Shown: positions 1 through 64,000 of the stretch, piece after piece
Numbering within the stretch: position 1 is the stretch's first letter
Layout of the letters: the number at the start of each line of letters is the position of its first letter
Source of the DNA: an uncultured Alteromonadaceae bacterium
Lineage (GTDB): Bacteria > Pseudomonadota > Gammaproteobacteria > Enterobacterales > Alteromonadaceae
Length of the DNA stretch: 64,000 nt
Reading direction: 5' to 3'
Assembly (NCBI GenBank): GCA_947503265.1
Contig: CANNDC010000021.1
Span: forward strand, 4,797-68,796
Notes under the pieces: model-generated
What the model saw: only the letters and a program-made list of their open reading frames with translations
Databases searched by the model: none
What the model was told of the DNA's origin: nothing
Position numbers and translations under genes: made by a program

Positions 1-303
1 ATAGTCACAGGTGTGAGAGTACTCAAGCATAAAGAAACGCCAGGGCTAGGTGATAAAATCGAAACTAGAATCAGTGATTGGATCACCCGTTTTACTGGAT
101 TGACTTTAACTGATGAAAATACCGATAAGTGGAAAGTGAAGAAAGATGGTGGACAGTTTGATCAATTTACTGGTGCCACGATTACACCCAGAGCTGTAGT
201 AGGAGCAGTAAAAAACACACTAATTTATTTTGAACAGAATAAAAAAGCACTGTTTGCTGCACCGAACAACTGCGATGCACCTGACCAAAACCAAGCGCAC
301 TAA
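1..303 (+). CDS. rnfG: Rnf/Rsx electron transport complex subunit G (3' part; gene starts before the window)
   Basis: Frame open from base 1; motifs [12 protein letters not shown] and [15 protein letters not shown] (FMN-binding Thr); directly upstream of rnfE-nth. Confidence 0.95.
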
Positions 304-314
304 TTAGGTTATAG

Positions 315-1016
315 ATGATGAATGAATATCAACAACTAACATGGCAAGGAATATGGAAGAATAATCCCGCTATTGTGCAGCTTTTGGGTCTGTGTCCGCT
401 TCTTGCTGTCACTATGACAGTCGTAAACGGGCTGGGGCTGGGATTGGCAACCACACTTGTGCTAATCGGTTCAAATTGTACCGTCTCTCTAGTACGAAAT
501 TGGGTACCCAACGAAATTCGCATTCCCATTTTTGTGATGGTGATCGCCGCGTTTGTGACTATAGTTCAATTGGTCATGAATGCTTATACCTTTCAACTCT
601 ATGAAGCACTTGGCATCTTTATTCCGCTTATCGTAACCAATTGCGCCATTATAGGTAGAGCAGAAGCATATGCTTCCAAGAACCCGATTAAATATGCGGC
701 GTTTGACGGGGTCATGATGGGACTTGGATTTACATTAGTGTTAGTCATTCTAGGTGGTATGCGCGAATTATTAGGCTACGGAACATTGTTTTCAGGGGCT
801 GATTTATTACTGGGCGACTGGGCCAGTGCAATGAAAGTAACTGTTTTTGAAGCTGAAAGTCCATTTTTACTGGCGATTTTGCCCCCAGGAGCTTTCCTAG
901 GAATGGGGTTGCTCATTGCCCTAAAAAATGCGCTGAACAATCGCGTAGAGTCTTGGGTAGAAAGCGCTGACGAAGAAAAAGTCGTTCAACGCGCACGTGT
1001 TACAGCAGAGAGTTAA
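315..1016 (+). CDS. rnfE: Rnf/Rsx electron transport complex subunit E
   Basis: [20 protein letters not shown] and IPLIVTNC motifs; rnfG-rnfE-nth synteny. Confidence 0.97.
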
Positions 1017-1025
1017 TCCGACTAA

Positions 1026-1658
1026 ATGAATAAAGAGAAACGGCACGAGATCCTTACTCGATTAAGAGATGCTAATCCTAACCCTACAACAGAACTCAAC
1101 TATTCATCCCCGTTTGAGCTGCTTATTGCAGTCATTTTATCCGCTCAGGCAACCGATGTGGGTGTCAATAAAGCCACCGATAAACTTTATCCAGTCGCAA
1201 ACACGCCAGAAACTATCTTTGCATTAGGTGTCGAGGGTTTAAAGGAATATATCAAAACCATTGGCTTGTTTAATGCCAAAGCTGAAAACGTCATCAAGAC
1301 GTGTAAAATTCTTATGGAACAACATGGTTCGCAAGTACCCGAAAACCGAGAAGCACTTGAAGCGCTGCCAGGCGTTGGGCGCAAAACCGCAAATGTTGTT
1401 TTAAATACAGCGTTTGGCTGGCCAACCATCGCTGTGGATACCCATATTTTCAGGGTATCGAATCGAACCAAGCTTGCAATGGGTAAAAACGTCGATAAGG
1501 TCGAAGAAAAGTTACTCAAAGTTGTACCTTCCGAATTCAAAGTCGATGTGCATCACTGGCTAATTCTTCATGGCCGATACACCTGCATTGCACGCAAGCC
1601 AAGATGCGGTTCCTGCATTATTGAAGATTTGTGTGAGTTTAAGGATAAGACTGAGTGA
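1026..1658 (+). CDS. nth: Endonuclease III
   Basis: LLIAVILSAQATD, HhH motif LPGVGRKTANVVL, VDTH, 4Fe-4S motif C-X6-C-X2-C-X5-C. Confidence 0.99.
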   Translation: MNKEKRHEILTRLRDANPNPTTELNYSSPFELLIAVILSAQATDVGVNKATDKLYPVANTPETIFALGVEGLKEYIKTIGLFNAKAENVIKTCKILMEQHGSQVPENREALEALPGVGRKTANVVLNTAFGWPTIAVDTHIFRVSNRTKLAMGKNVDKVEEKLLKVVPSEFKVDVHHWLILHGRYTCIARKPRCGSCIIEDLCEFKDKTE

Positions 1659-1735
1659 GCACAAACAGTTTTGTGCCTAAAGCAAACGCAGGGTTTTAGA
1701 ACTAATGCTTGCGTTGTTTTAACAATCTAGCTAAA

Positions 1736-1764
1736 GTGTGTATATATTTAAAATTTATACACAC
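1736..1764. promoter_or_regulatory. Palindromic operator upstream of vapBC (probable autoregulation site)
   Basis: GTGTGTATA-TATTTAAAATT-TATACACAC: perfect 9-bp arms, near-perfect 29-bp palindrome ending 8 bp before the vapB ATG. Confidence 0.7.
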
Positions 1765-1772
1765 GGTGATAT

Positions 1773-1967
1773 ATGCGCACTAACATTGTTATCGACGATG
1801 AACTAATGTCTCAAGCGATAAAATCAACTGGATTGAGAACTAAAAAAGAAGTAGTTGAACAAGGCCTTAAACTTTTGATTCAAAGGAAAAAACAACAATC
1901 AATCAGGGAATTAAGGGGGCAAATCACTTGGGAAGGCAACCTCGATGAAATGAGGAGTAATGAGTGA
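1773..1967 (+). CDS. vapB: Type II antitoxin, VapB family
   Basis: 64 aa, MRTNIVIDDELM N-terminus typical of VapB; stop overlaps the GTG start of the PIN toxin. Confidence 0.88.
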   Translation: MRTNIVIDDELMSQAIKSTGLRTKKEVVEQGLKLLIQRKKQQSIRELRGQITWEGNLDEMRSNE

Positions 1968-2365
1968 TTCTCGCTGACACGAGTGTTTGGGTTGATTATT
2001 TAAATGGTCGAGTTACTCCGAAAACTGATTTTCTTGATGAGAGTCTGAAGGATGGGACGCTTGCCATGGGAGACCTAATTTTTCTTGAAATACTTCAGGG
2101 GATCGGAGACGACGAGCAGTTTCAGGAAGTGCATACTAGATTATCTTTGTTAGACCAATATTCGATGCTTAATACTGATTCGGTCGTGAGATATGCAAAA
2201 AATTATAGAAAACTGCGCAAAAAAGGAATTACGATTAGAAAGACAAACGACGTCGTGATTGCATCTTTCTGCATTCAAGAGAACATACCATTACTGTTCT
2301 CTGATAGAGATTTCAAACCATTTATAGAACATTTTGGCCTTAGGCCAGCTTACCTAGAGACATGA
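1964..2365 (+). CDS. vapC: Type II toxin, VapC PIN-domain ribonuclease
   Basis: ILADTSVWVDYL, E in IFLEILQG, TNDVVIA and LLFSDRDF acidic PIN motifs. Confidence 0.92.
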   Translation: MILADTSVWVDYLNGRVTPKTDFLDESLKDGTLAMGDLIFLEILQGIGDDEQFQEVHTRLSLLDQYSMLNTDSVVRYAKNYRKLRKKGITIRKTNDVVIASFCIQENIPLLFSDRDFKPFIEHFGLRPAYLET

Positions 2366-2616
2366 GCACTAGCAAACTGCTGTGAGGACTTTGCACAGAA
2401 ACTCTTTGATTTACAGCTTCAATTTCTTTCCAGACTGTCTGCAAGTATGCCAATGGTTTTTGAGAAAAAACATTAGCCATGTAACATACAAAAACATAAT
2501 TCTATAAAAATAAACTCGGTCTTTATTACGACATTATATTGCTTAGTTATATTGACCAGCATCAATCCAAATGCCGTGGCAAATGAAACAGGTTCAATAG
2601 TAAAGACAAAAGAATG

Positions 2617-2672
2617 GATGCGGTTCCTGCATCATTGAAGACTTGTGTGAATTTCAGGATAAGACAGAGTAA
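2617..2672 (+). repeat. Direct repeat of the last 56 nt of nth (copy 2)
   Basis: 50/56 nt identical to 1603-1658; reads CGSCIIEDLCEFQDKTE* vs CGSCIIEDLCEFKDKTE*. Confidence 0.97.
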
Positions 2673-2698
2673 ATAACTGTCCGCAAGTATCTTCGAAC

Positions 2699-3877
2699 TC
2701 AAGGTTTCAATACGTTATCGCTACCTTCCTGATTTAAGTTTAGCGCTCGTATTGGGTATGGAATCACTATCCCTTCTTCTGCGAACCTTTTATGTAGGGC
2801 TTTGATAAATTCGGATTTAATAAAAAACCGATTAAAATATTCCTGAGCTCGCAGCATCACTGTCAAATTGATACTAGAGTCATCAAAACCCGTAAAGATG
2901 ACAAATGTGTCATATTCGGAGATACCCCATTTGTGGCTTTTCAACACTTGTTGGGCAACTTCAAGCGTCACTTTTTCAACTTGATCTAGGTCAGAATCAT
3001 AGTGCACACCAAGATCTACCGGCACAGACAGCTGTTTTTCAGGATAGTAATAGTTGATTATTTTAGACTGTGCGAGCTTGCTGTTAGGCATAATAACGAT
3101 GTTGTTTGGAAGCATTTTTATCCAGGTGGAGCGCCATCCTATCCTTTCGACGAAGCCTTGTTCACCTGAATCTAGCTCTATAAAGTCGCCTACTCTGATC
3201 GGTTTATCAGCCAGCATTTGAATGCCTGAGAAAAAGTTCTCCAGCGTTGGTTGCAGCGCTAGAGCTACCGCGAGGGAGCCAATACCTAAAGAAGCGACAA
3301 GAGGCGTGATCGAAACACCGACATTGCTAAGTATAATTAACACACCAATGACAATAATCACACCGCGCAGAAGACCTCTTAATAAGGGACCACTGCTGCG
3401 CAAACCACTCCCCTTTGAAATAATGCGTGTAATACTCATACGAGCAAAGTGATCGGTGAAAACTAACAATGATACGATCATAAGCAGCAATGCAACTGTA
3501 TTGATCTGAGTCGCCCACGTAATTACCGTTTCGTCATAGAGTTGTACAAGCTTTTCTGTGGCCTTTAAACTTATTGTAACTATCAACAGACTTAAGGGAC
3601 GTTTGGCAGCACGCACTGCAATGCCAGACCACTCATAGTTTTTTGAGTGATTCAACTCTCTTAAATACATGTATAAAAAGCGTTTCATCAACCAAAGGCT
3701 AGACAACACGATGAAGAAGAATGTTGGCCCTATTGCCCAATAAGGAATCCACTCAGTTAGCCAACTAAGAATATTTGTAATTGCGGTCAAGAGAGTATGC
3801 ATCCTGTTAAAGTACTTAATAGCCTTTAAAGCAATTATCACACCACTAAAACAAACCACATTAATAGTGTAGTTCAT
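2699..3877 (-). CDS. Small-conductance mechanosensitive channel (MscS family); start codon uncertain (3877 or 3802)
   Basis: ASLGIGSLAVALALQPTLENFFSG, KPIRVGDFI, GFVERIGWRSTWI, IIMPNSKL motifs. Confidence 0.92.
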   Translation of the reverse strand: MNYTINVVCFSGVIIALKAIKYFNRMHTLLTAITNILSWLTEWIPYWAIGPTFFFIVLSSLWLMKRFLYMYLRELNHSKNYEWSGIAVRAAKRPLSLLIVTISLKATEKLVQLYDETVITWATQINTVALLLMIVSLLVFTDHFARMSITRIISKGSGLRSSGPLLRGLLRGVIIVIGVLIILSNVGVSITPLVASLGIGSLAVALALQPTLENFFSGIQMLADKPIRVGDFIELDSGEQGFVERIGWRSTWIKMLPNNIVIMPNSKLAQSKIINYYYPEKQLSVPVDLGVHYDSDLDQVEKVTLEVAQQVLKSHKWGISEYDTFVIFTGFDDSSINLTVMLRAQEYFNRFFIKSEFIKALHKRFAEEGIVIPYPIRALNLNQEGSDNVLKP

Positions 3878-4075
3878 TGAAATATATCAATATTTGATGT
3901 CCCTGCTGACGCTATCGCACTCTATCCATGCAACACTGCACCATGTTGATGTTAATCAATATCGTAAGTAAAGTTAGTGCAGATTGCATATTTGCTTTGG
4001 CGCTTTTGCTATCGTTGATTTGCAAGGATCATAATCATCTAATCTTTACCTTGTTTATGTCTACTTTCCTTATCT

Positions 4076-4321
4076 TTTGGTTAGAATTCCATAGCGGCAG
4101 ACACCCGCATTTCACGCGTTTCCAATCGCACCAAACTGGCAATGGGTAAACACGCCGATCAGGTAGGACAAAAGCTCCTGAAAGTAGCGCCTAAAGAATT
4201 CAAGGTAGACGCGCATCACGGGCCAATTCTTCCTGGCCATTACACCTATTTTGCACGCAAGCCTAGATGCGAAGCCTGAATCTTTGAAGAATTGTATGAG
4301 TTTAAGGATAAGACGGACTAG
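4076..4321 (+). pseudogene. Decayed copy of the 3' 246 nt of nth (copy 3)
   Basis: Colinear without indels with 1413-1658; 52/76 aa identical over 4091-4318; nonsense codons replace W (TAG 4082) and C (TGA); three of four FeS cysteines lost. Confidence 0.95.
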
Positions 4322-4410
4322 GTAAATGCCTTACGAAAGCTGTGAATTGAACGGTTCAACGCACAGCGCAAATTTTTAATTTGTACTTTCATATGACAAT
4401 TTTTATTCAG

Positions 4411-4779
4411 TTACTCGGTGCAAAGATTTGGAATGGCTAGTTTGCTAAATAGATGGGGCGAAGTTACAGCCGAAGAAGGGTATACTTTTAAGGTTTCTTG
4501 AAAATCAGGGTGGTTAAAAGCGTTTCTGAAGGTTTCGACAGATTCCCAAACAGCATAATTCATAAATACGGTGCTCCCTGCTATGCCCCTGTGTAATTGA
4601 GTTGAAATATATCCAGGCTGTTTTTTCATCCAATTCGCGTCATTTTCCCACGCTTTTAAAAGTGCTGAAATATCTTCTTCTGCTACATTAAAAATGTTTA
4701 CAAGCACTACAGGCGACTGCTCTGTTTTTAGTTGCTCAAAAATAGGTATTTGCTTATCAAGGGGTTGCATATCTATCAT
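4411..4779 (-). CDS. Antibiotic biosynthesis monooxygenase (ABM) family protein
   Basis: QPGYISTQLHRG...FMNYAVWES motif, 122 aa. Confidence 0.85.
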   Translation of the reverse strand: MIDMQPLDKQIPIFEQLKTEQSPVVLVNIFNVAEEDISALLKAWENDANWMKKQPGYISTQLHRGIAGSTVFMNYAVWESVETFRNAFNHPDFQETLKVYPSSAVTSPHLFSKLAIPNLCTE

Positions 4780-4834
4780 ATAAATTCTCCAGTATATGTT
4801 TTCAAATATTCTTAATTCAAACTTCTTGCATAGA

Positions 4835-5287
4835 TTAGTTAGATGCGTTTGGTCTTAACTTGCCTGTCATTTGAAGGCCATCTCTAAAATTCAAACCCAT
4901 CAGTATTAGATTGGTAGCACCAGCCATTAGCTCCACCCCCTGTACGATATAAAATTTTGTATCAAAGGAACCTGAACTTGCCCAAAGGCTCAGAAAAATC
5001 GCACAGGGCGTGAGAACAAATAGTCCATTCACAGCTATAAATGGCATTCGTTTTCTCTTCTTACCGATCAATTGGCCTTTTCTGTTTTTGCTTAAGGAAA
5101 AACCTGTACCGCCAACTAATGCCATTGCGGGAATTAAGATGTACAAACCTGGGTTAACGACTAAGGTTTTTACTATTGTGATCGCTTCTTTCGAGCCGAA
5201 TAACTCGACAGCGATGGTAGAAGTAAAAAAAGTCGCAATACAAAAGGTTGCAACGATAGCAGCGACAAGATGTATATTACGTTTCAT
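4835..5287 (-). CDS. Conserved multi-pass membrane protein of unknown function (likely start MKRNIHL at 5287)
   Basis: Four hydrophobic segments and a KRMPFIAVNG motif; the ORF-track extension to 5392 overlaps the operator and marR. Confidence 0.75.
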   Translation of the reverse strand: MKRNIHLVAAIVATFCIATFFTSTIAVELFGSKEAITIVKTLVVNPGLYILIPAMALVGGTGFSLSKNRKGQLIGKKRKRMPFIAVNGLFVLTPCAIFLSLWASSGSFDTKFYIVQGVELMAGATNLILMGLNFRDGLQMTGKLRPNASN

Positions 5288-5302
5288 TAACTGGCCTCTT
5301 GA

Positions 5303-5363
5303 ATTATAATGACAACATATTGTCATTATAATACTCACAAAGCAGTTTGACAACATATTGTCA
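5303..5363. promoter_or_regulatory. Two identical palindromic operators TGACAA-CATA-TTGTCA (probable MarR sites)
   Basis: 5310-5325 (within 13-bp arms 5303-5332) and 5348-5363, between the divergent membrane gene and marR. Confidence 0.8.
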
Positions 5364-5379
5364 TTAAATAGGAAAAGCG

Positions 5380-5829
5380 ATGGAACACACACTGAAAGGC
5401 AGCATTTTGACGGAAGTATTTGTGGAGACCTTTAAGCTAAATGGTTTTTTGATTGCGGCAGGAGACCAATTGGTCAAAGAGCTTAATTTGACAAGCGCTC
5501 GCTGGAAAATACTTGGGGCGCTGTCCCAGAGCAAAAATTCGATGACTGTACCAGAAATAGCAAGAACAATGGGACAGTCAAGGCAGGCTGTTCAACGACT
5601 AGCCAATGAAATGACGGATGATGGGTTGCTTGAGCCTGTAGATAACCCAAATCACCAAAAAGCAAAGCTAATATGTATTACAAACAAAGGTCAAGACACT
5701 TACAACAAGGTGATGGAAAAGCAAATTCCATGGGCAAATGCTATTGCGCAAGATTTAAAAGAGGCTGACTTAGAATCTGCTTTATCGACTTTAAAATTTC
5801 TTAACAGCTATATGGGGCATAGATCTTAA
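5380..5829 (+). CDS. MarR family transcriptional regulator
   Basis: LTSARWKIL...TVPEIARTMGQSRQAVQRLANEM..DGLL winged helix. Confidence 0.92.
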   Translation: MEHTLKGSILTEVFVETFKLNGFLIAAGDQLVKELNLTSARWKILGALSQSKNSMTVPEIARTMGQSRQAVQRLANEMTDDGLLEPVDNPNHQKAKLICITNKGQDTYNKVMEKQIPWANAIAQDLKEADLESALSTLKFLNSYMGHRS

Positions 5830-5946
5830 ATAGGGGAAGTCAAAGAGCTCCTTAGACTTATTACATTTAGAGAGTACGAGAATAATAATTATGCCTAGCA
5901 ACTTGAAAAAGTTCGTCAAGTTAGCATCACTAGGGTTTTAGAACAT

Positions 5947-6081
5947 TTATCTATTTAACGCTTTTCTCTTCTTAATCTTTGCGCCTAAACAACGCTCAAC
6001 ATTCTTCCTACCCATATAAGCAACAGGTGCATAAGGGCTTCGTTTTTTTAACTGTTTCTTAACTAACTTTATTAACTTCAA
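5947..6081 (-). CDS. Candidate 44-aa highly basic small protein (not in ORF track)
   Basis: TTG start 5 nt after GAGG; MKLIKLVKKQLKKRSPYAPVAYMGRKNVERCLGAKIKKRKALNR*; 16 K/R, 1 acidic. Confidence 0.4.
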   Translation of the reverse strand: MKLIKLVKKQLKKRSPYAPVAYMGRKNVERCLGAKIKKRKALNR

Positions 6082-6697
6082 GCTTGCCTCTAGGATATTT
6101 TACTCATGAAAAATGACGTGTAACTCACGTATAGTTTAGCATGGGTAAAAAATTTTTCATAAATTTTAATAAAAATGTCATAATTTTGTAATATTTAAAA
6201 AGTTTCAGTCTTCTATTTTGCTTTTAATACAGAAGAATTAGTTTGCCGCTTTAACGCCATCGTTGTCAGTATTTAAACGGCTGATATTTTAAATTTCTCT
6301 AAAATACAAACTTGCTATTATGAGCTTGTGTAAAGCCTTTGAATATTATCTCAAGCCGATCAATTTCAACCTGCAATGAGCGCGCGGGCTGCTGAATTTC
6401 AGTTAGTACATTCCTTCTTAACGAACAGGTTATTAGATTAATTACGGTCCAGTGTTTCACGACATAGATAACACCATCCTAAATCTACTTGTCGATGACG
6501 AAGATAGCTTGCTGCAATTGGTAATTTCTGAGAGACGCGAGCCTTACGATGCCAAATATCGCTATACCGAATAACGTCAGCTTGCCTACAAAAGTTAGGG
6601 AAGCACTAAATAATTTTCATAATAGACTGATAATGCATTCGAGTTTAGGCTATAAATCACCTAGATAAAGCGATAACGGCTAGCGAGTCAAAAAATA

Positions 6698-9600
6698 ATG
6701 GCGAATCATTCCTTGCTGCTGGCAACATTAGTGCTCATCTCGATTACATGTACTGCACATGCGGATAATCTCTCCCAAAAAGCGTTTAAAGCGCCTGCTA
6801 AAAACTATCAACCTAAAACTTGGATGCATGCCATGAATGGCAATATTAGCAAACCAGGATTTACTGAAGATTTTAAAGCAATGAAAGACGTGGGCATTGG
6901 AGGGGCGATTTTCTTCCATGTGCACCGGCGCAATGTCCCCTATTCTTCTAGAGGCCCGGTTCGGTTTGGAAGCAATGAGTTTTACGAGCATTTAGTTCAT
7001 GCAGCCGCTCAAGCCGATAAAAATGACATCGAATTTGGCATCCACAATTCTGATGGTTGGACATCAAGCGGTGGTCCGTGGGTAACGCCTGAAATGTCAA
7101 TGAAGCGAATAACCTGGTCGGAACAATTTGTCCAATCCCCTAATGGCGGCCAATCCTTTGTGCCACAACAACCCGGTTTCGCAGAAGGTTTATATCGTGA
7201 TGTAGCAGTTATTGCCTTACCTGAGAATAAATATAATCAACAGAATGTATTTGCTAATGCAGTATTTTCATCTTCAGACCCCACGCTTGATGCTAGCGTG
7301 TTGGGCGATAAAGATTGGGATACAGAATTCACATTTATTGAAAATAATGACGACGAGTATTGGATACAAGTAGAAGTAGCCGAGCCCACTACTTTGCGCA
7401 GTTTACAAATTGAAACTCCGACAAGGCATGGCGAAGGAGCTTTACAAATTTCAGACGATGGTAAAACTTTTACTACGGTGGTTGAAAAGTTACGTCGCCC
7501 TCGAACAGGAGCAAGAATGTGGGCATTCAGTCCACAACTAGTGAATGAAGGTCAAGATGGGTATACAGCTAAATACTTTCGGTTTGTGTTTACTAAACCC
7601 ATTATCCTAAAAAGATTTGATTTATGGTCCATTCCGCGTTTTTCCCACTGGTTATCGATGAACTCGATGGAACGTGGGGGCCTTAGTATGGCACCTAGCC
7701 TGCCACAAGATGCGGTTGTTAAATCCCAAGACGTTATGCTGCTAAACCGCGGTGAATTGCCAAAAAACGGTATTCGCTTGCCAGCAGGAAACTGGCATAT
7801 TTTGCGCTTCGGATACACTAGCACAGGCGCGTTTAATGTTCCTGCAACCATTGAAGGGGAAGGTTTAGAAATTGACAAATTTGATGCGAAATCTTTGCAA
7901 TTTCATTTTGATCAGTTCGTAGGTAAATTAGTTAAAAAAGTCCGTGAAAAAGGCATTAATTCACTCAAAACCACCGAGATTGACAGCTACGAAGTAGGCG
8001 GGCAAAACTGGACGAGAGGTATTGAAGACACTTTTAAGAAAAAATTTGAATATGACTTCATCAAATGGCTGCCACTCCTAACCGGGCGCGTTATCGAATC
8101 GCCAGAACATTCAGGCGCTATCCTACAAGAGTTTCGGCAGCATTTGTCTGACTTAATGGTTGAAAACTATTTTGGCGAATTTACACGATTAACCGAGCAA
8201 TACGGTTTGGAATCGTATATTGAACCATATGGATGGGGACCTTTTGATGAACTGGCCGCAGGTGGCAAAGCCGATCGATTAATGGGGGAATTTTGGGTAC
8301 GCGACCGAGAATATAACGGTCGTGTTATGGCTGCCATTTCATCGGGCCATATTTATGGGAAAAAAATCATCTCAGCCGAATCGTTTACCTCAATCAATAC
8401 TGTAAATTGGTACGGTCATCCATATTTCTATAAACACTATGGCGATCAAATGTGGGCACGAGGAATTAACGAGACCATGTTTCATCGTTTTGCTCATCAG
8501 CCAAACAATCATATTAAACCGGGTATGACGATGGACTCGATTGGCTCTCATATCGATCGCACTCAAACTTGGTGGGGCAACGGTGGGGTTGAATGGTTTA
8601 AGTATCTTGCAAGAGGCTCGTATTTATTACAACAGGGTGTGCCTGATGCTGACTTTTTAATACACCTTGGTGATATCGCGCCGCTTAGAGTTGGAAATGC
8701 AAATAACACCGGGGTGCCTGATGGTTTCGCCTATGACTATACAAACACAGATGTATTGCTTAACCGTGTGAGTGTCAAAGACGGTTGGTTGGTGTTGCCA
8801 GAGGGTACTCGTTATCGAGCATTACAACTGCATAATACTGAGTACCTTCATTTAAAAACCTTGAAAAGAGTACAAGAACTGGTTGAGCAAGGTGCTACGG
8901 TGATCGCTGATAAACCTAAAAAAGTCATTGGGTATAGCGAATGGCCACAAGACGAAGAATTTCAGGCTATAACACAAACACTGTGGGGCGATGGCAGCCC
9001 CCAAATACGGCAAATCAATAAGGGAAGAATAAGTAGCTTGGGGCTTGAAGAAAGCATTCAACAATTAGGTTACGAAGCCGACCTGAAACTGAATGGAGTC
9101 GCGGCTAAGTTGTTTGCACATCGACGAATCGCCGGCAACGATCTTTACTATTTTTATAATGACAAACCTGAATTTTCTCAACTGGAAGTGGACATTCGAA
9201 ATGGCGACGGAAAGCCAGAAATTTGGAATATTGATGACGGTAGTATCGAAGAAATTACACGGTATCAGCGTAAAGGCAATCGTTTAATTACCCAATTGGC
9301 ACTTGAACCTTACGCTGGCCGTTTTGTACTTATCCGCAGAGACGGTAAATTACCAAAATACGATGGGACACATTCTCAACTTGTTCAAGATATTTATTTA
9401 AATACAAATCAAACCCGTGCTGTAAAAGAATTGTCTGGGGCGTGGGAGCTTGAATTTGACACTAATTGGGGTGGCCCAAGCAAGATTATTTTTAATGAGT
9501 TATCTGACTGGATACAACATAGTGATGACGCTGTTAAACATTATTCAGGTACAGCTAAATACGCCAAAAATTTCAGTATAACTAAGCACGAACTTGCAGC

Positions 9601-9985
9601 AAAAAAACTTTACCTAGATTTAGGTAGCGTGCAGCAAATTGCTGAAATCACCGTGAATGGCAAAGAAGCTGGAACGCTTTGGAAACCGCCATTTGCGCTC
9701 GATATTCATCCTCTTCTCAAGGAAGGGCAAAACACTTTGGAGGTTAAAGTAACGAATACTTGGGTGAATCGCCTAATTGGCGATGAAGCGCTGCCTGACA
9801 CTAGTGGATATAAAATGGTTGGGGACACGGTTCCATGGCTTAATGCAAATGAAAAACCGCCAAAAAGCCAACGTGTTACTTTCACTGGGTACAACTTTTT
9901 CCAAAAAGAAAAGAGTAGAGTTTTGCAAAGCTCAGGCTTGTTAGGACCGGTAAGATTGATCAGTTCCACCGATAGTTCGGATTGA
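6698..9985 (+). CDS. GH106 family glycoside hydrolase (alpha-L-rhamnosidase-like) with inserted F5/8-type domain, secreted
   Basis: PKTWMHAMNGN, GWTSSGGPWVTPEMSMK, EIDSYEVG, SAESFT, FHRFAHQP, C-terminal YLDLG..QIAEITVNG; signal peptide AHA/DN. Confidence 0.85.
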   Translation: MANHSLLLATLVLISITCTAHADNLSQKAFKAPAKNYQPKTWMHAMNGNISKPGFTEDFKAMKDVGIGGAIFFHVHRRNVPYSSRGPVRFGSNEFYEHLVHAAAQADKNDIEFGIHNSDGWTSSGGPWVTPEMSMKRITWSEQFVQSPNGGQSFVPQQPGFAEGLYRDVAVIALPENKYNQQNVFANAVFSSSDPTLDASVLGDKDWDTEFTFIENNDDEYWIQVEVAEPTTLRSLQIETPTRHGEGALQISDDGKTFTTVVEKLRRPRTGARMWAFSPQLVNEGQDGYTAKYFRFVFTKPIILKRFDLWSIPRFSHWLSMNSMERGGLSMAPSLPQDAVVKSQDVMLLNRGELPKNGIRLPAGNWHILRFGYTSTGAFNVPATIEGEGLEIDKFDAKSLQFHFDQFVGKLVKKVREKGINSLKTTEIDSYEVGGQNWTRGIEDTFKKKFEYDFIKWLPLLTGRVIESPEHSGAILQEFRQHLSDLMVENYFGEFTRLTEQYGLESYIEPYGWGPFDELAAGGKADRLMGEFWVRDREYNGRVMAAISSGHIYGKKIISAESFTSINTVNWYGHPYFYKHYGDQMWARGINETMFHRFAHQPNNHIKPGMTMDSIGSHIDRTQTWWGNGGVEWFKYLARGSYLLQQGVPDADFLIHLGDIAPLRVGNANNTGVPDGFAYDYTNTDVLLNRVSVKDGWLVLPEGTRYRALQLHNTEYLHLKTLKRVQELVEQGATVIADKPKKVIGYSEWPQDEEFQAITQTLWGDGSPQIRQINKGRISSLGLEESIQQLGYEADLKLNGVAAKLFAHRRIAGNDLYYFYNDKPEFSQLEVDIRNGDGKPEIWNIDDGSIEEITRYQRKGNRLITQLALEPYAGRFVLIRRDGKLPKYDGTHSQLVQDIYLNTNQTRAVKELSGAWELEFDTNWGGPSKIIFNELSDWIQHSDDAVKHYSGTAKYAKNFSITKHELAAKKLYLDLGSVQQIAEITVNGKEAGTLWKPPFALDIHPLLKEGQNTLEVKVTNTWVNRLIGDEALPDTSGYKMVGDTVPWLNANEKPPKSQRVTFTGYNFFQKEKSRVLQSSGLLGPVRLISSTDSSD

Positions 9986-10103
9986 TCTGTGTGAATATCC
10001 AAATTGGTTTCTTGCGCTCGATTACGAAACTAGACCGCCGCAATCTCAATTAACTTGTGCGTATCCAGTCTAGAGGTAGCCAAGTCGACTAGATAAATTA
10101 ACC

Positions 10104-10130
10104 TGAGTTTGTTCGTGCTGAACAAACTCA
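10104..10130. terminator. 11-bp stem hairpin between the convergent GH106 genes
   Basis: TGAGTTTGTTC-GTGCT-GAACAAACTCA; no clear U-tract. Confidence 0.45.
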
Positions 10131-10250
10131 ACGTGTTGCATCTTAACAAATATTAGCATCTCCATCAGACTGAAAAGTAACAAAGAAAAAGTCAGGGATT
10201 TATATTTCATGTGTTCAACAGAGAATCATCAGTTTATCGTTGAACAACCC

Positions 10251-13200
10251 TCATTTTAACACTGGCACTATTTGATACGGTGTAATCTGCACCGGTCCGA
10301 TTAACCCAGAAGACTGTCTAGGTTCATCATCCGACATAAAAACTTGAGTCACAAAGGTCAAACGTTGGCTTTTAGGTGGAGGCTGGTTATCGGTATACCA
10401 TTGGGGCATTTTTGTAATCGGGTCTTGCCAGCGTGCAATTTTAAACCCAGAAGTATCAGGTAATTTGCGGTCGGCCAGTAAACGGTTTACCCACAAATTA
10501 GCCACTTCTATTTGAAGTTGATTATCTCCGGGTTTAACAAAATCAGTAATATCCAGTTGATAAGGTGCTACCCAAGCTGTGCCAACCCTCTGACCATTAA
10601 GGGTCACCGTGGCTGCCACATCTACCTGACCTAGATCTAATGTAAGCTTGGTGTTCTGTTGCAAATATTGCTCTGGTAACTCAAAGTGTTGTCGATACTC
10701 AGCTGTGCCCGAATAATCTTGAATACGGGTATCTGGGTGCTCTCGCCAATCAACCAAATCTGGGAAAGTAAAAGTTTCGTCTAAGCCGTAGTACTCATCA
10801 AACTTCACGGACCATGTGCTAGGTAAAGCGTAAGGTTCGGGGTATGTCGGTAACAAAATGTCGGATTGTGAAGAAGCTAACGTGATTTGTTTGCTTCCTT
10901 GTTGAGCCACTAATTGTTTTTGATCATCGGGCCCTAGCAGCACCTGAATATCTTGATCAATGATAGTGTCAACAGATACTGGCGCAATACCAGCAGATGA
11001 CTCAGCAAACACAACAAACATAGATTGATTTGGCTGCAAGGAAAACGCCACCCGAGTATGACTGCCCTTTTCTTCAAACGCACCCAATTGGACAATGCGC
11101 CCAGTACTTGGGTCCCATAGCTCAGGGATTTTGCCTTGTACGTTAAAATGCCCGTCTACAAGTCGTGTATCACCGCTGTCGTTATAGATGAAATAGATAT
11201 CATGATCTGCACTTTTTCGGTGTGTGAAATAGTAGTGCTTAACTCCTTTAAGTATTAAATCACGATGGAAACCTTGCTCGGCGTATATCTTATCCCAGTC
11301 TAGCAAAGTGGTGTCAGCTACCGAATGATTCGGGATGATACCTGCATGACCTTGAGTCGTTTTTGGATTAAACGGGATATTGTAGGTTGAAGGCTGTGAC
11401 CAAATAAACGCTACCATTTGTTCAAATTGACTTTGTTGTTCAGGTGTTACAAAGCGTCCAGACAATTGTTCTACTGGGGCCCCAACAATCACCACCCCTT
11501 GTTGCGACAAAGCATGTATTTTCTGTAATGACGCAAAGCTTAAGGTGCGATGGTTATTTAATACTAATACTTTGTATTGGCTGCCATGTGGTAAGACTAA
11601 TTTGCGGTCTTGTACGGTAAGCTTATGCAACATATCTGTATTCAAACAATCGTAATTAATCGATACTGGGATTACTGAACTTAGGGGATCTTTTTCAGGG
11701 CAAATAGTTGGAGTAGCGTCTCCCAAATACCATAGAATATCTGATACTGCATTGCCGACACGCAGCAAATGCTGGCCTCGTGTGATGTACTCGAACCAGG
11801 CTTTACCTGCTCCATTCCACCAAGGCTGAGTGCGGTCAAAATGCGCGCCCCACATATTCATGGTCATGCCGGGCATAACATGGGTATTGGCTTGATGAGC
11901 AAAACGATGGAATACATGCTGATTCACCCCGAGGGCCCAACTTTTGTCGCTGTCGACTTTGCCAACCGATGGATTAAACAACCAATTATTCTGCGGGAAC
12001 TGGGTAAAGGCTTCAGCTGCTACTATGGGTTTGTCATAGAGGTTTGCCGTTGAAGCAGACGACGAGATCCTAAAATTGTTGGTATCCAGCCAAAACTCAC
12101 CCATAGGGTAATCGGCATTACTGGCCACATCTAGTTCGTTGAAAGGCCCAGAACCATAGGGCTCAAGATAGGTTTTAACGCCATCCTTATGCGCCAGCTC
12201 TGAAAAGTACCCATAGTAGTTCTCAGTAATTAAGGTATTGTTAAACTCGCGTGTATCCCACAAGACCGCCTCAGACGTTTTCGCAGAATCTACGAACTTA
12301 CCAGCAAACAATGGCAAGTAAGGCACTAAATCATAACCATATTGTTGTTCAAACAATTTTTCGTAATCATGGGTCCAGTTTTGCGCGCCCACTTCGTAAC
12401 TATCAATTTCTAAGCTATATAAGGCATTGGGCGCAACCTTTTTAACTTGATTAAGAACATTAGTGATGTAGTTTTGGTAATGCAATTTAAACGCAGGCTT
12501 ACTAAACTTATCCACCTCTAGGCCAGTACCCTCACGTGAGGCAGGGATATTCACGGCGCCTGTGCTGGTATAACCAAAACGCATTATGGTCCATTTTCCT
12601 TCAGGTAATCTGGTTTGTAAGTGACCATTTTCAGCCATATCTGAAGTTAAGTTTCGCACCTCAGCCGTTTTCACAGTTAGGGATTCCGGTGCACTGCCGA
12701 TAGATTCGAACTCTTGATAATCGGTACGGCTTGCTTGAGTGCGCCCAGTGTAATTATCCATAGTCGGAGTTGAAGACACTCGAATTTCCATCAAGTTAAC
12801 AGGCTGTTTGCTCTCAACGCGAAAGTATTTCGCTTTATGCCCCACAAAAGCGTCATCTGTTCCGTACACATATTTGCCAGGACGTCTTAGGATTAAGTCT
12901 TTAACTCTAGTGAAAGTTTTACCATCATTAGAAATATGCAATGACAGCTCTGCACCGCGGCCGTTATACAACAACATTTCCAGCAGGCGCAACGTATAAG
13001 GTTGGTCGTATGCAAACTGCAACCACGCGGGTTTCCCATCTAAGGGTGACAAAGCACTTTGGTCGCTGACATCTCCATTGGTGAGAACATCAAGCTGAAA
13101 ATTTGGATCTGAAGCAGTAATGACAGGCGCACGATTCGCATCATCTATTTCACTTGCTAGAGCCGGATAAGCGATGACAGCAACATCTTGATAATAGTCG

Positions 13201-13739
13201 AGTAAGCTTTGCGGTTGCGTGAGTGTTAGATTTACATCACCACCTTCTACCACAGTTTCATTGAAGGTCAGACGCTTCATCGAGTGTTCAGGAGTCACCC
13301 AGGGACCACCGCTTGATGTCCACCCATCACAGTTGTGCATACCAAAGGTCAACCCAAGTCGTTGTGACTCTTTGGCTAAGTGTCCAATCAATTCAATATG
13401 CTCGGTAGAGTTGAATCTGACGTTCCCCAAAGGAATACCTTGAGTAACGTTAAATAGCATAGTGCCACCAATACCGACCTCGGCGATAGACTCCAAGTCT
13501 TTGGTTAAGCCTGCTGCCGTCATATTACCACTCATGGCATGTAGCCAAGTTAATGGTTTAGATGAGGACGGAGGCGTAACAAACGCCGCTTTCAATTGGG
13601 CGTGGGCCTCAGACTCCACTCTGGGTTGCGATGGATGCTCACTACAAGACAAAATGGAAAGAGCAAACAAACTAATAAGCAAGCATCTAGTAGACAGGCT
13701 GAATGCGGAACCTTTTGGTAACAAAGTCTTGAGTATCAT
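10251..13739 (-). CDS. GH106 family glycoside hydrolase (alpha-L-rhamnosidase-like), predicted lipoprotein
   Basis: PLTWLHAMSGN, GWTSSGGPWVTPEHSMK, EIDSYEVG, AAEAFT, FHRFAHQA; lipobox-like SILSC. Confidence 0.85.
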   Translation of the reverse strand: MILKTLLPKGSAFSLSTRCLLISLFALSILSCSEHPSQPRVESEAHAQLKAAFVTPPSSSKPLTWLHAMSGNMTAAGLTKDLESIAEVGIGGTMLFNVTQGIPLGNVRFNSTEHIELIGHLAKESQRLGLTFGMHNCDGWTSSGGPWVTPEHSMKRLTFNETVVEGGDVNLTLTQPQSLLDYYQDVAVIAYPALASEIDDANRAPVITASDPNFQLDVLTNGDVSDQSALSPLDGKPAWLQFAYDQPYTLRLLEMLLYNGRGAELSLHISNDGKTFTRVKDLILRRPGKYVYGTDDAFVGHKAKYFRVESKQPVNLMEIRVSSTPTMDNYTGRTQASRTDYQEFESIGSAPESLTVKTAEVRNLTSDMAENGHLQTRLPEGKWTIMRFGYTSTGAVNIPASREGTGLEVDKFSKPAFKLHYQNYITNVLNQVKKVAPNALYSLEIDSYEVGAQNWTHDYEKLFEQQYGYDLVPYLPLFAGKFVDSAKTSEAVLWDTREFNNTLITENYYGYFSELAHKDGVKTYLEPYGSGPFNELDVASNADYPMGEFWLDTNNFRISSSASTANLYDKPIVAAEAFTQFPQNNWLFNPSVGKVDSDKSWALGVNQHVFHRFAHQANTHVMPGMTMNMWGAHFDRTQPWWNGAGKAWFEYITRGQHLLRVGNAVSDILWYLGDATPTICPEKDPLSSVIPVSINYDCLNTDMLHKLTVQDRKLVLPHGSQYKVLVLNNHRTLSFASLQKIHALSQQGVVIVGAPVEQLSGRFVTPEQQSQFEQMVAFIWSQPSTYNIPFNPKTTQGHAGIIPNHSVADTTLLDWDKIYAEQGFHRDLILKGVKHYYFTHRKSADHDIYFIYNDSGDTRLVDGHFNVQGKIPELWDPSTGRIVQLGAFEEKGSHTRVAFSLQPNQSMFVVFAESSAGIAPVSVDTIIDQDIQVLLGPDDQKQLVAQQGSKQITLASSQSDILLPTYPEPYALPSTWSVKFDEYYGLDETFTFPDLVDWREHPDTRIQDYSGTAEYRQHFELPEQYLQQNTKLTLDLGQVDVAATVTLNGQRVGTAWVAPYQLDITDFVKPGDNQLQIEVANLWVNRLLADRKLPDTSGFKIARWQDPITKMPQWYTDNQPPPKSQRLTFVTQVFMSDDEPRQSSGLIGPVQITPYQIVPVLK

Positions 13740-13937
13740 AAGTAATATAGATTCTGTGGTAAAAAGAGAGTTAAAAAATCACTGAATTGATTGCTAATAA
13801 ATAAATGTAGCATGGTGTAAAAGTAGTAGGAATGATTAACCATTTATGATTTTTACTTTTGTAAATCAATTCAACGTAAAATGTAACGGCTACACAGCCC
13901 TTTAATAGCTTAAAAAGGCGCCTCTTTGGGAGCAAAG

Positions 13938-13994
13938 CGTTGTGGTTCCTATCCCTTGGAAGATCAGTTGGAGCCCAAGGATAAGATGAGTTAA
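13938..13994 (+). repeat. Highly decayed copy of the last 57 nt of nth (copy 4)
   Basis: Reads RCGSYPLEDQLEPKDKMS* vs native RCGSCIIEDLCEFKDKTE*: 10/18 residues identical, ungapped, stop at the same codon. Confidence 0.75.
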
Positions 13995-14131
13995 CAGTTG
14001 AGCCTTTGCAGGCGATATCCTGTTATGTGATGAAATTCGAATATAGTGATAGATAAAGAGCAATATCGCGTTATGCTATTTACCGTTTTTTAGATCGAGC
14101 AAATGAAAATACCAAAGATGCTATGTAAATT

Positions 14132-15253
14132 ATGACAGCCATTCATCAATACATCTGTGCAATTGGAAGCTTTCAAGGTGTGCTACTGTTTTTTCTATTG
14201 TTCTACGGCCATGAAAAATCAGCAGCAAGTAAAGTGCTTGCTTTTTATTGTCTTGTATTAGGCTTGGCTTTTTTCTTACCATTCATCACCTTTGATGTGT
14301 CTTATGATGTGTTTAAGCCTTTAGCAGCTTGGTTATTCTTCTTACCGGTATTGTACGGAAGCATGCTTTATCTTTACTGCAGTAAAGTTATTTTTAATAC
14401 GTCTTTTACAAAGTTTGATCTCATTCATCTTGCGCCCATAATTATCTGCTATGTGTTAAATGCGGACGCTCTCTTATACCATCATGAAGAAATGAGGCTA
14501 TGGATAGTAGGCGACCCCGCTCCAACGCTTCGCCTATGGTTGAGTGAGTATATTTTGTTTGGCTTCAGTCTTGCTTATTTAATTGCAACTGCTAGGTTGA
14601 TCAGGCTCTACCATCAGCGGGCTCGCAATAATCTGTCGAATTTCAACCCATTAGTATTTAGGTGGCTCAGAGCTTTGATTGTGTCATTGATAATTATCTT
14701 TCTGGTCAAAGGAATCATGGCCTTCAGCAATTTTGCGACAATGAGAATGTTAATCCTATCGGATGCGTTGATTGTCTTAATTATTTATTTCATTGCTTTC
14801 ACGCACTGGAGAAACCCACAATTTTTTATCGCCAATAGCCACGGAGATGAACAAGCTTTAAGTCAGAAATCAATATCGACAGAGACCGAAAGCACAGGTG
14901 CGATTGATGAACATACGCGTGCTGTTATCTTTGACGAAATCACGCGGCACATTGAAAAAGAACACAGTTATCGAAATAGTAAGTTGAGCTTGACTGTATT
15001 GGCAGGCGAAATTGGCATTTCACCCCATCATCTATCTGAAGTGTTAAATCAACATGCTGGGCAAAATTTTAACTATTTTATTAATGCCTATCGCGTTAAA
15101 GAGGTGTGTAAAAGACTGAATTCAAATAGCACGAGTGCTGTTTTAGATGTTGCACTTGCCGCTGGTTTTTCTTCTAAAAGCACGTTTAACACTATTTTCA
15201 AAAAGTTTATGGGCATTACTCCTTCCCAGTATCGTCAAGACAATCAAAACTAA
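14132..15253 (+). CDS. AraC family regulator with N-terminal multi-TM sensor domain
   Basis: Hydrophobic N-terminal 230 aa; C-terminal YRNSKLSL..LA....HHLSEVLN...FINAYRV...VALAAGFSSKSTFN. Confidence 0.92.
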   Translation: MTAIHQYICAIGSFQGVLLFFLLFYGHEKSAASKVLAFYCLVLGLAFFLPFITFDVSYDVFKPLAAWLFFLPVLYGSMLYLYCSKVIFNTSFTKFDLIHLAPIIICYVLNADALLYHHEEMRLWIVGDPAPTLRLWLSEYILFGFSLAYLIATARLIRLYHQRARNNLSNFNPLVFRWLRALIVSLIIIFLVKGIMAFSNFATMRMLILSDALIVLIIYFIAFTHWRNPQFFIANSHGDEQALSQKSISTETESTGAIDEHTRAVIFDEITRHIEKEHSYRNSKLSLTVLAGEIGISPHHLSEVLNQHAGQNFNYFINAYRVKEVCKRLNSNSTSAVLDVALAAGFSSKSTFNTIFKKFMGITPSQYRQDNQN

Positions 15254-15274
15254 TGCGCTGGTCGGCCAAGTCCG

Positions 15275-15308
15275 AGATTATAAAATTTGACGTTCAATTT
15301 TATAATCT
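15275..15308. promoter_or_regulatory. 13-bp-arm inverted repeat between araC and the amidohydrolase (operator or terminator)
   Basis: AGATTATAAAATT-TGACGTTC-AATTTTATAATCT. Confidence 0.5.
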
Positions 15309-15364
15309 GAGGCGCGAATGCGTTAGTTCCTTGTTGGAATAGATACACTTAAACAATATAAAAG

Positions 15365-16675
15365 GTGTGTCTAGTGTCCTTGAAATCAAAACTCATTTTA
15401 ATCTGTAATGTCCTTTCACTGTCTATAGTTTACGCGGTTGCCCAGGCTAACGAGCAATCACAAATAGGCAAATTAAACGATATGTATGCGAAGAACATTT
15501 TTGCTGAATTGCTGGAGATTAGGCGAGATTTATTTGCTCATCCAGAGTTATCTGGACAAGAAAAACGCACATCTAAAGTTGTTGCCAACTATCTAACCAA
15601 TCTTGGATTAGAAGTTAAAACAGGCGTCGGTGGATACGGGGTGGTAGGAATTTTAAAGGGTGCAAAACCTGGTAAGGGTATCATTTGGCGTGCGGATATG
15701 GATGCAGCCGTATTTGAATATGGCGAACAAAATCATGTTCACAACGGCTCCAGCAAAAGTAAGCCTAATGTCGCCCACGTGTGTGGTCATGACGTTCACA
15801 CAACCATAGGGCTAGGTATCGCCAATACGCTGTCTCAAAAAATCGAACATTTAGCAGGCACAGTGTATTTTATATTCCAGCCAGCAGAGGAAAATCAACA
15901 AGGTGCAAAAGCCATGATTGCTGATGGATTATTTAACATTATCCAAGCTGATGAGATTTATGCGGCACACGTTGCTCCATCGCCAACGGGTGTTATAACT
16001 ACCTCACCGGACAACGTGTTTTCGCATTCTCGTTTCTTAACAATCACATTTGACGGCACCAACAATATTAGTGAGATAACATCTTTGGTGAATGAGGTAT
16101 TGTCATCAATCGTTCGCATAAAGTCACCTGAACGATTCACTAATCTTCTTAACGTCGTAGATCCAAAAATCGGTTTAAGCAACCCTGATACAATTTATCA
16201 GGATTACGTATTGCTTAATGGACCTCCCCAGCAAAACGTTGATAAAACCAGTATCACGTTCTTTGCTGAACTGTTTGCAGCAAATTATCAAGACATTGAA
16301 AAAGTTATTGAACAACTGGAGCAAAATTTCAGCACCAGCCGATTTAACAGCCGTTTTCAATCAATTCAAGTTTCACAAACGCGAGAAGGAACTTATAACA
16401 ATCGAAAACTAATCAACGAGGCCAACCAGTTTTTTTCAGTAGCCTTTGGAGATAAGGCCATTCAGGACAATTATGGAAAAATTCCATTTGCCAGCGAAGA
16501 TTTCGGTCATTTTCAGAAAAGTATACCTGGCGTTTACTTTTTTATTGGTGTGGCAGATACCGTCAAAGGTAATATCGCTTTTCCGCATTTGCCCGGTTTT
16601 GAGGTTGATGAAAAGGTTATTCAATATGGCGTGAGCCGTTTTTCTGCTCTAATCGAACATCGGCTGCAGAACTAG
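15365..16675 (+). CDS. M20D family amidohydrolase, probably exported
   Basis: RRDLFAHPELSGQE, RADMDA, HVCGHDVH, FQPAEE, SEDFG, PHLPGF; N-terminal signal-like segment. Confidence 0.88.
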   Translation: MCLVSLKSKLILICNVLSLSIVYAVAQANEQSQIGKLNDMYAKNIFAELLEIRRDLFAHPELSGQEKRTSKVVANYLTNLGLEVKTGVGGYGVVGILKGAKPGKGIIWRADMDAAVFEYGEQNHVHNGSSKSKPNVAHVCGHDVHTTIGLGIANTLSQKIEHLAGTVYFIFQPAEENQQGAKAMIADGLFNIIQADEIYAAHVAPSPTGVITTSPDNVFSHSRFLTITFDGTNNISEITSLVNEVLSSIVRIKSPERFTNLLNVVDPKIGLSNPDTIYQDYVLLNGPPQQNVDKTSITFFAELFAANYQDIEKVIEQLEQNFSTSRFNSRFQSIQVSQTREGTYNNRKLINEANQFFSVAFGDKAIQDNYGKIPFASEDFGHFQKSIPGVYFFIGVADTVKGNIAFPHLPGFEVDEKVIQYGVSRFSALIEHRLQN

Positions 16676-17649
16676 TCTTTGAAAACAGTAGTACTTTGTC
16701 GCTCACGATTAACATTTAATTGCGTCACGTCGGGCCTTGAATAATGACCAACCGGATCGAAGTTGTGGCGTTCTTGCAGCACTAGATTGTGATCTAGGGT
16801 AGTGTAGTATATTTTTTCTTCTCCTACTTGTGGTTCTAACACCCATTCTCCGGTTGGCGCTGCGACGCAAGAGCCGCCATTTGCTAAAAACTCTGGCGCA
16901 TCCATGAGTATTTCATCTAAGTAGGGCGTGTCTTTTGGAAAATCCATTGGTCGCATCAAACTTGATACTGACACCACATATGATCGCCCTTCTTTGGCAA
17001 TAAATCGGGTAATATCTTTAGTGTTGTGCAGGCCACCCGGCCAAATGGCCACGTGCAAATCTTCACCTTGCGCATACAAAGAAGCACGAGGCAATGGCAT
17101 CCAGTTTTCCCAACAATTTAACGCACCTACAGTAAATTTACCCAACGGTTGTACACGCAGGCCATTGCCGTCTCCTGGTGACCAAGTCAGGCGCTCTTCA
17201 TAGGTTGGCATGAGCTTGCGATGAACATGGGTTATCTCGCCTTGTGCAGTTATGTAGACTAGCGAACAATAAATACTGTGCCCTCCTCTATCCCCTGCTC
17301 TTTCTGCTGTTCCAATGATCACGGCGATACTTTTTTGTTCAGCCAATCGGCAGATACTAACGAGATCACCCGACTCGATACTGATGGCTTGGCGCAAGTA
17401 ATGTGCGTGGATTAGCTTTTGTTTGGTCGACTCAAAAACAGCGCCGCCTGTGCGCTCCACCCAGAAAGGATATCCGGGAAGAAGGGTTTCTCCGAATGTC
17501 ACCAGATGCGCGCCGTTATCGGCTGCCTGGGCTATAGTGGATAACACTTTTTCTATGGTTGCCGCTTTGTTTAACCAGACTGGAGCGATTTGCGCCAGCG
17601 CTACGCTTAGTTCTGAATTTGCTACGTTTGATTCTGAATTGGTGGTCAT
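16672..17649 (-). CDS. Nitrilase / carbon-nitrogen hydrolase
   Basis: Catalytic triad motifs FGETLLPGYP, HRKLMPTYEER, LNCWEN; FDPVGHYSRPD C-terminus. Confidence 0.92.
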   Translation of the reverse strand: MTTNSESNVANSELSVALAQIAPVWLNKAATIEKVLSTIAQAADNGAHLVTFGETLLPGYPFWVERTGGAVFESTKQKLIHAHYLRQAISIESGDLVSICRLAEQKSIAVIIGTAERAGDRGGHSIYCSLVYITAQGEITHVHRKLMPTYEERLTWSPGDGNGLRVQPLGKFTVGALNCWENWMPLPRASLYAQGEDLHVAIWPGGLHNTKDITRFIAKEGRSYVVSVSSLMRPMDFPKDTPYLDEILMDAPEFLANGGSCVAAPTGEWVLEPQVGEEKIYYTTLDHNLVLQERHNFDPVGHYSRPDVTQLNVNRERQSTTVFKD

Positions 17650-17836
17650 TTTTTGTCTTTTACTGCGTTGCTAGGCTGTCAGTATTTCCTAGTCTTTACG
17701 TGTTGTCGACATATTAATTGGTCTTATCGCGAAGACGTATTGAGAGAATTCTATCGCCTTTTGTAGATGTAAGGTAATGGTTAGATTAAGATTGATAAGC
17801 CGATATTGACTGATAATTCAGCCCTACTCTAACTAT

Positions 17837-18823
17837 ATGAGAATTGTTATGCCCAGATTATTAAGTAGCATGTTGTTTCTACTTGTGAGTTTTAATCTTT
17901 TCGCTAAGCACGATGTTATAGCGCATCGAGGGGCTTCTGGCTATTTGCCAGAACACACCCTAGAGGCATTGATTTTAGCTCACGCGCAAAATGCAGATTA
18001 CATCGAACAAGATTTGGTACTGAGCAAAGACTTAATTCCTGTAGTGTTGCATGATATTCACTTAGAAACAGTGACAAATGTCGAACAAGTATTTCCAAAA
18101 CGAGCTCGTGATGATGGTCGATTCTATGCTTTTGACTTTACATTAGCGGAACTTAAAACATTGAGAGTGCACGAAAGAACAGACTCAAATGGTCAACAGG
18201 TCTATCCATCTCGATACAATGGCCAGTCTAAATTTCGTATCGCTACATTTGAAGAACAGATCCAGTTAATCAGTGAACTCAACAGGCAGTTAAATAGAGA
18301 AGTTGGTTACTATCCAGAAATCAAATCGCCTCAATGGCATAAAAAACACGGGGCCGATATCAGCAAAATCGTACTAGATATATTGCGCAAGTATAAATTG
18401 GACGATGCCAATGCGAAAATATTTGTGCAATGCTTTGACTTCAACGAAACAAAACGAATGCGGAATGGGTTAAACGCTAAAGTGAAGTTGGTTCAACTCA
18501 TTGGTGAAAACGATTGGGGCGAGTCGAATAGCGATTATGATTATCTTAAAACTCCAGCAGGCTTAAAGGACATCGCCACCGTTGCTCAGGGTATTGGTCC
18601 TTGGATTCCGCATGTGTTGGAACCTGACTCCATGACATCAACAGGCTTGGTTGAGTCCGCTCACCAGCTAGGATTAAGCGTTCATCCATACACGTTTAGG
18701 ACAGACCAATTACCAAAGGGAATTACATCTAAAAAGTTGCTAGATGTACTATTTGACGACATAAAGGTTGACGGTATTTTTACCGATTTTACCGACACTG
18801 TTGTCCATCATTTGCAGAAATAA
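17837..18823 (+). CDS. glpQ: Periplasmic glycerophosphodiester phosphodiesterase
   Basis: IAHRGASGYLPEHTL, IEQDLV, HDIHL, EIKSP, DGIFTDF. Confidence 0.95.
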   Translation: MRIVMPRLLSSMLFLLVSFNLFAKHDVIAHRGASGYLPEHTLEALILAHAQNADYIEQDLVLSKDLIPVVLHDIHLETVTNVEQVFPKRARDDGRFYAFDFTLAELKTLRVHERTDSNGQQVYPSRYNGQSKFRIATFEEQIQLISELNRQLNREVGYYPEIKSPQWHKKHGADISKIVLDILRKYKLDDANAKIFVQCFDFNETKRMRNGLNAKVKLVQLIGENDWGESNSDYDYLKTPAGLKDIATVAQGIGPWIPHVLEPDSMTSTGLVESAHQLGLSVHPYTFRTDQLPKGITSKKLLDVLFDDIKVDGIFTDFTDTVVHHLQK

Positions 18824-18857
18824 CCGAGCTGATAAGAAGCACTCAGACTTTTATCGA

Positions 18858-19721
18858 CTAGGGCTTAGTCATTCGAATCACAACTCGGCGGTTTTTTGCG
18901 CGAGACATTTCAGTTGTATTAGGCGCGACGTGTCTTCTTTCCCCATGACCAATAACTTGCACGCGAGTAGGGTCGACTCCCATCTCTCGGAAAAAGCTCT
19001 TAATCTCCACCGCTCTGCGAATAGAGAGCTGTTTGTTAGTCCAGCGACCACCATAGCTATCACTATAGCCATCAAGTAAAACCAACTCTATATCCGTGTC
19101 TTCTTTGAGGTAGTCACCTATCATGGCCAAACGTTTTTGCGAGTATTTATTTAAATCGACGCTATTTTTTTTGTAGCTTAATACTGTGTAGGAAATATCA
19201 TCAAAACTAAACGGAAGTAAGTTTGCAACGCATTCTGCAAACTCTTGATAAGGTTGAGCAAAATTACTGGCATTCAATCCAACCGAGACCTTGTCATAAT
19301 CATTGTACCAATCTTGATAATACAAGGTTGGCCAGTAGCCTTTTTCGAGTTCAGACAACATTGTCCAAGCGGCTTTTTCTGGCAGATCACCATTATATTG
19401 CTTGCGAATTGTCATGTCTGAAATGAGTCTTTGCATCTGACCCGGCATCCAGTTAGGCGGCACCGCATAAACTGCCGCTACACCGTAATTTTTAGGCAAG
19501 CGTAACATGTCTAATTCAAATTCCATGTTGAGCTGCTTTGAAGCAAAACTGGTGAAATTGGCTTCACCATAACCGGGAATATTATGGCTTAACATACATT
19601 CTAAACGGTTATTGTTGCTTACTTCCCAATCGGAGTTTTCAACTGAAGCAGCATATTGGCGTAAGCCGGCCGAACTAGCAAAGCTCAATATTGCAACCAG
19701 TATTAAAATCACTATTCTCAT
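18858..19721 (-). CDS. motY: Sodium-type flagellar motor protein MotY (OmpA-like C-terminus)
   Basis: LRQYAASVENSDW..CMLSHNIPGYG N-terminus; RAKNRRVVI PG-binding motif; adjacent to rnt. Confidence 0.93.
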   Translation of the reverse strand: MRIVILILVAILSFASSAGLRQYAASVENSDWEVSNNNRLECMLSHNIPGYGEANFTSFASKQLNMEFELDMLRLPKNYGVAAVYAVPPNWMPGQMQRLISDMTIRKQYNGDLPEKAAWTMLSELEKGYWPTLYYQDWYNDYDKVSVGLNASNFAQPYQEFAECVANLLPFSFDDISYTVLSYKKNSVDLNKYSQKRLAMIGDYLKEDTDIELVLLDGYSDSYGGRWTNKQLSIRRAVEIKSFFREMGVDPTRVQVIGHGERRHVAPNTTEMSRAKNRRVVIRMTKP

Positions 19722-19779
19722 TGATTGACGATGCCCTGAAATAAAAAGCGCTTATGGATATACTTATTATCGTACTAAG

Positions 19780-19806
19780 ATATCGACAAATTATCGAAAA
19801 TGTTTA
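19780..19806 (-). promoter_or_regulatory. sigma28 (FliA)-type promoter of motY
   Basis: Minus strand TAAA-N15-GTCGATAT vs consensus TAAA-N15-GCCGATAA. Confidence 0.65.
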
Positions 19807-19925
19807 GTTTTAAAGCAAGTCTGTATCTTCAGAGCAAATAACACGAGAAACTGCCTATTATTCACTGGTAGGGATTGGTAAAGATTGCCATAATTGACGG
19901 CATCTTAGTTTTACTCAAGGCAGTC

Positions 19926-20552
19926 ATGGCTGACTCAGAATATCAATTGAATCAAAGATTCCGGGGTTATTTTCCGGTGATTATTGATGTAGAAACTGCC
20001 GGATTCAACGCGCAAACTGACGCGTTACTCGAATTAGCAGCAGTAACCACTAAAATGGATGCAGAAGGTAACCTAATTCCGGACAAAACCTTTCATTATC
20101 ATATTGTTCCGTTTGAAGGAGCCAACCTAGAACAGTCTGCTCTCGATTTTAATGGAATTGATCCCTATTGTGCGTTGCGAGGCGCTGTGCCCGAATCTGA
20201 GGCGCTTAAAGATCTATGTAAGCAGGTGAAAAAAGAACAGAAAGAAGCGGATTGCCAACGTTGTGTGATTGTCGCTCACAATGCCTCGTTCGATCAGGGC
20301 TTTGTCAACGCCGCAATGGAACGAAGCCGCATCAAGCGACCTCCATTTCATCCGTTTGTCTCATTTGATACTACTAGTCTCGCAGGGTTAACGCTGGGAC
20401 AAACTGTATTGGTTAAAGCCTGTGAAGCGGCTCAAATAGAATTTGACCAAAATGAAGCGCACTCAGCTTTGTACGACACATCTAAAACAGCTGAGTTATT
20501 TTGCTTTATGGTGAATAAATGGAAAGCCCTTGGAGGATGGCCAAGGGCTTGA
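19926..20552 (+). CDS. rnt: Ribonuclease T (start re-called at ATG 19926 after AAGG RBS)
   Basis: [31 protein letters not shown] DEDDh motifs. Confidence 0.96.
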
Positions 20553-20554
20553 GG

Positions 20555-22081
20555 CTAATCTTCGTTAGCCAAATCCAAATTGTGCATTTCTAGGTTGCTT
20601 AATTCAGTTTGAATCATGGCGTTTTTTGAACCTTCACTTCTTGCCATATCAATGCGTTCTAAATACGCGTTATCAACGTCGCCGGTGATGTATTGTCCAT
20701 TGAAGACCGAAGTTTCAAATCGAGTGATACTCGGATTTTCTTCATTCACAGCGTCAACCAAATCGTCTATATCTTGAAAGATAAGGCCATCGGCTTTAAT
20801 CAGCTCGCAAATCTCATCAATTTCTCTACCATAAGCGATTAATTCATTGGCTGACGGCATGTCAATTCCGTACACATTGGGAAAACGAATTTCTGGTGCA
20901 GCGGATGCAAAGTAGACTTTCTTAGCGCCGGATTCCCTTGCCATCTCTATGATTTGCTCTGAGGTTGTTCCCCTCACTACAGAATCGTCAACTAAGAGTA
21001 CATTCTTGCCTTTAAATTCGGATTTAATTGCGTTCAGTTTGCGCCTGACAGATTTCCTTCGCATGGTTTGTCCGGGCATAATAAACGTACGGCCGATGTA
21101 GCGATTTTTCACATAACCTTGACGATAGGGTCTATCCAACTCTATAGCGATTTGTAGAGCAACATCCATAGAGGTTTCCGGAATAGGAATGACCACATCA
21201 ATGTCTTTATCTGCCCACTCTCTTGCTATTTTCTGACCTAACTTCTTACCCATATTTACACGTGAAGCATAGACAGAAATACCGTCAATAAATGAATCAG
21301 GACGAGCAAAATAAACAAATTCGAAAATACATGGGGTGTTGGTTGGATTCTCAGCACATTGTTGTGTGTGCAGTTCACCATTTTCGGTAACGTAAATGGC
21401 TTCGCCAGGAGCAACGTCTCTGATAAAGGTAAAGTCAACCGCATCAATCGCAACACTTTCAGACGCAACCATATACTCGTCACCTTGCTCGGTTTTGCGT
21501 TTACCCAAAGCAAGCGGGCGAATACCAAATGGGTCTCTGAAAGCCACCATTCCATGGCCGATGACGGCAGCTACAACAGCATAAGCTCCACGAATTTTAC
21601 GGTGAACTTTCTTCACCGCTGTGAAGACCTCTTCTGGCGTTAATTCTAGTCCGGAAGATTCTTGAAGTTCATGGGCAAATATATTGAGCAATAGTTCAGA
21701 ATCAGAGTTGGTATTAATATGTCTTTTGGCGGTTCTGAATACTTCCTCTTGTAACTCATGTCCGTTGGTTAAATTACCATTGTGTGCAAAAGCTATCCCA
21801 AATGGAGAGTTAACGTAGAAAGGTTGGGCTTCTGCTGAGCTTGACGTCCCAGCAGTAGGATAACGGGCATGGCCGATACCAAACTTACCTGTCAATCTCT
21901 GCATATGGCGATTGCGAAATACATCACGAACTAATCCATTCTCTTTACGAAGATGGAACATTCCTTGGTCGATTGTCACAATCCCAGCAGCATCTTGTCC
22001 GCGATGCTGCAACACGGTTAACGCATCAAACAGTGATTGGTTAACTGGGCTTTTACCCACTATTCCGACAATACCACACAT
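20555..22081 (-). CDS. purF: Amidophosphoribosyltransferase
   Basis: [37 protein letters not shown]. Confidence 0.99.
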
Positions 22082-22094
22082 GCCAATTACCTAT

Positions 22095-22583
22095 TTATTC
22101 GGGTGTTAGAAAACTTGAATTGTTTTGAACATAGTCGAAAAACACTTCAATAATGGGGGTAAATTCAGGGATTAAAACTGACTCTGCCCACAGCGTTGAT
22201 TCGGAAGACTTAGTAAATGTATCTAAAAAGAACAAGAGTGCACTGACAATTAACATACCTCTTAGCAGACCAAACACAGAACCCAAAGCTCTGTCTGTTC
22301 CGGTTAATCCAGTCACTTGTACCAATTGGGCTATCAAGTAGTTGATCAGACCACCTAGAATAAGAGTGGTGACAAATAGAATCGCGATTGAGACACCGTT
22401 TCGAATCATTTGATCGTCGAATTTGGTCATATATGCTGCCAAATCAACGTAGAACTGGCTGGCAATAAAAAACGCAGCAAACCAGATTGCTAAAGAAATG
22501 GCTTCTTTAACAAACCCTCGAATCAAACTAATCACGGTAGATAGAACAATTACACCGATTATGATGAAGTCTACCCAATTCAT
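22095..22583 (-). CDS. cvpA: Colicin V production protein
   Basis: MNWVDFII...RGFVKEAISL, DRALGSVFGLLRG; upstream of purF. Confidence 0.96.
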   Translation of the reverse strand: MNWVDFIIIGVIVLSTVISLIRGFVKEAISLAIWFAAFFIASQFYVDLAAYMTKFDDQMIRNGVSIAILFVTTLILGGLINYLIAQLVQVTGLTGTDRALGSVFGLLRGMLIVSALLFFLDTFTKSSESTLWAESVLIPEFTPIIEVFFDYVQNNSSFLTPE

Positions 22584-22627
22584 GCTGAATATCTCACGTC
22601 AGACACGTCAACTTGTTCTATTAAAAT

Positions 22628-22640
22628 CGCGCGCATTCTA
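22628..22640 (-). promoter_or_regulatory. Probable -10 box with GC-rich discriminator for cvpA-purF
   Basis: Minus strand TAGAAT followed by GCGCGCG. Confidence 0.5.
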
Positions 22641-22666
22641 CCAGACACAGAGTTAATTTCTAGCAC

Positions 22667-23299
22667 TCATTTGATGCTAAAAGGTGAAATTCTACCTTTT
22701 AGTTTAGTTAATTTCTCAAGGGCAGGAAGAGATTCTTGTAAACTCTGTTTATCTAATTCAGGGCCAACAAACACTTTTGTCAATTCACCTGAACTTGTTT
22801 TAACCGGTCGGCTAAACGCTTTGTAACCGTTCTGTCTCAAGCGTCCGAGTAATTCTTGCACATTTTTTTGATGTCTAAATACACCTAACTGAACCACGAA
22901 ACCAGCAGAAACAGGCGCTTCCACTTGAGGGCTGGTTGCGGAAGACAGAATAACGGCTGCGCTAGCGCTTTTCTGTTCTTCCAACTCGTTTACTTGATCG
23001 GCTTGGTCTTGCGCCTCGCTGGAATCACTTGCTAATTCACTCTCCTGAATCTCAAAATCATCCGTTGCTACATCTGCTACGAGTTCAGTTTTAATGGTGG
23101 CTTTTTGCTTAACTTCTTCCAATGGGAATGCTGGCGGTTCAGAAACAGAGGACATTTCTGGTTGTGGGGGTAAATCAACAAACACGGCTTGCGTGGTTTC
23201 CTTCTTGCCATCCAGAATGTCAGGCAAAAATATCACTGCTAATGCAACGATAATGATAGTACCAACCAACCTGTTTTGTAACGCTGTAGACAAGGGCAA
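22667..23299 (-). CDS. dedD: SPOR-domain cell division protein DedD
   Basis: LQNRLVGTIIIVALAVIFLPDILDG; C-terminal VVQLGVF SPOR; folC-dedD-cvpA synteny. Confidence 0.92.
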   Translation of the reverse strand: MPLSTALQNRLVGTIIIVALAVIFLPDILDGKKETTQAVFVDLPPQPEMSSVSEPPAFPLEEVKQKATIKTELVADVATDDFEIQESELASDSSEAQDQADQVNELEEQKSASAAVILSSATSPQVEAPVSAGFVVQLGVFRHQKNVQELLGRLRQNGYKAFSRPVKTSSGELTKVFVGPELDKQSLQESLPALEKLTKLKGRISPFSIK

Positions 23300-23311
23300 A
23301 CCTCTTTTAGC

Positions 23312-24577
23312 TTAATTCCTGTTTTCTAGTATGGTGGCTATGGTAAAGAACGAACCAAATACCACAATCAAATCGTTAGTCTTTGCCGTTTTTACCGCGC
23401 GCGAGTAAGCCTGGCTAACTTCATCGAATTCTAACACTATTTCTGTTTCATCCAGTACTGATTTGAGCAACTTACTCTCAGCTCCGCGAGGATTATCTAA
23501 ACTCGCGACATACCATTTGGCACCCAAGGATGTAAAAGGTTCAAGTGTCGCTTGAATATCCTTATCGGCCAACATGGCAACCACTAAGTGCAGTTGACTG
23601 AAATTAAATTGCTGTAAATAAGAACGCAGATTACGTGTCGCATGGGGGTTATGCGCAACATCTAAGATTACCGGTGGATCTTCTGATATTTGTTGTAAAC
23701 GCCCTGGAAGACTAGCAGTGGCTATCACCTTTTTAACTTGTTCTTCGGATAATTTGAAGTTGAGTAACTCGATTACTTGCAACCCAGTTGAAACGTTTTG
23801 TATTGGAATACTTGGTATTGGTAAACACGTCAGCGTTTGAGTTTTAGATTTCCAAGACCAGTCTTGGTTTCCATGATGATAACGAAAGTCCCTTTGCTGC
23901 CAATACGCATCAACTTGTGTCAATCTAGCGAGTTCAACGAGTGTAGATGGAGGATCATCTTCACCAATGACCGCTGGAATTGACTGTCTAAAAATGCCTG
24001 CTTTCTCGGTTGCGACACTTTCTCGCGTATTCCCCAACCACTCCTGATGATCCAAGTCAATGCTCGTGATGACGGCCATATTTGGCTCTACAATATTTAC
24101 CGCATCTAAACGTCCACCAAGACCAACCTCAAGCAGCACGATGTCACAATTGTGTTTTTCGATAAGTGTTAGCGCAGCAAGCGTTGCAAATTCAAAAAAA
24201 GTAAGCAGTATATTGCCTCTAGCCTGCTCTATTTTTAAGAAGGCTTCACAATGCTCTTTGCCTGATACTAGAGCATTGTTTATACGCACACGTTCACGAT
24301 AATCATTGAGATGCGGCGAACTATAGACTGCGACAGACTTCCCCGCCTTCATTGCGGCCTGCTCAATAAAAGCGCAAGTTGTGCCTTTCCCATTGGTTCC
24401 AGCGACAGTAATTATTGTGCTGGTTGAAAGATCTAAATCGAGACGATCGAAGACCTGCTGGACTCTGTCGAGACCCATTTCGATATTTTTGGGATGAATT
24501 GAAAGGAGATAGTCTAACCAATTGGCGACAGACCAAGACGAATCAGGTTCGCCTTGGTCATGGACAGCATTTATCAT
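23312..24577 (-). CDS. folC: Bifunctional folylpolyglutamate/dihydrofolate synthase
   Basis: VAGTNGKGTT, YSSPHL..YRER, LEVGLGGRLDAVN, DVAHNPHA. Confidence 0.98.
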   Translation of the reverse strand: MINAVHDQGEPDSSWSVANWLDYLLSIHPKNIEMGLDRVQQVFDRLDLDLSTSTIITVAGTNGKGTTCAFIEQAAMKAGKSVAVYSSPHLNDYRERVRINNALVSGKEHCEAFLKIEQARGNILLTFFEFATLAALTLIEKHNCDIVLLEVGLGGRLDAVNIVEPNMAVITSIDLDHQEWLGNTRESVATEKAGIFRQSIPAVIGEDDPPSTLVELARLTQVDAYWQQRDFRYHHGNQDWSWKSKTQTLTCLPIPSIPIQNVSTGLQVIELLNFKLSEEQVKKVIATASLPGRLQQISEDPPVILDVAHNPHATRNLRSYLQQFNFSQLHLVVAMLADKDIQATLEPFTSLGAKWYVASLDNPRGAESKLLKSVLDETEIVLEFDEVSQAYSRAVKTAKTNDLIVVFGSFFTIATILENRN

Positions 24578-24583
24578 GCAGAA

Positions 24584-25432
24584 TTAACTAGCTTTGTGAT
24601 GCAGCTTTTTCAATATGCTATGAACTTTATCGCGCATATCGCGACGATCGACAATCATATCAATTGCGCCTTTTTCCAATAAGAACTCGCTACGCTGGAA
24701 TCCTTCGGGAAGTGTTTCGCGCACTGTCTGTTCGATAACACGCGGTCCTGCGAAACCGATCAAGGCTTTAGGTTCACCAATATTCACATCACCTAGCATA
24801 GCTAAACTAGCAGAAACCCCACCCATAGTTGGATCAGTAAGAACAGAAATGAAAGGTAATCCCTTTTTACTCATTTTTGCCAATGCGGCACTGGTTTTGG
24901 CCATTTGCATAAGTGAAAGTAGCGCTTCTTGCATACGCGCCCCACCACTTGTTGAAAAGCAAATTAATGGCGTATTGTTTTCTAAACAAGACTCAGCAGC
25001 TTTGACAAATCGAGCACCAACAACCGATGCCATAGAGCCTCCCATGAAGGAAAACTCAAACGCAGTCACCACAACAGGCATCCCTTTTAGTTTGCCTTTC
25101 ATCGCAACCAATGCATCTTTCTCATTGGTCTTTTTTTGCGCCGCAATTATGCGATCTTTATAGCGCTTAGAATCCTTGAACTTCAGTATATCTTGGGGTT
25201 CAAGTTCGCTACCTAACTCTTCTCTATCTGATTGATCTAAAAAATGATTCAGCCTTGCTCTAGCGGTCACACGCATGTGGTGATCGCACTTAGGACATAC
25301 TTCCAGTTGTTTTTCCAACTCTGTTTTATACAAAGTCGAACCACAGGAATCGCATTTAGTCCAAATTCCTTCAGGCACGGTACTTTTAGTCGCCGATTGA
25401 GGCCTTGGCAGTATCTTTTGTATCCAACTCAT
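24584..25432 (-). CDS. accD: Acetyl-CoA carboxylase carboxyltransferase beta
   Basis: VPEGIWTKC zinc finger, [17 protein letters not shown]. Confidence 0.99.
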
Positions 25433-25548
25433 TTAACAATTCCTAATTGCGAAAACTTGATTAACTCGGCTATTTTATTCTATTTCAATTCAGTATGTTA
25501 CCAGAATTACTGTTATTAAAGCATAGATCGATACTGCTAAGAAAACAA

Positions 25549-25565
25549 AACTGGTCTAACAACAA
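25549..25565. promoter_or_regulatory. Possible FadR site upstream of accD
   Basis: AACTGGTC-T-AACAACAA: one perfect half of AACTGGTCnGACCAGTT. Confidence 0.35.
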
Positions 25566-25585
25566 CCTAATTAGGCTGTTTTTAT

Positions 25586-26365
25586 TTAAAGCATCAACGG
25601 GCCTAAAGGTGTATTTGGAATAGCAAATTCATCTGGATAAACCACTTTAACCAGATAAAGCCCATTGGGCTTTGCAGTTGCCGCTGCTTTTGTTCTGTCT
25701 TTGTTTACTAATAATTCGTTTAGCCACCCCACGGGTTGCTCACCGCTTCCTATTTTAACCAACGACCCTGTTATATTTCTAACCATATGATGCAAGAAGG
25801 CATTTGCTTGCACATCTATCAATATGTAATCAGCTGTGCGAGTTACATTAATGTGGCTTAATCTTCTAATCGCCGTCTTTGCCTGACACAAGGACGCTCT
25901 AAAAGCAGAAAAATCGTGTTCACCAACCAGACACTGTGCGGCTTCATGCATCTTTTCGTGGTCAAGAGGCGCATAGATGTGGGTAATCCCCTTATTCAAT
26001 ATTCCTGTGCGTAAACGATGATTATAAATGATATATCGATAACGCCTGGCGGTCGCCGAAAATCGAGCATGGAAATTGTCATCAACGACTTTTGCCCACT
26101 TGATAGCAACATCACTCGGTAAATGGGTATTTAATCCCAAGGTCCAAGCTCTCTCTGGACGAGTAACAGGGGAATCAAAATGAACAATTTGCCCTGTAGC
26201 GTGAACACCTGCATCGGTTCGTCCAGCACACTGAACATGAATATCGGTATTCGCCACTACCTTTAGGGCTTTTTCTAGCTGCTGTTGCACACTTGTTGCG
26301 TTACTCTGACGTTGCCATCCAAAGTAATTTGCGCCGTCATACTCAATTCCTAGCGCTACTCTCAT
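25586..26365 (-). CDS. truA: tRNA pseudouridine(38-40) synthase
   Basis: [45 protein letters not shown]. Confidence 0.99.
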
Positions 26366-26431
26366 GATAAATTCACTGAATCAGGTTTTCCTAAATTAAA
26401 ATTGCTATAGACCAATTTACTCACCCATTAT

Positions 26432-26884
26432 TTATAGTGATAACGTCTTACACATTACTGGTAAAAATCGACCTTTTATTGAGCTGGGCTTGTTGTCGAT
26501 AGTAACAAAGCCATGGTGAGCATAAAAACCTTCAGCATTCGGATCTGCATCTAAGGTTATTTTGGATTTTCCAGCTCGTTTGGCTGCATCAACGCAAGCA
26601 TTCAAAAGAAGCGAACCTACGCCCGAACCAATTGCATCTGGGGAGATAAACAAACTATCGACTTGCACCCAATCTTTTTCTAGTCTAAATCCGCACATCC
26701 CACATAGCACGGTTTTTTCAAGGGCCAAGTTAACATTGTGCCGCGAAATGTAGTCGGAGGATACCGATAGTTCATCGTGCCACTCTTCTATCAGAGCAGC
26801 ACTGTAGCCCCAAAAGGCTTTAGACTGTCTCATCAGTTGGGTTACAGATTGGAATTCATTAGGGTAGGCAGAACGTATCAACAT
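26432..26884 (-). CDS. GNAT family N-acetyltransferase
   Basis: LFISPDAIGSGVGSLL acetyl-CoA motif; ADPNAEGFY. Confidence 0.85.
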   Translation of the reverse strand: MLIRSAYPNEFQSVTQLMRQSKAFWGYSAALIEEWHDELSVSSDYISRHNVNLALEKTVLCGMCGFRLEKDWVQVDSLFISPDAIGSGVGSLLLNACVDAAKRAGKSKITLDADPNAEGFYAHHGFVTIDNKPSSIKGRFLPVMCKTLSL

Positions 26885-26890
26885 ATGATT

Positions 26891-29572
26891 TTATTCTGGT
26901 AATTTGCTCAGTAACTCTTGTGCTTCTCGCTGTTGAGCTTCATCTCCCTTGTCTAGAACATCTTCCAGTAAAGGTATAGCCGCATCGATTTCTTCAGTTT
27001 CAAGATAAGCTTGTGCTAAATCTAATTTAGCACCTATACCTTGGTCGCCATCAACATCAACCATGTCCTCTTCTGACAACTTTTCGTGAGAACCGAAAGC
27101 TGATTCGAGATCCAACTTTTTCTCAGCTTGCTCTTCTTCTTGTTCACTCTCTGATATTAAATCTTCAACGTCAACAAACTTGCTTTCGTCGACTTCTTTT
27201 TCCAACGTATCTGAGTCCATTGAATCCATCGAGTCAATGTCTGTCAGCAAAGCATCGAAATCTAATCCAGAATCATCTAAGGACTTTTCATCAGCAGCGG
27301 AAGTACTCGATTCAGGCAATTCGATGTCATCTTCAATGCCATCCAGCAATTCATCAAAACTACTATTTTCTAGCTCATTTATTTCTGCGGTCTCTGCCTT
27401 ACTATCTTCAGTAAGCCAGTCGCCCAGTCCAGGTAAGTCGTCCAATTCAACATTAGATTCGCTGTCAAATTCAGCACCTTCATCGTCCAAAAAGTCCGAA
27501 TCAATAACATCTTCATCAAAGGTCTTTAATGCTTCTTCAAGTTCTTTATCATTAAACTCATCTTCGACATCAGACAGTGTAGGGATATCGTCATCAAGCG
27601 ATGCAAGCGGATCCTGTGATTCGTCTTCTGAACTAATATCCTCTGATTGGAAGTCCTCTAATACTTCGTTAGCAAAGTCTTCAGATGCCTGTTTATCAGC
27701 TTCTTCGCTAGCGTCCTCGCTGACTTGAACATCATCCGTTGATAAAGCTTCTGAAACTGATTCACTTTCGATGTCATCAACAGAATTTTCGTCTTCTTGA
27801 GTTTCGTCTTCTTGAGTTTCTTCGAACGCGATATCTTCAATTGCTTGCTGTTCAATTCCTTCAGCAACCTCATCTAATTCTTGAATCGCATGTTGTTTAG
27901 AGGATTCATTAGACTCAGGAACTTCTTCTTCAGACTCGTCTTCCAAGCCATCTAACAAGCCACCCATTTGCTCTAGTTGCTCAATTTCATTGAGCAAATT
28001 ATCCGTCATTTTATCTAGTTGATTATTTTGCGAAGCAATCTCTTTATCGAGATTCTGCAACATTTCATCATCTAGTGAATCTGCATCAGCATCCAACACA
28101 GAGTCTGGAAGTTCTATTTCAGGTTGCTCGAGCAATTCATCAATACTGATTTCTGGTTTTTCTTCATCCTCTACAACAGATGAAATCTCTTTAGCTTCTG
28201 GTTCGTCCTCTTTTATGGGATCTTCAACTTGAGGATCTTCTTCCACAGGAGCAGCGGCCACCAATTCATCAACGTCATCAGTTAACTCGGGTTCTGCTTC
28301 TGGCTCAGGTTCGGGCTCTGATGGCGGTTCTGGGCTGGTTTCTTCATCAGGGTCTTCATCGATTTGGGCGAGTAATTCGTCTTCCTCGTCAAACAGACTA
28401 TCCAAGTCTTCTTGCTCTAGTAAGCCATCCTCACTGTCTGTTGATTCTTCAACTATTGGTTCAAGGTTTTCATCACCTAAGTCATCAAAATTCTCTAAAT
28501 CTTCCTCTCTTTCATCGAGAGATTCTTTTAACTCTTCGGATAAAACATCATCCAGCAATTCTTCATCAGCAAAGAGATCGTCGTCACTCGAATCGCTCAA
28601 ATCGTCGGAGAGTTCATCACTTAGCGCATCCGCCAAGTCGTCCATTTCATCACTTTGCTCCAAACTAGCTGCATGCGCTTGGTCATCAGACAAAGTCATT
28701 TCGCTAGTGTCACTGGAACTATTTCTGCGCACTAACCAAAGCGCAAAACCGGCAAGCAGACTTAGCGAGAGTAAAACGGTTAACGCAATCAGAGTAATGG
28801 GGTCAGTAAGCCAATCCAAACTGGATTTTTGCGATTCAGCTCGACGCTGTGATTCCGCATCGCGAGAAATTGCTAAAAGTTCATTTTGCAATTCCAGCAT
28901 CTGGTCCATTTGAGTTTGTATTTCAACATCAACTCGACCGCGCAAATCGGCAATATCTTGATCTACCCCGTCCAGACGTTCAAGTAACTTTTTGTTTTCG
29001 TTAAGCAATGATTGAACGCTGTTTATGGATTCGGCGAACTGCTTACGAATAGCCATAAACTGACGATTTTGCTGCGCATCTAACTCTGTTAATTTCTCTT
29101 CGATGACTTGTTTTGTTTCGCTGAGATCATCTTTACTGGCAACCCCTGAAGGCTTAGATATAGCCGCACCTATATCGCCCTGTTGCGCTATTCCAGGCCA
29201 ACTTGCATCATCATTTTCCGCTTTTAAACGAGCTTGTTCAGGATCAATTCGAGCAATGTATCTTTCAGAAGGTAAATTTAAGATTGAGCCATCGATAAGG
29301 TGATTAAAATTGTTATCATCAAAGGCTTCAGGGTTCAATTGATAGATACCCTGCATAACTTGGTAAACAGAAAGGTTTTTGTTTTGGCGATAACGACTAG
29401 CAATACGCCAAAGCGTGTCACTTGGTGTCACCGGACCATAAGTGGTGCCAGACAATTCAGCACTACCATTTTTTGGTCCTTTGATTTGAACTTCTTGTGC
29501 AACCGCTCCCGAACCCAGGCAAATTAATCCCAGAAATATTAGTAGCGCTAATGCTAACGTTCGCACATTCAT
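26891..29572 (-). CDS. fimV: Polar landmark protein FimV/HubP
   Basis: Signal peptide, LysM (TYGPVTPSDTLWRIA), coiled coil, one TM, long D/E-rich region, C-terminal AKLDLAQAYLE FimV domain; asd-fimV-truA synteny. Confidence 0.93.
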   Translation of the reverse strand: MNVRTLALALLIFLGLICLGSGAVAQEVQIKGPKNGSAELSGTTYGPVTPSDTLWRIASRYRQNKNLSVYQVMQGIYQLNPEAFDDNNFNHLIDGSILNLPSERYIARIDPEQARLKAENDDASWPGIAQQGDIGAAISKPSGVASKDDLSETKQVIEEKLTELDAQQNRQFMAIRKQFAESINSVQSLLNENKKLLERLDGVDQDIADLRGRVDVEIQTQMDQMLELQNELLAISRDAESQRRAESQKSSLDWLTDPITLIALTVLLSLSLLAGFALWLVRRNSSSDTSEMTLSDDQAHAASLEQSDEMDDLADALSDELSDDLSDSSDDDLFADEELLDDVLSEELKESLDEREEDLENFDDLGDENLEPIVEESTDSEDGLLEQEDLDSLFDEEDELLAQIDEDPDEETSPEPPSEPEPEPEAEPELTDDVDELVAAAPVEEDPQVEDPIKEDEPEAKEISSVVEDEEKPEISIDELLEQPEIELPDSVLDADADSLDDEMLQNLDKEIASQNNQLDKMTDNLLNEIEQLEQMGGLLDGLEDESEEEVPESNESSKQHAIQELDEVAEGIEQQAIEDIAFEETQEDETQEDENSVDDIESESVSEALSTDDVQVSEDASEEADKQASEDFANEVLEDFQSEDISSEDESQDPLASLDDDIPTLSDVEDEFNDKELEEALKTFDEDVIDSDFLDDEGAEFDSESNVELDDLPGLGDWLTEDSKAETAEINELENSSFDELLDGIEDDIELPESSTSAADEKSLDDSGLDFDALLTDIDSMDSMDSDTLEKEVDESKFVDVEDLISESEQEEEQAEKKLDLESAFGSHEKLSEEDMVDVDGDQGIGAKLDLAQAYLETEEIDAAIPLLEDVLDKGDEAQQREAQELLSKLPE

Positions 29573-29601
29573 ATGATTATTTAATCGCTCTTAACAACGT
29601 C

Positions 29602-29610
29602 TTATCCACA
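29602..29610 (+). promoter_or_regulatory. Consensus DnaA box TTATCCACA
   Basis: Exact 9-mer in the fimV-asd intergenic region. Confidence 0.6.
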
Positions 29611-29808
29611 AGTCTAGGGTATTAGATCTGGTCTTCGCTATGGATTAATTATTTGACCGCGTAATATAAACCACTTCATTCAGATGATCTAGCAAACAAG
29701 GGACTGATTATCCATGTTAACTGTATATCGGCAGTAGACGAAAAAAATTGACCAAACAATCTCAATTTTATTGAGAACATTTGGCCAATCTTGATAGTTA
29801 GCCTGATG

Positions 29809-29817
29809 TGTGGATAA
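29809..29817 (-). promoter_or_regulatory. Consensus DnaA box (TGTGGATAA on plus)
   Basis: Exact 9-mer, inverted partner of 29602-29610. Confidence 0.6.
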
Positions 29818-29912
29818 GAGGTGTCGGTTCTTTACAAACTTAGTATATATTTCAATATGTTAAATGGATGCAAAGCCGTATTTTCTACCTTTTCCCGAGA
29901 GAATAGCGATGT

Positions 29913-30929
29913 TTATAAGTAATCTCTTACTAACACTTCAGCAATTTGGATACTATTTGTGGCAGCACCTTTGCGAACATTGTCTGATACTACCCACATA
30001 TTAATGCCGTTTGGATGAGATATATCATTTCTTACTCGTCCAACGAAAACGTCGTCATGTCCGCTAGCATCACCAACTTGTGTTGGGAATTCTTCTCTAT
30101 CTTCTTTCAGTACAACTCCTGGCGCTTCTGCAAGTAGGCGCTTAACTTCCTCAGCATCAATTGGCGAACGTGTTTCAATATGAAGCGCTTCACCATGACC
30201 AAAAAATACAGGAATTCGAACAGCAGTAGCGTTAACCAAAATGCTTTCATCACCTAAGATTTTTTGCGTTTCCCAAACCATTTTCATTTCTTCTTTGGTG
30301 TAATCGTTATCCAAGAATACATCGATTTGAGGAATGGCATTGAATGCTATTTGTCGGCTAAACGATTCTACTTTAACTTCTTTTCCGCTCAATAAATCAG
30401 TAGTTTGCTTAGCCAATTCTTCCATCGCAGATTTACCCGCACCAGAAACGGACTGATAAGTGCAGACATTGAGACGCTCGATGCCTACCGCTTCTTGGAT
30501 TGGTTTCAAAGCAACCATCATTTGGATAGTCGAGCAATTTGGATTGGCGATGATATTACGGTTACGAAAATCAGCCAGTGCATGAGAATTGACTTCAGGA
30601 ACAACTAAAGGAATATCAGGTTCGTAACGATAGTGTGATGTATTGTCTATCACAACACAACCGGCTTCAGCTGCAATAGGCGCAAACTTTTCAGACACAC
30701 TTCCACCAGCGGAGAAGAAACCAATTTGGACTTGCGACCAATCAAATTCGTCGGCATCTAACACTTTAATTTCTTTGCCTTTGAAGGTCACGGTGCCACC
30801 GGCTGAGCGACTGCTTGCCAGAGGATAAAGCGTATTTACCGGAAAATCCCTTTGTTCAAGGATTTCTATCATATGTTGACCAACCAGACCAGTTGCTCCA
30901 AGAACAGCAACATCAAAAGCGCGAGACAT
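29913..30929 (-). CDS. asd: Aspartate-semialdehyde dehydrogenase (Asd/Usg type)
   Basis: VLGATGLVG, IANPNCST, DNVRKGAATN. Confidence 0.95.
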   Translation of the reverse strand: MSRAFDVAVLGATGLVGQHMIEILEQRDFPVNTLYPLASSRSAGGTVTFKGKEIKVLDADEFDWSQVQIGFFSAGGSVSEKFAPIAAEAGCVVIDNTSHYRYEPDIPLVVPEVNSHALADFRNRNIIANPNCSTIQMMVALKPIQEAVGIERLNVCTYQSVSGAGKSAMEELAKQTTDLLSGKEVKVESFSRQIAFNAIPQIDVFLDNDYTKEEMKMVWETQKILGDESILVNATAVRIPVFFGHGEALHIETRSPIDAEEVKRLLAEAPGVVLKEDREEFPTQVGDASGHDDVFVGRVRNDISHPNGINMWVVSDNVRKGAATNSIQIAEVLVRDYL

Positions 30930-30969
30930 TAATTTTTAACTCCTAAATTAGATTAGTCGTAAGCGAAAA

Positions 30970-32097
30970 CTAGTCTTCGTTTACAACGTCAGAAAAACCG
31001 AGCCGTAAGAGTGCCTTTGTTGGAGAGAAATTTCCAGCTTTTAGGGCCACAGAAGCTAATTCTCTTCTTATAGCATAGTGTTTTCGGCTATAAATGAACT
31101 GTTCGCCCGTTAACACCTGGTTTTTGAAGGCCAGATCATCTTTCGAAGCATTATATACGCTAAGTAAACAAGAATGAATTTGTTGCCACGGGTCGGAGTG
31201 ACATATCTCAATTGAGGGTGCAGGTGGCAAACAACTTTCGAAGGATTTACTCTTTTTAAGTTGAAACCGCTCACAAATTTGTTCGTACAACATGTAGGTT
31301 CCCCTCGCTTTGCCTTCAACTGTATGACCAGCGATATGTTGGGTGGCAATTTTGATATAAGGAACCAGAGAAAAGTTGATATTTGGTTCATTTTCCCAAA
31401 CATCCAGAATCAAATTCATCTTTTTGCCCGATTCGAATAAGGTTAATGCTGCCTTGTTGTCTAGCACTTCACCTCGACAGGCGTTAATCAGTAGTTGGTG
31501 CTCGGATAATTGATCGAGCCTAGCGTAGTCGAACATATAGCCTGTTGCATATTCGCCTTCCCGTACAAAAGGAACGTGCAAACTAATAATGTCACATTGG
31601 CAAATTTCATCCAGCGTGTGATATGCCCTGCAATCGTTTTGAGCTTGCAACGGTGGATCACATAACAAGTATTTAATTCCTAATCCGTCTAGCCTGTCTG
31701 CCAAGGCGCTGCCAACATGACCAGCGCCAACAATACCAACGCGTTTTTCTTGCAAAGACGCTAAATCATTTTCATAACAAACCAACATACAACTCAACAC
31801 ATATTCCGCAACAGCAATGGCGTTGCACCCGCCAGCATCGCCATAGTCTAGTCCTATTGACTGAAGATAAGCTTTGTCCATGTGGTCAGAGCCCGCGGTT
31901 GCTGTAGAAACATATTGAAGATTTTTGGCAAGATGAAGTAAAGATTCATTTACTTTGGTTGTTGAGCGCACTAGCAATACATCTGCATCAATCAAGGTTT
32001 CAGGTTTGATTGTTTGGGCAGAAAAAGATTCGCACTCACCAATTTCGGAAAAATAAAATTCGCCGTATGGCATGGAATCTTCATAATAAATCTTCAT
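30970..32097 (-). CDS. pdxB: 4-phosphoerythronate dehydrogenase
   Basis: LLVRSTTKV, TATAGSDH, GIVGAGHVG, INACRG, DVWENEP, HIAGHT; pdxB-asd synteny. Confidence 0.95.
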   Translation of the reverse strand: MKIYYEDSMPYGEFYFSEIGECESFSAQTIKPETLIDADVLLVRSTTKVNESLLHLAKNLQYVSTATAGSDHMDKAYLQSIGLDYGDAGGCNAIAVAEYVLSCMLVCYENDLASLQEKRVGIVGAGHVGSALADRLDGLGIKYLLCDPPLQAQNDCRAYHTLDEICQCDIISLHVPFVREGEYATGYMFDYARLDQLSEHQLLINACRGEVLDNKAALTLFESGKKMNLILDVWENEPNINFSLVPYIKIATQHIAGHTVEGKARGTYMLYEQICERFQLKKSKSFESCLPPAPSIEICHSDPWQQIHSCLLSVYNASKDDLAFKNQVLTGEQFIYSRKHYAIRRELASVALKAGNFSPTKALLRLGFSDVVNED

Positions 32098-32167
32098 CTT
32101 TGCGGAGTTTCCCTCTAAACAGTGTTAAATCACGTATTTTGAGCTAACTCCCCTTAAGATGCTATCG

Positions 32168-32195
32168 CTAATTAACCCTAACTTGGGTTAATTAG
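32168..32195 (-). terminator. Hairpin downstream of the class II aldolase gene
   Basis: CTAATTAACCC-TAACTT-GGGTTAATTAG perfect 11-bp stem, 12 bp after the stop. Confidence 0.5.
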
Positions 32196-32207
32196 GGGCT
32201 GTTGAAC

Positions 32208-32963
32208 CTAATCAGCGTACCCCGGATTAATACGATCGAGCTTTCTGAGAATCCCTGGCCAGGCTAGATTCCCACCGGCGGAGCGAGTGACTTGTTCAGC
32301 TTGTGCTTGGATTCCTTGCAAAATTGGATCAGGTATTGGAATCATCTCCTGGCCAGTGGACTGGGCCATTAGTTGAATCTCACAACTTCGTTGCAGCAGA
32401 AACATGTAGATAAATGCATCAGGTATACTTTCAGCACAAGTAAGTAAGCCGTGATTGCGCAATATCATAAACGAATTTTTACCTAAATCGGCGACCAAAC
32501 GCTGCTTTTCGTCTGGGTTTAATGCTACCCCTTCATAGTCGTGATATGACATAGATGACAAGGCAAAAAGCGACTGTTGACTATATGCTTGCAAGCCACT
32601 TTTTAACGTCGATATCGCTATTCCCGCGTTTGTGTGTAAATGCAAAACACATTTAGCATCTTCTCGAGCTTCATGAACTGCGCTATGAATGGTAAATCCT
32701 GCGGGATTAATATCGAATTCCGAATCCATCACTTTATTACCCTGCAAATCTACTTTGACTAGGTTAGAAGCGGTGATTTCTTCAAAAAACATTCCATAGG
32801 GATTGATAAGAAAATGGTGCTCAGGGCCAGGTACACGGGCAGAGATGTGGGTGAAAACTAAATCATCCCATCCATAACTGGCCACTATTCGATAACATGC
32901 AGCCAAGTCGACTCTTGTCTGCCACTCTTCTTCACTCACCAAGTTTTTAACTGAATTTGCCAT
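32208..32963 (-). CDS. Class II aldolase/adducin family protein
   Basis: RVDLAACYR, HISARVPG, FTIHSAVH, HLHT, LRNHGLL. Confidence 0.93.
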   Translation of the reverse strand: MANSVKNLVSEEEWQTRVDLAACYRIVASYGWDDLVFTHISARVPGPEHHFLINPYGMFFEEITASNLVKVDLQGNKVMDSEFDINPAGFTIHSAVHEAREDAKCVLHLHTNAGIAISTLKSGLQAYSQQSLFALSSMSYHDYEGVALNPDEKQRLVADLGKNSFMILRNHGLLTCAESIPDAFIYMFLLQRSCEIQLMAQSTGQEMIPIPDPILQGIQAQAEQVTRSAGGNLAWPGILRKLDRINPGYAD

Positions 32964-33027
32964 GCATTACACTTCCAACCATTGCTTTAAACTATCGCAT
33001 ACCCTAATCAATAAAAGTGGACTAAAC

Positions 33028-33043
33028 TGTCGTCAAGTTGACA
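33028..33043. promoter_or_regulatory. CRP-family-like palindrome between the divergent aldolase and Crp/Fnr genes
   Basis: TGTCG-TCAAGT-TGACA (TGT-N10-ACA geometry). Confidence 0.45.
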
Positions 33044-33062
33044 TTCTTGAGATTAACCAACA

Positions 33063-33755
33063 GTGCAGTTAAAACAAATCCGGCAGATTTTGCTTCATAA
33101 TCCTTGGTTTAATCAATTACCTGATGGTGTCATAGGCAAGTTGGTCGAGCAGTGCAAAGTAAAAACCTTGAAAAAATCGCAGATATTGCACGCTAAAAAT
33201 GACACGGCTGATGGCTTTTACTGTGTGCTAGATGGACGTATTCGAGTCAGCAATGTCAACAGTGAAGGTAAGGAAATGGTGCTAACTTGGTTATCAAAAG
33301 GGGCGTGGTTTGGCGAAATATCACTTTTCGACGGTCTACCTAGAACTCATGATGCCCACGCCGATCAGGATACCAGTTTATTGATGTTGCCCAATAGCGC
33401 ATTTCAAAAGCTATTAAAAGAGCAACCACAGCTGTATCCGCATTTTATGCGATTGTTATGTCAGCGAATTCGCGCAACCTTTTCGCTGATTGACGAAACC
33501 GGTGGACTGAGCTTGAAAGGACAACTGGCTAAGCGTTTATTGTTGCTATGCAATGGTTTGTCTCAGACGAATGCTGCCGAGAAAATTAGCCGAGTCAAAA
33601 TATCACAAGAATCGCTAGCGCAAATGATTAACAGCTCAAGACAAACGGTTAATAAGCTGCTTAACGAGCTTAAACGAGAGAATATCATTACTTCAGCCTA
33701 CGGTAAGATTGAAATACTGGATTTTAGTCAATTGGAAAAGCTGAGTGAGATATAA
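33063..33755 (+). CDS. Crp/Fnr family transcriptional regulator
   Basis: cNMP domain FGEISLFDGLPRT; HTH SQESLAQMINSSRQTVNKLL. Confidence 0.93.
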   Translation: MQLKQIRQILLHNPWFNQLPDGVIGKLVEQCKVKTLKKSQILHAKNDTADGFYCVLDGRIRVSNVNSEGKEMVLTWLSKGAWFGEISLFDGLPRTHDAHADQDTSLLMLPNSAFQKLLKEQPQLYPHFMRLLCQRIRATFSLIDETGGLSLKGQLAKRLLLLCNGLSQTNAAEKISRVKISQESLAQMINSSRQTVNKLLNELKRENIITSAYGKIEILDFSQLEKLSEI

Positions 33756-33763
33756 AAGAAAGA

Positions 33764-33800
33764 TGCAGGCTCAACGGCACGAAAATGCGTTGAGCCTACA
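33764..33800. terminator. Hairpin between convergent crp-like gene and fabB
   Basis: AGGCTCAACG...CGTTGAGCCT 10-bp stem. Confidence 0.6.
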
Positions 33801-33818
33801 ATAACTAGAGAGTATTTA

Positions 33819-35033
33819 TCAGTCTTGATAACGCGAAAACACTAAGGTCGCGTTCGTTCCACCAAAACCAAAGCTATTAGACATGATGGTGTTCAATTTT
33901 GCCTGACGAGGTTCAGTTACTACATCCAACCCTTTGGCCGCCTCATCCAAGTTATCGATATTGATCGACGGAGCGATGAAATCGTTTTCCATCATTAGGA
34001 TGCTGTAGATAGCTTCATTTACACCGGCCGCACCCAATGCATGACCAGTCATTGATTTAGTTGAACTAATAGCTGGACCGTCAGCGCCAAACACTTCTTG
34101 AATAGCACCCAGCTCTTTAACATCACCTACAGGTGTTGACGTACCATGGGTATTCAAATAATCGATTTTCTGATCTATATTTTCCATAGCCATCTGCATA
34201 CATCTGACAGCACCTTCACCTGATGGCGCAACCATATCTACACCATCAGAAGTGGCACCATATCCTACTACTTCAGCATAGATCTTAGCGCCGCGAGCCA
34301 AAGCATGTTCTAGTTCTTCAACTACGACCATACCGCCGCCACCTGAGCTAACAAACCCGTCTCTATCTGCATCATAGGTTCTCGAAGCGACTGATGGGTT
34401 GTCATTGAACTTAGAAGACAAGGCTCCCATGGCGTCAAATTGAACGGACAGGGTCCAGTCTAATTCTTCACCGCCACCGGCGAACACAACGTCTTGTTTG
34501 TTTAATTGGATTAACTCAAGTGCGTTACCAATACAATGAGCACTAGTAGCGCAGGCCGACGCGATAGAATAATTAATACCTTTGATTTTAAATGGCGTAG
34601 CTAAGCAGGCAGATACTGTGCTCGCCATAGACTTGGTAACCATATAAGGACCAACTCGTTTAACCCCTTTTTCACGCAAGATATCAGCTGATGCAACTTG
34701 TGCACTCGATGAGGCTCCGCCCGAACCGGCAATAATACCCGTACGAACATTCGATACCTGATCTTCTGAAAGACCTGAATCTTCGACGGCTTGTTGCATT
34801 GCAATGTAAGCGTATGCTGGAGCATCACCCATAAAGCGCAATTGCTTTCTATCGATGTGATCTTTGAAGTCGATATCCACTTTGCCCCAAACTTGGCTTC
34901 GCAATCCCATTTCGGCAAATTGTTCTGAAAACGTAATGCCAGAGCGACCTTTTTGCAAAGAGTCCAACACTTCTTCCTGATTGTTTCCGATACTAGAAAC
35001 TACTCCGATACCCGTGATTACCGCTCTTCTCAT
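33819..35033 (-). CDS. fabB: 3-oxoacyl-ACP synthase I
   Basis: [44 protein letters not shown]. Confidence 0.98.
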
Positions 35034-35100
35034 GATTTTCCTCTACCTTAAAATCTTAGGACTTAACTCTGTCTAGATATGATAATGTTTTTGTAGAAAT

Positions 35101-35117
35101 AACTGGTCTGCTCTTTT
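35101..35117. promoter_or_regulatory. Possible FadR site overlapping the -35 of the fabB promoter
   Basis: AACTGGTC-T-GCTCTTTT; minus-strand TATCAT -10 at 35079-35084. Confidence 0.4.
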
Positions 35118-35188
35118 GTGAATAAATCACACACGTATTACACTAACGCTCGAAAATTTTAGCACAATTATGGATACAAGGTCTGAAC

Positions 35189-37216
35189 TTGAGCATACGT
35201 ACTGCAAGTATACAATTTATAGACGATGGAGTGCCTCATGCGCAAGAATTTGGTGATCACTATTTTTCAGATATTGATGGCCTAGCAGAAACTCGGTATG
35301 TATTTATTCAGCAAAACGACCTAGAATCTCGTTGGCAGCAAGCTGTCAAGAAAGATCAGAAAACTCCCTTTGTTATTGCTGAAACTGGGTTTGGTACTGG
35401 ACTAAACTTTTTAGCCACATGGCAGGCATTCAAGAATTTCAAACAAACTAATCCAAATTCAGAATCATATCGACTGCACTTTATCAGTACTGAAAAGTTT
35501 CCGTTAGCCTTGCAAGATCTCGAAACAGCGCTAAGTAAATGGCTGGAATTGCAGCCCTTGTCCCAGCAGTTAATTGAAAGTTACCCTCATTTAACCCCGG
35601 GTTGTCATCGATTGGTATTTGAAAATGGGCACGTGGTGTTGGATTTATGGTTAGGAGATGTCCGTGAAACGCTACCTCTCATCCACAATACACCGCTAGG
35701 CATAGTCGATGCTTGGTATCTGGATGGATTTGCGCCAAGTAAGAATCCGGAGATGTGGACCGACGAGCTATATCAACAAGTTGCAAGATTGAGTAAGGAA
35801 CAAGCAACTTTCGCAACTTTTACAGCGGCTGGTGCAGTAAAAAGAGGGTTAGCATCACACGGATTTACCGTCGAGAAACGCAAAGGGTTTGGACGCAAGC
35901 GAGAAATGCTGATGGGCAGGTTTACGTCCGAAAAAACAGATCGCAAAACCCATAGCTACTTTTTTCGAGAAAAAATGCAGGTTTCCTCTGACGAGATTAG
36001 TATTGCCATTGTCGGTGGAGGCATGGCTTCGGCGAATCTAGCCTACTCACTAACGCAAAGAGGATTCCAAGTTTCGCTGTTTTGTGAGGATGCAACAATC
36101 GCAAAAGGTGCGTCAGGAAATCCTCAAGGAGGCTTCTATCCGCAACTTAACGCAGAAGCGAATATCAGTAGTCAAATACAGGCCCTCGGATTTAACTTTG
36201 CCAAACAACGCTATCGACAGCTTATCTCAAAAGGTTTTGAATTTTCTCATAGCTGGTGTGGTGTTTTACAACTTGCATTCAATGACGCTGTTAAGGATCG
36301 TCAAAAAAAGTTGATAGAAAATCAAACCTGGCCAGAGTCTTTGATTTATGGTGTTAATTCCATTCGAGCTAGTGAAATTGCTAACCTGGACCTACCCTAT
36401 GAGGGTTTATATATTGCCGATGGCGGTTGGATATGCCCACCAGAATTGGTGGCTGCCTTGTTTGAAGCCTGCAATCAAACGGGCTGTTATTCACAACACA
36501 TGGATACCAAAATATCATCCATTGAAAAATGTGATACTGGCTGGAAACTAATTGCTGATCAGCAAAAATTTACTGCAGATGTGGTGGTTTTTGCCAATGG
36601 TGAAAAGTGCATGGATTTAAATGAAAGCGCTCACCTGCCTTTTCAAGCTGTTCGCGGACAAGTAGAAGCAATACCAACCTTCTCCCCCTTATCAAATCTG
36701 AAGACTGTGTTGTGTCACAAGGGATACCTGACACCAGAATTTAATGGCACCCATGCATTGGGTTCTAGCTATTCTAAAAACGATAGAGAAACTGCACAAA
36801 GAGCGTCTGAGTCTGAAAGCAATATTGCAATGCATCTCAAAGCGCTGGAAAAAACAAATTGGATAGAACAATTGAAATCACGGCAACCATTGAGTTCAGC
36901 TAGAGCTGCTATCCGCTGCTCATTGCCCGATCATTTGCCGGTTGTTGGGTCTCTTTTTTCACCCCAGATTCAAACTGAGCAATTCAGTGACTTGTACAAG
37001 GCGTTGCCAATACATCGATATCCTTCAGCAACAAGCCATAAAAATCTTTACGTGTTTTCAGGGTTAGGCTCAAGAGGATTGACCACGGCTCCATTAATGG
37101 CCGAGCTTCTGACGAGTCAAATTGCAGGTGAACCGTTACCTTTAGACTCAACCCTGCTCAATGCGTTGAATCCTAACCGTTTCTTAGTCAAAAAATTGAT
37201 AAAGCGAGAAATCTAA
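35189..37216 (+). CDS. mnmC: Bifunctional tRNA mnm5s2U34 methyltransferase/oxidoreductase
   Basis: ETGFGTGLNF, WYLDGFAPSKNPEMW, KGFGRKREM, GGGMA FAD motif, LGSRGL; divergent from fabB. Confidence 0.98.
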   Translation: MSIRTASIQFIDDGVPHAQEFGDHYFSDIDGLAETRYVFIQQNDLESRWQQAVKKDQKTPFVIAETGFGTGLNFLATWQAFKNFKQTNPNSESYRLHFISTEKFPLALQDLETALSKWLELQPLSQQLIESYPHLTPGCHRLVFENGHVVLDLWLGDVRETLPLIHNTPLGIVDAWYLDGFAPSKNPEMWTDELYQQVARLSKEQATFATFTAAGAVKRGLASHGFTVEKRKGFGRKREMLMGRFTSEKTDRKTHSYFFREKMQVSSDEISIAIVGGGMASANLAYSLTQRGFQVSLFCEDATIAKGASGNPQGGFYPQLNAEANISSQIQALGFNFAKQRYRQLISKGFEFSHSWCGVLQLAFNDAVKDRQKKLIENQTWPESLIYGVNSIRASEIANLDLPYEGLYIADGGWICPPELVAALFEACNQTGCYSQHMDTKISSIEKCDTGWKLIADQQKFTADVVVFANGEKCMDLNESAHLPFQAVRGQVEAIPTFSPLSNLKTVLCHKGYLTPEFNGTHALGSSYSKNDRETAQRASESESNIAMHLKALEKTNWIEQLKSRQPLSSARAAIRCSLPDHLPVVGSLFSPQIQTEQFSDLYKALPIHRYPSATSHKNLYVFSGLGSRGLTTAPLMAELLTSQIAGEPLPLDSTLLNALNPNRFLVKKLIKREI

Positions 37217-37307
37217 GATTCAATATTCGATTGTATTGAAAATTGTCTTGGTTCACCCTGCTCACTATCATGACGCCAAACTTTTCAGTCAGTTCATTTA
37301 CTGAGCA

Positions 37308-37346
37308 CTTTTAGTCAGCGCTTTTAGTCAGCGCTTTTAATCAGTG
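37308..37346 (+). repeat. 13-bp tandem repeat x3 (CTTTTAGTCAGCG)
   Basis: Two exact units 37308-37333 plus a degenerate third overlapping the FlgO stop codon. Confidence 0.8.
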
Positions 37347-38083
37347 CGGACAACAAGGTAGCTAGGTTGCAAAGATTTCACGACGAAATGTGGGATCACT
37401 AAAGATGCACTAGAAACGACTCGTTTGGATTGAATATCAACTACCCTCGCGTTCACCCTAACGCCTTTTTCATTGCGTATTAACGTGCCCGACAAAACGT
37501 AACTCACCGACATACTTGAAGAGAGTTGCTGTGCTTGACGACTGAACACGAAATCACCGGCGCTGTTGACCATAATTTGATCCATAGCTTTAAAATCTGC
37601 TACAGCCACACCGTAACTTTGCATTTCAGACATCAATTGTTCCGCAAGTTGGTTACCTAGTGCACTGCTATTGTTTAACGACTGATCAAAATTCACAAAT
37701 GTTGTCACGCCAACCAAGCTGTCCAAGGGCAAGTTACGTCCATTGTGAATCAGGTTCATGGTCAACTGTTCCGCGTAGTCAGCAAGAGATTTGTGACTAA
37801 ACGAAGGTGAATACAAGGTATTTGGTGTTCGATAAACAACCATGTCTTGTTGATTTTGTTGTGGCTGGGGGGCTAGTTCCCGCGCGACTTTTGCCTTTAA
37901 TTTTTCACGAAATAAAGCACCTTCATCAATTGCGGCGAGTTTGTTCTGCTGCACAGCGGGCGCTTGCTCAGTCTCGTCAGATGAACTGAGCCAATCCGGC
38001 ATTGCAAAGTTAGAATTTGCACAGGCTGACAAAAACAGCCCTGTGAGTAAAATGAATACAAAACGAAAGCAGCCCAACTTCAT
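37337..38083 (-). CDS. FlgO-family outer membrane lipoprotein
   Basis: Lipobox LSAC; VGVTTFVNFD...LAEQL...VADFK...GDFVFSR...VNARVV. Confidence 0.85.
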   Translation of the reverse strand: MKLGCFRFVFILLTGLFLSACANSNFAMPDWLSSSDETEQAPAVQQNKLAAIDEGALFREKLKAKVARELAPQPQQNQQDMVVYRTPNTLYSPSFSHKSLADYAEQLTMNLIHNGRNLPLDSLVGVTTFVNFDQSLNNSSALGNQLAEQLMSEMQSYGVAVADFKAMDQIMVNSAGDFVFSRQAQQLSSSMSVSYVLSGTLIRNEKGVRVNARVVDIQSKRVVSSASLVIPHFVVKSLQPSYLVVRTD

Positions 38084-38085
38084 CG

Positions 38086-38841
38086 TTAGTCTCCTTGTGT
38101 CAGTTTCACGCCATCAACCATGTCATGTTCACTGGGTAAAAGTGCATCGACTACATAAAATGGCATTAACATTTGTGCTGATGCAACGACGGCTTTGGAC
38201 TCAAGCCCTAAAATTCGTGCATTGACCAAATATCCACCCTGATGCTTGGTCATAGTGCCTGTCAGAATATATTGGATTGGCGCCCTTTCCGTTAACTCGA
38301 GAAAATCTCGAGTCAGAAAAAAATCACCATGGTCGGTAACACGAATATATTCAGTTGCTTTAAAGTCAATAACCGGAATTCGGAACTTATGCAGTTCGTG
38401 AATAAAAGACTCTGACAATTGATAACCCAGCAGATTAGTCTTTTGTAGGTTGCTATCAATTAACGCGAAGTTGGTTACACCTATGGGGGTTTGATCAGTC
38501 AAGTACTCCATGTTGGCTACCAAATCTTGAGCCATATTCTGCACATAGTCACCGACATGTTTGGTCAAGATGCGGCCATTATAGGTTCCGTTACCATTGT
38601 CATACTGAGCTTGGTTAGACATAGAACCATAAAGTGAAGAGCCTGAATCTTGTGAAGAGTTCGACATAGTCTGATAACTCTGTGAGGTGCTACCCATTAC
38701 GTTAACGACCTGCATTTCTTGAGGCTGTGCGCCGCTGTCGGGTGTTTCTGTTTCATTACTTGCCCATCCGTCCCAAATAGATGAGTTGGCACATCCTGAC
38801 AATAAAAAGCAAAAAATCGAGGTGAAGATAACTTTAGTCAC
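38086..38841 (-). CDS. FlgO-family outer membrane lipoprotein
   Basis: Lipobox LSGC; IGVTNF...GYQLSESF...VIDFK...GDFFLTR...VNARIL. Confidence 0.85.
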   Translation of the reverse strand: MTKVIFTSIFCFLLSGCANSSIWDGWASNETETPDSGAQPQEMQVVNVMGSTSQSYQTMSNSSQDSGSSLYGSMSNQAQYDNGNGTYNGRILTKHVGDYVQNMAQDLVANMEYLTDQTPIGVTNFALIDSNLQKTNLLGYQLSESFIHELHKFRIPVIDFKATEYIRVTDHGDFFLTRDFLELTERAPIQYILTGTMTKHQGGYLVNARILGLESKAVVASAQMLMPFYVVDALLPSEHDMVDGVKLTQGD

Positions 38842-38857
38842 GGGTGACCCCTTGTAA

Positions 38858-39502
38858 TTATGAATCTGTTCGGTAAATCAAACCATTTCGTGTGGATACT
38901 TTTTCTCTTTCCCAGAAAATATTCGCTGGAAAAAACTTAGTTGCCGAAGCAACCACATCTTTACTGTCGACATGAATAATTCGCGCATTCACAATGGCAC
39001 CCTGTTGTTGCTCGGTAATCGTGCCAGCAATGTAAAAATCAATATCTTGCATCGCATTTAGTCGACTGACATCTCTTGAAAAGACGTAATCCGCATCTTT
39101 GCTAATTACTATATCGTTTGTGGTCTTGTAGTCTTGAGTTATTAATCCAATTCGGCTTGCTTCTGTTACCATTCCCTCAGACAACTGATGACCTAACAAC
39201 ATGAGTGGACCTTGTTGTGAGGGATCAAATTTAAGGGAAGTCACCGGAACAAAGTTGATGACGGCATAACGATATTCTCTGTCGGTACGAACTTGAGAAA
39301 ATAACTCTTGTGCTAGCAAAGCGGTATGGTATTCAATATTCCCTAATGCATGAGGTTCAGAGTTCACCATTGGCGCAGAGGCATTTCCAGAACGATCAGC
39401 GGTGTTGGTGAGTTCATTGGGATCATTTGATACGCAACTCAAACAAAGTATCACGGCTGCTAGGCAAAAAAGATTTTTAATGTGTTTATGAATTGAAAAC
39501 AT
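38858..39502 (-). CDS. FlgO-family outer membrane lipoprotein
   Basis: Lipobox CLSC; GHQLSEGM...QDYK...DYVFSR...VNARII. Confidence 0.8.
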   Translation of the reverse strand: MFSIHKHIKNLFCLAAVILCLSCVSNDPNELTNTADRSGNASAPMVNSEPHALGNIEYHTALLAQELFSQVRTDREYRYAVINFVPVTSLKFDPSQQGPLMLLGHQLSEGMVTEASRIGLITQDYKTTNDIVISKDADYVFSRDVSRLNAMQDIDFYIAGTITEQQQGAIVNARIIHVDSKDVVASATKFFPANIFWEREKVSTRNGLIYRTDS

Positions 39503-39544
39503 TTACTCAGTTTCACTGCAATAGCTATTGATACAGAAAACCTT

Positions 39545-39560
39545 CGCAATAAATGCGCCA
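39545..39560 (-). promoter_or_regulatory. sigma54-type promoter of the FlgO triplet
   Basis: Minus strand TGGCGC-N5-TTGCG (GG-N10-GC), 43 bp upstream of the first start codon. Confidence 0.65.
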
Positions 39561-39650
39561 AATAAGCAAATGCGCTTATTTACTGCCTAATCTTGTATAA
39601 ATCCGTTGAATTGAATTAATTGTGTCGTGGAAAACGGCAATCCATTACCT

Positions 39651-39941
39651 TTAAGAGGCAATAACTGCCAGCTTATTCCACATGTCATACACTTTTTGTT
39701 GATCCTCGAACTCAAGTTCGTTGTTTTCAAACGCTAGTTCCAGACTGGTGGTTACCTCTCTAATAAGGTTTTTTGGTGTCACGCTTTGTTGCTGTAACGC
39801 TTGACTCACCGCCAAAGAAAAATGCCCATGAAGATACCCAGAAAGAAACAACTCTTCCTCGGTACCCGAATCAATAAATTCATCTAATGCGCTTTCAATT
39901 TTTAGAATAACGTCTTCGATATTGTTAGAAACACTGTCCAA
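39651..39941 (-). CDS. yfcL: YfcL family protein
   Basis: EEELFLSGYLHGHFSL, ELEFEDQQKVYDMW; mnmC-yfcL-epmC neighbourhood. Confidence 0.8.
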   Translation of the reverse strand: MDSVSNNIEDVILKIESALDEFIDSGTEEELFLSGYLHGHFSLAVSQALQQQSVTPKNLIREVTTSLELAFENNELEFEDQQKVYDMWNKLAVIAS

Positions 39942-40003
39942 TTTTCGTTCTTACCTTGTCATTAACTCGTGGTTTTAGGGTTGCCATTAATCCAAATCCC
40001 ACT

Positions 40004-41149
40004 TTAATAGTGCTCATTTAAAAACGTGTTTACGGGATACAGCACTTTATCTCTAAAGCCAGTTATCACCGACATAGGCCCAGCTAAATCTTGATCTAAA
40101 CTGCTATCACCTGAATCAGAAATCAGTGGTCGACCATTGAGAGCAGTAAGTTTAGATTTAGTCGCTACAACTAGAATATTATCTTTGCCCACTGCGCGAA
40201 TGACTTCAGGACTAAGTTGCTGATTTCCTCTCCCAAAGATATGCCCTTGCCCTCCAATAAGGGTAATGACCAATTTACTGGCTCTATACTCCACAAGATC
40301 AAATAATTGCTCAGCGGTAAGATCTTGCTTGATTAACTGTTGATCGCAAACCACATCAACACCTAGCAATGTGTTGTCTAATCCCATTTCTGACATGATT
40401 GCAGCGATCGTAGAGCCTGACCCCATAATGTACTGGGTTTCTGGATTGTCCTGCATATCTTCGATGATATAAGCCGCAATATCCGCTAGCACTAACTCTT
40501 CTGACTCTTTGCCGCCCATTTTGACTGCTTGCACGTATTGTAGTTCGGCTGGCACTTTCATTTCGCCATAGTACTTTGCTTGAACTCGGCCCTCTCTGAA
40601 CTGTTGTTCGTCAATATCTTTGACTTCAGCCTCTTGCAAACTAACCAATTCACCACTGACAAGCATGTTCACAACTCTTCCAGCTGATTTAGGTGTAATG
40701 GCATACACACCTGAATGGATTTTGCATCCAGCAGGAATACCCAAGACAGTCACATTATCTTCAACAGCGTCAAAAATGTTGCGCGCAGTGCCGTCTCCTC
40801 CCGCAAACAAAATTAAATCTACCTGTGATTTTACCAGTGCTTTAGCCGCAAGAACCGTATCCATAGCTTCAGTTTGTGCCGACTGACTATAGTAAACCAC
40901 ATGGGTGTTTAACCCTAAATCTCGGCTAACCTGCTCTCCCATCTCTCCTGAAGCCGTATACACGTTAATCGCTTCACTGTGTTTAAGAATTTCTGTTAGG
41001 GCGAGACTGGTTTTTTCATTGGCTTTTTTAACCGCTCCTGCGGCCAGAGCCCGTTCACGGATGTCTGCTCCGTCACTGCCTTTCAGTGCAAGCGCACCTC
41101 CAATGCCGGCATACGGATTGACGATCAAACCAAGTTTAAATTGTCTCAC
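40004..41149 (-). CDS. ATP-NAD kinase family protein (likely start GTG 41149 or ATG 41164)
   Basis: IVNPYAGIGG..ALKGSDG, FAGGDGTAR, GIPAGCKIHSGV, GRGNQQLS. Confidence 0.85.
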   Translation of the reverse strand: MRQFKLGLIVNPYAGIGGALALKGSDGADIRERALAAGAVKKANEKTSLALTEILKHSEAINVYTASGEMGEQVSRDLGLNTHVVYYSQSAQTEAMDTVLAAKALVKSQVDLILFAGGDGTARNIFDAVEDNVTVLGIPAGCKIHSGVYAITPKSAGRVVNMLVSGELVSLQEAEVKDIDEQQFREGRVQAKYYGEMKVPAELQYVQAVKMGGKESEELVLADIAAYIIEDMQDNPETQYIMGSGSTIAAIMSEMGLDNTLLGVDVVCDQQLIKQDLTAEQLFDLVEYRASKLVITLIGGQGHIFGRGNQQLSPEVIRAVGKDNILVVATKSKLTALNGRPLISDSGDSSLDQDLAGPMSVITGFRDKVLYPVNTFLNEHY

Positions 41150-41681
41150 AATGACGCTCTTCATTTGGGATAACTTTGCCTGCATAGAATGCACGTAAAG
41201 CGTCAATAAATTGTTGGGCACGCGTTGGAAAGCCATCCTTTTGGTACCGACGCAACTGCCGTTCTACGTTGACTCTAAAAGACGCTGCATCTGCCTCAAA
41301 GCCATTTAAATTATCTGTACTGACATTAAATTTGCATCCTATCGCCAGACAAAATGCCCATTCAATAGCTTGGGGTTTAATTTCAACCTGTTCAAACTCG
41401 GCTTGTTGCTGTTGATTACGCCCATCGGGACAATACCAGTAGCCATAATCTTGGACGAGTCGTCTTTGTTTCCCAGCAATGCACCAATGTGCGACTTCAT
41501 GCAAAGCACTAGAAAAATAACCGTGGGCGAAAACAATGCGATGGAAACCACAGTCTTGATCAGCCGGTAAATAAATTGGCTCATCTTCCCCCTTCACCAA
41601 CTTAGTATTGGTGCTGGCGTAAAAGGTGTTATTGAAGATGTTGATTAAGTCGGGATAAACAAACAATTCGGTATTGGACAC
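41136..41681 (-). CDS. epmC: Elongation factor P hydroxylase
   Basis: GEDEPIYLPA, FAHGYFSSALHEVAHW, DYGYWYCPDGR, EIKPQAIEW. Confidence 0.93.
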   Translation of the reverse strand: MSNTELFVYPDLINIFNNTFYASTNTKLVKGEDEPIYLPADQDCGFHRIVFAHGYFSSALHEVAHWCIAGKQRRLVQDYGYWYCPDGRNQQQQAEFEQVEIKPQAIEWAFCLAIGCKFNVSTDNLNGFEADAASFRVNVERQLRRYQKDGFPTRAQQFIDALRAFYAGKVIPNEERHCETI

Positions 41682-41802
41682 TTTTGCTGCAAATAAGCGG
41701 GCATTGTAGTGATTCGATGCCAGTGCAGCAAGTTGATAAACTTAGATTAATAAGACAAGCTATGTAAATAAGTAAATTTGTAGAAGTACCTTGTTTTAAA
41801 CC

Positions 41803-42510
41803 ATGGCAGACACGCTAAATAAAATTATCCATCACTTGCAAGAATCTGCACAAATGCATGCAGACATTGGCGCGCAAAATTTGACTGTCCCAATCCGGAA
41901 ACTGCAAGCTTGGCAGACTAAAAGATTGCTAATTACCCATGATGATTTGTGGCAATCAAAACGATTTAAACCGGCGATGCAATTTTTTGTCGACGAATTA
42001 TACGGCCCCAGAGATTTCAGTGAGCGCGACCAAGAACTAGCCCGAGTCGTTCCCAAAATGGCCAAGTTATTACCCGAAACCGCTCTGGTATCTTTAGAGG
42101 CGGCTTTAAGGCTCAATAGTTTGTCGTTGGAGCTTGATATTGCACTGGCCAAGCAGTTAGCTGACAATGAACTTAATCGTGATAGTTATTTCCATAGCTA
42201 TAGAGACGCTAACAACCAACTGCAGCGGCAAGAACAAATAGATTTATTGGAGAGTTTAGGCTTCGATCTAGCTCAGGTGGTTAAGATTTCAGGGATCTCA
42301 GCAATGCTGATGTTATCCAGAAAACCAGCCAAAGTTGCAGGAGTAGAAAGCCTCCACCAATTTTTAGAAAAAGGCTTTAAATCGTTCAAAAAATTGGGGA
42401 AAGTAGAAGACTTCATTAATCCAATAGTTAGCCGTGAAAAACGTATGATGCTTGAGCTTTTTTCGGCGAAGAGCGTGGCAGAAAATCCATTACCGCAGGT
42501 GAATGCATAG
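41803..42510 (+). CDS. FFLEELY-motif protein
   Basis: LQAWQTKRL, FFVDELYGPRDFSERD, FLEKGFKSF. Confidence 0.8.
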   Translation: MADTLNKIIHHLQESAQMHADIGAQNLTVPIRKLQAWQTKRLLITHDDLWQSKRFKPAMQFFVDELYGPRDFSERDQELARVVPKMAKLLPETALVSLEAALRLNSLSLELDIALAKQLADNELNRDSYFHSYRDANNQLQRQEQIDLLESLGFDLAQVVKISGISAMLMLSRKPAKVAGVESLHQFLEKGFKSFKKLGKVEDFINPIVSREKRMMLELFSAKSVAENPLPQVNA

Positions 42511-42971
42511 TGAAAACGGCAAACAAGAATGATTATTCGGCGCTAGATTGGAATTTGCCTAATCCTCACATTCTGCCGTGGAAAATACAATCTCAACACA
42601 TTGATCACTATCAACACGTCAATAATGTTGCCTATGTAAAGCAACTTGAGAGAGTGTCTTGGTCACATTCAAATCAATTAGGACTTACCATCGAAGAGTA
42701 TCAAGCCCTAGACCGAGGCATGGCCATTAGTAAGCATTTGATAGACTATTTAGCCGCTGCGCATTTAGGTGATCACATCTTGTGCGCCACGTGGATTATC
42801 GAATGTGATAATCGACTCAAGTTATCGCGCCAATTTCAATTTATCCGTGAAAAAGACCAATTGACGTTGCTTACCGCGAGAACTGATTTTGTTTGCATTG
42901 CGCTTTCGAGTGGTAAGCCTAAAAGAATGCCAGCCAGATTCTCTGATGTATATGGAGCGGCGAAAGTATGA
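42510..42971 (+). CDS. Acyl-CoA thioesterase (hot-dog fold)
   Basis: IDHYQHVNNVAYV motif; CIALSSGKPKRMP. Confidence 0.9.
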   Translation: MKTANKNDYSALDWNLPNPHILPWKIQSQHIDHYQHVNNVAYVKQLERVSWSHSNQLGLTIEEYQALDRGMAISKHLIDYLAAAHLGDHILCATWIIECDNRLKLSRQFQFIREKDQLTLLTARTDFVCIALSSGKPKRMPARFSDVYGAAKV

Positions 42972-44101
42972 AGTGGATTCTTGCCTTATTAGCACTATGC
43001 CTAGGTCTTTCACTGAGTCTTAACGTCTATCTTTGGGGGCAAAACACGCTTTTATCACCCAGTTTAGAAAATACCAATCCTGACTATGCACCTGAATTGC
43101 TACAAAAAACGAATCTAACACCTGCTCAACCCGGCACTCGGGCTGGCAAGGTTTCAGAGGGTGAATATCTGGATAATCCGCTAGATCCAGAAGATGAAAA
43201 ATCAAAACAAATTTTTGCGGTCAGACAATGGATTGCCGCCGCCGAATACGACAGGGCCCGAGACTACATTCTAGGGCATTTGCGAGCATTCCCAAATGAT
43301 ATTGATTTTTTATTGTTAGAAGCCGAATTGATTCGCAAAACGAATGGCATTAACTACACCATAGCCCATTACTACGAATTACTCGATCTGCCACTTAACA
43401 CAGAACAACGCGCCAATGTGTTAGAGATCATTATTGAACTGGCTGCTGACAATATCAACAAGCTAAAAACCATTCGCTCATGGGATATTTTAGAAACCTT
43501 TGTTGAACCTCTTTGGCAATTTGACCCAACGCGTAAGTCATTTATTTTGGCACTGGCTGAGTCGTATGCTTGGCAAAATCAAGAGTCGTTGATGGAAAAC
43601 GTCCTTGCGTCACTGCCCAAAGAGGATATTGATGCAAAACGTATCCGACAAATTCTAACGGTATCGAATGACATTTCGGTGCAACAAGAGGAAAGCAAGC
43701 CCGACAAGACGTATTACGACAGAGTGGTGCGATTGCAACGTCATGGCGACCATTTTATCACCAATACATTTATCGGACGTGACAGACTGAAGTTGATGAT
43801 AGATACAGGCGCCTCGACCACAGTGATCAACCAGCGAACCTTTAAAAATCTGAGTTATTCAAGCTCACATGATTATGTCGGCCACTTTACGGTGAATACC
43901 GCAGGGGGACAGGTAAATGCGCCTGTTTATCGATTAAATAGTATATATATCGGTGGATTTAAAGTCAGCGATATTGCTGTGGTTGTTCTGCCAATGCCAG
44001 ATTTTCAAGCTGCAGATGGCTTGCTAGGCATGAATTTTTTACGAGAATTTGATTTTAAAATCGACCAAGAAAACAATTCATTGTTAATGAAAAGACTGTA
44101 A
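42968..44101 (+). CDS. Membrane-anchored protein with C-terminal retropepsin-like aspartic protease
   Basis: N-terminal anchor, helical middle, LMIDTGASTT and LLGMNFL motifs. Confidence 0.88.
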   Translation: MKWILALLALCLGLSLSLNVYLWGQNTLLSPSLENTNPDYAPELLQKTNLTPAQPGTRAGKVSEGEYLDNPLDPEDEKSKQIFAVRQWIAAAEYDRARDYILGHLRAFPNDIDFLLLEAELIRKTNGINYTIAHYYELLDLPLNTEQRANVLEIIIELAADNINKLKTIRSWDILETFVEPLWQFDPTRKSFILALAESYAWQNQESLMENVLASLPKEDIDAKRIRQILTVSNDISVQQEESKPDKTYYDRVVRLQRHGDHFITNTFIGRDRLKLMIDTGASTTVINQRTFKNLSYSSSHDYVGHFTVNTAGGQVNAPVYRLNSIYIGGFKVSDIAVVVLPMPDFQAADGLLGMNFLREFDFKIDQENNSLLMKRL

Positions 44102-44135
44102 TGCTTTAACGATAGTTGTACGTTAAGGCATAGCC

Positions 44136-44963
44136 TTAAAGTTGAATTTCAATACCTTCATCGATAGCAGATTTAAAGTTAAGGATCTGTGTTTGTACCG
44201 AAAAATTCTCTAGTGATAAGGTAATCCCCTGACCTCGCATATTGCCGCTATTGGATTGAAAAGAGCACATAGATAAAATCTCCACAAACTTTTCTTTATG
44301 CCAAAAATAACATTGTCTGAAACCCGACTTGAGTATGGCATTCCCGTCTCCATCATCAGCAAAATGCGTTCTAGGTGTGACTTGTTTTTTAGTAAAGTAA
44401 TTTAGAATTTTTGCTCGTTCGTCGGTATCAGTTTGGATATTCTGTATGAAATCAGACAAACGAATGTTATCTCCTCGCGGCCTAGCAAGGTCACTAACTT
44501 GCTGGTAAGTCAGGGGTTTGCCGTATTTTTTGATAGCCTGATTTAGCACTTTTTCATAAACAGGTTGAATGTCTACATAACGGCTTTCAAGAGAATAGGT
44601 TAGGTCGATACTATTGATAAATCCGTTGTTTTTATCAAAGTTTAGTTGCAATACTTGCTCTAACTGAGTTTGTTGGTAAGGTTGAAAGAAGCTTATCTTG
44701 ACACGATCGCTTCTATTCCCGCCAGCAATGTAATGAACTTTGCCCCCTTGAAGAATCAGATATTTGACCTCAGCTAACACTGGCTCACCGATAAAAACAT
44801 CGCGAATGTCAAAATCTGACGTCTCACCAAGCGTTTGATTGGGCATAAATCTTTGCAGACTGGAGATGTTAGATTGCATCGACTCTTGCGCCCAACTTAA
44901 TGGCGCATTTGCACACAATATGATCAGACTGAATACACTAGATAACCTAAAGAATCGATTCAT
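44136..44963 (-). CDS. Hypothetical exported protein
   Basis: 275-aa ORF with signal peptide (SWA/QE); no recognised domain. Confidence 0.7.
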   Translation of the reverse strand: MNRFFRLSSVFSLIILCANAPLSWAQESMQSNISSLQRFMPNQTLGETSDFDIRDVFIGEPVLAEVKYLILQGGKVHYIAGGNRSDRVKISFFQPYQQTQLEQVLQLNFDKNNGFINSIDLTYSLESRYVDIQPVYEKVLNQAIKKYGKPLTYQQVSDLARPRGDNIRLSDFIQNIQTDTDERAKILNYFTKKQVTPRTHFADDGDGNAILKSGFRQCYFWHKEKFVEILSMCSFQSNSGNMRGQGITLSLENFSVQTQILNFKSAIDEGIEIQL

Positions 44964-45009
44964 TAATTACTCCTCTGAGTAGTTTTTACTTTTTTCAGCC
45001 TAACTCCGA

Positions 45010-46191
45010 TCATTGCATTTTTGAAGATTTAACCAGCAGCAAAGTAGCCGCGGCTAAAAAGGCTGTGATGGCGCAAAACATAAAAGAGAGATAAGCTCCC
45101 GCGCCTTGCATCCAGAGCTGACCAGCTACATAGTTACCAATTGCGCCACCTAAACCAAACGCAATACTGATATACACTGCTTGCCCGCGGCTTTGGAAGG
45201 AACTACCAAAATACCGATGAATGAAGTGCACTGAAGCCGCATGAGTCATGCCAAAACTAAACGCATGCAGCAATTGGCTAAGAATAATAATCACAGTGTA
45301 TTCAGCCAAAGCGCCAAGCAGATACCAGCGGATAGCAGTCAATAGAATACTGATGAATAGAATCCACTTTACGCCAAAGTAGTCAATCAATCGACCGGCT
45401 AACAGAAAAATGATTATTTCAGCCGCCACACCAAGGGCAATGAAAAAACCGGTTGCTTGACCACTGTAGCCTAAATCTCGAACGTAAAGTGCAAAAAATC
45501 CGTAGTATGTGCCGAAGCTGACCTGCAAGAGTATGGCAGAGACAATGAAAACCCAGAACACAGGTGTATTAATTAACTTCCAAACACTGCCTTTGATTTC
45601 TTGTTTATCGACAACCGGGGCTTTTTCTTTCAAAACCAAGCTGGAAATGAACAAGGCTGCCAGCACCAACGCACTAATAATTACCGGTGCTTCAGAAGAT
45701 GACATATCAATGGCTTTGCCTGTAAGCATCGTCAAAATAATGAAACCAATACTGCCCCACAATCGAATGCGACTGTACTTTCGGGGATCACTATCAGTAA
45801 CGTTCAGGGTCAAGACTTCCAGTTGCGGAAGTATCGCAGTCCAAAACATCATCATAAGCGCAAAGCATAATGTCAGGCCCCAAAATCCATCCACTATAAA
45901 TACAATACAAAACGTACTGAATGTCAGGAAGCTACCTATTTGTAGTATACGCAAACCCTTGCCAGACTTATCCGCCATACTGGCCCATAAATTCGGCCCC
46001 AGGATTCGCGCGAAGGTAATCAAAGCGAATAGCTCGCCTATCTGTTCAGAAGTAAACCCACGACCGTCAAGAAAAACGCCAAGATAAGGTACGAGCACAC
46101 CTAGCTGCCCAAAATAGAGCAGATAGGTGATACAAAGCAGCATCAAATTGAGAGTAGATTGGGCGCTTTTGGGCTTGTTCATTATGTCCAT
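45010..46191 (-). CDS. MFS transporter (HcaT/MFS_1_like)
   Basis: ~12 TM; YSRIRLWGSIGF, QLLHAFSFG; downstream of aroC. Confidence 0.88.
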   Translation of the reverse strand: MDIMNKPKSAQSTLNLMLLCITYLLYFGQLGVLVPYLGVFLDGRGFTSEQIGELFALITFARILGPNLWASMADKSGKGLRILQIGSFLTFSTFCIVFIVDGFWGLTLCFALMMMFWTAILPQLEVLTLNVTDSDPRKYSRIRLWGSIGFIILTMLTGKAIDMSSSEAPVIISALVLAALFISSLVLKEKAPVVDKQEIKGSVWKLINTPVFWVFIVSAILLQVSFGTYYGFFALYVRDLGYSGQATGFFIALGVAAEIIIFLLAGRLIDYFGVKWILFISILLTAIRWYLLGALAEYTVIIILSQLLHAFSFGMTHAASVHFIHRYFGSSFQSRGQAVYISIAFGLGGAIGNYVAGQLWMQGAGAYLSFMFCAITAFLAAATLLLVKSSKMQ

Positions 46192-46283
46192 CTTGAAAAC
46201 GCAAGTGCGTTATTCTGGCTGAACCTAGATAAGAAACAACTTATTCTTTTCCTGCCAAAATTGATTAGTTTGGATGCTCATTA

Positions 46284-47381
46284 CTATGCTTGTCCAGGAA
46301 TAACAGGGGTGACTGAAGTAACATCCGCATTTTGTCCTCTGTGTCTTAGAAGATGATCCATGACCACCAACGCCATCATAGCCTCTGCGATAGGAACCGC
46401 GCGAATACCAACACAGGGATCATGACGACCTTTGGTAATGACTTCGGCTGTTTCTCCATGAATATCTATGGTTTCTCCTGGCACGCTGATGCTAGATGTT
46501 GGCTTTAAAGCCATGCGCACAACTAAATCTTGCCCTGTAGAAATTCCGCCAAGAACACCACCTGAACGATTACTTTTAAATCCCTTTGGTGTTAATGCAT
46601 CTCTGTGCTCACTGCCCTTTTGATTGACCACTGCAAATCCGTCGCCAACTTCGACACCTTTAACTGCGTTGATCCCCATCATCGCGTGAGCTAAGTCAGC
46701 ATCCAAGCGATCAAATATAGGCTCTCCTAGTCCCACCGGCATATTGGTTGCTACAACAGAAACTTTCGCGCCGATAGAATCACCTTGTTTCTTTAAATCA
46801 CGCATATAAGCATCAAGATCATCTAACTTGGACTCATCAGGACAGAAAAACGCATTGGTGTTGATCAAGTCAAAATCGACCTTCTCCATTTTCACGGGAC
46901 CTAATTGTGACAAATAACCGTGAATCTCGACGCCGTGTACTTGTTTTAAATATTTTTTCGCAATACCGCCTGCGGCAACACGGATCGCCGTTTCACGGGC
47001 AGAAGATCGACCACCACCACGGTAATCTCGCAAACCGTATTTTTGCTGATAAGTGTAATCCGCATGTCCAGGCCTGAAGGTGTCTTTGATTTTGGAGTAA
47101 TCTGTGCTTCGTTGATCTTTGTTTTTAATCAACAGACCTATGCTGGTTCCCGTAGTGCGGCCTTCGAACACACCGGATAGAATTTGAACTTCATCATCTT
47201 CTCTACGGGCGGTGGTATATCGTGATGTACCCGGTTTGCGTCTATCTAGGTCGCCTTGCAAATCAGATTCATGCAATTCTAAATTTGGCGGACAGCCATC
47301 AACGACTCCGCCTATGGCAATGCCATGACTTTCACCAAAAGTCGTCACTGTAAATAGTTTGCCGAATGTATTGCCAGCCAT
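46284..47381 (-). CDS. aroC: Chorismate synthase
   Basis: [43 protein letters not shown]. Confidence 0.99.
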
Positions 47382-47447
47382 AATCTGTATTTTTCCTATC
47401 TCATATATTTTCTAATAACAACTTTAAGGTGTGTTGACTCTAAAGTT

Positions 47448-48392
47448 TTAGTCGGTTGCAGAGGCATAAAATGCATCTAAGTTCGCTTTGCTTACCGCAA
47501 AAACCCCCTGACCACCAAATTCAAATTCAATCCAATCCAACGCTAACTGTGGATATTTCGCTTGCATGTGTACCTGACTGTTACCCACTTCTACGAACAA
47601 CCATCCAGATTCCGAAAGCTGTTCTCTTGCTTGCTTGAGCATGACGTCAACAAGTATTAATCCATCATCACCCGCAGCAAGACCCAATTCAGGCTCGTGA
47701 TGGAACTCGTCAGGTAAATCAGACATATCTTCAGCATCGACATACGGTGGATTGCTGACAATTAAATCGTAAACCTGACCTTCGAGTGCTGACATTAAAT
47801 CGGACTTAATTGGAAACACTCTGTCACTCAAACCATGTTCTTGAATATTGATTTCAGCAACAGCCAACGCCTCTTCGCTAATATCCACAGCATCGACCGT
47901 GGCTTGCTCAAATTGGTAAGCAAGCGCAATAGCGATACAGCCACTACCAGTACAAAGATCGAGGATCATGCTTGGAGATTCGTTTAACCAAGGCTGAAAG
48001 CCATTGTTAATCAATTCAGCAAAAGGCGATCTGGGCACTAAAACGCGTTCATCTATGTAAAAAGCTAGGCCACAAAACCAAGCTTGATGGGTAATGTAAG
48101 CCAGCGGGATTCGCTCATTCACTCGTCGAGCAATCGCCTCAACAATTTGTTGTTTTTCTTCAATTGTCAAACGTGAAGACATAACACTTTCAGGATTATC
48201 TTCCAGCATTTCGAACGGCAGGTGTAATGACTGCATCAGTAAGCTTATGGCTTCATCCCAGGCATTGTCTGTTCCATGCCCATAATACAAACCAGCCTTG
48301 TTAAACTGACTGCATGCCCACCGAGCGAGATCATTAAAAGTACTTAGCTCAGAGACTGCATTGTCTATTTGTACTGTCGATAAGTTTGTCAT
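47448..48392 (-). CDS. prmB: 50S ribosomal protein L3 N5-glutamine methyltransferase
   Basis: YGHGTDNAWDEA, VLVPRSP, LDLCTGSGCI, VSNPPY. Confidence 0.98.
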   Translation of the reverse strand: MTNLSTVQIDNAVSELSTFNDLARWACSQFNKAGLYYGHGTDNAWDEAISLLMQSLHLPFEMLEDNPESVMSSRLTIEEKQQIVEAIARRVNERIPLAYITHQAWFCGLAFYIDERVLVPRSPFAELINNGFQPWLNESPSMILDLCTGSGCIAIALAYQFEQATVDAVDISEEALAVAEINIQEHGLSDRVFPIKSDLMSALEGQVYDLIVSNPPYVDAEDMSDLPDEFHHEPELGLAAGDDGLILVDVMLKQAREQLSESGWLFVEVGNSQVHMQAKYPQLALDWIEFEFGGQGVFAVSKANLDAFYASATD

Positions 48393-48432
48393 TTAATAGA
48401 ATATATCCAATACGGTGTTTTGAAGGCTTAAC

Positions 48433-49020
48433 TTGTTTGTTAATATTTCAATCATGAAAAAGCGCCCATTACTCATTAACAATCCCATTGAAGAAACAGC
48501 CAGCAGCGACTTTGCCTTGTTCAAACAGGCATTCGGTGACGTTGAGCCGATAAAGCAGGACAAAATACCGCCTCCGCCGCCTGCCAGCAAGCAAAAAAGG
48601 AATTTATATAATAAAAAAACGCGGGTTTCGACAGAATTACGTCAAGCAGCGGCGTCTTTTCATTTTTCAGACGGTTTTGAAGCACATTTTGATGGTGGGC
48701 CTTTAAAATATACCAAACCCGGTCATGCAACGCATGAGGTCAAACGATTGCGACGAGGCGAATATCCACCCGATTTGATATTAGATTTGCATGGTTATAA
48801 AAAACAAGAGGCAAAATTAGAATTAGCGGCATTAATTCATGCTGCTCAAAAGCATCATTATCACTGTGTTTGCGTCATAACAGGAGTAGGTACAGGTGTT
48901 CTTAAACGCAGTGTTCCCAATTGGCTGGTACAACATCCTGCAGTAGAGGGATTTCATCAAGCACCTTTGGAATGGGGAGGACAAGGTGCACTGTTAGTTT
49001 TGATAGAACAAACCATCTAG
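48433..49020 (+). CDS. smrB: Smr-domain endonuclease (start may be ATG 48454)
   Basis: LRRGEYPPDLILDLHG, HQAPLEWGGQGALLVL; divergent from prmB. Confidence 0.95.
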   Translation: MFVNISIMKKRPLLINNPIEETASSDFALFKQAFGDVEPIKQDKIPPPPPASKQKRNLYNKKTRVSTELRQAAASFHFSDGFEAHFDGGPLKYTKPGHATHEVKRLRRGEYPPDLILDLHGYKKQEAKLELAALIHAAQKHHYHCVCVITGVGTGVLKRSVPNWLVQHPAVEGFHQAPLEWGGQGALLVLIEQTI

Positions 49021-49104
49021 TATCGAGTCCCTAGTGTCTGTAAAACCATACAGTCGCAAACCATAAAAAATCACAACTTACTGAAAAATATAGTGTTAAT
49101 AAAT

Positions 49105-49120
49105 TGGAACACTATGTGCA
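49105..49120 (+). promoter_or_regulatory. sigma54-type promoter
   Basis: TGGAAC-N5-GTGCA (GG-N10-GC), upstream of GGAG RBS and ATG 49157. Confidence 0.5.
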
Positions 49121-49141
49121 ACGCTTGTAATTTTCGAAGGT

Positions 49142-49828
49142 GTGGAGAAAAATTCGATGCAAAGTTCAGAAGACTCAAGTCAACAAACTAAACCTATTAA
49201 CGTCAAAATTAGTGTCGTGGGATTGGGGCTGTTGGGTACCTTGCTTGCGACTGGATTTGCCAATACGAAACATAAAGTGGTTGCTGTTGATCAAAATACA
49301 GAAAAAGTAGAAAGCATTAATCAAAGCGTTTCTCCTATTCAAGATAAGGAAATACAAATAGCAGTGGAAAAAGCCAGAAACAACAACAATTTATTTGCCA
49401 CAGGTGATCTACACAATGCCATTTTACAAACGGATGTCAGCATGATTTGCATTGGACAGTTGAATCACGCCGAATTGGCAGAAATGAGCGAAGATTTGCG
49501 ACAAATATGCGAACAATTAGGTAATGCTTTGTCTGAAAAACAAGGGTACCACCTAGTATTATTGCACTGCAGTCTTAGGCCAGACATCTGCGAAAAACAC
49601 GCCGTTCCGATAATCGAAAATCACTCCGGCAAAAAGTGTGGCGATGATTTCGGTATTTGTTATTTGCCGCTGAACCTAGTGCATACCAATTTGCAAGGTC
49701 ATAAAGTTATGCATGAAAGCATATTACACGGTGCTTTCGACCAACGCAGCGCACAGTTAGCGGCAAGTCTATACTCATCTCTAGAAATAGGTTTAAAATC
49801 AGTTAGATTGAGCACAGAAAGGCACTAA
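49142..49828 (+). CDS. Stand-alone N-terminal NAD-binding domain of the UDP-glucose/GDP-mannose dehydrogenase family (likely start ATG 49157)
   Basis: KISVVGLGLLG, VDQN..K...IN...SPI, DVSMICIG, SGKKCGDDFGI align to the AlgD-type N-domain; ORF ends before the central and catalytic domains. Confidence 0.8.
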   Translation: MEKNSMQSSEDSSQQTKPINVKISVVGLGLLGTLLATGFANTKHKVVAVDQNTEKVESINQSVSPIQDKEIQIAVEKARNNNNLFATGDLHNAILQTDVSMICIGQLNHAELAEMSEDLRQICEQLGNALSEKQGYHLVLLHCSLRPDICEKHAVPIIENHSGKKCGDDFGICYLPLNLVHTNLQGHKVMHESILHGAFDQRSAQLAASLYSSLEIGLKSVRLSTERH

Positions 49829-50063
49829 CCGTTTTATGTTGGCGTGGCTGCGCTACCCCATCTTCAGCACTTTACTACTTCGGCTATTTATGCCGACCAG
49901 ATCCCGCCTTTAAGACGAATATAGATTTACACAGACTCACTTGAAGAGTGATGCCTGATGCAAATCGGTTAGACAATTTAATTTAACGGCTTAGAATCGG
50001 CATACCAAACTTGGTAAATCAAAACTTCAATAAATAAAATGTAGATATAATCAAGGTTAAGAC

Positions 50064-52109
50064 GTGATATTACACAGTTCTTTTTTCTCGACCATTTTTT
50101 TCCTCACAATTGCTAGCACCTTTTCGCTTGGCCTCGGCAAAGTCAATGCCAGTCAAAATGAAAATAATACGGACATAACTGAACATGCACACCAACAAGA
50201 ACAGCATAAAAATCATCAAGATGATGAGCATGAACACGGAGTCGAATCAATCCTTGTTCTGGCAACGCGCGGTAGCCGCACGGTAAGTAATGAACCCATT
50301 CGAGTGGAAGTTATCGTTGGTGAAGAAATCCAAGAGAAAGCCCTTATGCGTCCGGGGAATATATCAATGCTTGTTGCGGAGACTGGGGGAGTGAGAGTGC
50401 AAACCACGTCACCCGCCCTTGGCAGTGCAAATATACGCTTACAAGGCCTGTATGGTCGTTATACACAATTGCTCAACGATGGGCTACCTCTGTATGGCGG
50501 TCAGGCATCTTCAATCGGTCTATTGCAAATTCCTCCCACTGACTTATCTTCAGTCGAAATAATCAAGGGTTCTGCCTCTTCACTTTACGGAGGGTCGGCG
50601 ATGGGTGGTGTTATAAATCTTGTTTCACGTCGGCCCTCTGACCATTTCGAAGGCGAAGCGCTTGTAAACGTGACATCACGAGACGGGCAAGACCTAACGA
50701 CCTACCTTGCATCTCCCATTACAGACACTATAGGTGCATCATTCACTGGCGGGGGCCATTATCAACACGGTCAGGACTTTGATAACGATGGCTGGCTGGA
50801 TATGGCTGAATACGAACGTTTCACCGCTCGACCTAGATTGTTTTGGGAAAACGATGAAGGAACAAGTTTGTATGCAACGATTGGATTGATGACTGAAAAT
50901 CGAAACGGTGGAACTCGTATAGGACAAACAGTGCCAGATGGTAGCCCTTTTGTCCAAACACAAGATACTGAACGATTTGACGTGGGTTTAATCGCAAAAG
51001 GCATTGCTGGAGATGCTCTAAATTGGACAGTACGTAGCTCGGTTATGACGCAAAATCACGATAAACAATTCGGTTCCGTAGCAGAGAACGATCGCCATGA
51101 AAGCTATTTATTCGAGGGCACTCTGGCAGGATATTCAGCAAGCTCACACTGGGTTTTCGGCGTGGCAATGCAATCAGAGCGCTTCTATTCAGATGACTTC
51201 AGTGGCTTTGATTACGAATTTGATGTACCCGGCTTGTTTGCTCAGTTGGACTATGATCACAACGAGGATTTATCGACTTCCATAAGCGCTCGATTAGATG
51301 ACCACAGTGAATATGGAGAACAATTTAGTCCGCGAATTTCAATTCTTTACCGCCCTAATGATTGGACTATTCGCGCATCTCATGGGCGTGGTTATTTCGC
51401 CCCTACGCCCTTTGTCGAAGCTATAGAAGCAGCAGGGTTGTCACGGTTAGCCCCGTTAAACGGGCTCGAAGAGGAAACGGCTAGAACATGGTCATTGGAT
51501 ATTGGTTACCAACTTGGCAAACTAGAAACCAGTGTGACCCTGTTTAATTCAAATGTTGAAGGCGTGACTGAACTTGAGGCATTTGCTTCTGAAATGAATG
51601 GCTCGCTCAATCGAGTACAATTAGTCAACGCAATGGGCGAATCCCGTATTTTTGGTTCTGAGTTGTTACTACGTTATAAATGGAACGACTTTAAACTGAC
51701 TGCCAGCTATCTGTTCCTAGACGCGACTGAGTATGATGAATCAAATCAGCGTCGTCAGTCCATCGAGCTGACTCCGCGTCACTCTGCTGGCTTTGTTGCT
51801 ATGTGGGAACAACATGGAAAAGGTCGTTTGGGGTTTGAAGCCTATTACACTGGGGAACAACGTTTGGATGGCAATCCCTTCCGACAAGAAAGTAAACCGT
51901 ATTGGCATTTAGGTCTTTTGGGTGAAATCACCTTGGGCAATGTGAGTTGGTTTGTCAATGCAGAAAATTTACTGAATATCCGTCAGACACGAGACGATCC
52001 CCTAGTTTTGCCAACACGCGCACCCGACGGTCAATGGACAACCGATATTTGGTCGCGCAATGATGGATTCATTGTGAATGCAGGTGTTAGGGTTAAATTT
52101 GGTGGCTAA
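50064..52109 (+). CDS. TonB-dependent outer membrane receptor with His-rich N-terminal segment
   Basis: Plug motifs IRLQGL.GRYTQLL.DG, VEIIKGSASSLYG..AMGGVINL; NAENLLN; C-terminal VRVKF. Confidence 0.92.
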   Translation: MILHSSFFSTIFFLTIASTFSLGLGKVNASQNENNTDITEHAHQQEQHKNHQDDEHEHGVESILVLATRGSRTVSNEPIRVEVIVGEEIQEKALMRPGNISMLVAETGGVRVQTTSPALGSANIRLQGLYGRYTQLLNDGLPLYGGQASSIGLLQIPPTDLSSVEIIKGSASSLYGGSAMGGVINLVSRRPSDHFEGEALVNVTSRDGQDLTTYLASPITDTIGASFTGGGHYQHGQDFDNDGWLDMAEYERFTARPRLFWENDEGTSLYATIGLMTENRNGGTRIGQTVPDGSPFVQTQDTERFDVGLIAKGIAGDALNWTVRSSVMTQNHDKQFGSVAENDRHESYLFEGTLAGYSASSHWVFGVAMQSERFYSDDFSGFDYEFDVPGLFAQLDYDHNEDLSTSISARLDDHSEYGEQFSPRISILYRPNDWTIRASHGRGYFAPTPFVEAIEAAGLSRLAPLNGLEEETARTWSLDIGYQLGKLETSVTLFNSNVEGVTELEAFASEMNGSLNRVQLVNAMGESRIFGSELLLRYKWNDFKLTASYLFLDATEYDESNQRRQSIELTPRHSAGFVAMWEQHGKGRLGFEAYYTGEQRLDGNPFRQESKPYWHLGLLGEITLGNVSWFVNAENLLNIRQTRDDPLVLPTRAPDGQWTTDIWSRNDGFIVNAGVRVKFGG

Positions 52110-52124
52110 CTGGGATTATCAAAA

Positions 52125-52781
52125 TCAGGTAAACAATTTCTGAAACCAACCTTTTTGCAATTCAGCTTCGCAGGTTTTTAATTGAGTGGCGTACCTTAAC
52201 GAACGGGCATGCACTTTTTTTGCGACTGGGATCAACCATTTCTTTTTGTTATAGGTTTTTCGTTTAAACCCGCCCCACCCTTCATGATAATTTAGGTATT
52301 GCGCATAGGCATCCCATTTAGAAATTCCATTTACCTTATAGGTTTTACTGATGAACCACCCCATAAAGTCTAACGCATCATCAAAATCATCTCTGTCTGC
52401 ACCGGTATTTTTTGTTTCCCGCACATAATCCGCCCAGGTAGGTGTTTTAGCTTGCGAATAACCATATGCAGAGCTTATTCGGCCCCAAGGAATTAAGCCA
52501 AAAAATACATAGTCTTTCGGTGGTAAGGCATCAGCTCTGAACGAGCTTTCTTGATACATGATTGCCATAGGCACATGGATAGGAACGCCCCATTTATCTT
52601 TCATATCTGAAGCTGAATCATACCAGCCAGATTTTTCATGAAAAATATGACAAATATTGCTTATATTTTTAGGTTGAGTGGCAGTACAGGCCCCTAAAAC
52701 AAAGGCCAGCATGATAGAAGCACCTAAATAAGCAAAATTATTTTTAAATAAATTTTGATTTTTTGTGAACTTCTTGACCAT
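52125..52781 (-). CDS. Transglycosylase SLT-domain lipoprotein
   Basis: Lipobox LGAC; AIMYQESSF catalytic Glu; SSAYGYSQA; YLNYHEG. Confidence 0.85.
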   Translation of the reverse strand: MVKKFTKNQNLFKNNFAYLGASIMLAFVLGACTATQPKNISNICHIFHEKSGWYDSASDMKDKWGVPIHVPMAIMYQESSFRADALPPKDYVFFGLIPWGRISSAYGYSQAKTPTWADYVRETKNTGADRDDFDDALDFMGWFISKTYKVNGISKWDAYAQYLNYHEGWGGFKRKTYNKKKWLIPVAKKVHARSLRYATQLKTCEAELQKGWFQKLFT

Positions 52782-52798
52782 TTGTGACTCTTAATTAA

Positions 52799-52867
52799 CG
52801 TGTTCTAGTAATTGTGTGTTTTCCCTGGTAGTAGTTTAATGCCTGACCTTGTGTCAGGCATTTTTTT
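52799..52867 (+). ncRNA. Candidate sigmaE-type small RNA, convergent with gshA
   Basis: GAACTT(52767)-N16-TCTTA(52789) promoter-like motif; strong plus-strand terminator at 52838-52867 between two minus-strand genes; 5' end estimated. Confidence 0.45.
52838..52867 (+). terminator. Intrinsic terminator, plus strand
   Basis: AATGCCTGAC-CTTGT-GTCAGGCATT with T7 run. Confidence 0.8.
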
Positions 52868-52924
52868 ATCCAAGGTAATAAACATTGTGACACTTAATAT
52901 CGCGAAGAATTTCAAATCTCTAGA

Positions 52925-54505
52925 TTAATATTCAAAATAATTTTTCAAAAATTCATCAAATGAGACGTTATCCGCTTGTTCTTTAGCTTGCTGCTGTTTA
53001 ATGGATGTTTCCGCCAATGCAGCAAATTCTGAGTCTGAAAAAATTTGATAGTCAGTTGCTTTAAGTTGATCACGATAGGCTTGCGCCAATTCCATTCCCA
53101 ACTGCCCGTTGTCTTTATTTCCAGCCAACAAATCAGATAAAATAACAGCTGAGGGTGTTTTACTCGAGTCCACAACCTTTTGCCACTGCTGCTCAACAGA
53201 CTGGGTAAACAAGGTATTGTCGTTTGCATTGTCTAGCACCTTTGCAATTTCGCGCATGTGCTCAAAAATTGGGCCGGCCCATTCTTGAATGCTAACTGGG
53301 TTATTTTCTCTCTTTAACCGCAACTCTGGGTCACGACCATTCACGACCACACTACTCAAATTGTCTTCGGTCTCTTGATATTGAGCATCTGTCATCATTG
53401 CGCTGGGAGCGACCAAACAATAGGTTAGAAATACATCGAGGAAATAAAACTGACTCTTTTCTATGCCCACTGCACTAAATGGATTTACATCCAAGGCCCT
53501 GACTTCAATGTAATTAACTCCTCTCTCGGCTAATGCATCGGTCGGTTTCTCTAGTGGCTTAGTTGGCTGTTTAGGTCGAATTGGAGAGTACAATTCGTTT
53601 TCAATTTGCAGAACATTACTATTCAACTGTTGGTATTCGCCATTTATTTTACCTTCAAAAGCACGGTATTTTTCAGAGGGCGTTTTAATCGCTTTTCGCA
53701 CCGAATTGATATAGGTATCGACTTTGTTATAGCAGATGGAGAGGTCTGACTGTTCTGAATTTGTATACCCTAAATCACTCATACGTAACGAAGTAGCATA
53801 AGGCAAATATATCGATCCCTTGCCCAACTTTTGAAACGGTAAATTCGTCTTTTTTCCTTTGATAAAAGAGCCACACAAAGCGGGCGATGCACCAAATAGA
53901 TAAGGTATCAGCCAACAAAAACGGCGATAATTTCTGACCAATGCAAAATAGGCTTCAGATATGGTGTCTTTGTTCGCTTCTTTTGCTTCGGATTCTTCAA
54001 GCCATACTTGCCAAAACTCATCGGAAAATGAAAAATTGAAATGCACGCCGGAAATAGCCTGCATGGCACTGCCATAGCGGTTTTTTAATCCGACTCGATA
54101 GAGTGTTTTCATTTTGCCAATATTCGAGGTGCCATAGTTGGCTATAGGGATATTTTCGTCACCTTGGACGAAGCAAGGCATGCTTAAAGGCCAAAGCATT
54201 TCTTCACCCATGTGGGATAGCACGTTTTTATGAATATCGGTCAGTTGCTTGATTGTTTTGTCTGGGTTTGTTTCAGGGGGTGTGATGAACTCCAACAAAG
54301 ACTCAGAAAAATCAGTGGTAATATATTCATGGGTCAGAGCTGCCCCTAGCATTGGTGGATGAGGAGTTTGCGCCAAACTGCCGTTTGGATTAATGCGCAA
54401 AGTTTCTCTTTCTACTCCATGTTTAATTTGTGGCAGAGTGGCAGAAACAGCCGGTTTAGCTAGCAGGTTCACACGTTCTGAAAATGAAGCAGGCTTTGAC
54501 GTCAA
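52925..54505 (-). CDS. gshA: Glutamate-cysteine ligase
   Basis: GVERETLR, ITTDFSESLLEF, WPLSMPC, MQAISGVHFNFS, YATSLRMSDLGY, IENELYSPIRPK. Confidence 0.99.
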   Translation of the reverse strand: MTSKPASFSERVNLLAKPAVSATLPQIKHGVERETLRINPNGSLAQTPHPPMLGAALTHEYITTDFSESLLEFITPPETNPDKTIKQLTDIHKNVLSHMGEEMLWPLSMPCFVQGDENIPIANYGTSNIGKMKTLYRVGLKNRYGSAMQAISGVHFNFSFSDEFWQVWLEESEAKEANKDTISEAYFALVRNYRRFCWLIPYLFGASPALCGSFIKGKKTNLPFQKLGKGSIYLPYATSLRMSDLGYTNSEQSDLSICYNKVDTYINSVRKAIKTPSEKYRAFEGKINGEYQQLNSNVLQIENELYSPIRPKQPTKPLEKPTDALAERGVNYIEVRALDVNPFSAVGIEKSQFYFLDVFLTYCLVAPSAMMTDAQYQETEDNLSSVVVNGRDPELRLKRENNPVSIQEWAGPIFEHMREIAKVLDNANDNTLFTQSVEQQWQKVVDSSKTPSAVILSDLLAGNKDNGQLGMELAQAYRDQLKATDYQIFSDSEFAALAETSIKQQQAKEQADNVSFDEFLKNYFEY

Positions 54506-54749
54506 AATAGATTCCTAAAAAAGTGCGTGAAGACCTAAAGTGGGGAGTGCAACGAGTGATTTCAACTCTGACCCCTTTTTAGCTTCCGCGATTCCCATTT
54601 GGTTATCACTATCGTCAAGAATCTACTTTCAAAATAGTGATCATATTGAGCACCAAAAGGTGCAAAACATTACAGACAGCAAAAATAACAAATAAATTTC
54701 AATACAGACAGACTAACCAACCCAAAACGAGTTCGATTAGTCTTATTCT

Positions 54750-57671
54750 CTATCGCGTTGGCACTTGCAACACATCGTAATCAACAATAGGTATTTGCAA
54801 CTCCTCTAGCTGTGGCATGAGAATATTCTTGTCACCCACGACAATGATTTGCATCGCTTCTACTTTTAATAATTCAGACGCTAGCTCATTGAGCTCAGTT
54901 GCTGAAATCGTACTAATGATTTCACCTTGTTTCTCGCGATATTCGCGTTTTAGACCGTATGTTAGCAAATGATTCAAAAACGTGGCTTTGTCACTCGGTG
55001 TTTCATAGTTTAATGCTTCAGATTGAGTGTAGGCACTGCGCATGGATTTCAGTTCTTGTTCTGTCATTCCTGCCTGTTGGAATTTTGATATTTCTTTAAT
55101 AAGCTCCGCAATGCTATCTGCTGTATTTTCTTTTTTCACGTTGGCGCTGGCAACAAAGCGCCCCAGCGACTTGCCACCGATAAAACTACTGTAGGCGCCG
55201 TAAGAATATCCTTTGTCTTCTCGCAAGTTTAGGTTTATTCGACTGTTAAACATGCCACCGAGCGGGAAATTCATCAGTTTGCTTTTGAAATGAGTTCCAT
55301 GGGGATCATAAGGCAATGCGCGTTTTACCAACTTCACAATCGATTGCGCTGCGTCCTTTTTATCGACCAAATAAATAGAGCTAGTTTGATACTCAGGAAA
55401 TGGCTCAAATTCAGGTATTTGATAGTCAGGACCTTGCCAATCAATTAAGAATGATAATTTTTCCTTTACACTATTTTGATCTATGGCACCTACGATAACC
55501 AGATTGGCATGTTTGGGAGAATAAAAACGCGAGTAAAAGTTCTTTACGTCTTCTAGTTGAATATTTGCTAAGGTTTGTCGCGTACCGCTATCTGGTCGAG
55601 AAATTCGATTTTTCTCGCCATACATAAGTTTGCTTACCGCACGGTTAGCCAACACACTAGGATTTTTAATAGCTTGTTGAAGCTGTTGATCCAGACTTTC
55701 TTTAATTCTTAAAAAATCTGCCTCGAGGAAAGCCGGTGAAAACAATTTTTCCTTTAAGATAGACAGGGTTTCATCAAGATTTTTAACCAAAGCACTCACG
55801 CGTATTTGCGTAAATCGTCCTGCCGCGTTAAAACTCACTCTGCTGCCCAATAGCTCTAATTGATTGGCAATCTGTTCATTACTGCTAGTTAACGTTGACT
55901 CATTCATCATTTGCGCGGTAAATGCGGCTAGACCTGCTTTATCAATCGGGTCAAGTAATGGTCCGCCTTCTAAGCTAAGCAACAAACTAACCGTAGGTGT
56001 TTCATCAGTAGAATGAGATAACAACTCAATACCATTTTCGAAGTTTATGCGACTGTATTCGGGTACTTTAACTACTGGGTTGGGTCCCGCGGTAGGGATA
56101 ATGCTACGATCAAAGTCGTCTTTGATTTCAGGCGCTTTAATATCTTGAGTTTCAGTTGTAACCGCAAAGTTTCGTGTTGGTTTTTCAAAGTTGGCAGGTG
56201 CAGCAGCGAGTGCTGACTGACCTTTTGGCACAATACTCAAAATCACTTTAGGTTTGTCTTTGATATATTTTTTATAAACCCGCATCACATCTTCCACTGT
56301 GACATTGTTGTATCTGTCTAAATCAAATTGAACCATATCAGGTTGTCGATTAAATATTTCGTTAGAAGCCAAAGTCGACACTTTTCCGGATACACTTTGC
56401 AAACCAAAAATCGTTGATGCCTCGATGCTTGCCTTCACCTTATCTAGATCATCTTGATTGACGCCCCGTGTTTCAAATTCAATGAGCGTAGCTTCAATTA
56501 TTGCCTTGATATCTTTCAGCTCAGATGACTTGGCGGGGTTCGGTAAAGCAATGAGTTGGAATTCACACGCTAGCTCTCGACATGGATGAGACACGACGGC
56601 TTGCACTGCATGATTGTCTTTAACCATGTTTTTATAGAACAAGGAGGTTTTTCCACCACCAAGTATGTTGGACAATACATCCAGTGGGGCCTCATCTGGG
56701 TGCCTGACGTGAACTGTAGGGAAGGTTAACTGCAATAATGGCAAATAAACTTCATCTTCATGGGTCAAATATCGGTCTGCTTCAAGTGTGACAGGCGTTT
56801 TTTCCATGTCCACCACTTCTGGTCCTCTAGGAATGGAACCAAAGTATTGTTTTACCCACTTAAGGGTTTGTATTTTGTCTATATTGCCGCCTATGGTAAG
56901 CACAGCATTGTTAGGGCCATACCAGCGAGTAAAAAACTTTTTAAGGTCATTCACTGTCACTCTGTCTAAATCTTCAATATAACCAATAGTTGACCAAGAG
57001 TAAGGGTGCCCAACAGGATAAAGCGCTTCTGAATTGCGTTCTGACCTGAGTCCGTAGGGTCGGTTATCATAGTTTTGACCGCGTTCGTTTTTAACCGTCT
57101 CACGCTGAATTTCAAATTTTTCTTGGGTGACTGAATCCAATAAGAACCCCATACGATCTGATTCTAGCCAAAGCACTTTTTCAAGCTGATTAGTCGGAAC
57201 GGTTTGATAGTAATTTGTTCTGTCACTATTGGTGGTGCCGTTCATGGAACCGCCAGCCTCAGTAATTATCTTGAAGTGCTCATCATCAGCGACGTGTTTA
57301 GAGCCCTGAAACATCATGTGTTCAAAAAAGTGAGCAAAGCCAGATTTCCCTAACTCTTCTCTGGCAGAGCCAACATGATAAGTAACATCAACATGCACTA
57401 AGGGGTCTGAATCATCTTCATGTAAAACAACCGTTAAACCGTTTTCGAGATGGTATTTTTCGTATTTGATACTGACCGTATCTGAGCCGCTAGTATGGTT
57501 TTCATCTACTAATACTACGCCATCGGGAAGAACAAGATTGTTAACTGAGTCAACAGCATGTTTCGCTGAAGAACACGCAAATAATAAAGTACAAAGAATG
57601 AGGCCGAATACGCCGTTTTTAAGGTGATATTTAGATAATAACTTGGACATGGTTTTAACTACTTTTCCCAT
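54750..57671 (-). CDS. M16 family zinc peptidase (insulinase-like), lipoprotein
   Basis: HFFEH inverted zinc motif, NGTT..DRTNYY, LREDKGYSYG; lipobox LFAC. Confidence 0.93.
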   Translation of the reverse strand: MGKVVKTMSKLLSKYHLKNGVFGLILCTLLFACSSAKHAVDSVNNLVLPDGVVLVDENHTSGSDTVSIKYEKYHLENGLTVVLHEDDSDPLVHVDVTYHVGSAREELGKSGFAHFFEHMMFQGSKHVADDEHFKIITEAGGSMNGTTNSDRTNYYQTVPTNQLEKVLWLESDRMGFLLDSVTQEKFEIQRETVKNERGQNYDNRPYGLRSERNSEALYPVGHPYSWSTIGYIEDLDRVTVNDLKKFFTRWYGPNNAVLTIGGNIDKIQTLKWVKQYFGSIPRGPEVVDMEKTPVTLEADRYLTHEDEVYLPLLQLTFPTVHVRHPDEAPLDVLSNILGGGKTSLFYKNMVKDNHAVQAVVSHPCRELACEFQLIALPNPAKSSELKDIKAIIEATLIEFETRGVNQDDLDKVKASIEASTIFGLQSVSGKVSTLASNEIFNRQPDMVQFDLDRYNNVTVEDVMRVYKKYIKDKPKVILSIVPKGQSALAAAPANFEKPTRNFAVTTETQDIKAPEIKDDFDRSIIPTAGPNPVVKVPEYSRINFENGIELLSHSTDETPTVSLLLSLEGGPLLDPIDKAGLAAFTAQMMNESTLTSSNEQIANQLELLGSRVSFNAAGRFTQIRVSALVKNLDETLSILKEKLFSPAFLEADFLRIKESLDQQLQQAIKNPSVLANRAVSKLMYGEKNRISRPDSGTRQTLANIQLEDVKNFYSRFYSPKHANLVIVGAIDQNSVKEKLSFLIDWQGPDYQIPEFEPFPEYQTSSIYLVDKKDAAQSIVKLVKRALPYDPHGTHFKSKLMNFPLGGMFNSRINLNLREDKGYSYGAYSSFIGGKSLGRFVASANVKKENTADSIAELIKEISKFQQAGMTEQELKSMRSAYTQSEALNYETPSDKATFLNHLLTYGLKREYREKQGEIISTISATELNELASELLKVEAMQIIVVGDKNILMPQLEELQIPIVDYDVLQVPTR

Positions 57672-57768
57672 CTATATTCTTATTGTTGATATCGCTAGAG
57701 TATTTAGTCTACCCTGTGCGAGAAAATAAAGTAACATGTTGCGATGAATTGTAGGTGCTGCACTTTAA

Positions 57769-58311
57769 ATGAACGACGAATTCCCACTTATTGATCTAAA
57801 ATTTGGCCTGTCACAACTCAGTGGCAATAGAGAGCTTTTGATAAAACTACTGATTAAGTTTCGCGATCAATATTGTGATCTTCCTGAAAAACTAATCATT
57901 ATGATCAACGCGAATGATAGAGAATCTGCAAGACTTCTTATCCATACGTTGAAAGGAGTGTCAGGCAACCTGGGGCTAAAACGTTTGCATAGTAGTGCAA
58001 GAGAAGCAGAATTGGTCATAACGAATATCCCACCTAATTCCACAAAACTTGATGAATTCAATGCTATTTTGTCTGAGACGATCAGCGAAATCACAGCATT
58101 GAGCGAAGAGCAAGATGGACAGGAAGTTAACAAGAATGAACCACTAGAGGGTCTCAGAGATGTTTTGACCCGAAACGAATACATATCTGCAGAAAATTTG
58201 AACGCTACCCTTGAGCAGACGGAATTCTCCGACTCACTAAAAGCGCAAATCACCCAAGCGGTGGAAGAATTAGATTACGCCACTGCTCTCAGTCTAATTG
58301 ACACAAATTAA
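57769..58311 (+). CDS. Stand-alone Hpt domain protein
   Basis: IHTLKGVSGNLG phosphotransfer His motif. Confidence 0.88.
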   Translation: MNDEFPLIDLKFGLSQLSGNRELLIKLLIKFRDQYCDLPEKLIIMINANDRESARLLIHTLKGVSGNLGLKRLHSSAREAELVITNIPPNSTKLDEFNAILSETISEITALSEEQDGQEVNKNEPLEGLRDVLTRNEYISAENLNATLEQTEFSDSLKAQITQAVEELDYATALSLIDTN

Positions 58312-58325
58312 ACGCAGCAGTAAGA

Positions 58326-59027
58326 ATGATTGATATCAAAGAGGTCAAAATAGTTTTCGAAAATGAAGACTTTCTTGCAATTAATAAACCCAGCGGCATC
58401 AGTGTTCAAGACGAACGAGACAAGACAGGTATATTGCCAATCATTTGCCAACAAACTGGTTATGATCGACTTTGGTTGGTGCATCGTCTGGATAAAGTGA
58501 CATCAGGCTTATTGTTGTTAGCGAAACACCAGCAAAGTGCAGCACGTTTAAGTGGGTACTTTGCGGATAGGAAAATCAGCAAGTATTATGTTGCTATTAC
58601 AGATAAAAAACCGAAGAAAAAGCAAGGTGCTGTGATTGGCGATATGCATAAAATACGAGATGGTAAATGGGCACTTTCAACGACAAAGGTTAATCCCGCT
58701 ATCAGTCAGTTTTTTAGCACTAGCCTATCCCCCGGTCTGAGATTAAACTTAGTTAAGCCATCTAGCGGAAAAACCCATCAAATTAGAGTAATGTGTAAAA
58801 GTTTAGGGAGTCCAATTTTGGGAGATACACTGTATTCAGGTACGCCTTCCGATAGAACATATTTACATGCCTATTGTCTTGATTTCATAGATCAAGCCAA
58901 TCAAATTAGACTAGTCTGCGAGCCCGAATCAGGCAATCTTTTTAAGCATTCAGACTATAAGCAGAGCTTGTCTAAATTTAGCACTCCATGGGACATACCC
59001 TGGCCACAAATCGGGCGCAATAAATGA
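58326..59027 (+). CDS. RluA-family pseudouridine synthase (TIGR01621-like)
   Basis: INKPSG, VHRLDKVTSG, SGKTHQIRV, LGSPILGD. Confidence 0.92.
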   Translation: MIDIKEVKIVFENEDFLAINKPSGISVQDERDKTGILPIICQQTGYDRLWLVHRLDKVTSGLLLLAKHQQSAARLSGYFADRKISKYYVAITDKKPKKKQGAVIGDMHKIRDGKWALSTTKVNPAISQFFSTSLSPGLRLNLVKPSSGKTHQIRVMCKSLGSPILGDTLYSGTPSDRTYLHAYCLDFIDQANQIRLVCEPESGNLFKHSDYKQSLSKFSTPWDIPWPQIGRNK

Positions 59028-59437
59028 ATGGTATAGTACGCAGCAAAGCGGGAGTAATAATTGCTTTAGCGGCTTTAGCCATATTTTTTATCGCCCTGTT
59101 ACTGCCGGTAAAGTATATACCGCTAGATACTACTCAGGACAAATATCACCATGGTTTGTTCTTTTTTGGACTAACTATCTTACTCTACTTGTGCCTACGC
59201 ATAAAAGTTTGGGTATTGTTTATAGTAGTTTCAATATTCGCGTGTGGAAGCGAATTGAGTCAGAAACTCGCCCCACAGCGAAGCAGTAATTTGGAAGATT
59301 TGACCGCAGATTTTTATGGTATAGGTGCCGCATTCGCCTGCATAGTGTTGTTTATGATCGTTCAAAAGGTTCGCGCTAAACATCTACGTAGTCATACTCA
59401 AAACCATGCACAAAACCAAACACAAAAGCCTGACTGA
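59024..59437 (+). CDS. VanZ family membrane protein
   Basis: DKYHH, SELSQ....RS....DL.AD..G. Confidence 0.8.
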   Translation: MNGIVRSKAGVIIALAALAIFFIALLLPVKYIPLDTTQDKYHHGLFFFGLTILLYLCLRIKVWVLFIVVSIFACGSELSQKLAPQRSSNLEDLTADFYGIGAAFACIVLFMIVQKVRAKHLRSHTQNHAQNQTQKPD

Positions 59438-59442
59438 GATAA

Positions 59443-60354
59443 ATGACAGTGAATATCGCTATTATCGGTAACGGCGCCATAGGAAATTTGCTTTGTTGGT
59501 TTAGTTTTCGTCAGCATATGCAATTTATCAATTTCGTAAGAAGTGCCCCTGACGTCTATATTGAATGCACAGAGTTGGATGGGCAAAAAGTAACTATTGA
59601 CGTTAACCAACAAACGCTCAACTCGGTTGGCAATCAGGAATTAACCCAAGACGTTATTTTTCTCCCCTTAAAAGCACATCAAATAGAGCCCACTGTTCGG
59701 CAAATATCGCAGATGGTAAGCCAATCCAGTACGCTGGTTTTATTACACAATGGTATGATCGATTTAAATGCAATAACCGCTATATTGCCCAACAATCCTA
59801 TCATTGCAGCCACTACTAGCTATGGAGCGTTTAAACCCAATAAGCATCAGCTTAGCATTACAGGGTTAGGGGCAACACAGGCAGGTTGGTTAGATAGCTC
59901 GATGAAAGATAGCGCAGTGGAAAACATCATCAACACGCTCCTTCCCCCATGTGAGTGGAGTGATACTATTTTAGATATTCTTTGGCGCAAGTTAGCCATC
60001 AACGCCGTAATAAATCCATTGACCGCTATTCACAACATCAAGAATGGTGCGTTATGCAATAGTCAATACCATCCTGCAGTTGCAGCCATATGCTCTGAAA
60101 CCGCCAAAGTAATGAACAGCCTAGGGCTTGAGGTTACTGCGGACGAGTTGAGCACGAAAGCACTGAATGTGGCGAACCTAACAGCAGCGAATTATTCTTC
60201 AATGCATCAAGACATCATGTATGGACGGCAGCACGAAATTGACAATATAAATGGCTATATTTGTGATCAGGGAGACATGTTAGGTATCGCCACCCCGATT
60301 AACCAAGAATTAGTAAATAAAGTAAAGTCCCTAGAGGAATACTTTAGGGACTAA
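59443..60354 (+). CDS. panE: 2-dehydropantoate 2-reductase
   Basis: IIGNGAIG, LLHNG, WRKLAINAVINPLTA, SSMHQD....HEIDNING. Confidence 0.92.
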   Translation: MTVNIAIIGNGAIGNLLCWFSFRQHMQFINFVRSAPDVYIECTELDGQKVTIDVNQQTLNSVGNQELTQDVIFLPLKAHQIEPTVRQISQMVSQSSTLVLLHNGMIDLNAITAILPNNPIIAATTSYGAFKPNKHQLSITGLGATQAGWLDSSMKDSAVENIINTLLPPCEWSDTILDILWRKLAINAVINPLTAIHNIKNGALCNSQYHPAVAAICSETAKVMNSLGLEVTADELSTKALNVANLTAANYSSMHQDIMYGRQHEIDNINGYICDQGDMLGIATPINQELVNKVKSLEEYFRD

Positions 60355-60384
60355 GAATACTGTTCCATGTTGAAAAAAGTGCTT

Positions 60385-61941
60385 TTAATTCTCTTCGCCG
60401 CTAGTTTGCGCTTCTGGTTTCATATGCGGAAACAAAATCACATCTTTTATCGTCGGGCTGTCGGTGAACAACATAACTAACCTATCGATACCGATACCCT
60501 CACCAGCAGTCGGAGCTAGTCCGTACTCCAAAGCACGAATGTAATCTTCGTCAAAATGCATGGCTTCATCGTCACCAGCATCTTTTTCTTCAACTTGCTT
60601 TCTAAAACGAGCGGCTTGGTCTTCAGAGTCGTTTAACTCCGAGAAGCCATTGGCTAACTCTCTGCCACCAACAAAGAACTCAAATCTGTCCGTGATAAAA
60701 CTGTTGTCGTCGTTGCGACGCGCCAGAGGCGACACTTCCCATGGGTATGCAGTGATAAAGGTAGGCTGTATGAGTTTTTCCTCTGCAGTTGCTTCGAATA
60801 TTTCACAAAGGTATTTACCCGCTCCCCAGATTCCCTCAACCTCAGGTTCTTTAATGTGCAATTGCTTAGCCATGGCTTTCAATGCATCAAGGTTGTTTTC
60901 GGGATCATTGATCGCGTCCACATCCGCTTCGGGCCAATACTTGATAACGGCTTCGTTCATCGTTAAGCGTTCAAATGGCTGCCCAAAATCGTATTCAACT
61001 TCATTGGTAACATTGCCTTCAGCGTCTTTCTCGGTATTGATAATTTTCGTGGTGCCTAACACGTCTTTTGCCAAAGTACGCAACATATCCTCGGTTAAAT
61101 TCATCAGGTCGTTATAGTCTGCATACGCTTGATAAAACTCTAACATGGTAAATTCAGGATTGTGGCGGGTCGATAATCCTTCGTTCCTGAAATTACGATT
61201 GATCTCGAAAACACGTTCAAAACCACCGACGACTAAACGCTTCAAATAAAGCTCTGGGGCGATACGTAAATACATATCGATATCCAAAGCATTGTGATGG
61301 GTTGTAAAAGGTTTAGCCGTAGCGCCACCAGGAATAACCTGCAACATAGGCGTTTCTACTTCCATAAACTTTCGCTCAGTCAGATAAGCTCGTATACCAT
61401 TCACCACCTTGCTACGAATTTGAAAATTTTCCCGAGTTTTCGGATTAGTGATCAAATCCACGTAGCGCTGGCGATATTTGGTTTCTTGATCTGCCAGTCC
61501 ATGAAATTTTTCAGGTAAAGGACGCAAAGACTTGGTCAACAGAACATATTCGTCCATGTTCACATACAAGTCGCCTTTGCCAGATTTATGCAAGGCACCT
61601 TTAACACCGATAATGTCCCCAATATCCAAACTGCCATAGCGTGCTTTGATGTCTTTCTGGGTATCTTTAGACGCATAAGACTGAATTCTGCCAGTCATAT
61701 CTTGAAGCAACAAAAAAGGTCCACGCTTGGCTAAAATTCGGCCAGCAATGCTAACTTGTGTGTCTAACTCTTCTAATTCCGCTTTTTCTTTTTCGCCAAA
61801 TTCGTCTTGCAAGTCCTGACTGTAAAACTCACGTCTAAAATCATTTGGGAAGCCGTTCGAAGCACAATTTTCACGGATTTGATCCAGCTTGCCTCGTCGC
61901 TCAGCGATAAGTTTATTTTCGTCTTGTTGATTGTCAGTCAT
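60385..61941 (-). CDS. lysS: Lysine-tRNA ligase (start re-called at ATG 61941 after AGGA)
   Basis: [27 protein letters not shown]....[20 protein letters not shown]. Confidence 0.99.
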
Positions 61942-61983
61942 GGAATTTCCTATTGATGTTTCTTTCAAAGCCGTTTGCCAGAG

Positions 61984-63082
61984 TCAAAGCCCTGATTTCA
62001 AACTTGCTTCTATAAATTTGTCTAAGTCGCCATCTAAAACGGCTTGAGTATTTCGAGTTTCAACGCCCGTTCGTAAATCTTTGATGCGAGAGTCATCCAA
62101 TACATAAGAACGTATCTGACTCCCCCACCCTATATCAGATTTACTGTCTTCTAGGGCTTGCTTCTCTTCGTTTTGTTTCTTCATTTCAAATTCGTACAGC
62201 TTGGCTTTCAACTGTTTCATTGCCTGATCTTTGTTCTTGTGCTGAGAACGATCATTTTGGCATTGCACCACAATATTTGTAGGCAAATGTGTGATACGAA
62301 CCGCAGAATCTGTCCGGTTTACATGCTGCCCACCAGCACCAGATGCGCGGTAGGTATCGATACGAAGATCTGCCGGGTTAATATCGATATCGATATCATC
62401 GTCTATTTCAGGATAGGCAAAAGCCGAGGCAAATGAGGTGTGTCGTCGGCTACCTGAGTCAAACGGAGACTTTCGCACTAGACGGTGCACACCTGTTTCA
62501 GTACGCATCCAACCAAAAGCGTATTCGCCAGAAAAGCGAATGGTCGCGCTTTTTATTCCAGCAACATCCCCATCAGACACTTCAATCAGCTCTGTTTTGT
62601 AGCCATGGGCTTCACCCCATCGTAAATACATTCTAAGCAACATGTTGGCCCAATCCTGAGCCTCAGTTCCACCTGAGCCTGATTGTATGTCGAGATAGCA
62701 ATCGTTGCTGTCATTCGCTCCAGAAAACATACGCCTAAATTCGAGTGCTTCGAGCTTTTCGACCAACTCATCTAACTCAGTTTGCGCTTCATTAAAGGTA
62801 TCTTCATCTTCGGCTTCAATAGCAAGTTCAAGCAAACCTTCAACATCTTCAGTACCTTGGTCAAGCTTATCGATAGTTTCGACTACCAATTCCAAAGAAA
62901 CTTTTTCTTTACCCAGAGACTGAGCGCGAGCAGGCTCATTCCAAACCTCGGGATTTTCCAGTTCTCGGCTGACTTCTTCTAGACGTTCTTTCTTTTGGTC
63001 ATAGTCAAAGATACCCCCTAAGCAGTTCATTCCGCTGTCGAACGTCTGCAAGGGTATTTTGTATAGGATTTGTTTCAAACAT
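61984..63082 (-). CDS. prfB: Peptide chain release factor 2 with programmed +1 frameshift (365 aa)
   Basis: ATG 63082 MFETNPIQ...LLRGYL, AGGGGG-TAT-CTT-TGA-C at 63019-63004, then DYD...; SPF and GGQ motifs. The ORF-track N-terminus (63078) is wrong. Confidence 0.98.
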
Positions 63083-63168
63083 AGATATTAATTCGAATTT
63101 AGTTACTTATTTACAATTTAGTCGCGGGAGTTTACCGGAAACCCTCCGCGATTGTTAGCTATTCGGGG

Positions 63169-63747
63169 TTATTCGCCTTTTAGCTTCGTTAGCGTATCAA
63201 CCAACTCCTTGCCTAACCTTTTTAATGCGGCTTCAGTCTTTTCGTCCGTAATATTTCCTGCATCATCAAACTTTGCAAAAGCACCACCCACTGCTTTTTG
63301 ATTGGGTAATACCAAAGTGCCCAGATTTTCCATCAACATGCGAGTTGTGACTAGTACCCGCATTCCACCCAGTCCCCCTGGTGACGCAGCCATGATAGCC
63401 GCCACTTTTCCCTTATAGGCTTCAAGAGGCTTTTCGCCATCAATTTTCCGCGACGCCCAATCAATACAGTTTTTAAATAATGCGCTATATGAACTATTGT
63501 ATTCGGCGTTGGAAATCAGAAAACCATCATGGCTCATTAGTAATTTTTTAAACGCTTGTCCGCCGGGGTCCATGCCTTTTTCCGCTTCTAGGTCTTCAGT
63601 AAAAATAGGCATATTAAAATCTTCTAAATTGACAATAGTTACTTGCGCACCAGCCTTTTCGGCTCCTTTTGCGGCAACGGAAACCACTTTTTTATTGACT
63701 GAGTCTTTTCGACCACTACCAGCAAAAGCAAGAACTTTAATCATCAT
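63169..63747 (-). CDS. NADPH-dependent FMN reductase
   Basis: FAGSGRKDSVN, AEYNSS...KNCIDWASR, ASPGGLGG. Confidence 0.92.
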   Translation of the reverse strand: MMIKVLAFAGSGRKDSVNKKVVSVAAKGAEKAGAQVTIVNLEDFNMPIFTEDLEAEKGMDPGGQAFKKLLMSHDGFLISNAEYNSSYSALFKNCIDWASRKIDGEKPLEAYKGKVAAIMAASPGGLGGMRVLVTTRMLMENLGTLVLPNQKAVGGAFAKFDDAGNITDEKTEAALKRLGKELVDTLTKLKGE

Positions 63748-63770
63748 TCACCTCTATTTAATTGAGTAAC

Positions 63771-64000
63771 CTACATTTTTTCCATTGTGTCTATACCAAG
63801 CAAATCCAAACCAGATTTCAATGTTTTCGCCGTCATTGCAGCCAACATCAACCGACTCTCTTTTTTGTCAGTTTCGACACCGTCTTTGAGTATGGGGCAA
63901 GCTTCATAGAACGTCATAAAACAACTCGCCAATTCATACAAATAACTACATAGCACATGGGGAGTTGCCTCACTAACAAGCTGGTTAAGAGATTCCACAT
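63771..64000 (-). CDS. argS: Arginine-tRNA ligase (C-terminal part)
   Basis: [21 protein letters not shown]...SRL.LA....TLK.GL.LLGI.T.EKM anticodon-binding domain. Confidence 0.95.

Follow-up and report, generated by a model that had tools for sequence, protein, structure and literature searches.

The last part of nth, the gene for endonuclease III, occurred four times in direct orientation within one stretch of DNA from an uncultured Alteromonadaceae bacterium (the window, 64,000 nucleotides in full). This raised the question of what had set repeated ends of a single gene between blocks of other genes. The initial annotation had proposed that small circles integrated repeatedly into nth, the newest next to the gene, and built an integron-like array. 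Our results suggested, with a probability of about 0.8, that the region was a fossil array built up by accretion at the site where a family of integrative, mobilisable elements with a large serine recombinase (LSR) attaches. The gene and its copies were as follows.

1026–1658, + strand: nth, intact, 210 amino acids (Pfam HhH-GPD, HHH and EndIII_4Fe-2S).
1411–1658, + strand: copy 1, the native 3′ end, the part that each integration would replace. It encodes the catalytic Asp138 and the 4Fe-4S cysteines; homology of the displaced copies begins at nth nucleotide 386, window position 1411.
2617–2672, + strand: copy 2, a displaced end truncated on its 5′ side, starting near nth nucleotide 578, with neither P arm nor crossover core.
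4074–4321, + strand: copy 3, a displaced end of full length, decayed to 77% identity and with two internal stop codons.
13938–13994, + strand: copy 4, a probable displaced end, truncated on its 5′ side and strongly decayed.

Copies were searched with BLASTN and with nhmmer using an nth profile. The native end and two certain extra copies were found, all on the + strand. Copy 2 was matched over 2617–2670 (54 nucleotides, 91% identical by BLASTN; nhmmer E-value 1.9e-8), and 17 of its 19 codons, stop included, agreed with the native end. Copy 3 was matched over profile positions 89–335 (window 4074–4320) with an E-value of 5.7e-51, and its differences were spread as 12/16/33 over the three codon positions. 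Copy 4 gave a weaker match, with 34 of 57 nucleotides and 11 of 19 codons agreeing and the stop codon in register. Its nhmmer E-value was 0.24 against 1.7 Mb, or roughly 0.01 for the window alone. Copies 1 to 3 aside, it was the sole 57-mer on either strand of the window with at least 30 matches to the native end, and we regard it as a probable, not a certain, fourth end. The four direct ends first described were recovered in this graded form. The proposed increase of decay with distance from nth was also seen, the identity over the last 57 nucleotides falling from 50 to 45 to 34.

The blocks between the copies measured 958, 1403 and 9616 bp, as had been reported, and their cargo was confirmed by Pfam.

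1773–2365, + strand: cargo block 1, vapB (1773–1967) and vapC/PIN (1964–2365; Pfam VapB_antitoxin and PIN).
2699–3877, − strand: cargo block 2, an MscS-family mechanosensitive channel (Pfam MS_channel, first, second and third domains).
4411–13739, no single strand: cargo block 3 as a whole (Pfam), made up of the next five entries.
4411–4779, − strand: ABM monooxygenase (Pfam).
4835–5392, − strand: membrane protein.
5380–5829, + strand: MarR regulator (Pfam).
6698–9985, + strand: GH106 rhamnosidase-like gene (Pfam Glyco_hydro_106).
10251–13739, − strand: second GH106 rhamnosidase-like gene, convergent with the first (Pfam Glyco_hydro_106).
14132–17649, no single strand: AraC regulator, M20 peptidase and nitrilase (Pfam AraC, Peptidase_M20, CN_hydrolase), flexible DNA between the last remnant and the backbone.
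17837–20552, no single strand: glpQ, motY (− strand) and rnt (Pfam GDPD, MotY), the conserved backbone and far border of the hotspot.

Upstream of nth lay rnfG/rnfE, placed as in relatives. Downstream of the hotspot, glpQ, motY and rnt followed in identical order in Lacimicrobium, Brumicola and Vibrio cholerae. The AraC, M20 and nitrilase genes were missing at the same position in relatives, where gloA follows nth. Separately, inverted repeats I1–I5 were seen to connect the two GH106 genes. As had been claimed, no recombinase was found in the window. None was present among the island ORFs scanned with Pfam, and none was recognisable in the other window ORFs of at least 150 amino acids, which were read by eye. 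No tyrosine recombinase was found in the window, and tblastn of the window with the LSR described below gave no match.

The displaced ends were then compared with those of other genomes. Displaced nth ends began at one base, nth nucleotide 386, in over 40 junctions, which came from Alteromonadales, Vibrio and marine metagenomes. Twelve of 80 related genomes carried one to four displaced ends each, and nearly all full-length ends in these genomes began at nucleotides 386–393. The same boundary was shown by 23 of 27 metagenome contigs found by the junction pattern. Truncated remnants elsewhere had starts scattered between nucleotides 435 and 578. Similarity to normal nth decided the ranking of the 80 loci, and contigs fitted the metagenome pattern only if their right arm was normal, so that both samples were biased against insertion-type ends. 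Upstream of the boundary, a 15-nucleotide motif foreign to nth, ATCTACCTTnATTAT, was conserved in about 49 distinct junctions of other genomes. The window contained one such arm.

4059–4073, + strand: P arm GTCTACTTTCCTTAT, the element-side half of an attR-type junction, matching the consensus and abutting copy 3.

This was the sole window match to TCTAC-N5-TTATC, for which 0.19 matches were expected by chance anywhere in 128 kb. The arm was kept in 15 of 18 junctions that had been found without using the motif, and the shared boundary and the foreign arm recurred together in more than 10 genera. The initial annotation was right that attC was absent, but it had overlooked this att arm. Its proposal of successive insertions at one fixed point of nth, newest beside the gene, agreed with the common boundary. 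Repeated integration was likewise supported by boundary and P arm, but only one of the three downstream junctions in the window (4059–4108, attR-type) kept the arm, and there the core was changed from GGCTGG to GGTTAG, with TA in place of TG. Cores were mutated in 8 of 18 recombinase-less junctions, 6 of them to stop codons, against none of the 8 junctions adjacent to an LSR, which indicated decay. Since copies 2 and 4 had neither arm nor core, the events behind them could not be assigned to the LSR. Their 5′ truncation could equally reflect later deletion or illegitimate recombination.

Integrase elements beside nth 3′ duplications, which the initial annotation had thought worth seeking, were found in the form of one LSR clade. 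All ten members examined sat at such an nth junction. In nine, the LSR gene started 55–86 nucleotides from the junction: three metagenome contigs and six isolates (Lacimicrobium alkaliphilum, Pseudoalteromonas sp. T1lg22, Vibrio cholerae, Shewanella avicenniae, Brumicola pallidula and Thalassotalea agariperforans). In the tenth, Saccharobesus litoralis, it lay 9.4 kb from a junction. The proteins had 552–574 amino acids with Pfam Resolvase and Zn_ribbon_recom domains; relatives, and not the window, encode beside the attachment site an enzyme of the LSR type, which is defined by an N-terminal resolvase catalytic domain, a C-terminal recombinase/zinc-ribbon region and a length of ~450–600 amino acids. 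An outgroup LSR of 38% identity had a different gene as its neighbour. The carriers ranged from 7 to over 11 kb and looked like mobilisable elements, with genes for a Mob_Pre relaxase or VapE-like genes and with cargo for defence; none was a phage in the collections searched. In L. alkaliphilum, the record encoding the LSR held an 11-kb element at nth, and strain X13M-12, a different assembly, had the empty arrangement nth-gloA-glpQ-motY. At two loci, L106 and L110, recombinase-less units lay directly downstream of an LSR element. No LSR or LSR fragment was found in the window or at any of the 12 array-bearing genome loci, and none of these 12 species was among the named LSR holders. These results suggested that the enzyme family behind the nth junctions is likely a large serine recombinase carried on mobilisable elements. 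Its link to the window array was suggested by the shared boundary and the one P arm.

A similar picture would result if a tyrosine integrase island, of the kind found at tRNA and tmRNA genes, happened to have nth as its target. In Alteromonas, additive flexible genomic islands at tRNA and tmRNA genes have cassettes that vary between strains (PMC4898812). Their bacterial order is that of the nth hotspot, and each cassette is followed downstream by a partial repeat of the gene targeted, so that displaced 3′ ends and tandem accretion are common to both (PMC4898812). However, the target here is protein-coding, every recombinase found at an nth junction was a serine recombinase of one clade, and the elements and cassettes examined showed no tyrosine recombinase. 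We consider this origin very improbable. The word nth has 0 occurrences in the main text of PMC4898812.

The attachment sites of the LSR elements were reconstructed from attL and attR of three elements. The resulting attP was a 48-bp palindrome, ATCTACC TTTATTATCTTTTGGC TG GCTAAAAGATAATGAA GGTAGAT. It was palindromic at 16–18 of 25 positions around the centre TG, compared with 6.5 ± 2.3 of 25 in random 52-mers (maximum 14 of 25 in 2000 trials). At about 50 bp, this attP had imperfect dyad symmetry, centred on a dinucleotide that is not itself palindromic. The elements encoded a divergent nth end, FGW-LKDNEGRYF-AVDTH, in which the 9-residue insertion encodes the second half of attP, and GGTAGAT within it mirrors ATCTACC of the P arm. 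Each element was flanked by hybrid sites: attL contained TTTGGCTGG followed across the junction by CTAAAAGAT, and attR contained TTATCTTTTGGCTGG followed by CCNACC. Their overlap was limited to the short core TTTGGCTGG, and in V. cholerae to GCTGGC. The symmetry centre and the core located the corresponding site in the window.

1394–1445, + strand: predicted attB-type site inside nth, placed by the symmetry centre of the reconstructed attP and the GCTGGC core common to attL and attR in relatives.

The sequence of this site was intact in the window. We infer that the crossover dinucleotide is TG at 1419–1420, in the core GGCTGG (codons G131–W132). The distance of the outer motif GTAGAYAC from the centre was 4 bp shorter in the right arm of the bacterial site than in that of the element, an offset that would be expected for B-type and P-type half-sites. 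The nearest phage serine integrases by sequence were those of Burkholderia phages JC1, Bcep176 and Bcep22 (35–37% identity). Phage serine integrases, of which phiC31 and Bxb1 are the paradigm, have the same domain make-up, and their attP, about 50 bp long, is likewise dyad-symmetric about a central dinucleotide, whereas the carriers of the nth LSR look like mobilisable elements.

The likeness to an integron was not upheld in the components of the array. The two are alike only in what results, small cargo units stacked in order at a single site, the newest closest to the anchor and the recombinase outside the units. There was no intI and no attI with a Pc cassette promoter, the anchor being nth coding sequence. 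The junctions consisted of the 15-nucleotide P arm and nth coding sequence, with no attC hairpin (R″/L″-L′/R′ boxes, single-strand fold). The arm has its dyad partner in the nth end that the element brings, and the two make up a double-strand attP of the LSR type and not an attC. The cassettes were not promoterless units of one orientation: three genes (mscS, ABM and one GH106) run on the other strand, and the cargo has its own MarR and AraC regulators.

How the copies arrived was examined in relatives. Nearly all differences between native and displaced ends there fell at third codon positions (counts by codon position include 2/0/36, 1/2/17 and 6/2/41), which indicated that the copies were imported as working gene ends and not duplicated locally. 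Native and displaced copies would therefore have diverged as working genes in different lineages. This bears on the possibility that the nth 3′ end was duplicated in tandem on the spot, with unrelated insertions between the copies and neutral decay afterwards, an outcome that the initial annotation had named as fatal to its inference. One decaying copy predicts otherwise than such near-entirely synonymous-type differences, and duplication in place does not account for a shared boundary and foreign P arm across genera. The certain remnants of the window were slightly nearer to its own nth than to the best sampled orthologue (77% against 74%; 91% against 88%), a result of little weight because the sample, whose best nth DNA identity to the window was about 75–82%, included no close relative of the host. 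Local duplication is hardly credible.

Homologous recombination between repeats, which had been proposed as one route, was documented once. In the strain pair L102 and L107, one cassette differed, and the point where parentage switched fell within the repeat, at about +130 to +165, so that the cassette was gained or lost by homologous recombination. It is possible, though on balance doubtful, that the window cassettes came by nth-anchored homologous recombination only, with no site-specific recombinase in this lineage, either by Campbell-type events through the 247-nucleotide repeat or by an illegitimate join at the far end. Copies 2 and 4, cut at variable points (nth nucleotides about 571–578) and without a P arm, are as an illegitimate join predicts, and the truncation points elsewhere are also varied. 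Copies were also more alike within genomes than between them (median similarity 0.81 against 0.74), a pattern that a requirement of homologous recombination for similar donors would give. However, this process cannot produce the fixed boundary at nucleotide 386 or the P arm at 4059–4073, so that this junction must at some time have gone through an LSR event, perhaps in a donor lineage.

The recombinase-less units were compact, with cargo ending 13–180 nucleotides from the arm, and had normal, not insertion-type, nth ends, features that simple decay of an LSR element leaves unexplained. The units might instead form an active cassette system, in which each unit (nth 3′ end, cargo and P arm) is an independent small circle that an LSR elsewhere in the cell excises and inserts at nth, as in an integron. 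The absence of any recombinase remnant from the units and the retention of the P arm are in keeping with this, as are the units behind LSR elements at L106 and L110. In the L099 array, a P arm was joined to an insertion-type nth end, so that something had integrated beside an nth already bearing an element end, an indirect hint of mobilisation in trans. However, serine integrases follow rules by which attR, here a P arm with a normal nth end, should not recombine with attB. The attR-type junctions of these units are at odds with those rules; a circle would carry just such a hybrid, which typical enzymes such as phiC31 and Bxb1 integrases do not recombine with attB. The frequent core mutations, the TA in the only complete junction of the window, the lack of overlap between array-bearing species and LSR holders, and a single documented gain or loss that ran through the repeat and not the core all weigh against it as well. 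We regard active cassettes as unlikely.

Among known systems, the window array appeared closest to SCC composite islands and not to integrons. SCCmec and other SCC composite islands occupy the 3′ end of rlmH/orfX and are moved by the large serine recombinases CcrAB and CcrC. In both systems a large serine recombinase drives integration, a conserved housekeeping gene is hit in its 3′ part with the reading frame preserved, several elements stand in tandem at one site, and recombinase-less units (pseudo-SCC) bounded by site repeats persist. Unlike in SCC, the nth crossover lies ~240 nucleotides inside the gene, so that each event exchanges a third of the protein, catalytic Asp and Fe-S cluster included, and the replacement end has a 9-residue insertion encoding half of attP. 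The nth recombinase belongs to a different clade, and its hosts are marine Gammaproteobacteria. The repeats measure 247 nucleotides against about 15–18 in SCC, which opens homologous recombination as a second route at nth. CIMEs and the tandem accretion of ICEs and IMEs, as with ICESt1 and ICESt3 of Streptococcus thermophilus, depend on tyrosine integrases and short att repeats. They share with the nth arrays att-flanked recombinase-less units at a site where a complete element stands next to them or is replaced by them, whereas the nth system has a serine recombinase and its units bear normal, formerly functional gene ends. Tandem recombinase-less units with att-derived repeats at the site of a complete element, as in pseudo-SCC and CIMEs, were present in the window (three units between nth-end copies, one attR-type junction) and in relatives (one to four units in each of 12 genomes; L106 and L110 behind an LSR element).

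These results suggested how the fossil array at the LSR attachment site may have formed. The LSR would recombine the 48-bp palindromic attP with nth at the Gly-Trp codons GGC TGG, ~240 nucleotides before the stop. Element DNA would bring a new last third of nth, so that the gene remains whole, and the old end would be displaced downstream, behind the P arm of the element. Successive events, newest beside nth, would leave a series of displaced ends. Homologous recombination between the 247-nucleotide repeats would then add, remove and reshuffle recombinase-less units, and deletions and point mutations would erode the junctions. The cassettes of the window itself may have come in by the LSR route. 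The array is a fossil, with no recombinase, one P-arm junction with a dead core and two truncated remnants. Its native nth still has an attB that appears intact.

The gene order around nth was read first from the window, and the rows below follow its forward strand.

Features of the nth region (window positions)
upstream of 1026: rnfG, then rnfE
1026-1658: nth, with the native 3' end (copy 1) at 1411-1658
between 1658 and 2617: vapBC
2617-2672: short nth-end remnant (copy 2)
between 2672 and 4074: mscS, minus strand
4074-4321: full-length nth-end remnant (copy 3)
between 4321 and 6698: ABM, a membrane protein and MarR
6698-13739: two convergent GH106 genes
13938-13994: probable short nth-end remnant (copy 4)
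beyond 13994: AraC, M20 peptidase and nitrilase, then the conserved backbone glpQ, motY, rnt, purF onward

An nth DNA profile placed copies 2 and 3 far above chance (E 1.9e-8 and 5.7e-51). At 13938-13994, 34 of 57 nt matched the native nth end with the stop codon in register. It was graded a probable displaced end because, copies 1-3 apart, no other 57-mer in 128 kb of sequence reached 30 matches. The initial annotation had seen no integrase here, and this was borne out: a Pfam scan found no recombinase among the island ORFs, and none was recognisable by eye among the remaining window ORFs of at least 150 aa. GC content failed to distinguish the cassettes (0.37-0.47 vs 0.42). In 29 of 40 array-less relatives, the glyoxalase I gene gloA was no more than 300 nt from the nth stop, and in genomes bearing the recombinase described below it directly followed the last remnant. 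It was absent throughout the 64-kb window, where AraC, M20 peptidase and nitrilase took its position (1659-17836 compared with relatives). Several inverted-repeat segments, the longest of 82 nt and at 82-87% complementarity, linked the GH106 genes, which were paralogues; the pair is an inverted duplication within the third cargo block. The nitrilase gene had two adjacent 20-nt direct repeats (GCTACGCTTAGTTCTGAATT / GCTACGTTTGATTCTGAATT) at its 5' end, at 17600-17640. The prfB gene for release factor 2 (61984-63078, minus strand) was an ORF without the usual first ~25 codons in frame, presumably a classical programmed +1 frameshift.

The start of the displaced copies was compared across 80 nth loci from other species. 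Displaced nth ends were present downstream of nth in 12 loci, one to four in each, and all 12 were Alteromonadales. In the nth DNA profile, nearly all full-length copies shared their starting base (nth nt 386-393; window 1411), which falls at the Ala-Phe-Gly-Trp codons. Directly upstream of this boundary was a 15-nt non-nth motif, the P arm, with the consensus ATCTACCTTnATTAT, then CTTTTGGCTGG. In the window it was found at 4059-4073, flush against copy 3, as the single match to TCTAC-N5-TTATC. A metagenome scan with the junction pattern gave 27 contigs, 23 of which carried an nth remnant from nt 386, and about 49 distinct junctions were compiled in total. These alignments indicated that the boundary is a site and no accident. 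The only viral-contig match to the pattern (L081) was a chance match with no nth homology.

The enzyme was found next to the junction. On three metagenome contigs, an ORF of ~555 aa started 55-86 nt from the P arm and was directed away from it. Its Pfam domains were Resolvase and Zn_ribbon_recom, and the protein is a large serine recombinase (LSR). A Xer/dif site had been considered because of a loose likeness between a XerD arm and the nth sequence on the left side of the boundary; it was dropped because the homology boundary lay outside this arm and all recombinases at the junction were LSRs. The LSR clade was held together at 49% identity or more, followed by a fall to ~38%. Its holders were Pseudoalteromonas, Shewanella, Paraglaciecola, Brumicola, Lacimicrobium, Thalassotalea, Aliiglaciecola, Saccharobesus and Vibrio cholerae. 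A search for integrase elements with nth 3' duplications had been proposed initially, and such elements were found: in six of the seven isolate genomes inspected, the LSR adjoined a P-arm/nth-remnant junction followed by backbone gloA. The order gloA-glpQ-motY-rnt continued in two of those six, and V. cholerae had motY-rnt. In the three isolates whose locus extended that far, nth and the rnf genes were at the far end of an element of 7 to >11 kb. In the seventh isolate, Saccharobesus, the LSR was inverted and 9.4 kb from the P-arm/nth junction. This Saccharobesus litoralis locus (L138, 10001-21424) was atypical, with the LSR on the remnant's strand, czc heavy-metal efflux and MerR as cargo, and an additional partial nth copy (nt 531-621) immediately after the full remnant. 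The outgroup LSR of Pseudomonas had another gene, not nth, as its neighbour. A separate assembly of L. alkaliphilum, from strain X13M-12, showed the empty arrangement nth-gloA-glpQ-motY.

Cargo was read in elements of Lacimicrobium (L109), V. cholerae (L111), Shewanella (L113), Brumicola (L136) and a metagenome contig (L108). The elements carried Mob_Pre relaxase or VapE-like primase genes. The defence cargo of complete elements included type I, IIG and III restriction-modification, a helicase + DUF2290 pair, and PIN-TPR-GreABC with HetE-N. The LSR elements look like mobilisable defence islands. The Pseudoalteromonas element was phage- or satellite-like in look (KilA-N, DUF2303). Phage, plasmid and IMG/VR collections yielded no clade member. 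When a free attP was sought through the nth end or the LSR, phage and plasmid records gave only whole nth genes (mislabelled chromosomes) and distant recombinases, and IMG/VR gave no attP. A sequence search of the PDB returned no match to the LSR.

The attachment sites were reconstructed from the two ends of the elements. In four elements with a visible near end, nth was 219-220 aa long. This element-borne nth end was not of the host type: FGW was followed by LKDNEGRYF(L/I)AVDTHIQR, and the C-terminal third, at once conserved and divergent, was nine residues longer. This insertion-type end kept the catalytic Asp and all four cysteines of the cluster. The DNA of the insertion (CTAAAAGATAATGAAGGTAGAT) mirrored the P arm. 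When the P arm of attR was joined to the insertion sequence of attL, a 48-bp near-perfect palindrome with TG at its centre resulted. In three elements the reconstructed attP had 16-18 palindromic positions out of 25, where random sequence had 6.5 +/- 2.3. The first base of the P arm appeared to covary with the Asp codon of the adjacent nth copy (10 of 14), but not significantly, and this was moot once the real dyad partner turned up in the element-borne end. The sequence common to attL and attR was only TTTGGCTGG, and in V. cholerae only GCTGGC, which argues for a crossover inside GGCTGG. From the symmetry, the crossover dinucleotide was predicted to be the TG at window 1419-1420. Two V. cholerae loci (L049 and L111) were too distant from each other to fix the crossover. 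The outer motif GTAGAYAC was also present in the right arm of normal nth, 4 bp nearer the centre. Such an offset between bacterial and element half-sites is a known pattern of serine integrases.

The displaced copies were compared with native ends. In 14 pairs from other genomes, native/displaced and displaced/displaced differences were nearly all at the third codon position (for example 2/0/36, 4/0/38, 1/2/17, 4/2/20 and 6/2/41 at the three positions), which argues that the copies diverged while each served as a working gene end in some lineage and were imported, not duplicated. Simple local duplication, named initially as the pattern that would count against serial integration, is removed as a rival by these almost wholly third-position differences. 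Copy 3 of the window had differences of 12/16/33 and two stops, and it is older, with added neutral decay.

The state of the window array was then apparent. The native site at 1394-1445 was an apparently intact attB. In the one complete junction, the core GGCTGG had become GGTTAG, so that the central TG was TA and the Trp codon a stop. Copies 2 and 4 started near nth nt 571-578, without arm and core. Since truncated remnants in other genomes started at many different positions, no second site is indicated there, and the two copies are best read as later deletions or illegitimate joins. The core was mutated in 8 of 18 recombinase-less junctions found without the motif, compared with 0 of 8 LSR-adjacent ones. 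The core Trp codon TGG had changed to TAG or TGA in six of these 18 and was kept in all eight LSR-adjacent junctions. Stop-codon cores were seen in the loci L029, L032, L040 (two) and L073 and at window 4080-4085, often also with GGC changed to GAC or GAT. They could result from plain decay, from selection locking the cassette in place, or from selection against translating a truncated Nth fragment. GACTAGCCTAC was common to L032 and one L040 junction, which may descend from a single event. The window array is inert history because of its dead core, its truncated copies and the wider junction decay. The window nth, judged by its site, can presumably still accept an element. In an Aeromonas sobria locus (L067), the nth stop was directly followed at 10655-10751, with no cargo between, by a partial copy of the final ~90 nt of the gene, and this copy may be the scar of a lost insertion.

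Homologous recombination between the repeats also takes place. Exactly one cassette separated two related metagenome contigs (L102 and L107). In the shorter contig, the nth end equalled the other's native copy to ~+130 and its displaced copy from ~+165. This cassette gain or loss passed through the 247-nt repeat, not the core. Whether presence/absence breakpoints coincide with the remnants had been posed initially as a check; here the breakpoint fell inside the nth repeat, not at the site core. Copies within a genome were also more alike than those between genomes (median 0.81 vs 0.74), as expected if the donors were relatives. A 97-99% relative from an aquaculture metagenome (run X3), compared over window 1-19766, had the identical arrangement. 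It differed by 2.9% over 1-5079 (rnf, nth, vapBC, mscS) and by ~1% over 5073-19766, and this step suggests a recombined segment around nth. Public metagenome contigs over the region gave no informative presence/absence variant. A high-depth 'joint' 1642-2627 was out of register and had one side of just 24 nt; an artefact caused by conserved nth words is its best explanation. At only ~70% identity, the cassette common to the loci L002 and L005 had diverged too far for unit borders to be mapped.

The recombinase-less units had normal nth ends, were compact and contained no recombinase fragment. We considered whether they are working cassettes and not debris. In each unit, one to three cargo genes would lie between a normal nth 3' end and a P arm. 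An LSR acting in trans would excise the unit and re-insert it at nth, or it would be carried along as a passenger by an LSR element whose excision uses a more distal junction. We regard this as unlikely, with a probability of about one in five; if true, it would be a serine-recombinase counterpart of the integron on a protein-coding attB. By the usual serine-integrase rules, the junctions of these units would be attR sites, and attR sites do not react with attB. Genuine trans-mobilisation would need relaxed site rules, and it is hinted at by the locus L099 (reverse-complement 4225-4510), where a P arm was joined to an insertion-type nth end. This complete attP-type site, whose P arm was 3 nt shorter than usual, belonged to a chromosomal array in which a normal remnant and a one-gene cassette preceded it. 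Passenger transport is also possible: an LSR element would use a more distal attR for its excision, and would deposit the unit by leaving later on its own. The units following an LSR element in the loci L106 and L110 were consistent with it. Campbell-type homologous recombination of circles through the repeat is likewise possible and agrees with L102/L107. None of these three routes accounts for the making of the first recombinase-less unit.

The array had been called integron-like, and this comparison was not upheld, as the nth array failed all the defining tests of an integron. It is closest in working to the SCC composite islands at rlmH and to CIME accretion. An 'additive island' picture has been described for Alteromonas tRNA genes (PMC4898812), and the nth hotspot extends it to a protein-coding target for which the enzyme is identified. 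According to large surveys, serine recombinases often target conserved genes (PMC10083194); nth is unnamed in the main text of that paper. No description of nth as a serine-recombinase target, or of this system, was found in the open-access literature. The hotspot was previously unremarked, and it is common to Vibrio, Shewanella, Pseudoalteromonas, Alteromonadaceae and Colwelliaceae. Its enzyme, attP and attB are now named and its crossover point is predicted. The 48-bp attP and the conserved attB could serve as a new serine-integrase pair. The design is unusual, in that the element swaps one third of a DNA-repair enzyme and half of attP is hidden in its 9-residue insertion. Complete elements combine restriction-modification and other candidate anti-phage systems with a relaxase, and therefore the nth site is a route for spreading defence genes in marine bacteria, V. 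cholerae among them. Through the long (247-nt) displaced ends, the same cassettes are also open to homologous recombination as a second mechanism. The nth arrays are a concrete, testable case of site-specific and homologous recombination jointly building 'additive' genomic islands.

Follow-up and report, generated by a model that had tools for sequence, protein, structure and literature searches.

A probable displaced nth 3′-end behind an intact endonuclease III gene and the stacking of cassettes at this site in Alteromonadaceae

Introduction

Prophage e14 and phage 21 of E. coli insert at the icd gene by replacing its 3′-end and leave behind the pseudo-end icdC, and many genomic islands target tRNA genes in the same manner. 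The locus described here, at which cassettes are found behind the nth gene, resembles this kind of replacement in that the incoming DNA appears to supply a substitute 3′-end, the old end is retained as the direct repeat on the far side and the differences between the two ends are mostly silent. The nth cassettes differ from icd-type elements in their size of 1-5 kb, in the lack of an integrase or excisionase, in forming arrays with up to five nth copies, in the length of the replaced piece (about 82 codons) and in the conserved 17-nt motif ahead of it. In other words, a repeated target end and different alleles, as expected of an integrative element, are present at nth, whereas an integrase belonging to the element is not.

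Additive flexible genomic islands have been described in Alteromonas (Lopez-Perez and Rodriguez-Valera 2016, PMC4898812). The hot spots of these islands are characterized by variable cassette numbers, quick turnover and movement between species, and downstream of some of the inserted cassettes a part of the target gene is found again and marks the insertion (PMC4898812). tRNA or tmRNA genes are found at six of the eight hot spots, and endonuclease III is unmentioned (PMC4898812). The nth arrays share with the additive islands the bacterial family, the variable cassettes and the partial target repeat, but they differ from most of them in having a protein-coding target and in that every cassette carries a long coding replacement. 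We regard the nth array as an additive genomic island with gene-end replacement, that is, as an added member of an already-known type.

The accumulation of elements at a single site is also the basis of the tycheposon arrays of Prochlorococcus, in which successive one-site integrations push older elements outward (bioRxiv 10.1101/2020.12.28.424599). Tycheposons, tandem accretion with cis-mobilisable elements (CIMEs, for example at ICESt1) and the nth arrays have in common the persistence of integrase-less elements between repeated att fragments. For the first two, however, integrase-bearing elements using the same site are known, whereas for nth none was found beside the arrays or in the searched phage, plasmid and viral collections, which are incomplete. 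Restriction-modification modules with long target duplication, which have no mobility genes, are also flanked by direct repeats, with lengths from tens to hundreds of bp (Furuta et al. 2010, PMC2853133); these repeats are near-identical copies of the target, variable in length, and may overlap the 3′-end of a gene (PMC2853133). The canonical nth copies are unlike such duplications in their fixed edge, in their motif and in their near-saturated silent divergence. Within the nth array, only the step that involves vapBC and a 56-nt relic of nth could fit a long target duplication, with an identity of 89% and a P of 0.009-0.08 for its silent changes.

Integrons, finally, resemble the nth arrays in their small promiscuous cassettes, fixed site, repeated element and toxin-antitoxin cargo, and in both cases any recombinase would be provided in trans. 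The nth array differs from an integron in that attC, attI and an adjacent intI are all lacking (the intI gene lies on contig C18 and the window on contig C21, with the rnf operon upstream of the nth array), in that its cargo has both orientations and often several genes per cassette, and in that its repeat is the end of a coding gene. Xer-dependent modules of the IMEX or pdif type are recognized by junctions with a dif-like 28-mer that has a XerC and a XerD arm, and this 28-mer is absent from the nth array.

The nth locus and its relic

The window is the whole stretch of 64,000 nt that was analysed, from an uncultured Alteromonadaceae bacterium, and the features discussed here are collected in Table 1. 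The nth gene is located behind rnfE, as the terminal gene of the rnf-nth string, and is followed by vapBC, by the relic (relic 1), by the MscS gene on the opposite strand and by the motif together with an older remnant (relic 2). Direct repeats of the nth 3′-end therefore border the inserted DNA on both sides, and nth itself is intact.

Table 1. Features of the nth region in the window (positions are those of the window)
Feature	Position	Strand	Remarks
nth, endonuclease III, 210 aa, intact	1026..1658	+	Pfam HhH-GPD, HHH and EndIII 4Fe-4S domains; from the ORF list
Resident nth 3′ segment, nt 388-633, from codon F130	1413..1658	+	Repeat family D1
Resident 56-nt tail, R-CGSCIIEDLCEFKDKTE-stop	1603..1658	+	Partner of the relic in an ungapped comparison
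vapBC toxin-antitoxin module	1715..2363	+	Pfam VapB_antitoxin and PIN; within the 1659-2616 insert
vapBC parts: operator; vapB; vapC	vapB 1773-1967; vapC 1964-2365	+	
Relic of nth (the main finding)	2617..2672	+	5′-truncated, probable former nth 3′-end, nth nt 578-633
MscS-type mechanosensitive channel gene	2699..3802	-	Pfam MS_channel; putative cargo of the cassette of the relic
Cassette-end motif GTCTACTTTCCTTATCT	4059..4075	+	Family consensus ATCTACnTTnnTTATnn; at a fixed offset before 17 of 24 remnants
Older full-length nth 3′ remnant (relic 2), nt 388-633	4076..4321	+	75% identical to the resident copy
Possible fourth nth tail, heavily decayed	13931..13994	+	Local alignment score 39; marginal

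When aligned without gaps, the relic and the resident tail agree at 50 of 56 positions. The differences, given from resident to relic, are ATT>ATC, GAT>GAC, GAG>GAA, AAG>CAG (K>Q), ACT>ACA and TGA>TAA; five of the six, including the swap of the stop codon, are silent and the sixth is the K>Q replacement, exactly as listed in an earlier note on this DNA. The match is far above chance expectation (E 3.8e-14 in a search against one genome), and it was also recovered as repeat family D2. The homology has sharp edges, at position 2617 and at the stop codon, and the flanking DNA is unrelated. The relic codes for the last three cysteines of the Fe-S loop and lacks both nth nt 388-577 and the upstream motif. 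An assembly artefact can be dismissed, because the relic is found in the same place in L096, a sister strain that was assembled independently (Logan). As for a "signal-peptide stump" ahead of the relic, the frame has no in-frame start.

The older remnant contains two in-frame stops and has a dN/dS of 0.23. A nonsense TAG is found in the Trp codon of its FGWP (4082-4084); in nth copy B of Paraglaciecola aquimarina the same FGWP Trp codon is mutated, to TGA instead, and this doubly hit codon is within the presumed recombination core. The alignment of the possible fourth tail scores 39, whereas none of 200 shuffles scored above 36.

Arrays of nth 3′-ends in Alteromonadaceae

The repetition of the nth end is not confined to the window. 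Behind nth, one to four extra copies of its 3′-end are found in about a quarter of the sampled Alteromonadaceae species (401 genomes, of which 339 with a match and about 85 with at least two copies; some 30 genera), and in these arrays the copies are 1-7 kb apart. Pseudoalteromonas, Alteromonas, Colwellia, Thalassotalea, Glaciecola, Paraglaciecola and Aliiglaciecola are among the array-carrying genera of the sample. The unit that recurs downstream corresponds to the resident 3′ segment, nt 388-633. Specifically, nearly all extra copies of the relatives, 13 of which were fetched, begin at nt 388, which is codon F130 of FGWPTIAVDTH; the copies normally measure 242-246 nt, and the homology always stops at the stop codon. 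At the same chromosomal site, related genomes have cassettes that differ in number and kind, and the partial nth repeat is found downstream of the inserted cassettes.

The nth 3′ copies of the family are preceded by a conserved motif, ATCTACnTTnnTTAT. It was found at a fixed offset directly 5′ of 17 of the 24 remnants, which had been located without using the motif, and the DNA upstream of it is unrelated between cassettes. Exact matches to the motif plus the core were obtained from Alteromonadaceae only (27 stretches). The cargo is very diverse and unrelated between cassettes, with 71 ORFs that fall into 56 clusters, and it includes AraC and LytTR regulators, esterases, SDR and GST enzymes, transporters, channels and toxin-antitoxin pairs, in both orientations and often with several genes in one cassette. 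Near relatives with Nth 92-94% identical provide further examples: in L100 nth is followed by ccdAB, while L097 and L098 have nth, DUF4440-LytTR, an 88-aa nth remnant ORF and hipBA. Addiction modules seem to be a frequent cargo at the nth site.

Association of the relic with the MscS cassette

The sister strain L096, a 6.6-kb Logan contig whose Nth is 99% identical to that of the window in a protein search, is collinear with window positions 1-5079 without gaps, at 97.07% identity. The parts follow one another in L096 as they do in the window, and the relic has the same left edge. The divergence between the two strains is unevenly distributed. It is 1.4-2.6% in rnfG, rnfE and nth, 0.5% in vapBC and 2.0% in the spacer ahead of the relic; it is 8.9% in the relic (5 of 56 positions), 6.8% in MscS (62 silent and 18 replacement changes) and 6.6% in the spacer beyond MscS; the motif has no change in 17 positions and the long remnant one in 246. 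The block that begins with the relic and stops just short of the motif has 99 mismatches in 1442 positions (6.9%) versus 50 in 3637 (1.4%) elsewhere (Fisher P 2e-22), and it was therefore exchanged as a unit between strains. At the other extreme, the vapBC stretch (window 1801-2400) is 0.5% diverged from L096, against about 2% in the surrounding backbone; either strong constraint or a more recent shared acquisition could account for this low value.

The L096 relic reads RCGSCIIEDLCEFEDKIE-stop, with the replacements K>E and T>I. Over its first 38 nt it equals the resident tail of the window, and 37 of them match the resident tail of L096 itself, from which the L096 relic differs at five positions spread over all codon positions.

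The MscS gene, called with 367 aa in L096, has its closest homologue outside the window and L096 in the nth array of P. aquimarina (90% aa identity). The order there is nth, a PAS-kinase cassette, a truncated nth tail, a gap of 26 nt, MscS, a variant of the motif and a decayed nth copy. The spacing between tail and MscS, measured from the MscS stop codon, is likewise 26 nt in the window; the P. aquimarina tail is truncated at about codon 160, unlike the relic. Between the window and P. aquimarina, nucleotide identity is 86% in MscS and 70-73% in rnfE and the 5′ backbone of nth. The shared 26-nt spacing, together with an MscS identity above that of the backbone, indicates that the tail belongs to the MscS cassette and that this unit of tail and MscS predates vapBC and has moved between genera. 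Homologues of MscS with 82-86% identity in other genomes are not beside nth.

As for the sequence of the two tails, that of P. aquimarina shares four of the six states by which the relic is distinguished (ATC, GAC, the third-position A and TAA), while GAA and CAG are specific to the strain of the window. Over 54 positions the relic and the P. aquimarina tail agree at 44, which is no closer than the relic is to ordinary nth tails. The four shared states are weak evidence, each of them being common in the family and the chance of all four about 0.025; the orthology of the two tails is proposed from their position, not from their sequence.

Silent changes and the history of the relic

The earlier note had read the silent differences as the mark of purifying selection, and the relic as a nth terminus that once worked and was later displaced. 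A random single-base change in the 56-mer is silent with a probability of 0.17-0.30, the range being set by transition bias. Under neutral drift of both copies, the probability that at least five of six changes are silent is 0.0007-0.011; it is 0.009-0.08 if one copy drifts while the other accepts silent changes only, which is the fairer null for six sites. Taken alone, the silent excess is suggestive and no more, since it is borderline against the one-copy-drift null. The silent pattern on which selection had been claimed is confirmed at five of the six sites. The replacements carried by the relic, K>Q here and K>E with T>I in L096, show that it is now decaying and no longer under selection. 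The reading as a displaced, once-working end holds in substance, with the context (the MscS spacing, the copies in the family and the decoupling of the nth 3′ part) outweighing the six sites.

The same note expected that some nth orthologue would match the relic better than the resident allele does. The 56-mer was compared with the nth ends and remnants of 60 relatives, and none did so, the best being a tie at 50 of 56 with nth of Aliiglaciecola litoralis. The 56-mer had no match in two metagenome pattern scans, and exact-protein look-ups of Nth, RnfE and MscS returned no conspecific record. We regard this comparison as underpowered rather than as a refutation, given how short and conserved the 56-mer is and that the records include no conspecific genome without vapBC. 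Moreover, the resident tail may itself be an imported end, so that calling it the native end, as was done earlier, is unproven: its TGA stop is unique among 29 family orthologues. The CAG of the relic is unique in the same set, and apart from these two states the polarisation of the six differences by outgroups is ambiguous.

Former working ends and mosaic nth genes

In 13 relatives, comparison of the intact 242-nt remnants with the resident end of the same genome gave dN/dS values of 0.01-0.15 and silent-site differences of 0.25-0.88, near saturation, against a between-genus average of 0.78. Judged from their sequences, the canonical copies of the family appear to be former working ends and clearly not in-situ duplicates.

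A particular case is that of G033, whose resident nth has an in-frame insertion of 27 nt that recurs in its remnant 1 and in no other fetched array genome; 34.5 silent and 3.5 replacement changes separate the two copies. The insertion, LKDNEGRYF, follows just after TTTGGCTGGC in a functional nth (L035), exactly at the cassette junction site, and contains the cassette-end motif in inverted form (ATAATGAAGGTAGAT). It may be the scar of a wrong-orientation recombination at the partly palindromic TTGGCTGGCCAA. The same nth variant appears to be present in L061, an uncultured Paraglaciecola, on the basis of the common MYDLHHW signature.

The two parts of nth also differ in their divergence between genomes. 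Between the sister species G001 and G003 the identity is 98% for nth nt 1-387 and 93% for nt 388-630; for distant congeners it is about 70% upstream and about 80% downstream of the same boundary. The silent divergence of the copies and this decoupling of the 3′ from the 5′ part therefore indicate that nth ends have been replaced repeatedly. Between G001 and G003 the divergence climbs gradually through nt 388-633, with no jump at nt 388. In the comparison of G007 with G001 and G003 (L036, L041, L047), a patch from nt 118 to nt 387 is 3.9% diverged and ends at about nt 388, while the divergence of its flanks (rnfE with nth nt 1-117, and nt 388-633) amounts to 12-17%; the patch looks like a recent interspecies recombination tract with its right end at the cassette junction. 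Homologous recombination thus acts both inside and beside the nth repeat.

vapBC and the 56-nt edge

The left edge of the relic is exceptional. The tail copies that were listed number about 90, from 41 partly overlapping loci, and among them the relic alone is reduced to the tail; all the other listed copies retain recognisable nth sequence upstream of the CGxC codons, where the relic has unrelated sequence. A second regular crossover site at the 56-nt edge, that is, at the R-C-G-S codons, is not supported, the edge being unique among the roughly 90 copies and the fourth copy of the window marginal. The edge would rather result from a secondary loss of the motif and of nt 388-577, or from a one-off junction formed at the arrival of vapBC. 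Such an edge is unusual in the family, and the route by which vapBC entered may therefore have been another one.

The vapBC module is 76% identical in nucleotides to that of G325 (L084 1310-1960), with 75% aa identity for VapC. In G325 an attC-like repeat of 65 nt comes after the module, with a second copy 431 nt further downstream, and so the G325 module is part of an integron-type array. The same toxin-antitoxin module is, in other words, an integron-type cassette in G325 and an nth-array insert in the window. vapBC was absent from the 11 other sampled genomes of the genus of the window; the idea of vapBC as a conserved nth cassette was rejected, as its homologues in the family are not located at nth.

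Search for a recombinase

In the 12-13 array genomes, no match to PF00589 or PF00239, and hence no tyrosine or serine recombinase gene, was found on any nth contig; where nth is on a large contig or a complete chromosome, the recombinase-free range extends to about 400 kb from nth. The 25 most frequent Pfam families of the cargo include no recombinase. A serine recombinase was rejected as the general catalyst, given that five array genomes have none at all. Phage, plasmid and viral-contig collections, which are incomplete, contained no copy of the motif-nth unit, and no circular cassette was found. A hairpin at the junction was likewise rejected: the pairing amounts to merely 5 bp at -1 kcal/mol, and there is no conserved fold.

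A cassette model and its alternatives

The relic is probably an nth 3′-end that dates from the time when the MscS cassette stood first behind nth. According to the model that we favour, the nth 3′ region is a hot spot for the stacking of 1-5 kb cassettes in Alteromonadaceae, and a cassette would be made up of nth from nt 388 to its stop codon (the 3′ segment), the cargo and the 17-nt end motif. Upon insertion, the incoming nth segment would be joined to the resident 5′ part, leaving nth intact, and the previous nth end would stay downstream with the motif directly ahead of it. Newer cassettes would enter on the nth side and older ones would be pushed outward. Relic 1 would then have lost its first 186 nt and the motif, either by deletion or through a non-canonical junction tied to the arrival of vapBC, and would have drifted since the truncation (K>Q); we infer both the timing and the cause of this truncation.

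As for the catalyst, a recombinase encoded elsewhere that recognises the motif and the F-G-W-P codons (TTYGGCTGGCC) is the most likely candidate, and homologous recombination between nth copies would subsequently shuffle the cassettes among relatives. A site-specific step in trans is suggested by the conserved motif, by the fixed edge at nt 388 and by the high divergence between neighbouring copies, while the recombinant patches and the coincidence of block ends with nth copies suggest that homologous recombination also moves cassettes. We hold this two-layer model, with its presumed catalyst, with moderate confidence. A bolder proposal, which we advance only tentatively, is that of an nth-anchored platform for cassette capture, integron-like in its working but differently built, with docking at F130-G-W-P, an 82-codon end plus the 17-nt motif, and a recombinase in trans or a host factor.

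By itself, the relic would be an ordinary scar; in its context, it marks a widespread hot spot at nth. Each insertion would swap the last third of a conserved DNA-repair gene, and as a consequence of end swapping nth is a mosaic with its 3′ part off the species tree, which matters for phylogeny or synteny work that uses nth or its neighbourhood. Moreover, the existence of recombinase-less cassettes with a conserved motif makes the question of their movement testable in culturable marine bacteria.

Homologous recombination alone, without a dedicated recombinase, is a possible though doubtful explanation of the arrays. The nth 3′ fragment would act as a portable homology arm for RecA-dependent exchange, by Campbell-type or double crossover after DNA uptake, and the nt-388 edge and the motif would derive from one ancestral construct. 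No recombinase is linked to the arrays, and the nth 3′ DNA is unusually conserved, with 80% identity even to E. coli and a third-position identity higher in the 3′ than in the 5′ part. The divergence gradient between G001 and G003 fits crossovers inside the repeat better than a fixed point, the patch in G007 agrees with it, and the ends of the block exchanged between the two strains coincide with nth copies. However, the 17-nt motif is non-coding and has been kept across genera while the adjoining upstream DNA is unrelated, and its lack of any change between the two strains, against 6.6% in the neighbouring spacer, implies selection on the motif itself. In addition, copies within one array are often about 20% diverged and silent-saturated, which makes them a poor substrate for RecA, and with 56 clusters among 71 cargo ORFs new DNA must repeatedly join the motif-nth unit. 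An in-situ target duplication concerns the relic rather than the arrays: vapBC would have inserted behind nth and copied its last 56 bp, both copies drifting afterwards, so that the relic would be the positional original and the resident tail a copy, not an import. This is improbable, given that the canonical copies of the family are clearly not in-situ duplicates, that four of the six differences are also found in the P. aquimarina tail (chance about 0.025) and that the relics of the two strains, 8.9% apart inside a recombinant block, cannot both be local, at least one having been imported. The phenomenon is nonetheless documented (PMC2853133), and it would suit an addiction-type cargo, a repeat that is short and atypical for the family and a silent excess that is borderline (P 0.009-0.08), as well as the L096 relic, whose first 38 nt equal the resident tail of the window and whose differences fall at all codon positions.

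A system served by the host IntI, as in an integron, or by XerCD at a dif-like site is very unlikely. The idea arises from the large chromosomal integron of genome G000, with its IntI on C18, and from the closest vapBC homologue being in an array of attC-like repeats; yet the attC consensus of the genome itself is unmatched in the window, and no GTTRRRY core is found at the junctions. IntI-like genes do not track the arrays: they are present in the array-less G005 and G010, have an in-frame stop in the array-bearing G001, G003 and G006, and are absent from the array-bearing G026. On these grounds, the lack of attC in the window and the distribution of IntI, the integron idea was rejected. XerC and XerD, for their part, are the sole tyrosine recombinases common to all array genomes, and motif and core can be written in the dif-like form of 11+6+11 nt, but the motif agrees with the dif of the genome at only 8/11 and 4/11 positions, with the matches at non-conserved positions of the motif, and this weak similarity led to the rejection of the Xer/dif idea. 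The lack of a conserved hairpin speaks against either variant.

The integron of G000 (C18:69000-78589, L095) is itself of considerable size: behind an intact IntI-like gene it has at least 15 attC sites, each of about 117 nt and with a spacing of 340-950 nt, and more than 150 further attC matches are found on C30, C32, C36 and C38. The dif site of the same genome, TATACGCATAATGTATATTATGTTAAAT, is on C6:58514-63129, about 2 kb from two near-identical tyrosine-recombinase matches. The longest Met-initiated reading of these matches is 179 aa, within open frames of 423 and 193 aa, and they could represent a Xer-exploiting element or its remains.

Follow-up and report, generated by a model that had tools for sequence, protein, structure and literature searches.

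Organization of the gshA-SLT_4 region

The window considered here is the whole stretch of 64,000 nucleotides that was analysed, which belongs to the genome of a marine Aliiglaciecola, as judged by identical loci in named records. In this window, two genes on the minus strand flank a gap of 143 nt. One of them, at 52125-52781, encodes a lytic-transglycosylase-like lipoprotein of the SLT_4 family (218 aa; Pfam SLT_4, 3.7e-77), and the other, at 52925-54505, is gshA, the gene for glutamate-cysteine ligase (Pfam Glu_cys_ligase, 4.3e-169). The gap holds the body and the terminator of a predicted small RNA (sRNA), which is encoded on the plus strand and is convergent with gshA. A sequence-only reading of this DNA had proposed such an RNA from the motif GAACTT-N16-TCTTA and a plus-strand terminator with a U-tract between the two minus-strand genes. 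The motif is indeed present at 52767-52793, and it is kept across more than 35 species of Alteromonadaceae; the terminator was recovered by a terminator scan as a hairpin of 10 bp followed by T7.

The putative promoter consists of a sigmaE-type -35 element, GAACTT (52767-52772, plus strand), a spacer of 16 nt (52773-52788) and a -10 element, TCTTA (52789-52793), for which relatives have TC(A/T)(T/A)(A/T) at an equal distance. The -35 element falls within codons 4-5 of SLT_4 (Lys-Phe), and the spacer includes the SLT_4 start codon (CAT, 52779-52781). The -35 element and part of the spacer are thereby embedded in the first codons of a protein gene (MVKKFT...), an overlap that had been overlooked in the sequence-only reading. 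The -35 element is preceded by an A/T-rich stretch that looks like an UP element when read from the sequence (52740-52764, plus strand), and the opposite strand of the same stretch provides codons for the Lys/Asn-rich n-region of the SLT_4 signal peptide. T-rich runs upstream of the -35 element occur in all aligned species, and E. coli micA likewise has an A/T-rich stretch before its -35 element. A promoter and terminator scan of the window found no sigma70-like promoter upstream on the plus strand.

The predicted sRNA is about 68 nt long (52800-52867, plus strand) and begins with GTGTTCTAG. Its first nucleotide is placed at G52800 by analogy with E. coli micA, in which a gap of 6 nt also follows the -10 element. 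Its 5' two-thirds are unstructured; an A/U-rich linker comes next, and the U-tailed terminator hairpin closes the RNA. From the alignment and the fold, the 5' part contains an invariant single-stranded core of 22 nt, TGTGTGTTTTCCCTGGTAGTAG (52813-52834), which is presumed to be the seed; more narrowly, the seed presumably lies in the part of the core that is like an anti-Shine-Dalgarno sequence, UUUUCCCUGG, and the invariant UGUGUGUUUUCCCUGGUAGUAG resembles an extended form of it. The Rho-independent terminator (52838-52867) has a 10-bp stem and a 5-nt loop, with the arms AATGCCTGAC and GTCAGGCATT at 52838-52862 and the T7 run at 52861-52867, on the plus strand only. This hairpin is the only strong terminator that the scan detected in the gap. 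A stretch of 71 nt covering the RNA folds with -15.1 kcal/mol (z = -2.4), and about 40 nt at the 5' end, core included, are predicted to stay unpaired.

Conservation of the promoter, the core and the terminator

The bare promoter motif is not significant. The 4.88-Mb genome contains 32 instances of GAACTT-N16-TCWWW, and about 36 are expected from an estimate based on base composition. The case therefore rests on comparison between species, in which both the conservation of the motif and its coupling to a terminator exceed chance. BLAST searches in relatives matched only 52759-52870 of the window, that is, the block from promoter to terminator. An alignment of this region was made from 16 species of Aliiglaciecola, Paraglaciecola and Fluctibacter, with identity expressed as the mean against the window sequence. 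The -35 hexamer is 0.99 identical and the -10 element 0.77, while the spacer between them (0.48) and the discriminator (0.41) drift. The conserved block of the RNA opens at GTGTT and ends at the T-tail; in it, the 5' end is 0.81 identical, the 22-nt core is the same in 16 of 16 species (1.00), and the T-tail (1.00) is always on the plus strand. Over the 57 nt from the terminator to the gshA stop codon, identity falls to 0.18. An alignment of regions downstream of gshA had been suggested as a check by the sequence-only reading, and its outcome is that promoter, core and terminator are conserved and the 57 nt beyond them are 18% identical. Five of the 16 aligned loci were owed to a search with a 21-nt core pattern, which fetched 13 loci, eight of them duplicates of loci already found by BLAST. 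The loci found by BLAST are free of the bias of the core pattern and show the same invariance of the core.

The terminator is conserved as a structure. In 37 sequences, 92% of the cells of the helix are paired, and five of its ten pairs have changed on both sides. For covariation, the helix scores 0.30, where shuffles gave 0.14, and none of 500 shuffles reached the observed value. Some of the stem pairs are G-U, which would become C-A on the minus strand. The strand of the T-tract and the G-U pairs thus indicate a unit that is transcribed on the plus strand, rather than simply the end of gshA. It had been conceded beforehand that the proposal would fall if the hairpin acted only as the gshA terminator and the promoter motif were not conserved; what was found instead is a plus-strand T-tract with G-U pairs and a -35 element that is 99% identical.

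In the more than 35 species of Alteromonadaceae, the -35 and -10 elements keep a fixed spacing of 16 nt, or 17 nt in some genera, over spacer sequences that drift. When matches to a covariance model were examined, 54 of 57 had a visible -35 element of GAAC type and a -10 element of TC type, separated by 15-17 nt (mostly 16-17); each unit of a tandem array is counted separately in this number. Of the other three, one has its promoter masked by Ns, one is a unit with GAACGA, and one is a weak match outside the family. The consensus is (T/G)GAACT(T/A)-N16/17-(G/C)TC(A/T)(T/G)A, and from the -10 element it is about 5-7 nt to the conserved GUGUU at the 5' end of the RNA.

In 33 of 34 species, the -35 hexamer encodes Lys-Phe at residues 3-5 of SLT_4, in an n-region that is otherwise hypervariable. 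Fluctibacter retains the hexamer too, but there it is translated in a different frame (Lys-Val-Gln), and extra tandem copies retain it outside any ORF. Thus, the hexamer is conserved at the level of DNA. The -10 element overlaps a likely Shine-Dalgarno (SD) sequence of SLT_4 (GAG), and this overlap could contribute to the conservation of the -10 element.

Distribution and database searches

A covariance model of the family matches the window at 52799-52868 with 97.3 bits. With the model termed R1, matches at E<=0.01 were obtained in 93 of 301 sampled Alteromonadaceae genomes, representing 25 of 59 genera, and the weakest of these are probably terminators alone. All 32 checked loci that score at least 42 bits sit between the 3' end of gshA and the 5' end of SLT_4, and SLT_4 adjoins the sRNA in every verified member of the family. 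Matches of R1 and of a second model, R2, outside Alteromonadaceae (29-35 bits) were judged false; eight were inspected, and they were neither near gshA nor accompanied by the promoter motif.

No family of Rfam 15 matches the window sRNA. Searches at the gathering threshold and at permissive ones yielded at most weak matches driven by the terminator, such as Hrs12, Esr41 and SorX, which were rejected. A literature search found no paper on sRNAs of these Alteromonadaceae genera. As an sRNA family across Alteromonadaceae, it is previously undescribed.

Proposed assignment of the promoter to sigmaE

A true RpoE is encoded in the genome (324 bits, where the cut-off is 236), together with about 16 further, weaker paralogues of ECF type. 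The rpoE gene itself has the promoter GAACTT-N16-TCTAT, and an apparent nadB adjoins it, as in E. coli. The window promoter conforms to the sigmaE-type pattern GGAACTT-N16-TCNNA. A position weight matrix (PWM) was built solely from the sRNA promoters of other species and scanned over the window genome; with the block widths that were used, the window promoter takes a place between second and fifth in the genome. The best match in the genome is the promoter of a second sRNA, described below. Other sites of the PWM lie 40-210 nt upstream of genes for a protease of DegP/DegQ type and an outer-membrane lipoprotein of the Slp family, of gspC and of others. Both degP and yeaY, a paralogue of slp, belong to the classic sigmaE regulon of E. 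coli. The sigmaE-type promoter proposed from the window alone is thus met again before rpoE and before a degP-like gene of the same genome, and the assignment of the sRNA promoter to the sigmaE (RpoE) type is supported by these sequence comparisons. On the other hand, -35 boxes containing GAAC or AAC are common to ECF sigma factors in general.

A sibling sRNA and tandem arrays in relatives

The second sRNA lies outside the window, on another contig of the same genome (G000, C18:17794), between polA and engB. This gap is the position that Spot 42 occupies in E. coli. The sibling has the promoter TGAACTT-N16-CTCATA, and downstream of it come GGUUUUUAUGUGUUUUCUCUCAG..., a hairpin and a U7 tail. 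Together with its promoter and covarying terminators, it is conserved in at least seven genera, and no Rfam match was found for it. Its seed, UGUGUUUUCUCU, is similar to that of the window sRNA, UGUGUUUUCCCU.

In the window, the sRNA is present as a single copy. In some Paraglaciecola, the gap between gshA and SLT_4 is filled by tandem copies: nine units in a genome assembled as one contig (G259), ten in a second (G221) and at least ten in a third, whose assembly has gaps (G277). Another genus, g39, has two units in each of two genomes (L072 and L073). The array units are 170-420 bp long, and each has its own promoter, GAACT(T/A)-N17-GTCATA, an RNA of 63-68 nt and a terminator; all are in plus orientation. 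The 24 nt at the 5' end of the RNA (UGUGUUUUAGUUUAUGUGUGUUUC) are constant, and the next 10-15 nt differ between units. A small cluster away from the locus was also seen in one genome (G306; L071).

Predicted targets

For target prediction, a 26-nt core was folded against the regions from -70 to +60 of 3933 crudely called genes. The top predicted site lies in cis: the core is fully complementary to the upstream region of SLT_4, at -55 to -28 from the start codon (-43.7 kcal/mol). Among trans targets in the 3933 genes, the best duplex energies were no stronger than those of shuffled cores. The composition of the list is more telling. TonB-dependent receptors, for which there are 58 genes among the 3933, make up five of the top 20 predicted targets (hypergeometric 7.7e-6; Mann-Whitney p 2.6e-4), with the proviso that this class was chosen after the list had been seen. 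With 16 shuffled cores, zero to two such receptors entered the top 20, and with the 5' end of E. coli MicA none did. A TonB gene (219 aa; contig C1, minus strand) is also among the top 20. The receptor genes singled out as candidate targets are those at C23:19802, C15:97393, C2:41721, C12:60489 and C27:39083 of the same genome (G000). The duplexes predicted for the receptors span the SD sequence and the AUG, for example CCAGGGAGACAUACAUG and AAAGGGAAAACAUAUG; one receptor site is retained by orthologues in four genomes, and another varies. The sibling sRNA has a weak enrichment of TonB receptors among its predicted targets. The unpaired UGUGUUUUCCCUG, singled out earlier as a possible seed for ribosome-binding sites (RBSs) of outer-membrane protein mRNAs, has proved invariant, and its predicted pairing falls on the SD/AUG of TonB-receptor mRNAs.

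The receptor class falls within the outer-membrane protein mRNAs that the sequence-only reading had expected. OmpA was considered as a target and rejected, because only proteins with an OmpA_C domain were found and all five rank 777th or lower.

Proposed function and alternative explanations

Taken as a whole, the locus is best read as an sRNA gene of about 68 nt that would be driven by RpoE and whose product, of Hfq type, would pair at the SD sequence and start codon of outer-membrane protein mRNAs; from the sequence comparisons, we give this reading a probability of about 0.78. RNA polymerase with RpoE would start at about G52800 from GAACTT-N16-TCTTA and stop at the hairpin and U-tail at about 52867. 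When envelope stress frees sigmaE, the sRNA would accumulate and, together with Hfq, pair over the SD sequence and start codon of outer-membrane protein mRNAs to block their translation. This would lower the load on outer-membrane assembly. The main targets in this organism are predicted to be TonB-dependent receptors and the TonB gene, and SLT_4 would probably be damped in cis as well, as luxS is by MicA. An unstructured seed, an A/U-rich linker and a U-tailed terminator are the usual architecture of Hfq-dependent sRNAs. The sequence contains each of the features looked for, namely a U-tail of at least six, an A/U-rich stretch and a single-stranded seed, and the genome carries hfq (83% identity to E. 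coli Hfq over 81 aa).

The conserved block could be thought to contain no sRNA gene at all, and to serve SLT_4 as its minus-strand promoter or 5' leader, next to a hairpin that merely ends gshA transcription. The block does lie directly upstream of SLT_4 on that strand, its -10 box overlaps the possible SLT_4 SD sequence (GAG), and gshA needs a terminator, for which the hairpin is the sole strong candidate in the gap. However, the T-tract is on the plus strand in 37 of 37 sequences, and the G-U pairs of the stem would be C-A mismatches on the minus strand. A unit of promoter, body and terminator that is repeated nine to ten times in Paraglaciecola, always in plus orientation, is unlike a leader; the sibling with the same promoter and seed between polA and engB has no SLT_4 nearby; and GAACTT persists where it is read in a different frame and where it lies outside ORFs. 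This explanation is accordingly very improbable. It is distinctly unlikely, if less so, that the sRNA is real but owes its transcription to another ECF sigma factor or to sigma70 instead of RpoE, which would place it in a different stress regulon. The roughly 16 additional ECF-type genes would provide such factors, and AAC-containing -35 boxes are generic to ECF sigmas, but the motif matches both the promoter of rpoE itself, in the classic nadB-rpoE layout, and that of E. coli micA. The PWM also picks the genes for the DegP/DegQ-type protease and the Slp lipoprotein, and the scan gave no sigma70-like promoter upstream on the plus strand.

A stronger competitor, which we still regard as unlikely, is that the RNA acts mainly in cis, as a sigmaE-driven antisense RNA that silences SLT_4 under envelope stress, with trans targets minor or absent. 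It draws on the perfect complementarity to the region upstream of SLT_4 (-43.7 kcal/mol), on the location of the sRNA promoter inside the SLT_4 ORF, on a neighbourhood kept in every verified member and on trans-target energies that are no better than those of shuffled sequences. MicA, with an equal layout, is also known to act in cis on luxS (PMC2956633). Against it, the 22-nt core is invariant across genera although its antisense partner could co-vary, which points to constraint by additional partners. No cis partner accompanies the tandem arrays or the polA-engB sibling with its similar seed, and the enrichment of TonB receptors is specific to the real core and is not given by shuffles.

Relation to MicA and other sigmaE-dependent sRNAs

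The position of the sRNA recalls MicA. In E. coli K-12, the order is luxS(-) micA(+) gshA(-), and in the window it is SLT_4(-) sRNA(+) gshA(-), so that in both cases the sRNA is convergent with the 3' end of gshA and on the strand opposite to both neighbours. The likeness to the MicA arrangement, drawn in the sequence-only reading, is therefore borne out. The promoter of E. coli micA is TGAACTC-N16-TCTGA with 6 nt to the +1 G, and the window sRNA also has a spacer of 16 nt and a gap of 6 nt. Both RNAs are about 70 nt long, with an unstructured 5' half, UCCCUG about 25-30 nt from the 5' end and a U-tailed terminator, and each is antisense to sequence that lies upstream of the minus-strand gene beside it. 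This neighbour is SLT_4 in the window and luxS for MicA, which is antisense to long luxS transcripts and acts on luxS in cis (PMC2956633).

At the level of sequence models, the relation is not recovered. The Rfam model of MicA (RF00078; SraD; gathering threshold 41 bits) gave no match in the window at the gathering threshold nor at E<=10 on 251 nt, in keeping with the earlier remark that the RNA is not recognisably MicA; as controls, the same model scored 83.9 bits in E. coli and 47.4 bits in a genome of another family of the order (f10). The seed with which MicA pairs to ompA, GCGCAUUUGUUAUCAUC, is absent from the window sRNA. In the reverse direction, R2 does not find E. coli MicA, in which the terminator alone was matched. 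Because these model tests fail and the ompA seed is absent, the window sRNA is filed as a positional and presumably functional analogue of MicA, and it may be a diverged orthologue.

A scan of the 3' flank of gshA in families of the same GTDB order, for a sigmaE-like promoter, a length of 55-90 nt and a terminator in an orientation convergent on gshA, gave a wider picture. Candidates with a sigmaE-type promoter are present in at least five other families. Beside those of divergent Alteromonadaceae genera (L099, L102, L104 and L118 with two copies each, and L122), they were found in family f23 (L100, L105, L111, L114), in family f4 (L129), in family f26 (L106-L113), where they are also beside SLT_4, and in family f2, which has two chromosomes and carries two tandem copies (L127, L128). 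In families f10 and f20, the sRNA is beside luxS and is recognised as MicA by Rfam (f10) or by eye (f20). Run without filters, R2 reaches L122 (E = 7e-4), L102, L127, L099 and L100, and the Rfam MicA model on L122 gave 15.4 bits (E = 3.3), with L129 not significant either. At the gshA locus of L122, which belongs to an Alteromonadaceae genus, UCAUCCCUGGAUUC stands against UCAUCCCUGAAUUC of MicA, with 12 of 13 nt of the MicA core shared, and UUUGUUUUCAUCCCUGGAUUC stands against UUUGUUAUCAUCAUCCCUGAAUUC. The sRNA of family f23 has both CGCAUUGUUCAUC and UUUUCCCCUGGGUAUG. Judged by these sequences, the L122 and f23 sRNAs look like intermediates between MicA and the window sRNA, and we would put the common descent of the window sRNA and MicA at roughly even odds.

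MicA has been delimited to Enterobacteriaceae (PMC4618604). Rfam and the earlier surveys that confine it to this family miss its syntenic counterparts. A broader proposal, which we advance tentatively and hold to be somewhat less probable than not, is that the 3' flank of gshA is an ancient slot for sigmaE-dependent sRNAs across the order, which would predate the divergence of the Enterobacteriaceae from the Vibrio-like, Shewanella-like and Alteromonadaceae lineages and of these from one another. MicA would be its enterobacterial form; in marine Alteromonadaceae the seed would have been retargeted from OmpA to TonB receptors, with arrays of about ten copies and diversifying seeds in some Paraglaciecola and a second sRNA with the same seed in the Spot 42 slot. 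As regards the evolution of sRNAs, promoter type, position and architecture are seen to persist across an order as the seed changes.

In the envelope-stress response of Gram-negative bacteria, the repressor arm is formed by sigmaE-dependent sRNAs, which have been characterised in enterobacteria and Vibrio only. By its sequence features, the window RNA would join this known class, and the locus provides a case open to experiment in the Alteromonadaceae, which are abundant marine heterotrophs with outer membranes rich above all in TonB receptors. Of particular interest are the promoter shared with coding sequence, the sibling that shares the seed and the arrays in relatives; an sRNA promoter can evidently overlap the first codons of a protein gene, and the sRNA gene can amplify into long tandem arrays. 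RybB, MicV and VrrA are close parallels in kind. They have in common with the window sRNA a sigmaE promoter, a short build of Hfq type and two sRNAs per genome that share a U-rich seed; repression of many outer-membrane protein mRNAs at the RBS is a further likeness, which for the window sRNA is predicted only. The pair formed by the window sRNA and its sibling, with their similar seeds, parallels MicV and VrrA/RybB with their common seed (PMC6694218). That seed, CRCUGCUUUU, is not present in the window sRNA, and micV of Vibrio, which carries it, adjoins argH, a locus unlike that of the window (PMC6694218).

The arrays of Paraglaciecola also have counterparts in form, in that each repeat of LhrC or NsiR1 likewise has its own promoter and terminator. 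Tandem arrays of sibling sRNAs are known as LhrC1-5 of Listeria and NsiR1 of Anabaena, and envelope stress induces LhrC, which makes use of UCCC motifs. Neither the organisms nor the sigma factors nor the sequences are related to those of the Paraglaciecola arrays.

At the start of the SLT_4 gene (window 52767-52781), the -35 box of the sRNA promoter is also the pair of Lys-Phe codons early in the signal peptide. This overlap is kept in 33 of 34 species and is a dual constraint, acting on both DNA and protein. At its other end, SLT_4 (minus strand, stop at 52125) converges with a TonB-dependent receptor gene (50064-52109, plus strand) across a gap of only 15 nt, and a terminator scan found none between the two genes (52109-52125).

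The gshA-SLT_4 interval of some Paraglaciecola genomes holds 9-10 tandem sRNA copies, as seen at loci L068 (genome G259, contig C1, 1643500-1650000), L069 (G277, contig C34) and L070 (G221, contig C1, 1520500-1526000). Each copy in these arrays has its own promoter and terminator, and the 5' 24 nt are constant, with variable seed segments downstream. The exact core of the window RNA also occurs in NZ_JBGQOM010000011.1 (L022), titled 'Flavobacterium sp. W21_SRS_FM6', in a gshA-sRNA-SLT_4 locus of Alteromonadaceae type; probably the 'Flavobacterium' label is wrong or the assembly is contaminated.

In two other families of the same order, f2 and f26, the short RNA convergent on gshA is unlike the window RNA, with the pattern GUGCAAGA(A/G)UUGUUUUUUUCAUU...AGGAGCC hairpin, and is absent from Rfam. 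It is found at L106-L113 in f26, preceded by TGAACTC-N16-(C)CTTA, and as two tandem copies at L127/L128 in f2, where TGAACCA-N16-GTCAGA lies upstream.

Outside the window, the interval between polA and engB contains another predicted sRNA with a sigmaE-type promoter, about 60 nt long (window genome G000, contig C18, 17794-17890; positions 395-491 of locus L168); in E. coli this interval is occupied by Spot 42. Rfam gave no match for this candidate. Its promoter reads TGAACTT-N16-CTCATA, its 5' start is GGUUUUUAUGUGUUUUCUCUCAG, its seed is similar to that of the window RNA, and it is kept in at least seven Alteromonadaceae genera.
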